A stretch of 64,000 bases of DNA from Raja brachyura. Its lineage: Eukaryota. The stretch lies in the NCBI GenBank assembly GCA_963514005.1, contig OY740797.1, positions 19,468,001 through 19,532,000 on the forward strand, in the 5' to 3' direction. The notes below the pieces were generated by a model. That model saw only the letters and a program-made list of their open reading frames with translations. It made no database searches and was not told where the DNA came from. The translations under genes and the position numbers were made by a program. Numbering within the stretch: position 1 is the stretch's first letter; each line of letters starts with the position of its first letter. Of the stretch, positions 1 to 64,000 are shown one piece after another.

Positions 1-839
1 ATTTTATATAAATTAGTAAGCAAAATTTGGGAGCTGGCAATAGAGACAATAGTGTGTCGTATGTCCTGTAGCCCTCTTTATTAATGGGGTGAGAGAAAAG
101 CTAAACTGGTTTAATTTGCAGCTTGCTCGGGTGTGCTAGTGGAGCAGGATTTCTTCTGTGGAAAGCCAGCTTGCGGCAAGGTTTGTACGTTCTCTCAGAG
201 CTGCAACCACTGTACAAGGACATTCTACAAATGACTTTGCCATTTATCTGATGAGGCAGGAGTGCGTGTTGCTGAGAATGTATGGTCCGAAGAGAGTGAA
301 TGGTTTGACACATGAATATTGGTGTTTGGGAATGTGAGCACTTTATATACAGATTTATGTATACGTTTCAATGTGTATAAGTTTAAATACAAATACTCAT
401 ACACATAGGATGTGAATGTTTATAATTGAGTGCATTATATGCATTTCTGCAAACATCTGTGTGCATGTATGTGACTGCATGATTATGCACGTACATGTGC
501 TGAGGAATGAAAATGCAAATGTGTGCTAATATGCATAAGTTTGAAGATGCTCTTTAAAACTTAACTGTAACAATTTTTTTGGATCTACCTTAATTTCCTT
601 TATGGCTCAATGTAAATTTTTTTTATGACATTGTAATAAAATATCTGGAGTCTATTATTATATTAAAGGTGCCATAAAAATGCAAATGTTTCTGCATGCC
701 TGCGCATGGTAGATCTGTCACAGGATGAGATTACCAGGTTGACAGAGAAAAATAATCAAGGGTGTGCTCAAAGCCCCTGAAGAAATGCAAAATCCCTGCA
801 ACTGCTAGCCTACGACTGCTTAAAGTGAGGAAGGGGCAT

Positions 840-1020
840 TCAAAAAATGTGAGACAGGCCCTGGGTACGTGGCAGTAGGAATGCAGCACCTCACAAGTTT
901 CCCATGTTAGTCCCGTTGGCCACCACCTGCCCCATCTGTGGAAGAATCTGAGATTCCCGTGTTGACCTAATTGGCCACTTCATATCCCACTAAAACCAAT
1001 GTGGAAGTCGGTTATCCTAG
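840..1020 (+). mobile_element. Decayed RTE-type LINE 3' fragment
   Basis: Encodes a CPICGRI...L.GH-like C-terminal zinc-finger remnant; heavily mutated. Confidence 0.4.
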
Positions 1021-1499
1021 ATTCATATAGCTGCGTAAGAAGACTTGGTAATTATAATCAGTACACAACCACATGCATGCGTTTGATTATTGGTGTGAAT
1101 GTTTTCATAAGAACATAAATATATCCAACACCATCTATATATGTCATTTGAATGTATTTTATTTGTATAACTGCATGCATCCCTTGAAGTTTGTAATTGA
1201 ATGTGCATAAATTAGTTGGGATGTGTGTAAAATGTGAGTTAAGAATGTCTTTAAATATGACAAGCGCAATGTAGTTGTGGGGATCATGGAAGAATCTGCA
1301 TATTTTGTGTTGTGTCTTTTTTGGTTTGCTTCTAGCACAAGTCAGTATAAATATATGTATGTATCACCGTACATACATAGGCATAATGATCCTATGTCTG
1401 GATATTGATACAGCAATGGATTATCAAACCCTTCATAAATAGTTATTACAATGGGTCTCTTTACCTTTGTGAGTTCTATGATTGCCTTGTAATAGAATC

Positions 1500-2330
1500 A
1501 TAGATAGAATCATAGAAAATAGGTGCAGGACTGGGCCATTCGGCCCTTCGAGCCTGCACCACCATTCAATATGATCATGGCTGATCATCCAACTCAGTAT
1601 CCTGTACCTACCATCTCTCCATACCCCCTGATCCCTTTAGTCACAAGGGCCACATCTAACTCCCTCTTAAATATAGCCAATGAACTGGCCTCAACTACCT
1701 TCTGTGGCAGAGCATTCCACAGATTCACCACTCTCTGTGTGAAAAATGATTTTCTCATCTCGGTCCTAAAAGACTTCCCCCTTATCCTTAAACTGTGACT
1801 CCTTGTTCTGGAGTTCCCCAACATCGGGAACAATCTTCCTGCATCTAGCCTATCCAACCCCTTAAGAATTTTCTAAGTCTCTACAGGATCCCCCCTCAAT
1901 CTCCTAAATTCCAGCGAGTACAAGCAGAGCCTATCCAGTCCTTCTTCATCTTTTCTGCCATCTTTTCTGCGATCTTCATCTTTTCTGCCATCCCAGGAAT
2001 CAGTCTGGTGAACCTTCTCTGTACTCCCTCTATGGCAAGAATGTCTTTCCTCAGATTAGGAGACCAAAACTCCAGGTGTGGCCTCACCAAGACCCTGTAC
2101 AACTGCAGTAGAACCTCCTTGCTCTTGTACTCAAATCCTTTTGCTATGAATGCCAACATACCATTTGCTTTCTTCATAGCCTGCTGCACCTGCGTGCCTA
2201 CTTTCAATGACTGGTGTTCACTCTCTGTGAACGCCTCCAAAGTGGATAACCTCACATTTATCCACATTATACTGCATCTGCCATCCTGTTTTTGCCGCCA
2301 AAGTGGATAATCTCACATTTATCGACATAA
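1500..2330 (-). mobile_element. CR1-clade LINE 3' fragment
   Basis: ORFs 1896..2267 and 1594..1857 carry LYRVLVRPHLE, VQRRFTRLIPG and RKSFFTQRVVNLWN motifs. The tail is a (TTCTATG)-like repeat. Confidence 0.9.
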
Positions 2331-2569
2331 TGGGGGGCAGAGAGGTATTGTGACCCAGTTTTGAGCATGAGCAGGAAATTATGTCTATTTGATCCCTTAT
2401 GGGTGTAATTTTTATCAGTCTTGCCGAACGAAAATCAGTTTTGAAATGTTCAACTTAGTAGGAAATTTCTATTACCAGTTAGTTTCTGATACCCCTCAGT
2501 TTGCCTTGTAAATTGATATTATGCCTGGTTTCTATAACCAGATAAAACACATTATTTCCATGACATTCA

Positions 2570-2860
2570 AAAACAGTAGCTAGAAGAGCAGGTAAGAAAC
2601 TGGATATCCCCTGATAAATGACATGCCCCTGTGTCCCCCAAAACCTTTATACTTTCTGCAAGGCACAAGTGAAGAGGTTGATTGAATACTCTTGAAATGT
2701 TGGATGAGCAGGACACCACAAGTGCTCCAGAAGCTTGATACCATCGAGAGGAAAGCAGCCCACATGATTGTCACTCCATCGACTGCCAGTGTGCCATGTA
2801 CAAAATGCACTGCTGTTACTCGTCGAGGCTTCTTTAACAGTATCTGCCAAACTTTTGATC
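2570..2860 (+). mobile_element. Old CR1/L2-group LINE 3' fragment (related copies at about 21640-22500 and 61250-61900)
   Basis: The KAQV..V.EYS...W......LQKLDTI..KAA motif is recognisable in these copies. Confidence 0.55.
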
Positions 2861-3516
2861 TTTGTCGGAAGGAACTGCAGATGCTGGTTTACACAGAAGA
2901 TAGACACAAAATGCTGGAGTAACTCAGTGGGACAAGCAGCATCTCTGGTTAGAAGGAATGGGTGATTTCAACAAGGGTCTCGACCCAAAACATCACCCAT
3001 TCCTTCTATCTATTCTTCACCAGAAGGACTTTGGTGGTTGAAGAATGTGGATTACTGCCACCATTTGGAGAGTATATAGGAATGGACAATAAATACTGAC
3101 CTAGTCACCAATACCCATGTCCCAGAAAATTAATGAAAAAATAAAACTTACTGTCCCTTTAATTGTTTATTCTTGCAAAGGAAGTGCTAGGCAAAGTCAG
3201 AGCCAAGGGTATCAATGCAAGATCATAGTGCAGCAAGGGGCAAGAGAATATTTGAACAAACCAGGTAAATCCACTACTCCACCTTGTTTTATGTTTAATA
3301 CATTTTCAGGATTTAGGCATTACTGGAAAGTTCAGTATCTATCGAAAATCAAAAGGCCGGCACTGGCCAGAAATCTGAAATAAAGGCAGAAAATAGTGGA
3401 AATGGTCAACAAGTCAAGTAGTATCTGTGTAAAGTGTAAATAGGGTTTCAGGTGGAGGATTCCCCCCTCCCCCTCCCCTTGACATCAGAACAGGGAAAGA
3501 GAGAAAACAATGTTCA

Positions 3517-3644
3517 AGAAGGAACTGCAGAAGCTGGAAAATCGAAGGTAGACAAAAGTGCTGGAGAAACTCAGCGGGTGAGGCAGCATCTATGGAGCGA
3601 AGGAAATGGGCAACGTTTCAGGCCGAAACTCTTCTTCAGACCTA
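3517..3644 (-). mobile_element. Penelope-derived terminal repeat copy with hammerhead-like motif (3607-3644)
   Basis: Minus strand reads UAGGU-CUGAAGA-A-GAGUUUCGGCCU-GAAAC-GUU-GCCCA; stem II is partly mismatched. Confidence 0.7.
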
Positions 3645-4357
3645 GAAGAGAGAAAACAAGTTAGTTTCAAGTGGCATGGATGGCGGGAAAGGGATAGATA
3701 GGACAAAGGGATTGTCACTGATGGAATGAGGCCAGGATTGCTATGGTAATAAGTGTGGATGTAGCTATTCTTGTTGACAGGTTGAAGGATGTTGGAGACA
3801 GAAAACCATGAGTAATTTAGTTTTAATTCGTGTTTTCTAATTGTTGGCAAAGGAGAAAAAGGAAACAAGAAAGTAAAAGCTATGAAACATAGCAGGAAAT
3901 AGTCAGCAAGTTTTGCCTTACAGAGAAAGGAAAATCTAAGCCAATAATGCTGAAGGATCATTAGAACAGAGCTAGTGACATGAGATATAATCACACAAAG
4001 CAAGTCACATGATGTTGAAGAAATCAACATTAAGGTCTGGAAGGCTGCAACAGCCCAGATGGAAAATGAATAACAGTGGGCATGTGCACCCAACTGGCAT
4101 TTTCCAGGAAGCTAGTTCTTCAAAGCAAATGTTTTTTGTCACTCCGTTATTGTGTGTTAAATATGCTCAAGCCATTGAAAGCATAATTGCCAGAGTGGTG
4201 TGTTCAAGGTAGGGATCTGTGTGTGACCCAAGGCAGTGTCTTCTTATCCTTTGTACAGAATTTATCTTGTGCATGAACATGGGAGCTGTTCAGTTCCATC
4301 TCTTAATCATAGCACAGGACCCAGGTCTTGCTACCACAAAATAAAGTACTGAGGACA

Positions 4358-4526
4358 CAAGGTTGGTGCAGTTTGTTACACAACTGAACCCAAGGCCTTT
4401 ACATCTTTCCTAAAGTGTAGTGACTAGAATTGGAAAAAGAAGCGTTTTAACCAATTCTAATCACTACACTTTAGGAAAGATGTAAAGGCCTTTGGTTTGG
4501 TTGAGTAACAAACTGCACAAACATTG
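4358..4526. repeat. Long inverted repeat (about 76-bp arms, 17-nt spacer)
   Basis: 4358-4433 is the reverse complement of 4451-4526 with few mismatches. Confidence 0.9.
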
Positions 4527-5366
4527 GCAGAGTATCTCCTACAAGAGACAGGTAGACAAAACTGAGTCCAAACTCTTACTTGTGCCAACCTGCTCCATTT
4601 CAAATAAATCTGCCTCCCACATTGATCCTGCAATTCTGATGGGTCAATTTTAGATGGGTCATTGACCAGTGGTATTTCATGAAAAGTCTGTAAGTTCATG
4701 CAGGAGTGTGTCAATGTGAAATTTGGCCAAGTGTGGATTTCAGTTGTGTTTTTGAATGGAATTATATCTATATAGTTGATGCACGTGCATATGAGCATGA
4801 AGCTATAGAAATTGAATAACTTTTGCATGTGGTGTAGATGTATGTGGATGACCACCATCGTATGTGTGCATTTCTCTTTGATATCTGAGCATGTGCATTA
4901 TCGTGAATATGTGTGTGTGGTTGCATGATCTTCAGTCATCATTCAGTCTGCAACACACTTGTTTCTGAAATAGAGTCATGATTAGAAGCCCCATGCATGA
5001 GTTTTGAACATAAAATATTCAGGTTGACAGTCCTATAGTTCAGTGGGTGTGATTTAGTTTGGATGTACTTTCTTTCCAGGAAAATTCAAACTTTTTAATA
5101 TAAAATTTAGATAAAAGCTCTAGTGGTTATCTTAATTTAGTAGAGAAAAAAAAAATCACTTTTTTTAAAATAATGAACAATTAATCCTCTCCTGTGACCT
5201 ATATTAATTGCACATCAAAAACACTTAAATCAAGTTACTGTATTTGGCTATGTGTTTTATTGCTGCTTGCTGAAACTTGTGTGCAAATGAGTTTCTGCTT
5301 TCCCTATATTGCAGCAAGAATTTAGTGTGAGTGTTTGGCCAACAATACTCACAGCTGACCTTATCG

Positions 5367-6180
5367 AAAGACACAAAAAGCTGGAGTAACTCAGCGGGAC
5401 AGGCAACATCTCTGGAGAGAAGGAATGGGTGATGTTTCGGGTCGAGACCCTTCTTCAGACTGGTTATGGATAAGGGAAACGAGAGATATGGACAGTAATA
5501 ATGGAAAGATAAAGGGAAAGAGAGATATGCAAAAGAAGAGAGATATGCAAAAAAAAGTAACGATGATAAAGGAAACAGGCCATTGTAAGCTGTTTGTAGG
5601 ATGAAAATGAGAAGCTAGTGTGACTTGGGTGGGGGAGAGATAGAGAGAGAGAGAGGGAATGCCGGGGCTATCTGAAGTGAGATAAATCAATCTTCATACC
5701 ACTGGGCTGTAAGCTGCCCAAGTGAAATATGAGATGCTGTTCCTCCAATTTGCGTTTAGCCTCACTCTGACAATGGAGGAGACCGAGGACAAAAAGGTCT
5801 GTGCAGGAATGGGAAGGAGAATTAAACTGTCCAGCAACTGGGAGATCAGGTTGGTGCACGTGGGCTGAGCGAAGGTGTTCCATGAAACAATCGCCCAGTC
5901 TGCGTTTGGTCTCGCTGATGTATAAGAGTCCACATCTTGAACTGTGGATACAGTAGATGAGTTTGGAGGAGGTGCAACTGAACCTCTGCCTAACCTGAAA
6001 GGACTGTCAGGGTCCCTGGACAGAGTCGAGGGAGGAGGTGTAGGGACAGGTGTTACATCTTCTGTGGTTGCAGGGGAAGGTACCTGGGAAGGTGGTGGTT
6101 TGGGTGGGAAGGGATGAGTTAACTAGGGAGTTGTGGAGGGAATGGTCTCCGTGGGACGCGGAAAGGGGTGGAGATGGGAA
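5367..6180 (-). mobile_element. Penelope-like element 3' part: GIY-YIG endonuclease remnant plus pseudo-LTR
   Basis: Peptides TFPCNHRRCNTCPY and EHLRS...LPVAGQFNSPSHS...RKLEEQHLIFHLGSLQPSGM, followed by a terminal repeat shared with about 10 dispersed copies. Confidence 0.85.
5427..5463 (-). ncRNA. Minimal hammerhead ribozyme-like motif in the Penelope pseudo-LTR
   Basis: Minus strand reads CUGAAGA-A-GGGUC-UC-GACCC-GAAAC-AUC-ACCC: both core boxes and a perfect 5-bp stem II. Confidence 0.7.
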
Positions 6181-9100
6181 AATCATAAAGAAAGCCGCCC
6201 ACAATGGTCTAGCCACCTTCATGCCATGAATTTCCCTTTTCCTATGTGGACTGCTGTCAGGTTTTAATTCAAACACTCCCATTGTGTGCAAGTAGCAAAA
6301 ATTCACTAAAATTCCTGATCCGAAATGCCCTGGAGAGTACAGTGTATCAAACTAGCTGTAAGTTGAATTTGGGGCAGAGGCATTTGTTTACATAATTGTA
6401 AACTTATCATCTGCAATGTGACAATGTTAACTCATGGATAACATTATGGTTCTGGAGTGCCAGGTGTGCCCTTACATGCATTTACAAGAGTAAACATCAA
6501 AGGAAAAACTTCTTAACAACTTTTAGACTGTTGACAAACTCAAACATTATCTTCCTTCAAAGTATCACTATGGTACTAGTGACCGAATATTGAGCATTCT
6601 TGGACAATTCACGGTCATGTAACAGACAAGCAAGATGAAAATGGCACAATTAAAAGGAGGGTTGTGTTAATCAGCTCAAACGGTTCAGGCAAAATTTAGG
6701 TGTAAAGAAAAGGTTATGTTTATGAGAAACTACCTACAATAGTATTCAGCAGTTCTGATGCAAGAAAACTGGCTCAACAGCCAATGACATTATGGCATAT
6801 AACTAGGAGGGAAGGGTGGAGTTTTTAGTTTGTATTTCAAATATATTTCACAAAATTCTAAATAGGAATTGGAATATTTACAATAAGGTAGAAGCTAAAA
6901 AAACCATAAAGAAGCATCATGATCATTATTTCCAGTATTTATTTGATAGCATTACAATATATATACAGAATATTAGTTTCTTGGGGCCAGAAAGTTTGGT
7001 ATTGATTCACTTGCAGATCATGCTGTTAAACCTCGCAGACCAAAAATATTTCAGGATATTCTACAGTATGAAAGTTTGGCAAATCATCATTTCTAGCAGA
7101 GCAGGCTGCAAATTGCAGATGAGGGCTGAATTATAGATACTAGTTTTGGGATTTCCATATTAAGCAATGTATGTTCTGAAATTGTGAGGTTGATGGTATA
7201 ATAATGGCAAATGCCAATGGATTGGCCCATTAAAACGGTAAAGTCTGGACCTAGGAGTGGTGTTTAATTGACTGTAATGAGCATGGAGATACTCTGAGCA
7301 GTTAGGTCATCCTGAGGTTGTGCAAATCTTCATCTAAGTTACGTTTTTGTCTTTGTATATGTGCTTCTACACCCTATTGGGACTGGATGTTGGTATACTT
7401 ATTGTGCATTAGTATTAGTTTCAATTTCTGTGATGTATTGTGACCATAGCCATTTCACTAACCATACCCACTTGCATTCCTTCACTTAATTCTGGTACAA
7501 TAACTTGATTTGGTGTCACCATAATTGACAATCAGCAAATTGTAAGCCACTGACCAGATCTCCCGTTTATCTTTTTCACAGTCAGATCACCAGATAAATG
7601 ATTTGCAATGTAGGCTCCATCAGTGTCCTTGAGGTACATCTTTGTAATTTGCATAGACAATGAATCCTGTGAAAGAGAAATAGAAACCAGCTCCTGCTTC
7701 ACTTACAAATAGGAGCTGTTGGTATATGACCTACTTAGACCTTTCGGAAGATGTGGGATATGTAATGAGCCATGCTGTGATTCTGAGAAAGGCCAATACA
7801 TTTATTTGAGGAATGAATAACAACTATGAAAAATGATAGTTGTAAGCATAGCAACAAAGGGAACATTTATCTATATTGCAACTTGAATTAATTAAATCTT
7901 CCCAATGAGTTTTATAAATGTATCATTAACCAAAATATACTCAGCGGGAATGATATCTAAATTGTGGTGTATTATAAGGGAATTTCAGGATAAGTGAACA
8001 GAATCATGGTCAATAAGATTTGTTTGGAACAACTGAAAGTAGGAAATAAAGATAAAGGAGAAAACAGATTTAGTAAGCATATTCTCAAACAGTCTTAAAG
8101 AAGAAGCCAGTCATCAAAAAGCAATGAAAATTATAAACGTGCCAGGCTCAGAACTGAGGGCGCCCATGGATGTTTGGTGGTTGCAGCTTTGGAAATTACA
8201 GAGAGACAGTGCATCCTTGGATAGATTTGAACATTAGAATATTTTTTAAATGGAGCTGTTCCTTGACTGTGAGCCAATGTAGGTCAATGAGCAAAGTTTT
8301 ACATTAGTTAGGGATGGAAAGTGGGAAGCCATCCAGGAAACCATTTGATGTGTTGAATCTGAATGATAAATCAAATGCAAATGGGGAATATTACAGAAGT
8401 ATACCAGGGATGCTTGGATGAGTGCTTGTACACATTTAATGAATTTACAAATGAAGCTGTGATGTTACTTTGGGACACTACATCACAAATAGTTGCTTCA
8501 CAAGCACAATCATTACAAATAGTTGTAATGGTTACTGTCAATGAAGATCCACAGCGTTTATATGTATTTCCAGTGGAATTTCAACAAGAGCTCAGGGACT
8601 CCACCACCTCAATCACGAGTTTAGGAATTAATCTTCTCATGCATTTTATTGTATGCCAGTTTAAGCTGGACAATCCTTTTCATGAAGGTGTCTGTTTAAC
8701 ATTGTGATTGTAATCAATCAAGTTATCCCATTAGCCACATTTTCTAAGAGGATGTTTATTTATTAACAATAATTTATTAAGAAGCAAGTCAAACAACAGC
8801 TTCTACATCCACATTTAAATAAAGGAATCAGAAAACTAATGTTTGAGTTGCTGTTTCCTTGGACCCTGCTTTGAAGGACATAATGTTTACATATAACAAG
8901 ATTGGTTACCCACTAAAATGCAGAAAAATTGGTCTTGCACATTGAATTAACATGATAAGTCTGAATTGCTGCCAAGCAACAACTTTGGCACTGAAAGTTT
9001 TATTTTAGAGGAGTGAAATTTTGATCCTTCAGATCTTAATTATTGTCAGAGATATTATAATGAAAGACTACAATTATTTTAATCCCATCTTTCTCTCCCT

Positions 9101-10919
9101 CTTTTTTTGCTCCTTAGATGGAATTAATTAAGTATTAAACTTAAACTGACAGGGTCAAAATATTTGTGGTTCAAGGAGCATTCCTCATATTGGTTAAGGA
9201 GTCATGCAGTTGGCCATGTGTTTTACACGGGTCCAAGTTGCTCTGCAGAGTGGACTAAGTTCTGTTGATTCTCCAATGATGCCAAGTTGCTTCGCAAATC
9301 TGTGCGAGTATAAGTCTAATAACACTGCATGGTGTTCATTTGACATAACTGTAAAATCTGAGCCATTATCTTTGTCGTTGTGCAGGAGTCTTCATCACAT
9401 TAGCTGTGATAGTGTTTCACAGTGCTTATTTGTCACACCATGAATATGTGTATCTGTCACATTGTGTGTGCTCATCACGTTCTGTTCGAAAGGTGGGAGG
9501 AGTATTCTGTGGAGCTTTACCACTGGCATGAACCAATTGGCCTGTATGATGTATTTTTGTAATGTCAATGATTTGTGTATGACTGCTTATCACATTGTGA
9601 ATTAATCTTAATGACAAGAGTTTCTATTTGTGATAGTGTGAACATGTTTATTTCTGTGTGCCTGCAAAATGACAGTCAGTATGCATTTATCTCTATGTGA
9701 CTATTGAGGTTTAGGGTAGTGTGACTGTTTAGATTGTAGTATAAATATTATATTTCAAGATAATGAGTGTATTTAGTTTAGGGCAGCAAGTATGTTTAAG
9801 ATGGGCAGAATTCAATTGATATGATCACTGAATAATTACTAATCCTCCAACATAGATTCAGTGCCTTTGCATATGTGTTGCAGTATGAATATGGTTAACT
9901 CAGTGTGGCACTGAGACAGAGGACCAGCTATGATTTTTTTCCATGGTGCACAGGTACCAGGGACCGAATGACGAACTCTTGCGTTTTCAAGAGAGTCACG
10001 TTAATAATGTCTAATTGTCATATTATGGAAAACAGAACAATGAAATTCTTACACACAGTAGCATAACAGAAATGTAAAAAACAGTACTCATTATCATTAT
10101 AAACAAAAAATAAATGAACAAAATTAGTGCAAAACGCCCAAAATCCTTAATGCAACCAAGAGAGTTCATAGTTCACTTAAGTTAGTGTTTGTAGTGTTCA
10201 AAAACCTGATGGTTGTAAGGAAAGCATTTTTCTTGAACCTAGAGGCCACAGTTTTCAGCTCCAATACCTTCTTCCCGATGGTAAGAGTAAAATGAGAACA
10301 TGGCCAGGGTGGTGTGGATCCTTGAAGCTGGCTGCTTTTTTGAGGCAGCGCCTTCTGTAGATCCTTTCAATGATGAGCCAGATGGTGTCCCATTACCATT
10401 TGTAATCTTCACATATTTACCTATCACGAGTGCATTGTATGTTTAAGATGGGAGGGGAGGAGGTCTTTTTTGTTTGTCTGTAGGGGTGATCATAGTAGGT
10501 TTACTGTGCAATCAGAAAGGGGATATGTCATGATCACTGGTTTGATAATAGTAAACCAAATACTAGGGATTATTCAATCGGTGTATTTCTCGTGACTTGG
10601 ACTGAGAGGAGGCAGGGGTGGTGGGGTCTGTGCAGTGGCTTTATTTATTAGAGGTCTGGAGATCAGATTACAGATCATTAATAATTTAAGAGTCATGCAT
10701 CTGGTTGAGCTGTATAATCACTGATTCAACATGTACACTGTTTTGAGGAGTTTTTACAATCGCAGAGTTATTAAATAATATGTTGGAAAGTCTAGTTTAA
10801 TGCGAGGTACACTGCATGGAATGGTTCTGTACAATACAACATTTTTGAACAAGGGCTCCATTATGGTCTGCAAAGTTGTGTGTACAATGGATAAAAAGAT
10901 GGTAAGATGTAATGCCTAA

Positions 10920-11109
10920 AGGGCCTGTCCCACTTGGGCGTCATTTGCATGTCATTTACGCAGCATCATTTACGCGTCACGATGTGCGCATGGCGTGCAT
11001 TATGGGTGCATGGCACGGTGGTGCTCGCCGCCCCAGGATTTTGGGATTCTCAAAATCCTCGCGCGCCACCTGCGTGACGCGCAAATGACGTCCAAATGGG
11101 ACAGGCCCT
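10920..11109. mobile_element. PIF/Harbinger-type MITE, 190 bp
   Basis: About 29-bp TIRs AGGGCCTGTCCCACTTGGGCGTCATTTGC / GCAAATGACGTCCAAATGGGACAGGCCCT, flanked by TAA and TGA; CpG-rich. Confidence 0.8.
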
Positions 11110-11201
11110 TGAGTTTTTATAGATATCTGTACTATTATGAATTTTGGGAAATAAAAATAAGATTTCAAGTCACTTACTGTTAATATTTATGATCCCTCTA
11201 G

Positions 11202-11307
11202 GAGCATGACATTGAAACCCCTTATGGGATGTTGCATGTTGTTATCCGTGGTGCACCAAAAGGAAACCGCCCAGCAATCTTGACCTACCACGATGTTGGA
11301 ATGAACC
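11202..11307 (+). CDS. NDRG4: NDRG4 coding exon ([35 protein letters not shown][H]); first exon traced with confidence
   Basis: ctctag acceptor, gtgagt donor, 106 nt. Translation matches the recalled vertebrate NDRG4 N-terminal alpha/beta-hydrolase-fold segment. Confidence 0.96.
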
Positions 11308-12655
11308 GTGAGTACTATTTATCATAAAAGAAACACATATGGCTCTAATTGTTAGGGAAATCGATTTTTTTTTTACACACACAATGCCAATGAATGGGCA
11401 ATTATTTGACCTAATAAATTGTTCCTCGTATCAAGAGTTAGTGGAAAGCCGGTTTACTCAATTGAATTCAACTTAATTACAATGAGCAGGGAAAAGTTTT
11501 ACCTTCAAAAATGTATACAATTGGGGGTTGGAAGGTGGAGTAACTGAATAGGAAAAGGTTTGGTATATTGGAATTCTGTATAATAGGAAGAGATTGATCA
11601 ATTTAAATTCTTTACAATAGCATGGATAGAAAAGTATTTATTTTTTTGAATTCTATATAAAATGTTAAACAAGAGGAAGTTGGTTCTCCTGATGTATTAT
11701 GCAGAGTGACTTGGAAATATTCTCATCCTTTGGCATTGTACATAATTCAGGGTTTTATGTGAAGGAACTTGGTCCAGATCTCTGCTGCTCCTTGGTGTGC
11801 GAACTCATGGAAACGTTAGAATCGCTGTATGGTAAAAGACCAAGCAATATCTAGTTTACTTTGTGCCTTCATGATGCCGTCGTAATGGATTTGGCGACAA
11901 ATCAGAGTCTCTATCAAATAGTCTACAACATACTAGGTCTGAAGTGAAAACAATCTATCATGGCGAACTTTGGACATCATGAGTCTATTTTCCCTTCTCA
12001 ATCATTGTGCCCTTACAGTCTCAAATTACCTATATTTTGCATCTTAAAATTAAAATTTAAAGAATAAATCTGTATTTAATTTTCATTTGAATTCAATAGT
12101 GTAAATTGCTAGGAATATTTACCCAAACAACATATTTCAGAGGTTGATCATAGGCCTAATAGAATGCCAAGCTGCACATTGATTTTAGATTTACCTTTCC
12201 TATTAATTGTAGTGTTATGATTTAAATTCTTGGGTTAAGATTAAATAGTTTGCTCATGTTTGCTTTATCAAATCCCTTTATAATCTTAAAAATATTACCA
12301 TATCATCCCCTAACCACAAGTGCTTCTTAGCAACCCTGTGCCTGGTATCCATGAAGAATGATTACTTTAACATGATTTTGGGTGGTATATTGAAAAGATC
12401 ATTACTTTAAAAAATAACTACCTGTCTAATTCCCAGGTAGACACACTTTTACACCTATTATTGGCATCACAAACTAGATTCTGCTCGAGATGTATGCTTG
12501 AAAGAACAGCTTTTGATGAAAGGCATTAGAATGGGAATTGTGGGATGCTTTTTATAGAGTGTGTTCTGTTCAGCTACAGTGTAAAACACACTAACGTTAT
12601 ACATTTATTAATGGATTTTCTCTGGATGAATAAGCTTTTTTTAAAAAAATAAGAG

Positions 12656-13440
12656 TGTTGTGTATGAAATATGATGAACATATTTAAGGTCTTGCGCAAT
12701 TGACGCATGCTCAGCAGAGAGTCTTCATGGCGTCCTGAAATAAAGTAGCTTGTTAGTTCACTCCCGTGTCCGAGTATTATTTAAAGTCCGTTTCCAGCAC
12801 CAAATACACAACAATTGGCGATGAGGATCAAAAGAAAAGAACAAGAGTTTGTATTTGGCGCCACAAATTGGAACGGCACCAAGCAAAAAGATTTGCCGCC
12901 AATTGTATTTGAATTGCCGCCAAAGAAAAGAAAAGTCGGAACGGGAAGCAAGAACGCAAGGAAACAAGTAGGGCAGTACACCGAAGAGCGCAGCTAAAAG
13001 CTGGAAGCCTAACCATCAGGATAGCGCCGGGGCCAGCTTTCCTGGAATGCTTTCCAATGCCGTGCAGCCCCCGGCCACGTCCAACAACCGCCACCGACAA
13101 TGAAGCCAAGTCAGCCCGGCGGCGAGCACAGCCAACCCCCGCCAACGTGATACAAGTCAGCCCGGCCACGAGACACAGCCAGCTCCCCGCCAACGAGACA
13201 CAAGTCAGCCCCGGCAACAAGCACAGTCAGCCCGGCCGCGAGGCACAAGTCAGCCCGGCCACGAGACACAGCCAGCCCCCAGCCGTGAAGCCAGCAAGCA
13301 AGCAGGCCAGCAAAGCAGCAACAGCCAGCCCGGGAAGCCAGCAACAGCCAGCCTGTAAGGACAGCCCAAAAGGTCGCTGAGGCACCAGAGTCCAGAGACA
13401 GTCAAGTCAGACCGGTGAACTCCTTGCAGAAAAAGCTGGA
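12656..13440 (+). mobile_element. LTR retroelement fragment: 158-bp LTR (12656-12813), PBS (12816-12828), GC-rich internal region
   Basis: The LTR starts TGTTGTGTAT and ends ATACACAACA (10-bp inverted termini) with an internal AATAAA. It is followed by TGGCGATGAGGAT, complementary to a tRNA-Ser 3' end with one CpG-type change. Confidence 0.75.
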
Positions 13441-13563
13441 ATGTACGAATCTAATGTATTGTTCACTGTTATCAATGAATATGTGAAGTAAATATGTGGG
13501 CATAGCAGGTTTATGGCTTAAAATGTTCTAGTTTTCTATTGACATTAAATGTTGGTTATTAGT

Positions 13564-13665
13564 ATAAATCTATTATTAGAAGAATTAGTAGTAGTAATTT
13601 TGCTGGATAACTGCATAAATCTATTATTATAAGAATTAGTAATAGCCATTTTGCTGGATAACTGC
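13564..13665. repeat. 51-bp tandem duplication
   Basis: ATAAATCTATTATTA.AAGAATTAGTA.TAG..ATTTTGCTGGATAACTGC, two copies. Confidence 0.9.
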
Positions 13666-14190
13666 TCTGTGTGTAAAAGAATTAAGTCACATAGTGTACC
13701 TGAATACATGGCTACTCCAATTGTAGGAAATGTGCCCCTGTTAGAGTCTGGGTATATTGTTGAGGAATGGACCGAAGTCTTATCTTCGGTGTAAACCAGC
13801 ATCGGCAGTTCCTTCCTACACATTACACTTATCATATTCTTTCAATGCACTTTGGGATTGACTGTATTTTTGCACCACAGCAGTGAGATAGAATTGTGTG
13901 AACACAAATAATCAAAGAATTCAATTGAAAATGCTAAGGGAATATCATTGTTATTTTAATACTGGAAAATAGATTCCAGTATCGGTGAATGGTACCATAT
14001 TACATTTTCTTTGTTCATTTAGAACAATAGAAAAATGACGAGACAGAGAAAGGTCATTTGTCACATTGTGTCTGTGCCAGTCAAAACATTGCTCTACACC
14101 TTCCATACTTGATCCATAACCCTGTAGATCATGGCTCTTCTAGTACACATCCAAGTGTTGCCTAAATGTCATGAGAGGTTCTGCTTTTTT

Positions 14191-15436
14191 GAAATATCAC
14201 ATTTACATAAGTATTCAGACCCTTTACTCAATACTTTGTTGGGGCACCTTTGGCAGCGATTACAGCCTCAATTTTTTTTTGAGTATGACACTACAAGCTT
14301 GGCACACCTGTATTTGGGTAATTTCTCCAATTCTTCTCTGCAGATCCTCTCAAGCACTGTCAGGTTGGATGGGGAACGTCGATGCACAGCTATTTTCAGG
14401 TTCCTCCAGAGATGTTTGATCGGGTTCAAGTCCGGGCTCTGGCTGGGCCACTCAAGAACATTCACAGACTTGTCATAAAGCCACTCCTAGTTGTCTTGGC
14501 TGTGTGCTGAGGGTCATTGTCCTGTTGGAAGGTGAACCTCCGCCCCAGTCTGTGGTGCATAACGCTCTGGAGCAGGTTTTCATCAAGGATCTCTCTGTAC
14601 TTTGCTCTGTTTATCTTTCCCTCGATCCTGACTAGTCTCCCTGTTCCTGCTGCTGAAAAACATTCCCACAGCATGATGCTGCCAACACCATGCTTCACCA
14701 TAGGTATGGTATTGGCCAGGTGATGAGCGGTGCTTGGTTTCCTCCAGACGTGATGCTTGGCATTCAGACCAAAGAGTTCAATCTTGGTTTAATCAGACCA
14801 GAGAATCTTGTTTCTCTTGCCTTTTGGCAAACTCCAAGCGAGCTGTCATGTGCCTTTTGCTGAGGAGTGGCTTCCGTCTAGCCAGTCTACCATAAAGGCC
14901 TGATTGGTGGAGTGCTGCAGATAGAGCTGTGCTTCTGGAAGGTTCTCCCATCTCCACAGAGGAACTCTGGAGCTCTGTCGGAGCGACCATCGGGTTCTTG
15001 GTCACTTTCCTGACCAAGGCCCTTCTCCCCCGATTGCTCAGTTTGGCCAGGCAGCCAGCTCTATGAAGAGTCCTGATGGTTCCAAAGTTCTACCATTTAA
15101 TGGTAGACTGTCCACAGTCCACTGTGCTCTTCGGGACCTGCAATGCTGCAGAAATTGTTTTATACCCTTCCCCAGATCTGTGTCTCAACACAATCCTGTC
15201 TCGGAGGTCTACGGACAATTTTGCTCAATTGTGAGTGTCGTAGCAAAGGATCTGAATACTTATGTAAATGTGATATTTCAGTTATTTCTTTTTAAGTACT
15301 GTTTTCGCTTTTTCATTGTCGGGTATTGTGTGTAGATTGATGATTAAAAAATGAATTTAATCCATTTTAAAATAAGGCTGTAACGTAACAAAATGTGGAA
15401 AATATGAAGGGGTCTGAATACTTTCCGAATGCACTG
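14191..15436 (-). mobile_element. Tc1/mariner element (Passport-like), defective, outer part of one TIR missing
   Basis: Transposase fragments [27 protein letters not shown] and WPSQSPDLNPIKHLW. The right end is ...GAATGCACTG followed by TA. Confidence 0.92.
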
Positions 15437-18400
15437 TACACATGTCATAATCACAGACTTTGGCTCATCCACCCTGATTCAAAATTTCTCTGTAGCCATG
15501 GATCGCGATGATTTCTATCAATTTCCAGATACTGCAGATTCAACACACTGTCTGCCATGCCTTTCTTAAAATGATTGATTTAGCTGATTTCATAAATTTA
15601 ATTAACTCTGTCACTGCTAGTTTAACATCATCAAAGTCCATGCTTTGATCTGGCTCCACAGACCTATTTCCCCCAGTACCACTATTTTTGATTCACCTAA
15701 TTTTTGAAGTAACCAGTAATTAACCAAGCACTTAACCAGATGTTGAACTAATGGAACCCTATCTTTGAGAACCTACCAGTCATCATCTATAAATCATTCC
15801 TCTTTGCTTTCTGGCAGATAGTCAATGTTTGGATCCTATGGGCATTTGTTTTAATGACCAGAATACCATTTTGGATTTTGTACAATGCCATGCTGAAACA
15901 CGTGCAGACCATCATTGATTCTCAGCATTACATAGCCAGATATGGCTTTTCCTTAACAAATCCACGTTGACTGTCCCTGATTTATTTTGTGCTTTTCTAA
16001 ATGAAGGTTTATATTGTCCATTAGAACAGATTCTAATCATTTGCCCACAGTCAAAGTTGTACTAATTGCCGCGAAGATGGGTTTCGACCAGAAATGTTGC
16101 CTATTTCCTTCGCTCCATAGATGCTGCCTCACCCGCTGAGTTTCTCCAGCATTTTTGTCTACCTTCGATTTTCCAGCATATGCAGTTCCTCCTTAACCTA
16201 ATTGCCATGTATGTGTTTGGTTTGTCCATGCCTCTTCCATTGAACAAGACCACAATGTTAGCATTTCTTCAATCATCTGCCATTGCTCCTTTTGCAAGGA
16301 AGGATTGGAAAATCATGGTCAGAGCCTGTGTTTGTATGAGCAGCTTGAGATATATTTCTTCTTGGCTTGGCTGTTCAAAGATACATTTCATGTTCGAAGG
16401 AAGAACATTTGACCCAAAATGTTAACTGGTTTCTTTTTCCACAGATGCTACTTAACTGGCTGTTCTTCCAATATGTTTCTGCTTTGGTGACCAAACAGGT
16501 TTTGCTGTACACTGTTCTAGCAAAACCTTCCTGCTGTTACTTGTTAAGTCTTGGCTAAGCTTGACACATGTTATCCCAGTCATTTCAGTCGTACAGATCC
16601 TTCATAATTCAGTAGCATGAATTGCAAAGGGGCACAAAAGGAGCCACCACACTTCAAAATAATGTCTCAGACACAAACAGCCCACTGGAAGTCCAGAAGG
16701 TAACAGGCAACAGTGGACTGCTTTATCCAGTACAATGTAACATTGTCATCTACTCTGAAATGTAATCCCAATTCATAGCCGTCAATGAAAATGATGACAA
16801 GACCAGAATACAATGCATTCCGTAATGTGTGATTGGTGCAAGCAAACAAGGGCAAAAGTCTCCCTTTACGTCTATATTGATTAGGATAGGTAAGTCCAAC
16901 AGAGAGTTTGCAGTGAGTATGGTTTCAAGTGTACAGGTCATCCAGTGGAGCACCACATCCCCAACCAACTGGAAAATGAAATCCCGGACTGGATGATTCT
17001 TTGCTTAGTATGAATCAGCTTCTGACCTCCAATTATGACCATTGATACCTTTGAACTAATAAACAAAACATTTTAATGAAAAGATAAGGAAATAAATATA
17101 TTACGTCCTTACGGTTGCTCCAGTATTGTCTTGCAGATTAATGTTTCATTTCTGAAGACTCCCAAGACATTTCTTTAAAGTTTGTAAGCCTAAATACTGT
17201 AAATAACCAGTAAAATATATAAATGGACATCCTCTGCAGCAGTTATTTCTTGGTATTTGGGAAGTGATAGGTTAAAGTTGCAATAGTCACATGTTGTGGC
17301 ATATTGAGCCAATCGTGAAAGCAATTACCTTATCAGAAAAGGTCAGTTGGTAGAAAATGAGTGTTCAATGGTCACTTTGCCCACATACTGTTAATCCTCG
17401 TGTAGTCGTCTATGCGCAGGTGTTACCTTGGAGATTTTACAATTATGATTGTAAAATCTCCAGTTTCAGTGTTGAGCCGATACTGACACTGTGGTGACTG
17501 CACAAACACATAGTTTACAGATAATTACAGCCCAGCAACATATTAATTGATGTGTGTCTCCTCCCCAAAAACAGACACTTGCCCAGTCGATCACAAAGTC
17601 GAGGTCTATTCCAGGATGCAGGTTCAAATAGGGTTGAACATTTTAATTTGCTATTTGGATATAGGAATTAAAAATAGAACAGGGTTGAGGTGCCATGCAT
17701 AAAGCGTATATGACATTTCGATATAAGATTTTAACATATTGTAGATAAAATGTTTCCAATGATTATATCAATACAACTGAAAAGTCCTCAGCCTTTTGTA
17801 TATTCCTGACCTTAAACACAACTGAGAATGTAGCTTTTAAGCACCCTACATCAAAAGTGTCACACCTCAGGGTGGCGCGCCTCAAAGGATCACATGCCTA
17901 CTGGTTAAATATCACACTGGTTTCAATCGTCCATTTATTTAACTGATTAAATGTTATGGAACCAAAGGAGCAGCAAAGAATTAGTAACCATCAACAGCTC
18001 AGTAATCAAATCCATCAATATTTTTTTTCCAAAGCACTATTCAGCAAGTATCACTACTACTACTACAAACCATCTTGTGAAATTGTTCAATTAATATCTT
18101 CATTTTATTTATAACTATCATTTTATTTATAACTAACCAACCCACTTAGTCTAGCCTGTTCATAAAATTGGTTCTTTAATCTTAACGAATCCTGAAAGAG
18201 GTACATTGCCCAGTCGGGTATCTGACGCATGAGTTGAACTGGGGTAAGAGATATACGGTGTTAGAACTGAAGTTTCCATCCTGCCTTTGTGAAGATAAAA
18301 TTCCCATATTATACAACAGGGAATTGCAAAGCAGAAGGCGGAAAGGTTGTTCGGCCTGTTTGACAAATTGCAAATGCCTGTGTGTGAAGTGCACCTTGAG

Positions 18401-21400
18401 AGTTGTAGTTCTAACCCATCTGTTGTGAGGCTCCATCATGACTGTAAGCAATTGTGACTACAGAAGAGGAAAAAACCATGGGCCACAAATGGAAGGAAAA
18501 TATAAATTCATTTTTACTATTTAAGCTTTTGAATAAAAATCGGAACTATTAATGTTATTTGAGATGAAATATTCTATGGGAGGTGTTAACTGATTGCACT
18601 AGCACTGGGAGCTTTTATGATATACTTGATGCGGGTTCTGGGGTCAATTGTTCAGTCTGTTATCCAATGATTATGAATTATCTGGACAGGTGCCAATTCT
18701 GATCAGTCAGATCTCAAAATTGTGAAGTGGCAGATCACCAGCGGTGTGAAAGAGAGACAGATCTTTGGTGAAGAAACTATCTGAATGTGGAAAATACTCT
18801 TTATAATTATGTTAATCACTGTATTCCATCCTACCCATCCATTGCCTCTAAACTGATTGATTAGTATCTGTTCCCGGATGAGCAGAGATATCTTCCAAGC
18901 AAACAGTAGGAAGAGCGAAACACAAAATACTCAAGCAACTCAGTGGGTCAGGCAACATCTGTGAAGGGAATGGACAGATGATAATTTGGTGGGGGTTGGG
19001 CGGGGTGTGAAGCTGGAAAAGTGAGTTGAGGTTAGGGCGTGGCCTGGCAAGTAATAGGGGGATATAAGTGAGGAGATTTTGTTTCAAATTTGCTGACAAG
19101 GGAGGTGCAATTGTAGTCTGGCAGGGAGATCTCTACTGCGCTGAGGATAGGCATCAGTTTTTGGATGCCTCGTATCTACTGTTCAACATGACCCCATAGA
19201 CGTGTACCAATCCACCATCTCCTAAACATTTCTGATCACATTGGCTCCCTGCTCTGCCCGTTTCAAACTCCTTCCCAAAATGCTCAAGCAAAACTACCTT
19301 GGCAGACCCATTGCTTATGCCTGCTCCTATCCTGCCAAACCCATCCAAATATCATGATTCTATTTTGTCCATCCTTGTCCAGTCCCTTCCAACCTACATC
19401 TGCAACACCCCACACCACTTCAATAAGTTTTGATTCCTAGTACTTAATTCCTAGTACTCATTTCTACAGTAGAGTCAAACTATGACCTTGCCAAGGTTAT
19501 CATCAGACTTTGGGTTCTCGATGAACTGAGAGCAATGGTGACGGGAATCTGCTGGTAGCATTCGAAAGTTTGGTGATACAAAGTCATGCATCTTAGGTAT
19601 CAATCATCTGGGCCGGGGTCCCTTTAATGCAAGGGGTGAGATAAGGTAAATGGATTTGAGATTGGATAGATGTAAGCAATCGTGTTTGGAACTGGAACAA
19701 AAACCTTTTGGGTGTACAGATATTTATGTACATTGTGAAACATTCACTTGAAGCATCCTATCAGTGCGGGACTGTTTACGGACAACTAAATTTCAACTCA
19801 AGGGAGGTGCTTCCTCATGCACTCTGTTCTGAGTTCATTGCTGGGCTGGCTACAACTGGCCACAAATAGGCCAAATGAAGAAGTGAAGTAATTGAAGTCA
19901 TTGTCACTGGCCAACAAGTTCTGACCTACTGTTGGAACAATTGTGGCCAAGTATATTCCTACCCTTTTAAATCTGTTCTAGCAGTCAGAACACATTGCTT
20001 GAATCTGCTTTGGTGCAGAAGGTTATTAAGATGCAGAACACGGGCAGCTGCTGCTGTTTGTGACTGGCTGCTGCCGTGTGGAATTTAACATTGCAAGATT
20101 ATGGAAATGGGGTTGTTGGGCTGAGGGGAGTTGAGCCAGTCCTTTCAAGTTGTCAGTAATTGATCATTTCTACAGATAATGGGTTTTGTGTTTAATTTTT
20201 AATGGTGCTGTAATGTTATTTGTGGTGCAGTGTGGGTCACCTTGAGAACTCTGCAGATGAAACCCGAAGATCATGAGTGCAGTTCTCAGTCACAGTCATG
20301 AATACAAAGTTCAAGTGTAGACGCAATTCACTAAAATCAATCAGCTGGTTGTACATTGGTTTCAATTTTTAAAAAGGGAGACAAGTCTAATGTCTGCAGA
20401 CAGACATATTTTTGGTGTGGACAGCTTTACTGTCCACTAAGGATGCAAATAAAATATTGACACAAGCCTTATACTGCTAATAGGATATTCTTTATACTGG
20501 TATGGACTCATCTGCAGACTGCAAATAGACTAGGAACAGTTTGTTTACTGTTGTGGACAGAGACCACCTGCAGAGACAGAGTAGGTTGTGCATACTGGAA
20601 CAGTTCCATATTTTGTTACTGTACAAATAAGCAGAGCTTGTACACCAGTACAGACGATCTGCACTATTTAATGTGGTGAGTGACTGATATGTGGCTGTGC
20701 CATATTTCAGTATCCAAGGACACACACAGTCCTGATCAAAGCATAGTGGTGGGTGACTGATGACTCCATTTACTCATACAGACTCCAGCTTTATGCAGCT
20801 TTGTCACGTGGCTTATCTGAACACATTCTGTTGTAGTTCTTTAACTATTTAGCAACCCACATAAGGTTTGTTTTATTTTACTGAAGATTTGCACAGTGTC
20901 CTCCGATTGACCTCCAGCACCCGATCAAATGGCTCAGTGAATGTGAAAGGGCTTTCAACACGAGGGGCAGGGGTGAATATAGAAACAGAGAATTGAGGCC
21001 CCATCCTGTCTTCATCACCAGGACATCTTCCAGCTGCAATCATTTGTGAAGAGGAGCTCTGGATATAAAACTTCAGGAGGGAGTCATTTGTTCTTGGTAT
21101 CAAGAACTAAATATGTTTAAGAAAGCTGGCTGGTGATTGTTCTCACCTCCCCAATTTCAGCTTCAGTTCAATGGCTCATACTTTTCCATGCCTTTTCAAC
21201 AGGTGACCTCAATCAAATTTATCTCCCCATATTATTTACATCAACGTGAGTTGCATTTTGGAATGTAAGCACTCATACTTCTGCTTTACTATTTAGATCA
21301 TTAATAAAAAGGAGAGGTAGAAAGGGATTTGGGGTTTGACAGACTAATCAAGCTATTACTTTACAGTTGGTGAAATCACACAAATCAAATCTCATTGCTC

Positions 21401-23112
21401 TGCACCTTGATGCAATTCACAAAGGTGTTTACCATTAAACTCACTACTCTTTCACATATTATCTCACCCTACTCCTTTGTGGCATCTGTCCTACTCCCCA
21501 TACCATCACAGAGAAACTTTACCCTTTAGAAGATCTTGATCACACAGTGAATATAGTGTTGGGTTGAGCCTGTTCAGGATGTGTTGTGTGATCAGCAGAG
21601 GAATTGATGGCAATGGCAAGAGCAATGGTTTCAACCACCCAAATGTATAACTGTTCTTCTATGAGGATGACAGACAAGCTGGGCTTTTCAGATAATGAAG
21701 CAGTCTGTATTGATGCATTGAAAAACCTAAGCAGCAATTAAACTTGGGCTAATATGGTAAGTACTATTCACACCATACCATTGTAATAAGGTTAAACATT
21801 TAGATTTGGTGTTCAATTGCAATCTTATTCCTAATTAACACAGGATCTCAGGATCAAAACAAATTTAACTACACCCACCAGTCCATTGATGCAATGTGGT
21901 GACAAAACAGGCAAGGGGGTGATTCATCTGAATTTTCAAAGTCTTCTATCATCTACACAACCCAAATGAGTCGTGCGGTGGAACACCCCACATATGGATC
22001 TCTGACAACCCTCACCACTGGCTTCTCAAGGGCAATTAGGGGTGATCAATAAATACCGGTCTTGTATGCCCAAATCTAGACAAATGAATATATTTTTAAA
22101 AATCCAGGGCCAAGCAATGTCTTTGATTAGTACCCCATCTGCGCCATTAGTTGCAGTCACTTGCATAATGTGATTACAGATTGCATCAGGTACAGAGTGC
22201 ACTGAGGTACCTCATTAAAGGTTTCTTCACATGTTCCTCCAAACCTGGGATATAACAATTGCAAAGGCCAACAGCAGAAAACACATAGGAAAAACACCAC
22301 CTTTACACCTTATCCTCCAAGTCATGCACCTTCCTGACCAGGGCATATTATGCCATCCCTTATTATCTCTAGGGCAGAATCCTAGAATTCTTTATCTGGG
22401 AATATATTCCCCAGATGTTTGCAAAAGCGCAAAAATGTGGCACGGCACTATCATCTGAGGAATGAGCATCAAATACTTTCCTTGCTCTTGATACCATATC
22501 ACGTAGATAGCAGAATTAAAATTAAGAACCTGGGGACTAAGGGCTTACAAGAGATGTTAACATAAAATGGTATTGCCATTAAACCAGGTGATGATCTTTC
22601 AGAAGGGTATTGGTTTATTATTGTCACCTGTACTGAGATTCAATGAAAATATATTCTTTGCCTGCTATCCAGTGAAATTAAATTATATCATACATGAGGA
22701 TAATCAAGCCATATACAAGTACAACAGGTAGTGCAAAGAGAAAAATAACAGAGTGCAAAAAATAATGTACAGTCTGATAATAGCAGGGAACAAGCTGTTC
22801 CTAAATCCGGTTGTATGTTCTGTCAAGCATTTGTATCTTCCGACAAATGGGAGAGGGGAAAAGAGGAAATGACCATAGTAAAAAAAAGGTCTTTGTTATG
22901 TTGGGGAGCACAAGAAACTGCGCATGCTGGAATTTTTGATTTTCAACAAATTGCTGGTTGTACTGTTATCTGGATCCTTATCCAATATTCCCTTGGTACA
23001 CTAAACCAACTGCGGGCTTGTTGCCGCTCTCACTCATAGGATCCTCTCTATAACTGGAGTCATAAAGCTACTGCTAGATTTAATGGAGTACTTATCTTCC
23101 TTTATTTTTCAG

Positions 23113-23233
23113 ATAAACTCTGTTTCAACACCTTCTTCAACTTTGAGGACATGCAGGAGATTACTAAGCACTTTGTTGTGTGCCATGTGGATGCTCCTGG
23201 TCAGCAGACAAATGCCTCACAATTCCCTGCAGG
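23113..23233 (+). CDS. NDRG4: NDRG4 coding exon ([40 protein letters not shown])
   Basis: tttttcag / gtgagt, 121 nt, phase consistent with the previous exon. Confidence 0.97.
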
Positions 23234-24002
23234 GTGAGTATCAACTGAGAACAGCTAAAAATTCTTAATTTGAAGTTTAATACTCGGGGTCTGGTCATAG
23301 TTCCCTCTCCATATTTTATATCATTCAACACTTTGGATTAATTCTACCCAGTGACCCCCCTCCCCCCATTGTCTATCAATGACTATATAAACCATTTGAT
23401 GCCTTTGATTATGATATTGGTCTGTAACCAACTCATCAGAATCCTGTTTTATTCATTATTTCATAGGTTTATTGGCCATTCTTTATTATCCTTGCGCAGG
23501 TGTTTTTGGCTGCTATTGTGATCTGTTGCAGTCAATGTAGCTCCATGGTGCTATCAGATAACATTTTCAAGATCTTTATATCAGTGGCAACAAATGACAA
23601 TATTTGTACATGTCAGAGGTTGCATTACGTCAGGCAGCACTTCTGAAGAACATGGATATGTGACGTTTCAACGCGGGACCCTTCAAGATACTTCGGGTTG
23701 GGACCCTTCTGCATTACTTCAACATAGTTTCTCATGCATGGAGTGTGACACTCTCTCCCTAGTGCAAATATTTAGAAGTCTAGCCCTTGTACAAAGATAT
23801 ATCTACATATAAGAGATCCTGTGAGGTTTGTGAACTATTTCTATTTCTTAGGAGAATCCTGGTGTCAAATGATCCCATGGCCCTTTGTAACCTTGGTCTA
23901 CAACCTGATTAATTGACACTTCAACCTACTTTTCCCAATCGTACCAAAGTAACATCAGGAAACTACTAAATTACTAGTACTACCACTAGTAATTACTAAA
24001 GA

Positions 24003-27000
24003 ATAGAAATATAGAAAATAGGTGCAGAAGGAGGCCATTCGGCCCTTTGAGCCAGCACCGGCATTCATTGTGATCATGGCTGATCGTCCCCAATCAATAA
24101 CCCGTGCCTGCCTTCTCCCCATATCCCTTGATTTTCTCTAGCCTCTAGAGTTCTATCTAACTCTCTCTTAAATTCACCCAGTCACTTGGCCTCCACTGCC
24201 CTCTGTGGCAGGGAATTCCACAAATTCACAACTCTCTGGGTGAAAAAGTTTTTTCTCACATCAGCCTTAAATGGCCTCCCCTTTATTCTAAGATTGTGGC
24301 CCGTGGTTCTGGACTCGCCCAACATTGGGAACATTTTTCCTGCATCTAGCTTGTCCAGTCCTTTTATAATTTTATATGTTTCTATAAGATATCCCCTCAT
24401 CCTTCTAAACTCCAGTGAATACAAGCCTAGTCTTTTCAATCTTTCCTCATATAACAGTCCCACCATCCCAGGGATCAATCTCATGAACCTACGCTGCACT
24501 GCCTCAATCACAAGGATGTCCTTCCTCAAATTAGGAGATCAAAACTGTACATAATACTCCAGATGTGGTCTCACCAGAGCCCTATACAACTGCAGAATAA
24601 CCTCTTTACACCTATACTGAAATCCTCTTGTTATGAAGGCCAACATTCCATTAGCTTTCTTCACTGCCTGCAGTACCTGTAAGCCAACTTTCAGTGACCG
24701 GTGTCAAGGATGCCCAGTTCTCGCTGCAACTCCCCCTTACCTAACCCCATTGAGATAATAATCTGCCTCCTTGTTTTTGCCACCAAAGTGGATAACCTCA
24801 CATTTATCTGTATTATACTGCATCGGCCCACTCACTCAATCTGCCCAGGTCACCCTGCAACCTCCTAACAACCTCTTCACAGTTCACACTGCCACCCAGC
24901 TTTGTGTCATCCACAAACTTGCTGTTGTTGCTCCTAATTCCCTCTTCCAAATCATTAATATATATGGTAAACAGTCGCGGCCCCAACACCGAGCCTTGCG
25001 GCACTTCACTTGCCACTGCCTGACATTCTGAAAAGGACCCGTTCATTCCTACTCTTTGCTTCCTGTCTGCCAACCAATTTTCTATCCATGTCAACACCCT
25101 ACCCCCAATACCATGTGCTCTAATTTTAGTCACCAGTCTCCCGTGCGGGACCTTATCAAAGGCTTTCTGAAAGTCCAGATACACTACATCCACTGATACC
25201 CCTTCATCCATTTTACTTGTCAGATCCTTAAAAAATTCAAGAAGATTAGTCAAGCATGATTTCCCTTTCGTAAATCCATGTTGACTTGGACTAATTATTT
25301 TACTGCTATCCAAATGCCCCATTATTACCTCTTTATTAATTGACTCCTGCATCTTTCCCACCATGGAAGTCAGGCTAACTGGTCTGTAATTCCCCATTTA
25401 CTCTCTCGCTTTTTTCTTGAAAAGTGGGATAACATTAGCTATCCTCCAATCCACAGGAACTGACCCTGAATCTATTGAACATTGGAAAATGATCACCAAT
25501 GCGTCCACTATTTCTAGAGCCACCTCCCTGAGGACCCTGGGATGCAGACCATTAGACAAAGGGGATTTATCATAGAAACATAGAAAATAGGTGCAGGAGT
25601 AGGCCATTCGGCCCTTTGAGCCTGCACCGCCATTCAATGTGATCATGGCTGATCATCCAACTCATCCTTCATCCTTCAGTCCAATTAGCCTACCCAATAC
25701 TATTTCTCGCCTAATGAAAATTTCTTTCAGTTCCTCTACCCCCTTAGATCCTCTGTTCTCCAGTACATCTGGGAGATTGTTTGTGTCTTCCTTAGTGAAG
25801 ATAGATCCAAAGTACCTGTTCAACTCTTCTGCCATTTCCTTGTTACCCATAACAATTTTACCCGTGTTTGCCTTCAAGTAACCATATAACCCACATTTGA
25901 CTTTGCTACTCTTTTTCCCTTAACATATCTAACGAAGCTTTTACTGTCCTTCTTTATATTCCTGGTCAGCTTCCCCTCGTACTTCATCTTTTCAGCCCGT
26001 ATTGCCCGTTTTGTTTCCTTTTGTTGTCCTATGAAAGTTTCCCAATCCTCTGGCTTCTGGCTATTCTTTGCTGTGTTATACATCTTTTCTTTTAATTTTA
26101 TTCTATCCCTAATTTATTTTGTCAGCCACGGTTGCCACCTACTCCCCTTAGAAACTTTCTTCCTTTTTGGAATTAAATGAACCGGCGTCTTCTGGATTAT
26201 GCCCAGAAATTCCTGCCATTGCTGTTCCACCGTCATTCCTGCTAGAATCCCTTTCCAGTCTACCCTGGCCAGCTCTTCTCTCATGCTTTCATAGTCCCCT
26301 TTGTTCAGCTGCATCACTGACACTTCTGATTTAACCTTCTCCTTCTCAAATTGCAGATTAAAACTAATCATATTATGATCACTACTTCCAAGCGGTTCCT
26401 TTACCTCGAGTTCTCTTATAAAATCTGGTTCATTGGACAACACTAAATCCAGACTTGCCTTTTTGCTGGTCGGCTCCATTTCAAGCTGCTCTCAGAAGCC
26501 ATCTCAGAGGCACTCTACAAACTCTCTTTCTTGGGGTCCTTCTTCTTCTTTCGTGTGGCGTGCACAGCCTAAAGTTGTTGGACTACTTGTTCTATTTGAT
26601 CTTCCATTTGTGCATGTAGAGTTGATTGCATTAGTCGAAACAGGGCGGACCACATGAAGGTTGCAATCTTCCACCCCTCGTGGGGTCCTGAACCGACCTG
26701 ATTTTCCCAGTCTACCTGCATATTGAAATCCCCCATCACCACAGTGGCATTACCTTTGTTACATGCCAGTTTAACTCCTGCTGCAACTTACACCCTACAT
26801 CCAGGCTACTATTTGGGGGTCTGTAGATAACACCAATTAGTGTCTTCTTGCCTTTACAATTACTCAACTCAAGTGACTCTACCTCGTCAGTCCCTATGTC
26901 TTCGCTCGCAAGGGACTGAATTCCATCCCTCACCAGCAGAGCTACCCCCCCTCCCCCTCTGCCCACCTGCCTGTCCTTTCTATAGGATGTATAACCCTGA

Positions 27001-27290
27001 ATATTAAATTCCCAGGACTGATCCTCCTGCAGCCACGTCTCAGTAATCCCCACAATGTCATATCTACCAACCTCAAACTGAGCCTCAAGCTCATCTACTT
27101 TACTTCTTATACTTCGTGCATTCATATACAATACTTGTAATTCCATACACATCTCACCTTTTACATCGATTCTTATTACACTTGGCCATACTCTCCTATC
27201 CCTTTGTGAGCTTTCTTTCCCGTTAATTCTGGGTTCATTAACTATCCTTTTACTCTCTTTCCCTTTAACTCCGTCTTTGACTATCCCATT
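24003..27290 (-). mobile_element. Long CR1 LINE (APE endonuclease to 3' tail), disrupted, with three small nested insertions
   Basis: LYMNARSIRSK / VGITETW / GGGGVAL (endonuclease); NYRPVSLTS, YLDFQKAFDKV, PQGSVLGP, KFVDDTKL (RT); C-terminal FFTQRVVNLWN. Confidence 0.95.
26541..26680 (-). mobile_element. 140-bp non-LTR insertion with (GAA)n tail and 9-bp TSD
   Basis: TGGGGTCCT is duplicated at 26532-26540 and 26681-26689; a (TCT)n run lies at the left end. Confidence 0.8.
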
Positions 27291-27804
27291 TGACACATTG
27301 AATGCATTTCCTTTTATGGAGCATCTTCCCTGTACCATTCAAAATCTCTCAAAACACGGTTTTCTGTACGGTAAGTTTCAATCATGACCAATTAATCTAT
27401 TTTAGTGATGTTGATTGAGGAATACATATTGATCAGGAGACCAGAGATAACTTGCCTGCTCCTTTTCAAAGTAGGTTGATAAGATTTTTTTACATCCACT
27501 TCAAAAGTCAAATATCTGTTTGCCATCTCATCGAAAATAAGCATCTCTACGAGTGCCTCAGACTTGCTAAAATTTTAACCCACAACTTTTTTTAATGCGG
27601 AGCTATCAACCAAGCTGCACGGACACCGCAAAATGTTTCCTCCCTCCTACTCCACTTCGTCATGTTTTTGAGTCCCAGTACTTGTAATTTTTGTGATATA
27701 TTAATGTTCACTGTTGTTTCCAGCAGTAGTTTTTGTTCCCCATCTGATATAAAGAAGGCCCATGTCCATACCAATTGATTTTATGCACTGTATTCTTCCT
27801 TCAG

Positions 27805-27867
27805 ATACCAGTTCCCAACCATGGATCAACTAGCTGCCATGTTGCCAAGTGTAGTTCAGCATTTTGG
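27805..27867 (+). CDS. NDRG4: NDRG4 coding exon (YQFPTMDQLAAMLPSVVQHFG)
   Basis: ccttcag / gtgagt, 63 nt. Confidence 0.97.
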
Positions 27868-28009
27868 GTGAGTCATCTTGTAAGTTGCTAAGCACCATGT
27901 CTCAAATTAAATCATGTTGTTCCAAATGTAGTATATCAAATAAATATAATTTGTTGCTAAGCACCTAATATCGGTAATGACTAGCATTTGCTAAGCATCC
28001 ATAACACTA

Positions 28010-28430
28010 ATAAATGAGTTGTAAAGAGAGAGCGGAAAGACTGGGACTTTTTCCCCTGAAGCGAAGGATTATTCGGGATGACCTTAAAGATGTTGATAAG
28101 ATCCTGAGGGGCACAGAAAAGGTGGATGGTAACAGTCCTTTCCCTAGGGTAGGGAGGTCAGAAACTAGAGGGCATATGTTTAAGTTGAGATGGGAAAGAT
28201 TTAAAGGGTACCTGAGAGGCAATTTCTTCTTACAGTGGTGGGTACATGAAATGAGCTGTCAGAGAAGTTCTATAGGGTTTACAATGTTTAGAAGACTTGT
28301 GACAGATACACAGATTGGAGAGGTTTAGAAAGATATGGCCAAATGCAGGAAAATGTGTTTAGCGCAGATAAACACATTGGTTGACATGGACAAGTTGAGC
28401 AAAAGGGCCTCTTTCTATGCTGCTTAATTC
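28010..28430 (+). mobile_element. Decayed CR1 3' fragment
   Basis: ORF 28014..28328: LGLFPLKRR..RDDL..V.KI...ETRGHMFKL. Confidence 0.8.
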
Positions 28431-29102
28431 TTAAGACTGAGAGGTGACGTAGAAATATATCTTAGGTTTTGAACATCAATGGCTTAATATTATGGAATAT
28501 GTGCTTTGAACCCCATTTCTGAAGTTCCGTGTTGAGAATATTAATAGACCAAATTTTGGAAGCAGACTATTGTGCATGCCTAATTGTTAAGCATATTTTT
28601 AATGCTTCTAAAAAGCCACTATCTCTTTCTTTAGATGTTGGTCTGATGCTTCAGGTATCCCACAATACCGTGGATTTGTGAGTATTGTGAGATTCCTGAA
28701 GGATCAGAGCAGCATGGTAGCCTCGTGATACTTCAGGCATAGCTACATTGCATGGAAACAGGCCCTTCCCACCTTGAACATCCCAAGGTGTCATACTGGG
28801 TAAGACCCATTTGCTGCATATGGCCCACTAAACCCTTTTTATTCATAAATGTGTCCAAATATCTTTTAAAAGTTGTAATTGTATTTTCTACTATGAACTT
28901 CCGCTGGCAGCTCATTCCAAACACAAGTGAAAATGTTGCCATTGCAGTTCCTTTTAAATCTCTCCCCTCTCTCCTTAAATTTAAGAATTCTAGTTTTAGA
29001 TCAGACCAACATTCTAGTTTTAGAATTCTCTACCCTGGGGAAAAAGACTTTGAGCATTCACTTAATCCATGCATCTCATGATCTCGTACACGTCAATAAG
29101 AT

Positions 29103-30795
29103 AACTATATAACCATATAACAATTACAGCACGGAAACAGGCCCTCTCAGCCCTTCCAGTCTGTGCCGAACATTTATTTTCCCCTAGTCCCACCTACCTG
29201 CACTCAGACCATACCCCTCCATTCCCTTCCCGTCCATATACCTATCCACTTTACTTTTAAATGTTAAAATCGATCCTGCCTCCACCAGTTCTGCAGGAAG
29301 ATCATTCCACACAGCCACCACTCTCTGAGTAAAGAAGTTCCCCCTCATGTTATCCCTAAACTTCTGTCCCTTAATTCTCATGTCATGCCCTCTTGTTTGA
29401 ATCTTCCCTACCCTCAATGGGAAAAGCTTATCCACGTCAACTCTGTCTATCCCTTTCATCATTTTAAAGACCTCAATCAAGTCCCCCCTTAACCTTCTGC
29501 GCTCCAAAGAATAAAGATCTAACTTGTTCAACCTTTCTCTATAACTTAGTTGCTGGAACCCAGGCAACATTCTAGTTATCCTTCCTATAATTAGGCGACC
29601 AAAATTGTACACCATACTCCAGAATTGGTCTCACCAATGCCTTGTACAATTTTAACATTACTTCCCTACTCCTATATTCAATGCTCTGATTTATAAAGGC
29701 CAGCACACCAAAAGCTTTCTTTACCACCCTATCTACATGCGATTCCACCTTCAGGGAACTATGCACAGTTATTCCTAGATCCCTCTGTTCCACAGCATTC
29801 CTCAATTCCCTACCATTTACCATGTACGTCCTATTTTGATCTGTCCTGCCAAGATGTAGCACCTCACACTTATCAGCATTAAACTCCATCTGCCATCTTT
29901 CAGCCCACTCTTCCAAATGGCCTAAATCTCTCTGTAGACTTTGAAAATCTACTTCATTATCCACAACACTACCTATCTTAGTATCATCTGCATACTTACT
30001 TATCCAATTTTCCACCCCATCATCCAGATCATTGATGTACATGACAAACAACAGTGGACCCAACACAGATCCCTGAGGCACCCCACTGGTCACCGGCTTC
30101 CAACCTGACAAGCAGCCATCCACCATTACTCTCTGGCATCTCCCATTCAGCCACTGTTGAATCCATCTTGCTACTCCGCCATTAACACCCAATGATTGAA
30201 TCTTCTTAACCAACCTTCCATGGGAAACCTTGTCAAAGGCCTTACTGAAATCCATATAGACAACATCCACTGCTTTACCCTCATCAATTTCTCTAGTAAC
30301 CTCTTCAAAAAATTCAAGCAAGTTTGTCAAACATGACCTTCCAGGCACAAATCCATGTTGACTGTTCCTGATCAGACTCTGTTTATCCAAATGCTTATAT
30401 ATATTATTTCTAAGTATCCTTTCCATTAATTTGCCCACCACTGACATCAAACTAACAGGTCTATAATTGCTAGGTTTATTGTTTGAACCCTTTTTAAACA
30501 ATGGAACAACATGCGCAGTACGCCAATCCTCCAGCCCTATTCCCGTTTCTAATGACATTTGAAATATTTTTGTCATAGCCCCTGCTATTTCTACACTAAC
30601 TTCCGTCAATGTCCTAGGGAATAACCTGTCAGGACCTGGAGACTTATCCACTTTTATATTTTTCAAAAGTGTCAGTACTTCCTCCTCTTTGAATCTCATA
30701 GTTTCCATAGCTACTCCACTTTCTTCCCTTACTGCAGATAGCTGTCCATTCTGGCTCTCTAATGGTCCAATTTTATCCCTCGTTATCCTTTTGCA
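29103..30795 (-). mobile_element. Young CR1 LINE with a largely open RT region, nested in an older CR1 (about 28735-29102 and 30796-31810)
   Basis: ORF 29572..30858 contains YMDFSKAFDKV, GVPQGSVLGP and YADDTK. The tail is (GGTTATAT)-like. A short AAGAT duplication lies at the junctions. Confidence 0.93.
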
Positions 30796-31910
30796 AAGAT
30801 CACCCATCAGCTTCCCATGCTCCAAAGAAAAAAGGCCCAGCCTATCCAACCTGCACATAATTCATGTCCAAAAGTCCAGATAACATCCTGGTGACACTTT
30901 TCTGTACCGTTTCCAACTTAATGATATCCTTCCCATTGCTAGGCTACAGGAACTGCACATAGTACTCTGTGTAGTACACCAAGTGTAGTGTCACCATTGA
31001 CTTCTACAACTGCATCATGATGTTCCAGCTGTTGTACTCGATATACTTCCCAATGAAGGCAAGCACACCAAAGGCTTTAATCTCACTGTCACCAGACTCG
31101 CCACTTTCAAGGAACCATGTATCTGCACTCCCAGATCTCACTGTTCTTTGTCTTTGTCCACAATACAACCAATTTTGGTGTAATCTGCAAATGTATTAAT
31201 AATTTTAAGTACATTGTCATCCAAATAATTAATGTAGAAAACAAACAATGGTGGACCCAGCATTGACCTCTGTTGGGTTCCACCTTCGCAACGACCATTT
31301 GACTCCTTCCTCCATGTCAATTTTGAATCCAATTGGCTAACTCACCTTGGATTCCATGCATTCTTATCTTCCAGGCTAGACTACCATATGTGACTTCGTC
31401 AAAGGCGTAGCTAAAGTCCATATAGATAATTTGCACCACATTGGTCACCTTGAAAAAAAAACTCAATCAGATTTGTGAGACACGGTTTCCCATGCACAAA
31501 GGCATGCTGACTATCCTTAATCAGTTTGTGCCTATACAAATGCTGATGGACTCTGTCAGTAAGAGTCCTTTCCAATAACCTTTCCACCACTGCCATCATG
31601 CTCATCATCCTGTAGTTCCCTGGCTTGTCCTAGCTGCTCTTCTTAAATGTTATCCACCCTTCAGTTTTCTCGAAGTTGACCTGTGGCTATAGATAAATCA
31701 AATATCTCTTCAGGGCTCTGCAATTTCCTCCCTTGCTTCTCACAAGGTCTGAGGATACACTTGGTCAGACCCAGTGGATTTATCCACTTTAATGTGCTTT
31801 AGAACCGCCAATATCTTCTCTGTGGTTATTAATATCGAATCTAAGATATTTCAACTCCAAAGGCAGTTCCAATGAATAATTGTATTTGTTTCTCCTTATC
31901 TTTCTTCCAG

Positions 31911-31971
31911 GTTTAAAAGTATTGTTGGAATCGGAGTGGGAGCTGGAGCCTATGTCCTTGCCAAGTTTGCA
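31911..31971 (+). CDS. NDRG4: NDRG4 coding exon (FKSIVGIGVGAGAYVLAKFA)
   Basis: tcttccag / gtgagt, 61 nt. Contains the NDRG GxGxG pseudo-nucleophile elbow. Confidence 0.97.
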
Positions 31972-33031
31972 GTGAGTCTCTCAGCATTGTACTACTGCTA
32001 TGCAATGTGATATCAGTAGATTTGTAAAATGTACTTAAATTTAAATTATTCATGCGATATTGTTCTCCACTCTGAACCCCCACTATTAGCCTCCCTTCTA
32101 CCAACTGCCCTCAGTACTTTCCACAAACTTGTGGTATTGTGGCCAGTTAAAGATCTTTTATTGCTGCCCATACTTGCAGAGGTACTTGACTGGACAGTGG
32201 ATTTGGGAGTGGGTATAGCGGATTACAGGGAATGGTTAGAGAAAGGGTGCGTGGAGAGTGAATAGATCCCAATTCTTATTTCACTTTGTATTTAAAAAGT
32301 GTTTGAACTATTACTAAAATTTAGAATTTTTTACTTCCTCATTTGCTTTTGGTAAAGTTTCTTCAGTCATTTTGAATGTTCACTGCGTGAGATTGTTGTG
32401 ACACTGCATTTGCTGAATGTTGCATGTCCATATAGGAAAGCAAGTCAGATTGTCTCAATACCCGATAAATCCTTTTGACAGTAAGCTTTGGGCCTGGTAG
32501 CAAACCTTCCCACTTCACAGATGCCAAGAAAATTCAAATGCAGGAGTTTACGGAGCAGGAAATGTTACTCAGTTTATCCAAATTATGGCTTAGTTCCGAT
32601 GAAGTTTTATCTACATTTAAATCAAACTGTGTTATCTCTCATACATTGACAGACGTGTTGATATTTTCCAACACACATCATTTATGTTTTGTATCTTGAA
32701 TATGTGACCTACTCTCTTGACTTACTTTACTGGGACACCAGCAACAGACGGTTTTGTGTATAGGTTCTGTCTTTTAAAATGGATTTACCAAAGGAATATC
32801 AGACATGCATAAACATGCCAGTTGATAATATTAACACTCATTACATTCTTGGTTCTTGAGTACCGAACACCCATAAACTGAAGCAGCTCTGCAGTTATTC
32901 CTTGAATTGGCATGTCAAGCAAGGCTTCTCATGGACTTTAATGTGCAGGAATGTTTTGTGCAGTGAGCTCTCTCAATCTAATGTCCCTCTCACTGGTTTT
33001 GTTGGACTTACTTGACTGTGTGCTCTTTCAG

Positions 33032-33118
33032 TTGATTTTCCCAGATATGGTGGAGGGGATGGTCCTTCTCAATATTGATCCCTGTGGAAAGGGTTGGATT
33101 GACTGGGCAGCAACTAAG
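33032..33118 (+). CDS. NDRG4: NDRG4 coding exon ([29 protein letters not shown])
   Basis: ctttcag / gtcagt, 87 nt. Lies within track ORF 32951..33187. Confidence 0.97.
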
Positions 33119-34713
33119 GTCAGTGCACATCAGTATTTAACTGCGACAAATAATAAAACATATCATCATCTTGCTATTTTAAGCTGAAAAACAGTAGAGG
33201 CATTATGAATGTGTTTTCCAACTAAATTAAATGCTTGTAAACAAACCTCTGAGTCTAAGTTCGGAATTTCAATTAGGACTGCATCGTATTATACATTTGG
33301 GATGTGGCCTATTGGAAATCTTAATGTAGGTTGCAGAAGAAGCACTCCTAAAGAGGAAGCTCCGACATTCAACCAGGCACAAAATGCTCTGTGCAGTAAT
33401 TCAGAATCACACTTTATTGGCCAAGTATGTTTTGCAACATACGAGGAATTTCATTGGAGATAATAAAGCAAGTTGTGAACTGGGGATAGAATTTCCAGGG
33501 TTTAGAGAGAGTGTCGGTGAAGACAATGGTGTGGGTTAGGTTTGGAGAGATACACTGTTGGTAGTGACAGGATTGAGGGATGTTGGAACGAATAATATGG
33601 GAAGGTAAGTCTTGAGGGTAATGAGGGGAAGGGGCTAAAGGGGAAGAGTGCAGTGGCCATGCATTGAGTTGTTTTAATCACAATGAAAAGATAAAAACAG
33701 ACATCTACTTGGAGGAAGGCGGACACCTTGGACCCTCCAACATGACAGCTCCACTAAGGTCTGTTTTCACTCAGACCTGAAAATGGCCTTCCCAGTCTCA
33801 AATGTTTGGGAACCCTAAATAGGTATAATAATTAATACCTGGGAATGGTTTATGACCTAGAACCTATTCATGAGTTATATATTATGACTTGTATAGCTTG
33901 AGTTTCAGTTTTATGGATAAAACCCATGGCAGCATAAAATATAGCTATACAGAAGTTACATTTTCAATTATTTTGTTTTTGAAATATCCTTTTTTTTGCT
34001 TTAACCAGGCATCATGATGATTTATAGATTCCCTTTATGTAGTGAGAGAAGAATTAGATGGCAGTTAATGGTGTGCAAAAGAACATGAGTTGCAGGGTAT
34101 AAGTGGGAGAATATGATTGAAGATATTGTTCTGAAAACTGGCATAGGATCAGTGAGAATGGCCGTTATCTCTGACGCAAGAAATTGCTCGTATCATTCCT
34201 TGAGCAATCCTGCTTGTTTGTGTGATGCGCAGGTCAGTGGAACAACAAGGCCAGTAAAAGTTGAATGTAAACGTGTAAAAAAAAAACACAAAAGGTGTTC
34301 ACAATTACACAGAACAATTGTGAAGATGGTGTCAGGAATATAATGACCGAGTCCTTAATTATTATTGTTACTGATTTCTGTTTAGTTACATATTATAGAT
34401 ACTCTTGAATATTCTTTGAATGACTAAAATGTCTAAATAAAATTTTACTGAACAGAACTGAGAATGGAAAAATCGACCTCAAAAGTGAACCAAAGTCACA
34501 GCTGAAAAATTCAAGCCCCTATTATTCTTGTGTAAATTCGGAAAGTTATCTTTACAATTTAAATTAGTGTTTTTTTTTTGCATTGTATAAATCCATATTC
34601 ATGGTTCCTCTTCAGGTTTAGCTTAGATTATGGATTGGTGTAGAGAAATGTTGTCCTTCAAGAGATTGGAGAATGTGGAGAGTGAAGCTCATTGCTCTTC
34701 TGTTTGTTGACAG

Positions 34714-34770
34714 CTCTCGGGTCTAACCAGCTCTCTCCCTGACACCGTCCTGTCACATCTCTGCAGCCAG
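34714..34770 (+). CDS. NDRG4: NDRG4 coding exon (LSGLTSSLPDTVLSHLCSQ)
   Basis: ttgacag / gtaagt, 57 nt. Confidence 0.96.
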
Positions 34771-36574
34771 GTAAGTTGATACTGCATGATCACCAGAGGC
34801 TCTGCTTCCTGCCACGTCATTTAATAAAACACTTCATCAACCCAAGGCAATAAACCGAGCCCGAGGATGATCAACCCCTGAGATTTGCTGATATGGTTTT
34901 TAAAAAAATTATTTTGAACGTTGATGTATTTCACTTTGATCTTGAGTTGGGTAAGCAGATGGAAAATGCCTCCTCAGTCCTAGGTGTAAGATCCACAGGT
35001 GACTTTTAATTTCAGACCTCGTCTACATTTTACAGGCCAGCTACCTGCCCTAAACTGGTGAACTGGGGCAGCTGAACTGGGGTGGCTGGCAGAGTGGAGA
35101 GGATGCTGGGGATGTTAGTTCCGAAGGAAGGTTCGCAACAGCTGGTAAGTTTAGGAGGGGTTTTTAGCAAGGCTCTCTATGGAAGGGAGATGGTGGTGAC
35201 ATGGGTGAGGTGTGGGTGGAAATCAAGTGCTTAGGGAGTTCAACTTGTCTTGAGAAATCTGATAGATCTCTTCCTGTCTGTAGCTTGATGAAAAAGATTT
35301 TACATTTTAATTGGAATAGCCTCATTGCCCTTCCCAAAGATAACTGACCTGGCTATCTTCTGAACTGAATTATAGTATTGATTGGTCCTACAGGCAAAAA
35401 ATAACAATATATATTTTAAACGGGGACACTTCAGGTGTTACATAACTTGCAGGTTAAGTTATCGGTGGCAGCAAAGCATCAAGCTCCAAGCATGTAATCA
35501 AATGCTTGCAACGGAACGTCCACTTGCTTGATTTACTCTGGCAGGTCACCTTGCCTTAAAATTGAGAAACAGAAGTGATAGTGCATTGCCCACAATGTAG
35601 GGAAAGATTTACGTTGAGGTCAGGCTAAAATGTATTTCAAAGTCCAGAATGAGAAATAGTATGACAGGGAGATAGGATGCAATGTAATGATTTAGAGTTG
35701 ATTGCGATAAATCTGATGCAGTGTAAGAATTTGGATATATTATATTAGTGGTACTTGGCGATTAGATACAATACCATAATCAGGTTAGTCGAATATTAAC
35801 GAACAGTGTAATCTCACTTTGGTTAAACAATTTTGGTCCATTTAAGCATGCACTGCATCCTATCACACTATCTACTACGTGTTAGATGTGATTTGTTAGG
35901 ATGAAGCAAAGTAGCTAAAATATGGTGTGGTTAAAATGTATGTGTTAATAAATAGTGCGATTAATTATGTTACACTGCAGGTGTTATGACTGGATGTGAC
36001 TGAAATGGCGTGGATTTTGAATTTAGTTACTTAGCTATTTGAAATGAAAACTGCATTTTCCTTCAGCATGATGCCTGGTGCATTCGTAGAAAACCAGCAC
36101 TTTACACATCCTGAGAACCACAACTGAGATCTGTGCTCAGTTAGCAATATCAGTCTTTGACTGAACAGAGTGCAATGTTTTAATTATACCTAGAGAGGAT
36201 TATGGCAAAACAAAATCAGCAAGGTTCTCCTCATTGAATAAAGATCTGGATACAATAGATCATTTGAATACATTTTTACTATTCATGGAACTGTTACCTC
36301 CTTCTGCGCAGGCTATTGCTGTGCATGTCAGAGTTCATCCAACTCTACACTGTGAGTGTTGAATTTGCTGGAAATTCAGAAAGAAGTGTGGATTCTTCCA
36401 TTCATATAAGTGATGATATTAAACCATTGTTGTTTGCTTTGTTTTATTTTATTCATTTAATTTGTTGGATAAGAGTGTTTTCCTGTTATGAAGTCCTGAA
36501 TGTATTGAAAGATTAAAGATCTTGTGAACTAGTGAAAGAGTGACAAACAAAGAGATAAGGAGATGGATGGTCAG

Positions 36575-36830
36575 ATAAACTGAGATACAGAGAAATGTAT
36601 TCTCGCAGAGGGTGGTGAATCTCTGGAATTCTCTACCTTAGAAGGTTCTGAATGCTAGATCCCTGAAGATATTTAACGGGCAGGAAGATACATTTTTGAA
36701 AGATCGAGAAATTGAGAACTTCGAAGAACTGGCACAGAAGAAGAGTTAATGCCCCGGGTAAATCATTAATGATGCTATTGAATGGCAAGGCAGGCTTGGG
36801 TGGGGTGGGCGACGAGGTCACGAGGCTGAA
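36575..36830 (+). mobile_element. CR1 3' fragment
   Basis: Contains TTCTCGCAGAGGGTGGTGAATCTCTGGAATTCTCTACC (FSQRVVNLWNSL). Confidence 0.75.
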
Positions 36831-37293
36831 TGCGGCTCTTGGGTGATCCGTATTGGCTAACATCTCTGCAGACAAATTAATGCTTTGTCATATATTGCAA
36901 AATATCTGAGGTAGCAAAGCTGTCCAAAGTGTGAGAAGCATTTTGAGATGTGCATGAGAGATTGGATAAGCTACTACATAAATGTATGGGCTTCCTTTAT
37001 TGAATTTGATGTTGACCATCAGAATGACCAAATAAAGATGACAGTTTTCTATGAAATCTTTACTCCTTCCCTTATCGCTCTCCCAGAGCAATGTTTGTAA
37101 TTGTAAGCTAATGATGAAGTTCCTAAGTGTGCATACATGGGTGAGATGCCACAGGTAGATCACATCCAGGCATTCCCAGTGATTGGTGCCTTCTGAAAAT
37201 ATTTAAGAAATTTTGTTCTGGAAAAAAGCAGTAGGCTCTTTAATATTTGGTCATCAGAGTATTGTGTAACAGTGTTTTCCATCCCAATGTCAG

Positions 37294-37397
37294 GAGGAAT
37301 TAATGAACAATACGGAGCTGGTGCAGAGCCTGCGACAGCAGATAGGAGCCAACATCAACCAGAGCAATCTGCAGCTCTTCTGGAACATGTACAATAG
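37294..37397 (+). CDS. NDRG4: NDRG4 coding exon (EELMNNTELVQSLRQQIGANINQSNLQLFWNMYNS)
   Basis: tgtcag / gtaatt, 104 nt. Confidence 0.96.
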
Positions 37398-37756
37398 GTA
37401 ATTGTCCAAGGTGGTACTCAGTATAACAATAGCACCACAAACACATCTCAGGGAAGGCATTAGTATTACAGAGATCCTCTCTCTGTGTCACCAACGACCT
37501 CTATTTCAGTGCACTGTCATAGACAGTTTATCACAAAGTGTCCTAGTTTCAACCATCATTAAATCCTTATTTGCTTAATGACATGAATTAAATTACTTAT
37601 TCACCTGTATCCCACTTAAGGTCAGAAATGTGAAAGTTCATTGATGGTTGCTCAATATTCATTAACATTCACAACTTCTCAGATGATGACTGAATTGATA
37701 TATGCGTGCTAACATCCTAGGTTACTTGAAGACAGGGACTAACAATCACAATAATA

Positions 37757-38477
37757 TTTTATTAGCCAAGTATGTTTTGCAACATACGAGGAATTTCATT
37801 TGCCCAGACAGTCATACAAATAAAAAGCAACGGAACACACAAAATACATTTTAACATGAAAATCCACCACAGTGCCTCCTCCACATTCCTCACTGTGATG
37901 GAAGGCGAAAAAAAGTTCAAATCTCTTCCCTTCATTGTTCTCCCCGCGGTTAGGGGCCTCGAGCCCTCCGATGACGGGACAATCTTGATTCCTGTAGCCG
38001 GCAGCATTTTGGCCCTCCACGGGACGATCAGCACCTGCATCGGGGGGATGTCAGCTCCCCCGGGCCGGCGATCAAACCCCTCGTCGGGACTGGTCGAGCC
38101 TCTGCGACGTTCGAGCTCCCAACTACCCTCTCCCGAGGCTGCGAGCTCGCGCTGGTACAGTCCGCAGGCAAGGGATCACTCCGATGTTAAGTCCACGCCC
38201 TGCAGTGGGGCTCAAGGTCAGTCCGAGGAGGCCTCCAGCTCCATCGATGGTAGGCTGCAGAGCGACCAGAGATGCGTTCCGGGAATTTTCTTTTTTTTAA
38301 TCACCTCTTCGGCAAGGTAAGAAACTGAAAAAAAAATTCCCCCGACCTCCTCCGCCTCCCCCACATAAAACAAACAGGAGAACATTTACACAGACTTTTC
38401 AAATGCACAAAATGTTTTTAAAAAGGCGAAAAGACAGACTGTTGGCGGGGCTGCCAATCGTGCGGCGCCCCTGGTGG
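37757..38477 (-). mobile_element. CpG-rich non-autonomous retroposon with a Rex1/Babar-like 3' tail
   Basis: The tail GGCAAATGAAATTCCTCGTATGTTGCAAAACATACTTGGCTAATAAA resembles the Rex1 tail at about 40277-40313 and a tail-only copy at about 33410-33457. The head is shared with 44890-45745. Confidence 0.7.
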
Positions 38478-39205
38478 TCAAATAGCAAATAATCACGCAT
38501 GGAGGTCTCAGGTAATGACCGTCTGCAACAAGAGAATATCCAGCCAATCATCCAACAATGTTTGTGTTGGCAAAGACTCCACCATTCACATCTTGAAAGT
38601 TAACTAGATCAGCAATGTAAGTACGAGGGCAACGTGAGCAGGTCAGTGGCAAGGTATTCCACGGCGAGTGGCTCATGTCTTAGCTCCCCAAAACTGTCAC
38701 ATTATCCATGGTGTAGAATTCAGAAATATTCCCTCACTGAACTGAGTAGAGTTCTAACAGTATTAAAAAGCTTGACACCATTGAGGACGGAGGACTGTGA
38801 TCGACCTCCTGTGCACCCCAGCTTTAAATGCCGTTATAGCACCTGCCTCAACTCCTTTCTCAGGCAGTTGATTCCATATACTCTCCACCCTGTGATTAAC
38901 AACGATGCCCCTAAGGTTCCTATTAAATCTTGCCCCTCTCACCTTAAGCAAATGTACTCTGGTTTTTGATTCCCCAAACTGGTTTATGATTCCCCTATTG
39001 ACCCCATCTAGTTCCTTTATGATTTTATGCACCTCTATAAGGTCGCCACTCAGCCTCCTGCAATCCAGGTAATAAAGTCCTAGCCTGCCTAACCTTTATA
39101 GCTCAGGCCTTCAAGTCCTGACAACATTCTCATAAATCATCTTTTTCTTCTTAAAAAGCCTTATTTACCATCGTATTTGTAATGCCACTTTAAGGATATT
39201 ATGTA

Positions 39206-41083
39206 CAGTGCATTCAGAAAGTATTCAGACCACTTCACTTTTACCACATTTTGTTACGTTTCAGCCTTATTCTAAAATTGATTCATTTTTTTAATCATCA
39301 ATCTACACACAATACCCCATAATAAAGCAAAAACAGGTGTTTAGAAATGTTTGCAAAGTAATTAAAAAGAAAAAAGAAATAATTGAAATACTCAGCATTT
39401 TGTTGAGGCACCTTTGGCAGCGATTACAGCCTCAAGTCTTCTTGGGTATGACGCTACAAGCTTGACACACCAGTATTTGGGGAATTTCTCCGATTCTTCT
39501 CTGCAGATCCTCTCAGGCTCTATCAGGTTGGATGGGGAACATCGATGCACAGCTATTTTCAGGTCTCTCCAGAGATGTTCGATCAGGTTCAAGTCCAGGT
39601 TCTGGCTGGGCCACTCAAGAACATTCACAGATTTGTCATGAAGCCACTCCTGTGTCGTCTTGGCTGTGTGCTTAGGGGTAGTTGTCCTGTTGGAAAGTGA
39701 GCCTCTGCCCCAGTCTGTGGTCCAGAACGCTCTGGAGCAGGCAAAAAGGCAGAACAGAGGATGTACTTCCTGCGGCAGCTGAGGAAGCACAATCTACCAC
39801 AGGAATGATGGTCCAATTCTATACTCCCATCGTAGAGTCTGACCTCACCTTCTCCATCATGGGCTGGTTTGGCTCAGCCACCAAGCACGACACCCGGAGG
39901 CAGCAGCGAATCGTCCGATTAGCTGAGAAGGTTATTGGCTGCAACCTTCTCTCCATTGGCGAACTGTACACTGCAAGGGCCAGGGAGCGAGTGGGTAAGA
40001 TCATCTCTGACCCCTCTCACCCTGGCAACAAACTCTTTGAATCACTTCCTGCCAGAAGACGACTCCGGACTGTCAAAGCTGCCACAGCCAGACATAAAAA
40101 CAGCTTTTTTTCCACGAGTAGTAGCTCTACTCAATAACCAAAAATCTGTAGCCTCCTTTTGCTCTGGCATTTTATTTGATTCACATTTTAATCAATAATG
40201 TATTATTATTAATGTTTTATGTATCATTCTTAACTGTCACTGTATGTCATGTTGTCACTTGTGGGAGGAGCATCAAGGCAAATTTCTTGTATGTGAATAC
40301 TTGGCCTATAAACTTATTCATGTTCCTTTTGCTGAGGAGTGGCTTCCATCTGGCCACTCTTCCATAAAGGCCTGATTGGTGGAGTGCTGCAAATATAGTT
40401 GTCCTTCCGGAAAGCTCTCCCATCTCCACAGAGGAACTCTGGAGCTCTGTCAGAGTGACCATCAGGTTTTTGGTCATTTCCCTGACCAAGGCCCTTCTCC
40501 CTCGATTGCTCAGTTTGGCCGACCGGCCAGCTTTATGAAGGGTCCTGCTGGTTCCAAAGTTCTTCCATTTAAGAATGACGGAGGCCACTGTGCTCTTCGG
40601 GACGTGCAATGCTGCAGAAATTGTTTTATATCCTTCCCCAGATCTGTGTCTCGACACAATCCTGTCTCGGAGGTCTACGGACAATTCCTTCGTGGTCATG
40701 GCTAGGTTTTTGCTCTGCCATGCACAGTTAACTGTGGGGCCTTATGTAGACAGGTGTGTGCTTTTCCGAATCATGCCCAATCAATTTAATTTACCAATTA
40801 AGTTGTAGAAACATCTCAAGGATAATCAATGGAAACAGGATGAACCTAAGCTCAATTTTGAGTTCATAGCAAAGGGTCTGAATACTTATGTAAATGTGAT
40901 ATTTCAGTTATTCATTTTGAATTACCGCAACATTTTCTAAATACCTGTTTTCGCTCCTTCATTCTGGGGTATTGTGTGTTGATTGATGTTTTAAAAAAAA
41001 AATGTAATCTATTTTATAATAAGGCTGTAATGTAACAAAATGTGGAAAAAGTGAAGGGGCCTGAATACTTTATGAATGCACTG
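39206..41083 (-). mobile_element. Tc1/mariner element (Passport-like) with both long TIRs and a TA TSD
   Basis: TA|CAGTGCATTCAGAAAGTATTCAG ... CTGAATACTTTATGAATGCACTG|TA. N-terminus KELSVDLRDRIVSRHRSGEGY, C-terminus RLEAVIAAKGASTK. Confidence 0.95.
39742..40317 (+). mobile_element. Rex1/Babar-type LINE 3' fragment inserted in the Tc1 element
   Basis: QRMYFLRQLRK...FYTPIVES...WFGSATK...IISDPSHPG..LF..LP..RR...KNSFF motif series. Confidence 0.8.
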
Positions 41084-41880
41084 TACCTGTACTGCTAGAT
41101 CCCTCTGCTTTACAGCAGTCCCCAAGGCACTACCATTCACTGTGAAGGCCCTGCCGTAGTTTGACCTCCCAAAATGCTACATTTCACACTTTAAATTAAA
41201 ATCCATTAGCCATTCCTCAGCCCATTTGCCCAGCTGATCAAGATCTTGTTGTAATTTTTAATAACCATCTTCACTGCCTACAATATCACCTACTTTAGCA
41301 AACTTACTAATCATGCCTACCTTATCCAAATCATTGCCCATCTCTTGCGGCTCCACAAGTAAATGGCTGCTTTGGTTTCTGAGGGGCATTATTCTCTCTC
41401 TAGTTACCCTTCTTCTCTTAATATATTTCTGAAACCTCTTTGGATTCTCCTTAATTTTAACTGCCAGACCTATCTTCAGCCCTTTTTTTGCCTTTCTAAT
41501 TTTCTCCTTGAATATGCTCCTCAGGCCCCTAAACTCCTCCATGGATACACTTGATCCCAGTTACCAATACCTAGCCCATGCCTCCTTTTCCCTGGTCAGA
41601 GCCCCAATTTCTCTCGTCATCCAGGGTTCCTTACTCCCGTCCGTCTTGCTCTTCACTAACAGGAACCAGCATGCTTTGATCTCCACCTTTTAAAAGCATC
41701 CCTCTAAAAACATCCCACTGTAAACATTCTACTCCAAATGACTTTAGCAAGTTCCTGTGTAGTACCATTAAAGTTCACCTTGTCCCAATTCAGAACGGAC
41801 TTGCGCTAGTCCTATTTTTAATGGGACCAATAAAGTATGATAATTTGAAAATAACCGTATTTACAATTTCTTCTCCACAG

Positions 41881-41937
41881 CCGCAGGGATTTGGAAATGA
41901 ACAGACCTGGAAGTGTGGCCAATGCCAAGACTCTGCA
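41881..41937 (+). CDS. NDRG4: NDRG4 coding exon (RRDLEMNRPGSVANAKTLQ)
   Basis: ctccacag / gtaagt, 57 nt. Confidence 0.96.
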
Positions 41938-42620
41938 GTAAGTCTTCACCCTTCCTTATGGATTAGGATCCTCTTCAATACCACAACCTGACTACACTCA
42001 CCTGTTGCAGTCCATTTTATTGTTGTGAAATTCCAAAACATTGCATCATTCTTTATTTTTGTATTCTTCTCCAGTTATGACCAGCTTGTGTGTTCCCCAT
42101 CACTGAACACGGTCTGAAGGAGAATATTCTAGTCGGTGATCCCTGTGAGGAGTGACAAATGCTCCCCACTGGTCATAGTATCAGACATAGTATGAGACGT
42201 TACATCCACCATTTCTGTCCCCACATTATAAGGTTACACCCCTCTCACTGATTAGAATGAAAGGTTACAACCCTCACTCTATCCCCGGTGTGAGTGCTTC
42301 ATCTCTTCACTGCCTCTGATGCAAGCAATTTAAAGTATTGGTATTTTGTCTAGCTCTTCCCAGCTGTCAGACTTACACTACCCCTTTCTACTACTGCATT
42401 TCTCATTGATCACTGCTTATGTTTCTCCTATAGTCAGTTAGCCCATCCTTCTGCTCTCATCCACACTGTTGAACAAATGGCAGAAGCTTAAGCTTCACCT
42501 CCAATTGCACCTGGGGCCCCCTGACCTGCCTAAATCTACCTCACCTGCTCCTGCCCCAGCTACTACCCAAGTCTGAAACATTGCTAACCTAATGTATTTG
42601 ACTACTTCTTAGGTTAAAAT

Positions 42621-43130
42621 GTGCAAGTAACTCTCCCTCAAAAACTATGGGCAGAAATTCCTCAAGTTGCAGACACTGCAGATGAGGTAGTCACGGATCA
42701 TGTTGTATTTCAGCGTCTCCCGCGCATTCTGGATGTAGCACGCTGCCTATACTGCTATTATTGTCTAACCTTGCTCTCTAAGATGGATCAAGTAAACCAG
42801 CGTGCTTACAGTCTTAATGGGGTATGTGACCGCAAGTTGGGCTCTCAATCCCACCTCCTCTGCATCGCATGGGATGGAATGTGCAGAGGTGAATGTGATC
42901 AATGGCCCAGACTCCCACAAAGTTATGCCGATGATCAGGAGCTAAAATCTCCCTTGCTGGGTTACAGTTATGAAGCAGCAAATGTCCCGAGAATAATAAA
43001 AGCACTTGAAACATTTGAAAGAAATGGTGAAAGATTTGCCTCCTTAACACTGAGCAGACAGTCACAGTGGTCACAGTGCTTCAAATGAGCACTAGTTACA
43101 AATGAGAAAGTGCCTTGTCACTGCATTATT
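42621..43130 (+). pseudogene. Probable ancient PIF/Harbinger transposase relic
   Basis: Degenerate motifs in colinear order: LPRILDVARC, VNQRAYSLNGVCD, LLGYSY, ETFERNGERFASL. Judged by eye only. Confidence 0.45.
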
Positions 43131-43504
43131 GATAGTGCCGGAAAGGTGACAGCTGAAAGCTCCCAGTTTACTGGATATAACCTTCCCATGCCCTGTGCAC
43201 TTCTTGACCACTTGCCTGCAGGAGGTTCACCCTAATCCTTAAATATCCAACATTTGTAATGGGGGGGGTGCCAACATTACCACAATAAGACCTCTAATTA
43301 AACTTTCTATTTAGTGAGTTTGATCTCCGTATCAATATGTCTTCAAACCATGGATTAAATATGAGTAGGGGCCTCACATGTGACTTGAAGGTCTCTCCTT
43401 GTGTTTAAAATGTGAGAAGTTTCCATGCGGTGGGGGAAGGGGAAGGCTGTTTCGGAGCTGCCTGCAGATGTGAGAAAGTGAACTGATGATCCGGTGTATT
43501 TCAG

Positions 43505-43556
43505 GTGTCCAGTGATGCTGGTGGTGGGGGACAATGCCCCAGCAGAGGAAGGAGTG
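43505..43556 (+). CDS. NDRG4: NDRG4 coding exon (CPVMLVVGDNAPAEEGV)
   Basis: atttcag / gtgagt, 52 nt. Confidence 0.96.
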
Positions 43557-44059
43557 GTGAGTATGAAGTGCAACACTGCATCGTACACGGTGGTAGGGTC
43601 AAATATGAGGCTTTGTCTCTGCGTTGGTCTTCTTGATGATAGAATAGTTATTACTAATTGTGCAGGCTAATCATAAGCCTAGAAGAGGTAGGAACACCGG
43701 ATTCAACAGTCGAACCAAGAGCATTTAATTGTCATATGCACTGAGACCAGTACAGTGAAATTCTTACTTGTTGCATCTTTACAGGCACATTAGCACAACA
43801 AAGCAAGATTATTCTGCACTCTGTATATTTCTCTTCAATCTATCCACTAAACCTGTGTTTAGTTTGATTGTGTTTATGTATAATATTATCTGATTGGATT
43901 GGATAGTATGTAACTCTGTACATATGCCAATAATAAACTAAACCTATACATAATAAATAGAAAATAAGCGATAATGTAATAAATTATCTGTCATACTAAG
44001 TAACCAGAATTTAATAGTGCAAGCTGAAGTATGTGGTGTGACCTAATAGTTTGGTGCTG

Positions 44060-44310
44060 AGGTAAAGTTGTGATTAGGGTGGTTCAAGGGCCTGATGTTT
44101 GATGGGAAGAAGCTCCTCTTGAATCTGGAGGTAACTGTTCTCAGGCTCTTGTACCTTCTTTCTGGTGTAGTGATGAGTTAAGAGCGTAGCCAGAGTGTAT
44201 GATTCTTTGATGGTATAAGCTGCCTTTCTGTAAATCCCTTCAATGGTGAGGAGGTCAGTACCTGTGATGGACCGAGCAATGTCCACCACTTCCTGCAACA
44301 TCCTTTATTC
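44060..44310 (-). mobile_element. Decayed Rex1-like LINE 3' fragment (similar remnant at about 10190-10370)
   Basis: LQEVVDIARSITGTDLLTIEGIY...KAA..IK motif. Confidence 0.6.
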
Positions 44311-44889
44311 TTCAGGCTGTGATGCATAAATTAAAAACTTGAGAGAATTGATCCATTGTTGCATCTCTCTGGGTTGCTCTCATATTCTCCTGACATCAGT
44401 TTTATTCAACTTTCTACCATCTGATCTACAAATCTCAGCATTACTATGAATATAATTTCGCTCATTGCGTTTGAGGTCTGTACAGCACATAACTGGATTA
44501 TTCTACATGTTTTTAAATGGGATTAATCTTTCACTAAAATAATACTGGGAGTCTGTCTACCAGCAATGCCAAGTTATTTTGAAGCTCCTAAATTACATTC
44601 GAGTTACCCTTAATCCACTTATGCAAATATGTGGAATGTGACAATCAGAGAGCTCAGTTAAATGCTGTCCTGGTTATGTAATTGCACCAGTATCAATATC
44701 TATATATGTCTTCCATGTTGTTAGTGTGAGATTGTTATTTGGCAACAATAGACATCTTATCAACAGAGCACGATGGAAAAAGTGTCATTAGATCTACGTT
44801 TGACACTTATCGAAACTTACAATGCTTACAATATTTCATTAATGTAAGCATCGTACGTTTTGATGTGTCAATTGACAACAAGCAGAGAA

Positions 44890-45745
44890 TAAGGACAAAG
44901 GACATTTATTATCACATACACCAATTGGTGTAGTGAAATTTGACTTGCCAATGCAGCACATGAATAAAGATAATACACAACACTAGAGTATTTAACAATA
45001 AACATAAAAACATCCTCCCACAATGGTTCCCACTGTGGGGGAAGGCAGCAAAGTCCAGTCCCATCCCCAGTTCACCCATAGTCGGGCCTATTGAGGCCTC
45101 TGCAGCTGCTGCTACGGCAGCCCGATGCTTCAGGCCCACACGCCGGATGATGAAGTTCTGGTGACGGATGAACTCTCTCAGCGGCCCAGAGTGTCTGGAG
45201 CGGCCGCTTCTCCCCGGAGTTCGCAGCTCCCGTAGTCCATGGGCCGCGCCGGTCGGAGCTTCGACTCTGGTGATCTCGGCGTGAGATCCCAGGCTACGCG
45301 GTTTTTAAAAATCAGCGCCGCCCGCCTATGGCTGGAAGGTTCACAGACCGCAGACCGCAGCTCTGCGATGTTGCAGTCGGCAGTTCCAGCCCCTCCGGAG
45401 CTCCATCGCACGGTGACCAGGGCAAGGCATCGCCCGCTCCGCGATGGCGCCCCAGCGCTGTGTACCGCCGCCGAAGCTGAAGTCCCGGCCAGTCCCGGCA
45501 GGAAACGCCGCTCCAGACTGCCGGTAGGCCGCGAGGAAGGGCGAAGATACGGCCCGGAGAAAAGCCGCATCTCCGACCAGGTAGGTACTGAGAAAATAGT
45601 TTCCCCCTTCCCCCCCTCCACCCACTACATAAAAAGACTAAAAGACCTCCAAAAAACAAACACTTTAACTAACTAAAAATATAAAAAAAGAATGAAAAGA
45701 CTAACAGCTGCTGGCAGGACGGCCATACTCGACGGCGCCCCCTGA
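44890..45745 (-). mobile_element. Second CpG-rich non-autonomous retroposon, related head
   Basis: Shares the CCCCC.TCCCCCAC.ATAAAA...AAAAGAC...TGGC.GG..GCC...GGCGCCCCCT terminal block with 37757-38477; different tail. Confidence 0.65.
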
Positions 45746-46020
45746 CGAATAATGAAAGGCAACTGACAGTGACGTATGAACTGTGCTGGTTTATATGAAT
45801 TGGAGCACAGTGCATGTATTGTGAAGATTTCCTCTGGCTGGCATTTGTACTAGTGTTGAAAATAATAATGGATGAAAACTTAACCTAAAACATGGACAAA
45901 TGGCTACATGTACTGAGCAATTTCCCCCCTAATTTTAGGAAAGATTTTGTTCGTTAAATAGAAGTTCATTTTATCACTCATTGTTGATTTTGTAAAACTA
46001 ATACTGCTGTCTCATTCTAG

Positions 46021-46068
46021 GTGGAATGCAATTCCAAGCTGGACCCAACTCAGACAACTTTCCTGAAG
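46021..46068 (+). CDS. NDRG4: NDRG4 coding exon (VECNSKLDPTQTTFLK)
   Basis: attctag / gtatta, 48 nt. Confidence 0.96.
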
Positions 46069-46287
46069 GTATTAAATGACCTGCACTGGTTGTGGAATCT
46101 GACAAATAAGGATTCATTTTAGGGAGAAACAAATCTCTGCACAGTTGATTTAAATTGGCCATTCCCACCTAAATTATAGAGTGGGTGGGATTATTTCCTG
46201 ATGCAAAGGCCAAAGATACTGGGGTGCTGTAGTTCTAACATTAAAATACTCACATTTTCTCAAACACATTTTCATTGAAAACTATAG

Positions 46288-46580
46288 AGTGGCACAGTTG
46301 GTAGAATCGCTGCCTCCAAATGCCAGAGACCCATGTTAGATTCTGACCTCAAATGCTGTCTGTGTGGAGTTTGCAAGTGATACTGCAGAAATCCTCCCGG
46401 TGCTCCAGTTTCCTCATACATACCAAAGATTTGGTGATTAATTGGCTTCTGTAAAAGCACCCCTAATGCGTTTGGAGTGTATGAGATGTTGGGCTAACAT
46501 AGAACTAGTGTAAATGAGTGATTGATGTACGGTTTGGTCTCAGTGGGCCGATAGGCCTGTTTCCAAGCCGTATCTCTAAA
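46288..46580 (+). mobile_element. tRNA-derived SINE (HE1/V-SINE-like); more decayed copy at about 56920-57170
   Basis: A/B-box-like head, central TGTGTGGAGTTTGC...GGTGCTCCAGTTTCCTC block, CR1-like tail GGGCCGA.AGGCCTGTTTCC. Confidence 0.7.
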
Positions 46581-47506
46581 CCAACATTTCTCGTTTCGGG
46601 CATCTAGCAAGGAAATCTTTATGTCGATCCTTTAATATCCCATTGGCAATAAGAGTCAAAATATGTAGGTTGGAGTGATGCACAGATTCCCTCCCTAATG
46701 AATGTTAAAGAACTTGTTGTTTTGATTTTGTCCATTTTATACAATAGACAATAGGTGCAGGAGTAGGCCATTCGGCCATGCAAGCCAGCACCACCATTCT
46801 ATGTGATCATGGCTGATCATCCCATTATCACCCCATTAACACCTTACAGGCCCACATTTTTACAGGAGCATGGTAGATGCACAGTCTCTTGCCCAGAGTA
46901 GGTGAATCAAGGACCAGAGGACATAGGTTAAAGGTGAAGGTGAAAAGATTTAATAGGAATCTAAGGGGTAACTTTTTCACAAGCTGTCAGAGGAGGTAGT
47001 TGATATTCCATGATTCTTTTTCCGTGAACAATTGTCCATTCGTTAGGGAATTCTTGTGCATTGAGACAGGCTTGGGTTATTACGGGGCACACAGTCAGCC
47101 TTGTAATGAATAAGATGTTGACCAGCTGGAGCCAGGCTAGGATGGGAAATATCTATATAGCCCATGTGTTCAAAGGACATCTATCCAATTTAGACTCAAA
47201 CCAATAGAACACTCAGCCGACAGAATGTGGATTGAAGGAATAAATGGATAGATCACCTTGTATTCTTGAATTAACCCACTGAATCCTAGCCCTAGCTCTT
47301 AATGAAACAAATAAATGTAATATATTATGGATATCAATTGTTAGAGTACTAAATGTTAGCGTTTTTCCAATTCCAAAGAAATAAGCATCTTATGTGAACA
47401 TCGTTGTGAATTACAGGTGGTATTATGATTTAGTTGAAGAAATGTGGCAAACGGCTGGTATTTCCTCATCCACAGTGGTAACCCTCATCCATGTTTTATT
47501 TTTTAG

Positions 47507-47542
47507 ATGGCTGACTGTGGTGGCTTGCCCCAGATCACTCAG
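47507..47542 (+). CDS. NDRG4: NDRG4 coding exon (MADCGGLPQITQ)
   Basis: tttttag / gtgggt, 36 nt. Confidence 0.95.
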
Positions 47543-47979
47543 GTGGGTAATTCACACTCTGTGTCCAGATTCACATTTACACAGATCTATTTTCCAATAC
47601 TTCTGCCAAGTTTGTGTCTTTCACTCCAAACCATGTTTATGTGCTCCTAGAAGTAACAATGTAATTCAGCATGGGATCTGTTTTGAAATTAGGGTGGCAT
47701 GGCAGGAGGTGCCCTGAAGAAGTTCCCAAGGGGCATTGATGTGTCACATTTGGAATTTAAGGTCTTGCCAATGAATTCTAATGGCTAGGGTGGGTCTTTA
47801 AAAATGGCAACATCTGTCAGCTTCAGATTTCTCCCAATGTCTTAACCTATGTTGTCTATTACTCCACTGAAAGTGGTAATTAGCAAATGCCATAAGGTGG
47901 TGCACTTCTGTTTATTTTTTTTATACTGTATGTCTTCAGGCTGATACTACTTTTTAGTTTGTACATTTTCTTCTAACAG

Positions 47980-48031
47980 CCTGGAAAGTTGACAGAGGCC
48001 TTCAAATACTTTCTGCAGGGCATGGGCTACA
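47980..48031 (+). CDS. NDRG4: NDRG4 coding exon (PGKLTEAFKYFLQGMGY)
   Basis: ctaacag / gtaagt, 52 nt. Confidence 0.97.
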
Positions 48032-48204
48032 GTAAGTATCAGAAGAGCTGCATTAAGTATGAATGTGTTTTGATTTCACTTCAGCTTTATTAACAGAAAG
48101 TATCTAATCTAGACGTTGCATATTGCTTACATACTGACAAGAGGATCGTACTTATTAGTGTTACCTAATGGTCTGGGGAGATCTCCTGGTTAAATTGTTG
48201 GCTC

Positions 48205-48486
48205 TGGGATGTTGTCACTGTGGGATTATTTACCATAGGTTGTCTTCGCAGTGAGACTGATTGGCGGTGTTGTTCTGGCATTGAGACTGTATGGCATGGG
48301 TTGTTCTTGCAATGTAACTGTGTGCCATGGGTTAGTCTCACAGTGAGACTGTTGGCTGTAGGATTGTTTTCAAGGAGAGAGATTTTGGCATGAGGTGCAG
48401 TAATGCTGAGGCAGTTCTACTGTGGGGCATTGCTGAGGTGAGACTGTTCTACTTCGGGGCATTGCCATGGTGAAATTCTGTTCTAC
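48205..48486. repeat. Degenerate minisatellite, about 30-31-bp unit
   Basis: Recurring GGGTTGTTCT.GCA.TGAGACTGT..GGC.T-like units. Confidence 0.65.
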
Positions 48487-50559
48487 ATCGTCAAGTCTTG
48501 TTTATTATCATATGCTCAAGTACAGTGAGACACAGGTACAATGAAATCTTGTTTGCAACAGCATCAAAGGCACATTGATTCAGACAAACACACAAGAACG
48601 TAAATTGTAAACAAATTACACAAAATTACATGTTTACTGCCAGTAAAACCATATTGGGCAGAGATTGCTCTGGAGAAAATTGCAATCTTAATGTGGATCA
48701 CTTCTCACTAAATTGGATCCATCTTATATATCTGAGATTCTATTTCATGATAACTAAGTCAGAGCATGCAAACAATGAGAGATTGATATTTAGGAATAGT
48801 TTTGACTTTCATGCATGATTCTGTGTTACTATGTAATGTTCAGAAGTGATTGCATTGTCAGTTGTCTAGAGCACATCATTATATGCTTCCAGAGTGTGTG
48901 GCGGAGTCTCTCTCCGTGAACACTGCATATTCCTGTGCATGCTTCTGTGTCTAAATAAAACATTATAATTAATAGTAATAGTCCATAGGCCTAAGTCTGG
49001 AAGGATCAATCAAATTAGTGAAGTGCCATTAGTTTTCTAATGGCCCATCATGCTTTGCATGTTCAAAGATGTGAAAAGGGCATCACAGTGTATATACTAA
49101 CTTATATACTAAATATTTACAAACCTTAAAATATAAAAGCTGCTGTTCACAGATCACAGTGCACTTCATAAAGGGGAAGAACCCGTGAGAATTGGTACTG
49201 AGCCCAAAATATTTTAAATTGAGAAATACAAGGTCTAAACTTTCTTTGTACTTGCACTTTGTAGTTTAAAGCAACTGCTTGGAGCATTTGAAGAGCAGAT
49301 ATGAACGCATTTGCACTCAGAGTCTAATAATTACTGCATCTGTAGAGATCAAAGTTTTGTCGTTGATACATCTGGAGAAACGGTTACTTGACAATATTGA
49401 GGGATGTACAGAAGCAGTTCCCATGTTTCTTCTTGTCTATGATTAAAGACTAATTTAAAGGTCTTTATTCATAGTTCATTGAGATTTAATTATTTTTAAT
49501 GAATGGTTAGGTATGAATTTATCCAAGTACACCATTTGTGTACACCATTCTTGCTACAGTCATTTTCTTGTGTTTCAAAGGTTCAAATGACAGTTTATTG
49601 TCACGTGTACCAATGAAGGTACAGTGAAACTCAAATTATCATACAGTAATACTAAAAAAGCACCAAGACACACAACTACATAAAAGTGCTGACCAGTCAT
49701 TGAAGTTCACTGTCTGTTGAACAATGGGAGGCATTCAGGAGCACTCATCAGAATAAGAATGCTATTTTTAAAAAGCACAATTATTGAAAAAAATCAATAC
49801 ACACACACACGTGTACACACACAAACCAACTAGCTAAGTTTAATTCCCAACAAGTTCTCACAGTTTGGTGGACAGCCGTTTCTTCCCATGGATTTCAATG
49901 GGCTCACTGAGTTTATCTTTGCTCTGGCTCAGCAGGTTCGTTTCCCAGAATGAATGGGAAGAAAAGGCTGTTCACAGGGCAATAAATAGATGTGAATTTA
50001 CTTTTTATTTGTTTTAATTAAGTTAATATAAATATATTTAATTATTTATGTGGCAAGTGTTGCTTAGTGTTATGATGTATCAGTTTTGTAACTGTGTCTA
50101 CATGTGTTTCAATGTTTGTGATTGCCAGAGGCATATCATTGAACCAATAGCTTTGATACCTGGTAAGCCTGAGATCATTGCTTCAATGGGCACTATTGCG
50201 AGTTTGGGACCTGACACAAATGCCCAGAGAGACTTTGCTATACTGGACTGCTCAATCAACTGGGAACCTTATTTCTAGTGGAAGACTGTGCCTGCAAGCA
50301 TGCTTCAAGAAAAAGTGTGTTTCAAAGCTAGGACACCAGTAAACTCATGATTTCCCCATTGCTCCAAGTAATCTACTGGTGCAGAGCAGAATTGTACTTA
50401 TCAGAGCAGTCTTTGCATAGTCTTGAGCAGTTGCCCAATTAATTGATAAATAGTGGCTGATTCGAATATGTTTAAGTAGAAGATTAGGCCGATGATTTAT
50501 ATTCTACCAGCAATGCAAAATATATCCCTAATGTGCTTGGGCGTGCTAGTGTAGGATTC

Positions 50560-51370
50560 CCAAGAAAATAATCTGCAAGTCGAGTCGGTAGTAAAGAAGG
50601 CTAATGCACTAATTTCAAGAGGCAAGAATACAAAAACAGGGATGTAATGCTTGAATATTGTCAGCAATTTTGGGCACCATATCTGTGGAAGGATGTGTTG
50701 GCGCTGGATAGGTCCTGGAGGTGTGCAATAATGATCCCAGGAATGAGTGGGTTAACATATGATGATGCGTTTAATGGCAATGGGCCTGTACTCGCTGGAG
50801 TTTAGAAGGATGAGGGGGGACCTGATTGAAGAGAGAGTTTGATAGAGCTCTCGGGGCTAGTAGAGTCAAGGGATATGGGGAGAAGGCAGGCACGGGTTAT
50901 TGATAGCGGACGATCAGCCATGATCACAATGAATGGCAGTGCTGGCTCGAAGGGCCGAATGGCCTCCTCCTGCACCTATTTTCTATGCTTCTATGAAATG
51001 TACCAAATAGTGAAGGGCTTGGATAGAGTGGATGTGGAGAGGATGTTTCCACTAGTGGGAGGGTCGAGGACTAGAGGTCATAACCTCGGAATTAAAGAAC
51101 GTTCCTTTAGGAAGGAGAGGAGGAGGAATTTCTTTAGTCAGAGGGTGGTGAATCAGTGGAATTATTTATTGCAGAAGGCTGTGAAGGCCAAGTCAATGAA
51201 TGTTTTTAAGGCAAAGATGGATAGATTCTTGATTAGCACGGGTTTCAGGGGTTATGGGTAGATGGCAGGAGAATGGGGTTAGGAGGGAGAGATAGGTCAG
51301 CCATTATTGAATGGCGGAGTAGACTTGATGGGCCGAATGGCCTGATTCTGCTCCTATCACATGACCTTAT
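50560..51370 (+). mobile_element. CR1 3' fragment with a nested second CR1 tail (about 50835-50995)
   Basis: ORF 50839..51261 fuses a tail-derived peptide to VDVERMFPLVG...FFSQRVVNQWN. Confidence 0.85.
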
Positions 51371-52147
51371 GATACTTAATAAGAGCAGAGAGAGAGTTAG
51401 AAGACTGAACGTTTGATGAGTTTGGTGAAAGAAGAGCCAACAGTTTAAGTAATAAATGGGTTCAAGGCAGCTGAACATGCTCAGGAGATGAGAGATGGTG
51501 ATGCGGGGAATGAGGGTTGTGATACGAGTGTTGGGCTTGTTAGACACGATTGCAGGAGCCACAGTATTCTATCTGCATTTAGGACTAGATAGAGTAGTAG
51601 AAAGGGAAAGAAAAGGTCCATATTGTGAATTCAAATTAGCAGAATAATTCAGTTTCTATATAAGTTCCTGTACAAGCAGTAATATGTTTTCTCAGGACTG
51701 CATCCAATATTGTATAATGGAACAAGTTTCATAATATAGTAATTTCAAACTGACACGGTGAAGAAGCCCAGATCTCTCTGGATCGGTGCTTGAAATATGC
51801 TTGAACGGTGGAAATGCAAACGCTGCTCTCAACTTGAAGAATGGGATATTGGGCTGCCCGGATGATATTCCTCATTACTAAAACTCCCTCTTGTACCTTT
51901 ATAGCGATACTATTGACTTTGATTGATCATAGGTTCAACAAAATGAGAATAACATGTGGAAGATCCTTAAAACAAAACAGAGTTTTGGGTCAGGACACCA
52001 AATGTAAGACCATACATGTCATACAGATGTCCCAGTTGGTTGAGACCATAAGTACGTGTGCGTTCCTGTATGAGTTGGATGTGAGTCTGCTTTTCTCTCG
52101 ATGTAGACTGTAATGCTGCATTTCCTACTTCCTTATTTCACGCTCAG

Positions 52148-52186
52148 TTGCATTTTTAGTGGATAGACGACTGAGTGCTGGAGCAG
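52148..52186 (+). CDS. NDRG4: NDRG4 39-nt alternative cassette exon (IAFLVDRRLSAGA)
   Basis: cgctcag / gtaccc, frame-preserving. Resembles the recalled mammalian 13-aa NDRG4 insert IAYLKDRRLSGGA. Confidence 0.9.
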
Positions 52187-53154
52187 GTACCCATTTCCTG
52201 TTTCTTCGTGAACTATCCCATTGCTTGTGCTATAGCTTGTCTTTGATGTTAAGGCACCGTTCTCTTGCCACCGCATGCACTCATCCATCTGTGCTCTATA
52301 CTTCATTTAAAACTGTTATCTTTCTTGCTACAGCTTCCCACAGCCAATGCACATATGTTGCACTATTTGGCTGTAACTATATATTGACAAGTCATTGACG
52401 TTCACTCTCAGTTGAGCAATGGGAGACATGAATACTCTTGCATTTTCCAAGTTGCAATAAGGCTTTAATGTGTAGACAGGGAACTTTAAATGCTGGTTTA
52501 CAAAAAAAAGACTCAAAGTACTGAATACAGCACTTTGTATTAAGTTTTAATGTGTGTGTAGCATACCTTTTAGATAGCTGAATACAACATCATGTTATTT
52601 GTATTCTGTGACTGATGGATATGATGGAATTGAGGGAAATGAACCAATTGATTGTACAGTGTGTATAGTATAGTGAAGTCAGATGTAGGTCATTGTAAAC
52701 ACATGTAGTAAGCATCCTACTCAATTATAATTACAATGTAGTTGAACCACGAAAGAACAAAATATTGTGGTGAATCTTTCCTTAAATTTAATTAACTTTA
52801 CCTCCCTTTTGACATTGTACCAATGCTTTTCAGTTGGTGTGTTGTGACACTTTTAAATTGGAAACCAGAGAACTAAGTCATATTATCCAAATGGAATTGC
52901 ACCTTTGCCTACTTTTTCTCATGCCTCAGAATCTACAGGTAATCTGATTTTAAAACCTCAATGTTAAGAGATGACTTCTGTATCTGCTGAAAAGATTCCA
53001 CCATACTTTTAATTGACAAAAGTGAGCAATCAAATACTAATGTGATAATCAGCATTCAGTGCAGTAATTTTACTATGGGAGTCGGGTATGTAAGGATAAA
53101 ACTGATTATGCAAATAAAAACACAAACCTAGGGTGGAAAAATAATTATTTATGT

Positions 53155-53647
53155 GTAGGAAGGAACTGCAGATGCTGGTTTAAACTGAAGATAAACACAA
53201 AAAGCTTGAAGTAACTCAGCAGGACTGGCAGCATCTCTAAAGTGAAGGAATAGGTGACGTTTCGTGTTGCGTTCCTTCTTCAGACTAGTTAGGGAAAAGG
53301 GAAACGAGAGATATAGACGATGATGTAGAGAGATAAAGAACAATGAATGAAAGATATGCAAAAAAGTAACGATGATAAAGGAACCCCTCCCTCCCTCACC
53401 CCCACCCCCCCAAGCAGGTTGTACCAGCTTCTCATTTTCACCCAATAAACAGCTAACAGTGGCCTGTTTCATTTATCATTGTTACTTTTTTGCATATCTT
53501 TCATTCATTGTTCTTTACCAATCTACATCATCGTCTATATTTCTCGTTTCCCTTATCCCCAACTAGTCTGAAGAAGGAACTCAACCCAAAACTTCACCTA
53601 TTGCTTCACTTCAGAGATGCTGTCTGTCTCGCTGAGTTACTCAAGCT
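53155..53647. mobile_element. Inverted pair of Penelope-derived pseudo-LTRs
   Basis: 53203-53384 is the reverse complement of 53466-53647; both arms are homologous to 5367-5640. Confidence 0.88.
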
Positions 53648-55201
53648 AATTACTTAGGTGGAAATTACGAGACTAAATTGGTTTAGCACCATTTCTGATC
53701 ATTTTTTCCCAAATCGATTGTGATTGTTCAGATGCTGACATACATTAGTGAATGTTACTTGCTGGAGGAGGGCAGATTTTTCACCATTTGCAGTTTTCAT
53801 TTCAATCAGTATTGCAGCAATGCTGATTAGCTTTTCAAACAATGCTCAATTGTCCCAATCGTCATTTGCTTCAGGAATCTTGGATTCAAACCAACCTCAA
53901 TGCGAGTTGTTTGACAATAAGCATAAGGGTAAGCTTAAAGGATTGTTCCCTTGGTGGTAAATGTAAGAGCAAAAATCTACGTGAAATCTGAACTATTCAT
54001 CTCCGTGATCTTAGAGATGAGATGTGCATCTCACTGTAGGTGGTTACAGTTCAGTCATTCAGCTCTGATGCTCTTCAGCTGCTTTATGATTTGTGAGCAT
54101 TTTAGTAAAAATGAGTAATAATTTGAATGGAACGAGACAACGCACACAGTAAGACACCCACATTTTTAAAATTAAATATTTATTGGAAATTGGATTTACA
54201 GTATTGCTTTTGTTTTAGCATGAATCATTTATTTGGTGATTTTAGTTGTACCAGATTAAGCCATGAGAAGAAACTGGGAAAACACATTACTGTAATTGGT
54301 ATATGATGAAGCCAAAGTATCAATTTAAAGTAACTAGGTCCAGAAGTTCAGCCCACATAACCCTTGCCCTTATAAATCAAATATTGGAGAAAAGGTTCCA
54401 AAGAAGTACTGGTTTCCAAAATGTTCATATGTTATGTTAAGCCCAACCACAGGCAGAACCTTTGTGAAATGTGGGAGATACAGCACAGCCCTGGAGGACA
54501 GGTGATGTAGGAATATAGGGCCATCACTTGATCACAAGAAGGGTGTAATACTTGGACATCACCTGCTTGCAAATTAATCTAGGGTATGCTGCCTTGAGAG
54601 TTTGTGACAAATAGGGAAAGGGGCAGTTAGTGGTAAAACTCTTTATCTGGTATAGTGGGAAACAGGAAAGGTTTTGAGAGCTGCAGCAGTTATGCCAGTT
54701 GTTATATAAATACTATGTCCAAAGGTAGGTTTCATGGCTTGCTTGCTAATATGTGCATATTGCCACCCTGGCCTCTCCCTGCTCTCTGCCTAGGAATGTA
54801 GATGCTGCTCTGGACCTAAACCTGAGTCTAGGTCAGAAATTGCACGTGAAAGCTGAGAAGCAGCATCATCATCCGCATGATGGACCTGTAAAGCTCCATT
54901 AGAAATTAAATGCATGACTTCTGAATACCATTCCAAATGGCATGTCACAATTGTGCTTTCCTATAGGCAGATTATGTATATGACAATGGGTGATCATAGG
55001 AGATACATTGTCTGGCTTCCTACAAACCACTGAATAAACCCTCTTGTGACTGTCCTCAGTATCTGAGAATCAATGAAAACCTTTCCCATTTTGCTGCTTC
55101 AGTAATATTTTGCACTTAAAATGGCTTTGGCTGATTTTGGTTGAACTGGTGTGTTTATTAAATAACATAATGAATGATGATGTCTCTCTTCTCTCACACA
55201 G

Positions 55202-55368
55202 TGGCATCTGCTAGTATGACAAGACTGGCTCGTTCCCGCACAGCCTCGCTGACCAGTGCCAGCTCAGTCGATGGGCAACGTCCACGTATTTGCACCCAAA
55301 CCAACAGCAGTGACAGTGTTGGCCAGGTTACTCAGAATATGTCACACACCATGGAGGTGTCGTGTTAA
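55202..55368 (+). CDS. NDRG4: NDRG4 last coding exon (ASASMTRLARSRTASLTSASSVDGQRPRICTQTNSSDSVGQVTQNMSHTMEVSC*)
   Basis: Pyrimidine tract with cacag acceptor. Carries the RSRTAS phospho-motif and the NDRG C-terminal MEVSC, then TAA. Confidence 0.97.
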
Positions 55369-56132
55369 AAGGTGATTGAAGGTAGAGAAAGAAGCGTGGC
55401 TTACACCTAGCCACTTTGGAGGATGTTTGTTCCTTACTAGTTTGGGTATAGGGCAATTAAAAAGTGTAGAGATTGTTCCCTTCCTTCACTGTAGCAGTCT
55501 GCAGTTTTCTAGCCTAACTTGAATAAAGGCTGCCTACTGCTTTTCTTTCTTGCATGAGTTGCAGTCAGTGAATTTTATTTTGGTAAATGTAGCTACCTGA
55601 TCCTTTCCAACATGTTAGCAGGTTTTCCTCATCAAGACCTGTTTTATTTTTGCCAGTCAGTCAGTGTCATGGTACATATTAAGAGACTGTGCCAATGTAA
55701 TAGTAATCTTGTATTCAATTATTTTAATTTGTGCAAAGGGAAAGCGTCGCATTTTACGTAGTTTTAAATGTAGAGGCATTTCCGAGCATTGGTGTGTTAA
55801 CTAATTGTCCTAGATGCCTGTTCTTTAAGCTTTCTGTAACACAGGATACAAAAGAGCTGCTCAGATTACTGTAGATATAGTAAATCTGGTTCCATTACTC
55901 AATGTGTTGTAGATAATTTATTTCCCATTCCCCAACCCTAACTGGAATTTGGGCAATGGTAAAACAAACACGTGAAAAGTTTCTGGTAGTCTCATTCAGA
56001 TCTTGTGATAAATGTAGTGTTATTGAACCTTTTTTTAGTATAATGATCCTTTGTTGTTGTTCTGATACTTGACAGCTGTGGATACCACAATAATAATTAA
56101 TTCACTTAATGTCACTAATAACTGTTTATGAA

Positions 56133-56138
56133 AATAAA
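56133..56138 (+). promoter_or_regulatory. Candidate NDRG4 polyadenylation signal AATAAA
   Basis: AATAAA about 765 nt after the stop, followed by GT/T-rich sequence. Other AATAAA hexamers lie nearby, so actual usage is unproven. Confidence 0.45.
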
Positions 56139-56281
56139 GTCAGTGTGGTATTAAAACCAGCCTTGTCTCAGTCCTTGCTTTAATACAAGGGGGAACATGT
56201 TATTGCCTCATGATATCACTTGTCTCTTTAATCTTTTCTTGTTAGCAGTGCTGCCATATAGTACTGTTTTTTGAACTAATA

Positions 56282-56753
56282 CAATAAACCCTTATTTTAA
56301 CGGACGATAGGAGGGGATTGGTGTCTGCTATTGCCCGCTATAACCGACTAAGAAATTACCATTGTATAAGTAGTGGAAACAAACAATTACAGTTGCTGGG
56401 TTAATACACAAAAGGACCCCAAAGTACTGGAGTAACTCAGCAGGTCTAGCAGCATATCTGGAGAACATGGATAGATGATTTTTCACGTTGAGACACTTCT
56501 TCATATGCTCGATCTGGAACTGGACCTGGAATCCAGGTCAGTTGACAGCCCCTGCCTGCTTCTGCCAGGGGAGAGGCGAGGACCAGTGGAGTCAATGGTC
56601 GTGGCCTGAGTGCAAGTAATGGTCAACGGTGGTGGTGGCAGGCCCGACAATGGTGATGGGAGTCGCCGGGGTGGAGTCGGCAGCTGGGGCTGGCGGTCAA
56701 GATCAGTAGGTCAGTCTGCTATAACCAAAATCAGTTATAAAGAGGGTTTACTG
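56282..56753. mobile_element. Tigger/pogo-like MITE with TA TSD, containing a Penelope-derived repeat
   Basis: TA|CAATAAACCCTTATTTTAAC ... GTTATAAAGAGGGTTTACTG|TA imperfect TIRs. Confidence 0.7.
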
Positions 56754-59191
56754 TAAAAGCAGGCTTTCTTGGCATTTATATTATTTATCTAGCGTGGACA
56801 GTCACATCATCCTCTACCATTGTCCGCTGCTGAAGGTTTGCATGTTTATTTCCAATTCTAATTATTCTACTGATACGTCTGTATAATGTCTTCTGCCATG
56901 TATGATGCTTGATAGTCATTCAAGTTCAAATTTGACCTCCAGTTCTGTCAGCGTGGAATTTGCATATTCTTCTTGTGACCATGTGGATATCCTTTGGTTG
57001 ACCCCACATCCCAAAAATCATAGGGATGAATAGGTTAATTGCCCATTGTATGTTACCCCAGGTTGGGAAGTGGTAGAACATGGAGGAAGTTGATGGGAAT
57101 GTAGGTTGAATACAATGGGATTACTGTTAATGGATGCCAGATGGTCCAGTATAGTGCTATATGACTGACCATAATATCTTTGCCCAGATTCAAATGTCTT
57201 CCATGTCCCTCTTGTAATGTTCCCAAGCTACAAGTCCCTTGAAATATGAAGTGTTGTCATGTTTGTAATTAGAAACAGTTTTAGCAATCTAAGTGTTGGC
57301 AGTAAATAAATCAATAAGAAAAATAAAATGAAGTCACATGAATTTTAAGTCCACCTACACAGATTTACAACTAATTCCATCAAATACTTTTATTATAATT
57401 TAATGAAAATAATATCTACAACTTGAAAAACAGCAATAAAATTAGAAACATGTCAATTTAAGATCATGAAATGCCTTTTGGCCATTTGACCCACTAGCCT
57501 ACATACCAACAAAATCATGGCTGATCATTAACATCAACTTCCCTTTCCAGCCCACTCTCCAATGTTGTCAATATCCTTTAAGTGTCCAGAGTTCCAGAAT
57601 CTTCCACATAACAACATTTGTCCCCATCTCAATTCTAAGTAACCAATCTAAAATCATGTGATTGAAAATTCTGGAAAGTAGATTCTCAAGACATTCAATT
57701 TGTCAGTATCCATTGTCCAGCCCTATTAGGGGTTATGACGAGGTTAGAAAAAATGCCCATCCTATTGGTTTCATCTCAGAGAACACTCATCCTGGGAATT
57801 ATTTTGATTAATCATCTGCAAGGCAAGTAAATCCTTCCTTTGGTAGGGATCAAAAATGGAGTTATTGTTCTTTGGAAGTAAAACAAAAGGACAAAAAGCA
57901 TTTATATAGTACTTCCCATGATTTTAGGATGTTTGAAACCTATTGTAGCTTATTAATAAATAATGAAGGAAAAGCAACATCTAAAAAGATGGTGGAGGTT
58001 GAACTCTTTAAGGCTATTGGTGGGTAGACGTAGTGACCTTTTGAGCAATGAATGGTGGGTGCTGGGGGGCATTTGTCTACATGAACTACGGAGGTATTTT
58101 CAGCATCTAGGAATCAATACATGTACAAAGGTAATGTAGTGACCATGGGATACCGAAAAGGTGTAAGCGGGTAGCAAATAGTAACGGTAGCTGTAAATTT
58201 GACAAGGAGTACCGCAGACTGGAATTGGCATGATAGTAGTTGGAGTATGAAATGGAATATGAATGAGAGTAGTTCGAAGTGAACAGAACGGATTTGGAAT
58301 GTTTGGTGGGAATTTGTTGGATGTGATCAAGGTTCATAAAATATGGGTTGTTAAGGGGTAGTATTTCCAATATTTGGTTAATAGTCTGGAAGAAATAAAA
58401 AGGTGTAATGAAATGACGACATAGAGGCCAGGTTTAGCACACCAAAGGGAACATTTAGACTAATGGTGAACATTGGACATGCTGAAGCCAACATGAATAG
58501 ATCTGAATTATCAGAACTTATTCTGTATAATGGAGGTTAACACATCACTTCTGGAGATTCTGCAGTCAATACTAAATAGACAATATTAGTTTACTTCAAT
58601 TTATAAAGCTTTGAAGAGTTTGTATAGGAAATGTGATTGATTTCAGTTGTTTTTCTGGATATGTATAACTCTTATAATGTAAATTGGTATTGATAAGAAA
58701 TAGTCTTCAGTAACATTAAATATGATGCAGTGTTGCCATCTGCTGCTCCAGAAGCATTATGAAATAAAGAACTTATTTGGCTAGAATTTCCACTTTCAAA
58801 GCTAGTCTTCTGACACTGACCACATGATAGTATAAACTCTCTAGTTTTGAATAATCTATTAGGTTAACCCAGTGGTGACAAGGGCGAGTTCAACTGGGTG
58901 GAGAGATGTATAAAGTAAATCACTTGTATTCAATCTATAAACATTCAATGGTACATTTTAAATCCTAGTGCTCCTTTAAGACACGGTTGAATTGCATACT
59001 GACTCCTTGATCCCATGATATCTAAAATAAGATATTTATAGTTGGGGCACTCCAGGCAATCCAACTGCATCTGTTCACAGTGGCTTGGAGATGAGACAAG
59101 CTCATTTCAGCACATTTGTAACCTCTCTGCGTCGTTGCTTTATGAACAAACTCGAGCTCTTCTGTCTGTTTAGCTGTGACCACTGACCCTT

Positions 59192-59298
59192 TCAGGACGA
59201 GGTGCAGCCAGCACGCATGATTTTGAAAAGTGCATTGATGTTATTATTTTTTATGGCATCTCGGCATGCAGACAACACCTGGGTCTTGGGTTTCCCAA
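59192..59298 (-). CDS. BBS2: BBS2 last coding exon ([35 protein letters not shown])
   Basis: Minus-strand ctttcag acceptor, phase consistent, TGA stop. Confidence 0.95.
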
Positions 59299-60380
59299 CT
59301 GAAAGGGCAGAAAAAAACAATTACAAAATTAATGTCATCAATGTACCAAGGACAACTCCCATTCAACCATAACTAGTTTAATGTTTTCAACGTCAGACAG
59401 TTTTCACATAATAGGGTCTGAAACATTTTTTAATTAATGAATGATACGTGGACATCAGTGTTAATGCTAGCAGTTTTTATTGTCTAATCTTAATTTCCCT
59501 TGAGGTGCTGGTTACCCACCTTTTTGAACTATAAAACTGCTCTGGGTAAGGTACTCCCATAATGTTAGGCAGGGAGTCCCAAGAGTTAGACCCTGCAACA
59601 ATGAAGGAATATTTCCAAGTTCAGATGGTGTGGTGGGGAACAAGCGCCCTAGGGGTTGGTTCCAAACCCTACTCCCTTTGTTATTATAGATAATTAATTT
59701 GAGGGGTGCTACTGAAGTAACTTCAAAGATTTTCATCTGAAATGCAAAAATAACAGCTAGCTTCATTAACCCCATGAATATCTTCACATTCTACGATAAG
59801 TACAATTTTCTGTCACTAACAATGAGATCAACTGTTCAGTTGCATCACCTGTTTCCTCCTTTTCCCGCCCTGTAAAATTCCCACTGCCCTTGCGTTATAA
59901 TCAATCTTCTCAGTTTATTTTCTTCCCTCATATTCTCTTAGCTGATATATAGATCGGACTCCTGCTCCCTTGATCTTATCTTACTAAACCACTGACTATT
60001 TAACACAGAGCCAGCAAAGGAAGTTATTTAATTATTAAATGTTTTATTACAATCTGCCAACATCAGGCTCAGGTTGTCCTCCATCCTTGCAAACTTGTGC
60101 ACCTTTTCCTACTTCCTTTAATTAAATTATTTCATGTGCTTTCCCACAACTGCAAATTGGAATCACACCAGTCTGGTTTCTGTACCTTTTACCAGTCAAA
60201 AGTGACAATGACAAAAGTCACTGATGACAGTCTGTTCAGCCCAATTGTTCAGCACAGATAAACAATTCATTCCCATTACTTTCAACCTATCTCAATTCTT
60301 CAATTCCTCTCCACCATTGGCTAACCAGATGGAATCACATTTCCTTTTTTATTCAGTGACAGTAACCTGCTCTAACCCAC

Positions 60381-60529
60381 CTCGCAGACGTCCCGCCCTC
60401 TGGATCGCCTGATTTACTGCTCGTAGACAGCTCAGAAGCTCTGTGTGGTTGTTACACCGAATCTTGTAACCATTTATCAAGTCTCGATTTAAATCGTAAA
60501 GTTCCATATATCCCTTCTTCATATTTGTC
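60381..60529 (-). CDS. BBS2: BBS2 penultimate coding exon ([49 protein letters not shown])
   Basis: Minus-strand catttag / gtgggt, 149 nt. Lies within track ORF 60349..60717. Confidence 0.96.
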
Positions 60530-60744
60530 CTAAATGGAGAAAGTACAAAAAGATTAGAGGAGGAAAAAAAGTGACAACAGATAAGCATTATTTGAAAGCT
60601 GTCCTTGTATTTTGTTGATTTATAATAAAACATCACTTGTGAATTGTGAGCCAGAGGAAAGAATGTGGGTGGGGGGTTGAGGGAAGAGAGAAATAGGTGC
60701 AAATCCAGGTGGGCCACAGAGGAGGGTGGGACGGATGGGTTGTT

Positions 60745-61210
60745 AAAGATTACCTAAAATTGTAGAGTTCAATGTTCAAACTATTGGGTTGCAAGCTACC
60801 TAAGCGGAATATGAGGTGACGTTCCTCCAGTGTGTATGTGGCATCTGGCTTCACAATTTCTAACTCTTCAATCGTTTTGTCTCACACCTGTATTAATCTC
60901 TGGCCTTTGTTCCAACCATCTGCCTATCAACGCCCCCCACCTTTGTCCACCTGCCATGCTGTCTCTCCTCTCTCCCAATCAATCTGAAGGGTCCTGAGCC
61001 GAAGCGTCGCCTATCCATGTTCTTCAGAGATGCTGCCTGACTCGCTGAGTTACTCCAGCACTTTGTGTCCTTTGCTTTTCTTCCATCCCGGCTCTGATGA
61101 AGTGACAGATTGTCTCTGTGTCTCTTTCCATACATGTTGACCGAAATGTTAAGTGTTTCCAGTATTTTCTGTTTTGATTTCAGATTCATGAGCAACTGCA
61201 GTTTTTTGAT
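60745..61210. mobile_element. Penelope-like remnants in a BBS2 intron
   Basis: Endonuclease C-terminus on the minus strand (EERHLIFRLGSLQPNS), then terminal-repeat copies on the + strand. Confidence 0.7.
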
Positions 61211-62049
61211 TTTCCTCAGCTGCTTCTGAAGTTTAGAATTGATGATGTTTGTTGATGATCGCACGGAAGTTAGTTCCATTTACCACATCAAAAATAGAAT
61301 CAGCTGCTGCCTACATGCAGCAAGATCGGGATAGCATTTGCAGAGAAGTGGCAAGATACCTTTGTACCATACAATTGCTGGGCATGACCACTTCCAATAA
61401 GAGCAAATCTGATCACCTCTCCCGTAAACTGGCAGTACCTTTGTATGTCCCTCACCATAACAAACTGAATCAGAGCCATTCATCACAAGTGTAATTGAAT
61501 CAGCCATTAAAATACTGTGGATGCACGAGTAGATTAGAAAAAGCACATTGTATGTTCAGAGCCTCCACCAATCCACAGGTACCTTGTGCCATTCACAAAG
61601 TCCAAGTCAGGAGTGCCGTGAAATACTCTGTCTGCTCAGATGTGGAGTCTCAAGACTATACAGGGTCACTCGGCTTGGCAGATATTCTATTTACCACTTA
61701 AACACTTGCTCCATCCATCAGCTGCTACCACTGGCACAGTGTGAACCATCAACAAGATGCACTGAACAACTTGCCAATGTTTTTCCAAGGATACGCAAAT
61801 TCCATTCCTACATGTACACCATCTTATACTAGAATTGTAGTGCCATTCCTTCAATGCCCTGGATCTCTCTATGCATATAACCTGTCGCATTTCACGAGAA
61901 CTTCTAAACATGGCCGACTTAGCAACAGTTGGCCACTATCACAACCAAGCTCCCATCTCATTCTTGCTGCAAGACGGATAGGGGTTATTTCTAGCCATTC
62001 ACCGAGGATGGATGGTTAAGGTCAAAGGAGGGTAAGTGATGGACATCTC

Positions 62050-62520
62050 GCACTCTAAAAAGCAGACACCAATGACAAGATTTATCATAGCCTACAGTGC
62101 ACTGCACAGCTTGTGATCAACTGTGAGAGGGTACCTGAAGATCAAGATCCCCGACCTGGCACAAGAACCATGGACCAATTGACAGAGGTGATCCCTACCC
62201 TCCAACATGCTATTGAGAGGGACCACCTGCACCAGGCATATAAATGCTCGGCAGAGATATCACCAACAGAGTTTCCATGACATCCATAAGAATGACAAGT
62301 TCACAAACATTAGCATCCTTCCCAAGCCAGGATTCCCAAGCCACGATGCCAACACTAGACTCTGCTGTGTAATCACTCCATGTACCAGACACTTCTGTAT
62401 TCTGTCACTGAAAGATATTACCAAATAGATAAAGGTGACAATTTAAAGGTATATTCGGATCCTCCAGGAAAATGTGCAAAGTCCACAGAGTCCTGAGAAA
62501 CTGGCCCAAGAGGAGGACCA
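62050..62520 (+). mobile_element. Decayed RTE-type LINE fragment
   Basis: RHI...QRYHQ.....I...DKFTNISIL motif series. Confidence 0.45.
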
Positions 62521-63212
62521 GCATAATGATGGCACGGAGTAGCAAGTTCACGTATCAGAGGGCCAGAGTAAACAGCGGAGGAGCACACCATCTCACAAAC
62601 CATCTCCACTAATACTGGGAGTACTCAGCATGTGGAAAGAGAATGAGTTAATGTTTCCAGTCCAGCATTTATTTTAATTGCACATATTTTCACAAACTAC
62701 ACATCCAACTGTCACATCAAGCACCACCTACTCCATTTGTGCATAGGACTGTGGTTCCCACACTGGTTCATTGATAACCTGAAACCCCACAGAATGGTCG
62801 TGGAAGGAAGTCATCATTGACCCTAAAATGTGCTTCAGAGAAAGAGGACTCTGCAATTGGGGACAGGAAATAAATATTGGCATTACCCAGAAAGCCCACA
62901 TCTCACGAATTAATTAAAATTAATTAACACCTGTTCTTCAAATTAAAGCATGGGAACTTTAATGTACATGGAAAATAGCAGCTGAGGCCGCGGGTTAGCT
63001 CCTTATTCAAAATAATCAAATTTTGATCATGTCATTAGAAATACATAGTTAAAAATTCAATGCTGGAAATCTAAAATAAAAAAGGAAAATGGTGGAGATA
63101 TTCAGGTCAGGAACACAGCATCTGCAGGGAGAAAGACCACAGCTAGTATTTTATGTTATTGATCATTCAACTGATAAGACTGTTATGTAGCAACACAGCA
63201 TCCATTACTCAC

Positions 63213-63325
63213 ATGTCTCCCATTAGACGAGAATCTTCTGCCCGAATCAGTAAGCTACGCACCAGATTGGAATGGTCTGCCATCTCTGCAGTGAGCTTTT
63301 GGTGCACGGAATGATAACCATCTAA
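63213..63325 (-). CDS. BBS2: BBS2 third-last coding exon ([37 protein letters not shown][M])
   Basis: Minus-strand aaacag / gtgagt, 113 nt. Matches the recalled BBS2 C-terminal helical region. Confidence 0.93.
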
Positions 63326-63634
63326 CTGTTTGGAATGAATAGTTTAAATCAGCATATCTGTGTGAGATACCATCTGATCAGAAACAAAAAGGCTGTACAA
63401 GGAATACATCAATTTACATTAAATAAAAAATATCAATCACTTAACATAAGTTTTGACCCTCTATCCCATCTGGCTCATAATGTCTACCTGGTTGATCAGT
63501 ATTATATGCGTGCATATTAGGTTTTGTGTATGACTTCACATCTGCTATCATAAAAATAAATATTCATAATTTCTGAGTAAAGTGAAAATAATCAAAAAAT
63601 GAATGTGCATTTGGATGGATGGGCTAGGAATAGT

Positions 63635-63955
63635 TAACATGATTTTGTACATCAGAGATCGTGTCTTACGAATCTGATTGTCTTTTGAAGAAGTAACTAA
63701 AAAGATTGATGAGGGCAATGCCTATTTAGATTTCAACAAGGCATTTGATAAGTTACCACAGGGTTGGCAGTTCCAGGAGATTAGATCACATGGGATGTAG
63801 AGAGAAATAGCGATGGGATAGAGAATTGGCTTCATGTAAGGAAGCAGAGGGTGACGGTGGAATGTTGATTCCCGGCCCGTGACCTGTGGTATCCCTCAGG
63901 GATCGATGCTGGGCCATTGCTGTTTATGGTTTATATCAATGATTTGGGTGAGAAT
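63635..63955 (+). mobile_element. CR1 RT fragment
   Basis: SCLTNL, YLDFNKAFDK, IPQGSMLGPLLFMVYINDL. Confidence 0.85.
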
Positions 63956-64000
63956 CTAACCATGGAATGGAAACAAGCCCTTCGGCCCGAGTCCGCAACG

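What the first reader, a model, noticed from the sequence alone, without database searches (positions are those of the whole stretch)
5427..5463. Dispersed family of minimal hammerhead-ribozyme motifs carried by Penelope-derived repeats
Seen: a repeat of about 130 bp recurs around ten times (about 2868, 3517, 5367, 13782, 16069, 18915, 23660, 53155, 53563, 56385, 60985). Where complete, it contains CTGAAGA-A-[GGGTC TC GACCC hairpin]-GAAAC-RTY followed by bases partly complementary to those before CTGA. Known: Penelope-like elements carry minimal hammerheads with a very short stem III that can cleave as dimers. Inference: this is a mostly non-autonomous, ribozyme-bearing retroposon family mobilised by a PLE like the one at 5367-6180. 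The copies here are mutated to varying degrees.
Basis: partly seen in the sequence, partly recalled or inferred. Interest (0 to 1): 0.7.

Follow-up and report, generated by a model that had tools for sequence, protein, structure and literature searches.

The report
Penelope transposon start-pieces with shrunken hammerhead
This repeat is the front end of a very common jumping gene of a cartilaginous fish, carrying a known small ribozyme-like motif; its estimated million short copies start just before the motif and not at its predicted cut site, which likely marks where the element's RNA begins and suggests that the RNA is copied uncut.

Summary
The repeat is real: all 11 listed places hold it, and 140 evenly spaced 10-kb genome stretches give 581 hits, about 1.1 million genome-wide by extrapolation. 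It is the hammerhead-plus-tail segment of a Neptune-type Penelope-like element (PLE). That segment is the element's 5' UTR and is repeated after the GIY-YIG ORF.

No separate non-autonomous family was found: all six sequence subtypes occur as short and as PLE-linked copies, without clustering. Short copies are real insertions (TSDs in 19 of 174, control mean 0.45). Their 5' ends peak 1-7 nt before CUGA, with no peak at the cut site. Best reading: reverse transcriptase starts in the tail and runs off the start of an uncut RNA.

The motif is a known minimal hammerhead. Stem I covaries over 3-6 bp in relatives from other animals but is only 2 bp here, and no window copy is fully intact. Cleavage and the transcription start are untested. 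The scan has reported this reading before on other DNA of this genome.

The parts
5429..5460 (-). Minimal type I hammerhead outline: 2-bp stem I (5460-5459 with 5430-5429), core CTGAAGA 5458-5452, bulged A, 4-bp stem II, GAAA, loop-III palindrome mutated to ACAT, UH = TC ending at 5431
5366..5428 (-). Tail segment of the PLE terminal repeat / 5' UTR, ending at the shorter of the two common 3' end points
5461..5667 (-). Pyrimidine-rich 3' UTR between the ORF stop and the hammerhead, ending in CCAGT
5668..6180 (-). 5'-truncated PLE ORF remnant: CX4CX2C linker and GIY-YIG-type endonuclease, one internal TGA, stop at 5670-5668
   Evidence: a sister copy hits Pfam GIY-YIG at E 0.004, below the family cut-off
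3511..3645 (-). Short copy, 135 bp, starting 6 nt before CTGA, flanked by a perfect 14-bp TSD (3497-3510 and 3646-3659); stem II broken
16071..16197 (+). Short copy, 127 bp, starting at the core, 9-bp TSD (16062-16070 and 16198-16206); core mutated
2868..3010 (-). Tail copy (2868-2986) without the 5' core strand, with an inverted piece of the hammerhead region at its 5' side (about 2970-3010)
13781..13824 (+). Last ~40 nt of the tail only
18915..18989 (-). Diverged copy without hammerhead core
23629..23714 (-). Diverged copy with a stuttered first ~25 nt of the hammerhead
53150..53648 (.). Head-to-head pair: 53150-53383 (-) and 53385-53648 (+), both with part of the PLE 3' UTR; stem II broken in both
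56378..56504 (-). Diverged short copy, core mutated
60769..61075 (+). Diverged copy (60981-61075) with a remnant of the ORF end upstream (60769-60845)

Best explanation
The repeat is the hammerhead-plus-tail segment of an old, very abundant Neptune-type Penelope-like retrotransposon, and the short copies are likely run-off products made when the element's reverse transcriptase starts at one of two sites in the tail and reaches the likely start of an uncut RNA a few bases before CUGA. Shown: the segment is the element's 5' UTR, about 165 nt before the ORF start, and recurs after the stop of the ~3.6-kb unit; short copies are TSD-flanked insertions with two preferred 3' ends and a 5'-end peak at -7 to -1; there is no peak at the predicted cut site; stem I is 2 bp. 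Inferred: internal priming in the tail (by analogy to the anole Poseidon element in vitro); the -7 to -1 zone being the RNA 5' end (Inr-like YCAGT); long, 5'-truncated copies such as 5366-6180 coming from priming on the second, downstream tail of more-than-unit RNA; head-to-head pairs coming from fold-back of the run-off cDNA. The hammerhead was probably at most a weak, dimer- or protein-assisted cutter, and the window copies are decayed.
For: Hammerhead and tail run straight into the ORF N-terminus in 10 of 30 loci fetched with the N-terminal body; 5 of these 10 also begin at the hammerhead's 5' edge with unrelated flank. TSDs in 19 of 174 unique-flank copies against 0-3 (mean 0.45) in 20 mismatched-pair controls, with 18 of 19 5' ends between -10 and +4. 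Estimated 5' ends per nt: 12.5 (non-inverted) and 8.4 (inverted) at -7..-1; 4.2 and 1.2 at +28..+30; 3.4-4.5 in most neighbouring bins of non-inverted copies; 0.22 at -25..-250. Two 3' end classes about 25-35 nt apart match the optional 30-40 bp PLE tail, which PMC11167929 maps to two RT start sites; that paper also found uncut RNA to be the dominant substrate. Short and long copies intermix. 12 of 28 clean fold-back palindromes centre at -1 or -1.5. In a relative's polyA reads, loose ends and strand-switch joints pile at window 5460-5462. Only 6 of 195 unique-flank copies look like hidden long copies.
Against: No direct map of a transcription start. The 5' ends spread over about 14 nt with a shoulder through +36 rather than one base. 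A cap-derived extra G was not significant (9 of 21, expected 0.26, p 0.077, one of several positions tested); the excess in inverted copies (9 of 11) can be templated by the inverted arm. YCAGT is not kept before CTGA in the relatives from other animals. RNA reads showed no pile of molecule starts or ends anywhere and cover both strands equally, as passive transcription would. TSDs are visible in only 11% of unique-flank copies. Re-mobilisation of short copies from their own transcripts would also give intermixed sequences.
Confidence: 0.62

Rival explanations
1. A separate non-autonomous, SINE- or retrozyme-like family of ~130-bp elements with its own source copies, mobilised in trans by the PLE.
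For: Discrete ends and TSDs. Short copies outnumber endonuclease-bearing copies about 15-20 fold and RT-bearing ones about 70-150 fold (blastn coverage 334 against 17-23 and 2-5). Internal priming would trim flanks from any transcript of a short copy. A preprint derives animal retrozymes from PLE pLTRs.
Against: All 6 subtypes have long and short members in similar proportions, and the nearest-neighbour test gives p 0.6. Full-length elements share the same 5' boundary. Direct tandems are rare (4 of 246), unlike retrozymes.
Confidence: 0.15
2. The boundary is not the RNA start but a block or cut on a longer RNA or cDNA: a 3' splice site or lariat (polypyrimidine tract plus YAG one base before the core), RT stalling or fold-back at the TCAG-T-CTGA palindrome, or nicking by the element's endonuclease.
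For: All four upstream subfamilies end in a pyrimidine tract plus CAGT. The D. virilis intron ends at helix I (PMC4209133). Fold-back centres lie on the palindrome. Ends are spread rather than single-base.
Against: No intron-less copy among 81 ORF ends followed by a hammerhead (shortest distance 90 nt). No GT..AG joint among the 15 joints shown of 67 or the 15 shown of 239. The AG is absent in most relatives. PLEs are known to keep introns, so the DNA test is weak.
Confidence: 0.17
3. The hammerhead was an efficient self-cleaver that defined the template RNA's 5' end.
For: Core, bulged A, stem II and palindromic loop III are kept across subfamilies, and stem I covaries in other animals' elements.
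Against: Copies made from cut RNA would start at +29; the estimate there is 12 of 249 (95% 4-20), no higher per nt than most neighbouring bins. 4 of 128 late-starting copies have a TSD-like repeat; the one at +29 duplicates element sequence rather than target. Stem I pairs 3 and 4 form in 6 of 67 and 5 of 67 PLE-linked copies.
Confidence: 0.06

Closest known systems
Minimal type I hammerheads (min-HHR) in pLTRs of metazoan PLEs (Cervera and De la Pena 2014, PMC4209133; read parts 1-2 of 4)
   Same: CUGANGA and GAAA cores, one unpaired base between positions 9 and 10.1, G10.1-C11.1 pair, palindromic loop III, mostly single dispersed motifs tied to truncated PLEs.
   Different: Stem I is 2 bp (paper: 4-5 bp in schistosomes, 2 bp only in the atypical D. 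virilis variant). About 1.1 million pieces are estimated here, against 4,000-9,000 motifs in coelacanth and Xenopus; about 49 per Mb pass my descriptor (69 in 1.4 Mb). No cartilaginous fish is named in the parts I read; supplements not seen.
Neptune-clade EN+ PLEs (Craig et al. 2021, PMC8557442; passages)
   Same: [quoted passage not shown]
   Different: No tree against named reference clades was built, so Neptune versus Nematis rests on motifs and host group. No intact ORF was seen in the copies fetched.
Anolis Poseidon element PAc (Frangieh et al. 2024, PMC11167929; read parts 1-2 of 4)
   Same: Two RT start sites bounding the tail about 110 nt downstream of the hammerhead; uncut RNA used; no reads ending at the cut site.
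   Different: Different clade. In PAc the ORF begins inside the hammerhead; here the ATG lies about 165 nt downstream. PAc was tested in vitro, this element was not.
Non-LTR retrozymes (PMC7229834, passages; bioRxiv 10.64898/2026.07.22.740005, parts 1-3 of 5)
   Same: Short non-coding repeats with a type I hammerhead related to PLE pLTRs.
   Different: Retrozymes are tandem arrays with a hammerhead in each unit, expressed as circles. These are dispersed monomers or head-to-head pairs that begin just before the core.
Solo and inverted pLTRs of rotifer Penelope elements (Arkhipova et al. 2013, PMC3846280; passages)
   Same: Head-to-head palindromic junctions, 8-10 bp TSDs, Inr-like TCACT in the pLTR, solo pLTRs.
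   Different: There, solo pLTRs without TSDs are put down to recombination or deletion, and fold-back to antisense templates. Here solos carry TSDs and share one 5' boundary zone.

Membership tests
PLE minimal type I hammerhead | CUGANGA and GAAA core strands with UH | tested here: met
   Flagged copy yes; 110 of 387 in-register sample copies
PLE minimal type I hammerhead | Stem II with G10.1-C11.1 and a bulged base before it | tested here: met
   88% of stem II cells paired; 54-63 of 67 per pair; varied stems in relatives
PLE minimal type I hammerhead | Palindromic loop III for dimer pairing | tested here: met
   Family: ACGT, 58 and 53 of 67; CG, GC, TA or TG in relatives. The flagged copy itself has ACAT and fails
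PLE minimal type I hammerhead | Stem I of about 4-5 bp | tested here: not met
   Pairs 1-4 form in 55, 56, 6 and 5 of 67; 17 of 20 descriptor hits in PLE-linked copies have 2 bp. Relatives: 20 of 25 hits have 3-6 bp
PLE minimal type I hammerhead | Covariation of stems | tested here: inconclusive
   Within genome weak (covariation score 0.141 against 0.125 +/- 0.009, 20 of 500 shuffles; related sequences). Across other animals' elements stem I pairs change on both sides in about 8 distinct families (read by eye)
PLE minimal type I hammerhead | Self-cleavage as dimer or with protein | not testable with these tools
   Indirect only: no peak of 5' ends at +29; no pile of read ends
EN+ Penelope-like element | Single ORF with RT then GIY-YIG endonuclease | tested here: met
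   RT motifs and EN in line in L141-L152; 44-67% identity to proteins with Pfam PF26215, some also PF00078 and PF01541; window remnant 58% to P0001. All copies seen are broken
EN+ Penelope-like element | pLTR structure, inverted 5' neighbours, optional tail | tested here: met
   133 of 402 with an inverted neighbour; two 3' end classes
Neptune clade | CX2-5CxxC linker before GIY-YIG (shared with Nematis, absent in Penelope/Poseidon) | tested here: met
   CNHRRCNTC in the window frame; criterion from PMC8557442
Neptune clade | RT phylogeny with Neptune references | not tested
Non-LTR retrozyme | Tandem units each with a complete hammerhead | tested here: not met
   4 of 246 have a direct neighbour within 40 nt, two of them partial stutters
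Non-LTR retrozyme | Abundant monomeric circular RNA | not testable with these tools
   Only one polyA raw-read run from a relative was offered
Separate non-autonomous SINE-like family | Own lineage distinct from the autonomous partner | tested here: not met
   (190 copies, 57 long; old copies limit power)

The most novel reading that the evidence does not exclude
In this fish the Neptune transcript starts at the first bases of its hammerhead, so the ribozyme has lost most of stem I and survives mainly as a cis-signal. The roughly one million ~95- and ~130-bp insertions are then strong-stop-like run-off cDNAs: an in vivo, genome-wide record of internal priming that shows both RT start sites and the RNA start, and makes up several percent of the genome without any separate SINE lineage.
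Probability: 0.5. Interest if true: 0.55.

Novelty: new member of a known kind. Interest (0 to 1): 0.36.

Why it matters
The hammerhead in PLEs is known, but its job and the PLE replication cycle are open (PMC8557442 passages; PMC11167929). If the reading holds, this genome gives in vivo support for internal priming on uncut RNA in a second PLE clade. It would also explain about 4% of a vertebrate genome (3.9% of sampled bases) as by-products of one enzyme's habit, and give a natural short-stem-I variant to test whether cleavage is needed at all. For annotation, counting these motifs as ribozymes would be wrong: 51 of 387 keep core, stem II and 2-bp stem I, and 1 has a 4-bp stem I.

Tried and rejected
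Rfam scan: no hammerhead family hit at E up to 10; minimal variants may fall outside those models.

My first protein query (window 5694/5697-6122) was an off-frame translation. Its blanks in Pfam and NCBIfam mean nothing. The one search hits are still DNA copies of the element and were used only as such. The correct frame also gave no Pfam hit when split at the stop; identity rests.

Folding of single copies is no better than shuffles (z -0.03 to +1.09). An alternative hairpin pairing the core with +36..+48 appears in one fold but is not significant.

Cap-derived G: not significant. Spliced genomic copies: none in 81. Splice joints in RNA: none among those shown. Peak at the cut site: none. 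The first TSD test on 800 kb was weak (8 of 95, control 0-4) and was repeated more strictly on 1.4 Mb.

Run search: no RNA holder listed; the contig runs X1, X2 and X8 are only guessed to be RNA and were not used as evidence of expression. A look-up of earlier findings in relatives showed nothing.

Lunse et al. (RNA Biol 14:1499) could not be read; I saw only its title in a reference list. Paper searches listed nothing on hammerheads or short run-off PLE copies in sharks or rays. Repbase, Dfam, subscription journals and supplements were not searched, so this does not show absence from print.

Full report
Observation. The flagged motif is on the minus strand, core C at 5458. A profile built from the copies gives 13 window hits and none in reversed sequence. 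Scored base by base, only the copy at 5458 keeps both core strands and stem II. Its loop III palindrome is broken and its stem I is 2 bp, so no window copy passes a full minimal-hammerhead descriptor. Two window copies have clean TSDs: 14 bp around 3511-3645 and 9 bp around 16071-16197. Pfam finds one exon-sized piece each of an NDRG-family gene (+) and BBS2 (-) in the window.

The parent element. The minus-strand frame 5671-6180 encodes a CX4CX2C linker and a GIY-YIG-type endonuclease, 58% identical over 170 aa to a whale-shark protein. The best database relatives are from sharks and rays, hence 'cartilaginous fish'. Walking upstream through genome copies gave the RT motifs and then the N-terminus. 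In 10 of 30 N-terminal loci the hammerhead and tail run straight into the body, and the ORF starts (MSTLKK-like) about 40 nt after the tail. The unit is about 3.6 kb, my sum of two overlapping loci. So the repeat is the 5' UTR and is repeated after the stop as the terminal repeat. The linker motif points to Neptune or Nematis (PMC8557442 passages); no tree was built. The family is old: the window's ORF part is 89% identical (median of 67) to other copies, and no intact ORF was seen. One early query of mine was off-frame; the correction is.

Unbiased sample. 140 stretches of 10 kb at round coordinates of large contigs hold 581 hits: 415 per Mb, 3.9% of bases, in 126 of 140 stretches, 0 in reversed controls. 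Extrapolated to 2.7 Gb this is about 1.1 million pieces. Of 402 hits that include the hammerhead part and 300 nt of upstream sequence, 74 continue into a PLE 3' UTR, 133 have an inverted copy directly upstream and 195 have other flank. The remaining 179 start later or lie too near a stretch edge and were left out of that split. Only 1 of 232 copies that reach the tail end runs on into the body of the one subfamily tested.

Ends. 3' ends fall in two classes: 251 near +95-100 and 236 near +120-130, of 581. This fits the optional 30-40 bp tail, which PMC11167929 (parts 1-2 of 4 read) maps to two internal RT start sites. TSD-like repeats of 11-24 nt (mostly 11-15; one lies in a CA repeat) flank 19 of 174 unique-flank copies, against a mean of 0.45 in controls; 18 of the 19 start between -10 and +4. 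An EM estimate over 249 non-inverted and 180 inverted copies puts 88 and 59 starts at -7..-1 (12.5 and 8.4 per nt) and 12 (95% 4-20) and 3 at +28..+30. Most other bins inside the first 36 nt hold 3-6 per nt, with a dip to about 1.5 at +22..+27; PLE-linked copies end at 0.22 per nt between -25 and -250. Five of the 10 body-linked elements start at the same edge. Two loci show a short copy inserted into another PLE copy with about 10 nt of target duplicated (L187, L198). Twelve of 28 clean fold-back palindromes centre on TCAG-T-CTGA.

One family or two. Six subtypes defined by +29..+48 all have long, unique-flank and inverted members; 130 of 402 could not be typed. Among 190 copies, nearest neighbours share the length class 109 times, against 110 +/- 8 by permutation. 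This argues against a separate lineage but cannot exclude short copies acting as secondary sources.

Is it a ribozyme. In 67 in-register PLE-linked copies stem II pairs form in 54-63, the loop III palindrome in 53-58, and stem I pairs 1-4 in 55, 56, 6 and 5. Within-genome covariation is weak. In 80 metagenome loci encoding related PLE proteins, the same descriptor finds 25 hits (shuffles 0-3), mostly about 95-170 nt after the ORF end; 20 have a 3-6 bp stem I with different paired sequences in different families. The motif is therefore a real hammerhead in the clade, and this genome's version has the shortest stem I in that set. A 2-bp helix I is known from D. virilis, and min-HHRs cut poorly even as dimers (PMC4209133, parts 1-2 of 4). 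Activity here is untested.

RNA. One polyA raw-read run from a related organism (6% read) covers the hammerhead-tail at depth about 5,000-7,000 on each strand and the ORF end at tens to hundreds. No place has a pile of molecule starts or ends; loose ends and strand switches cluster at 5460-5462. This is what passive transcription of many copies would give. It shows the same boundary in a relative and says nothing on the true start.

Mechanism. Most likely the element's RNA begins a few bases before CUGA, and RT primes in the tail. On the 5' tail it runs off after ~95 or ~130 nt and gives the short copies, sometimes folding back into head-to-head pairs. On the downstream tail of more-than-unit RNA it gives 5'-truncated long copies like 5366-6180 and, rarely, full-length ones. 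Anatomy, ends, TSDs and intermixing are shown; priming mode and the RNA start are inferred. Against it: ends are spread, a cap G is not significant, and YCAGT is not kept in relatives. A splice, stall or nick explanation stays open (0.17).

Novelty. Minimal hammerheads in PLEs, tails, inverted neighbours and solo pLTRs are published. Seven paper searches listed no report of this for cartilaginous fishes or of run-off copies; Repbase, Dfam, supplements and Lunse et al. were not seen. The scan itself holds 59 matching notes for this genome, and at least five of the eight shown reach the same reading on other DNA. I had written this reading down before opening them. They are not independent support. 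I tested two of their added claims, a capped start and rare cutting, and could confirm neither. Verdict: new member of a known kind, interest 0.36.

Noticed in passing
window 4367-4517: 151-bp near-perfect inverted repeat (MITE-like hairpin). It scores against miRNA precursor models below their cut-offs only because it is a long hairpin.
   Followed up: no
window 32942-33184 (+) and 60349-60753 (-): Exon-sized pieces of an NDRG-family gene (Pfam Ndr) and of BBS2 (Pfam BBS2_hp). Gene models were not built.
   Followed up: partly
window 24813-27338 and 29184-31629 (-): LINE remnants with RT and endonuclease/exonuclease/phosphatase domains; longest open frame 429 aa at 29572-30861.
   Followed up: no
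window 14796-15089, 39392-39793, 40247-40741 (-): Tc1/mariner transposase remnants.
   Followed up: no
window 44800-44871: Imperfect 72-bp hairpin, weak Rfam hits on both strands.
   Followed up: no
L187:2633-2764 and L198:2589-2689 (coordinates in element orientation): Short hammerhead-tail copies inserted into the ORF of another copy of the same PLE, with about 10 nt of target duplicated.
   Followed up: partly
L188, L190, L195, L197, L202, L214, L215: Elements with a 5' portion of the PLE joined to a 3' terminal piece, hammerheads 1.3-2.1 kb apart, junctions differing between loci: internal deletions or template jumps, not one deleted family.
   Followed up: partly
L040:2752-3132: Tandem array of about 54-nt tail units without the hammerhead core; similar 'goes back 59' joints in RNA reads.
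   Followed up: no
G000:C15:55805981-55807983: 48-bp minisatellite array derived from the PLE N-terminal coding region.
   Followed up: no
P0016, P0017: Database models of host genes in skates (neuromedin-U receptor 1, DCC) include pieces of this PLE's endonuclease frame, likely mis-annotated or exonised.
   Followed up: no
window 5366-5470 (-): The predicted fold pairs the 5' core strand with +36..+48, an 'off' hairpin that the other subtypes could partly form too; energy is no better than shuffles.
   Followed up: partly
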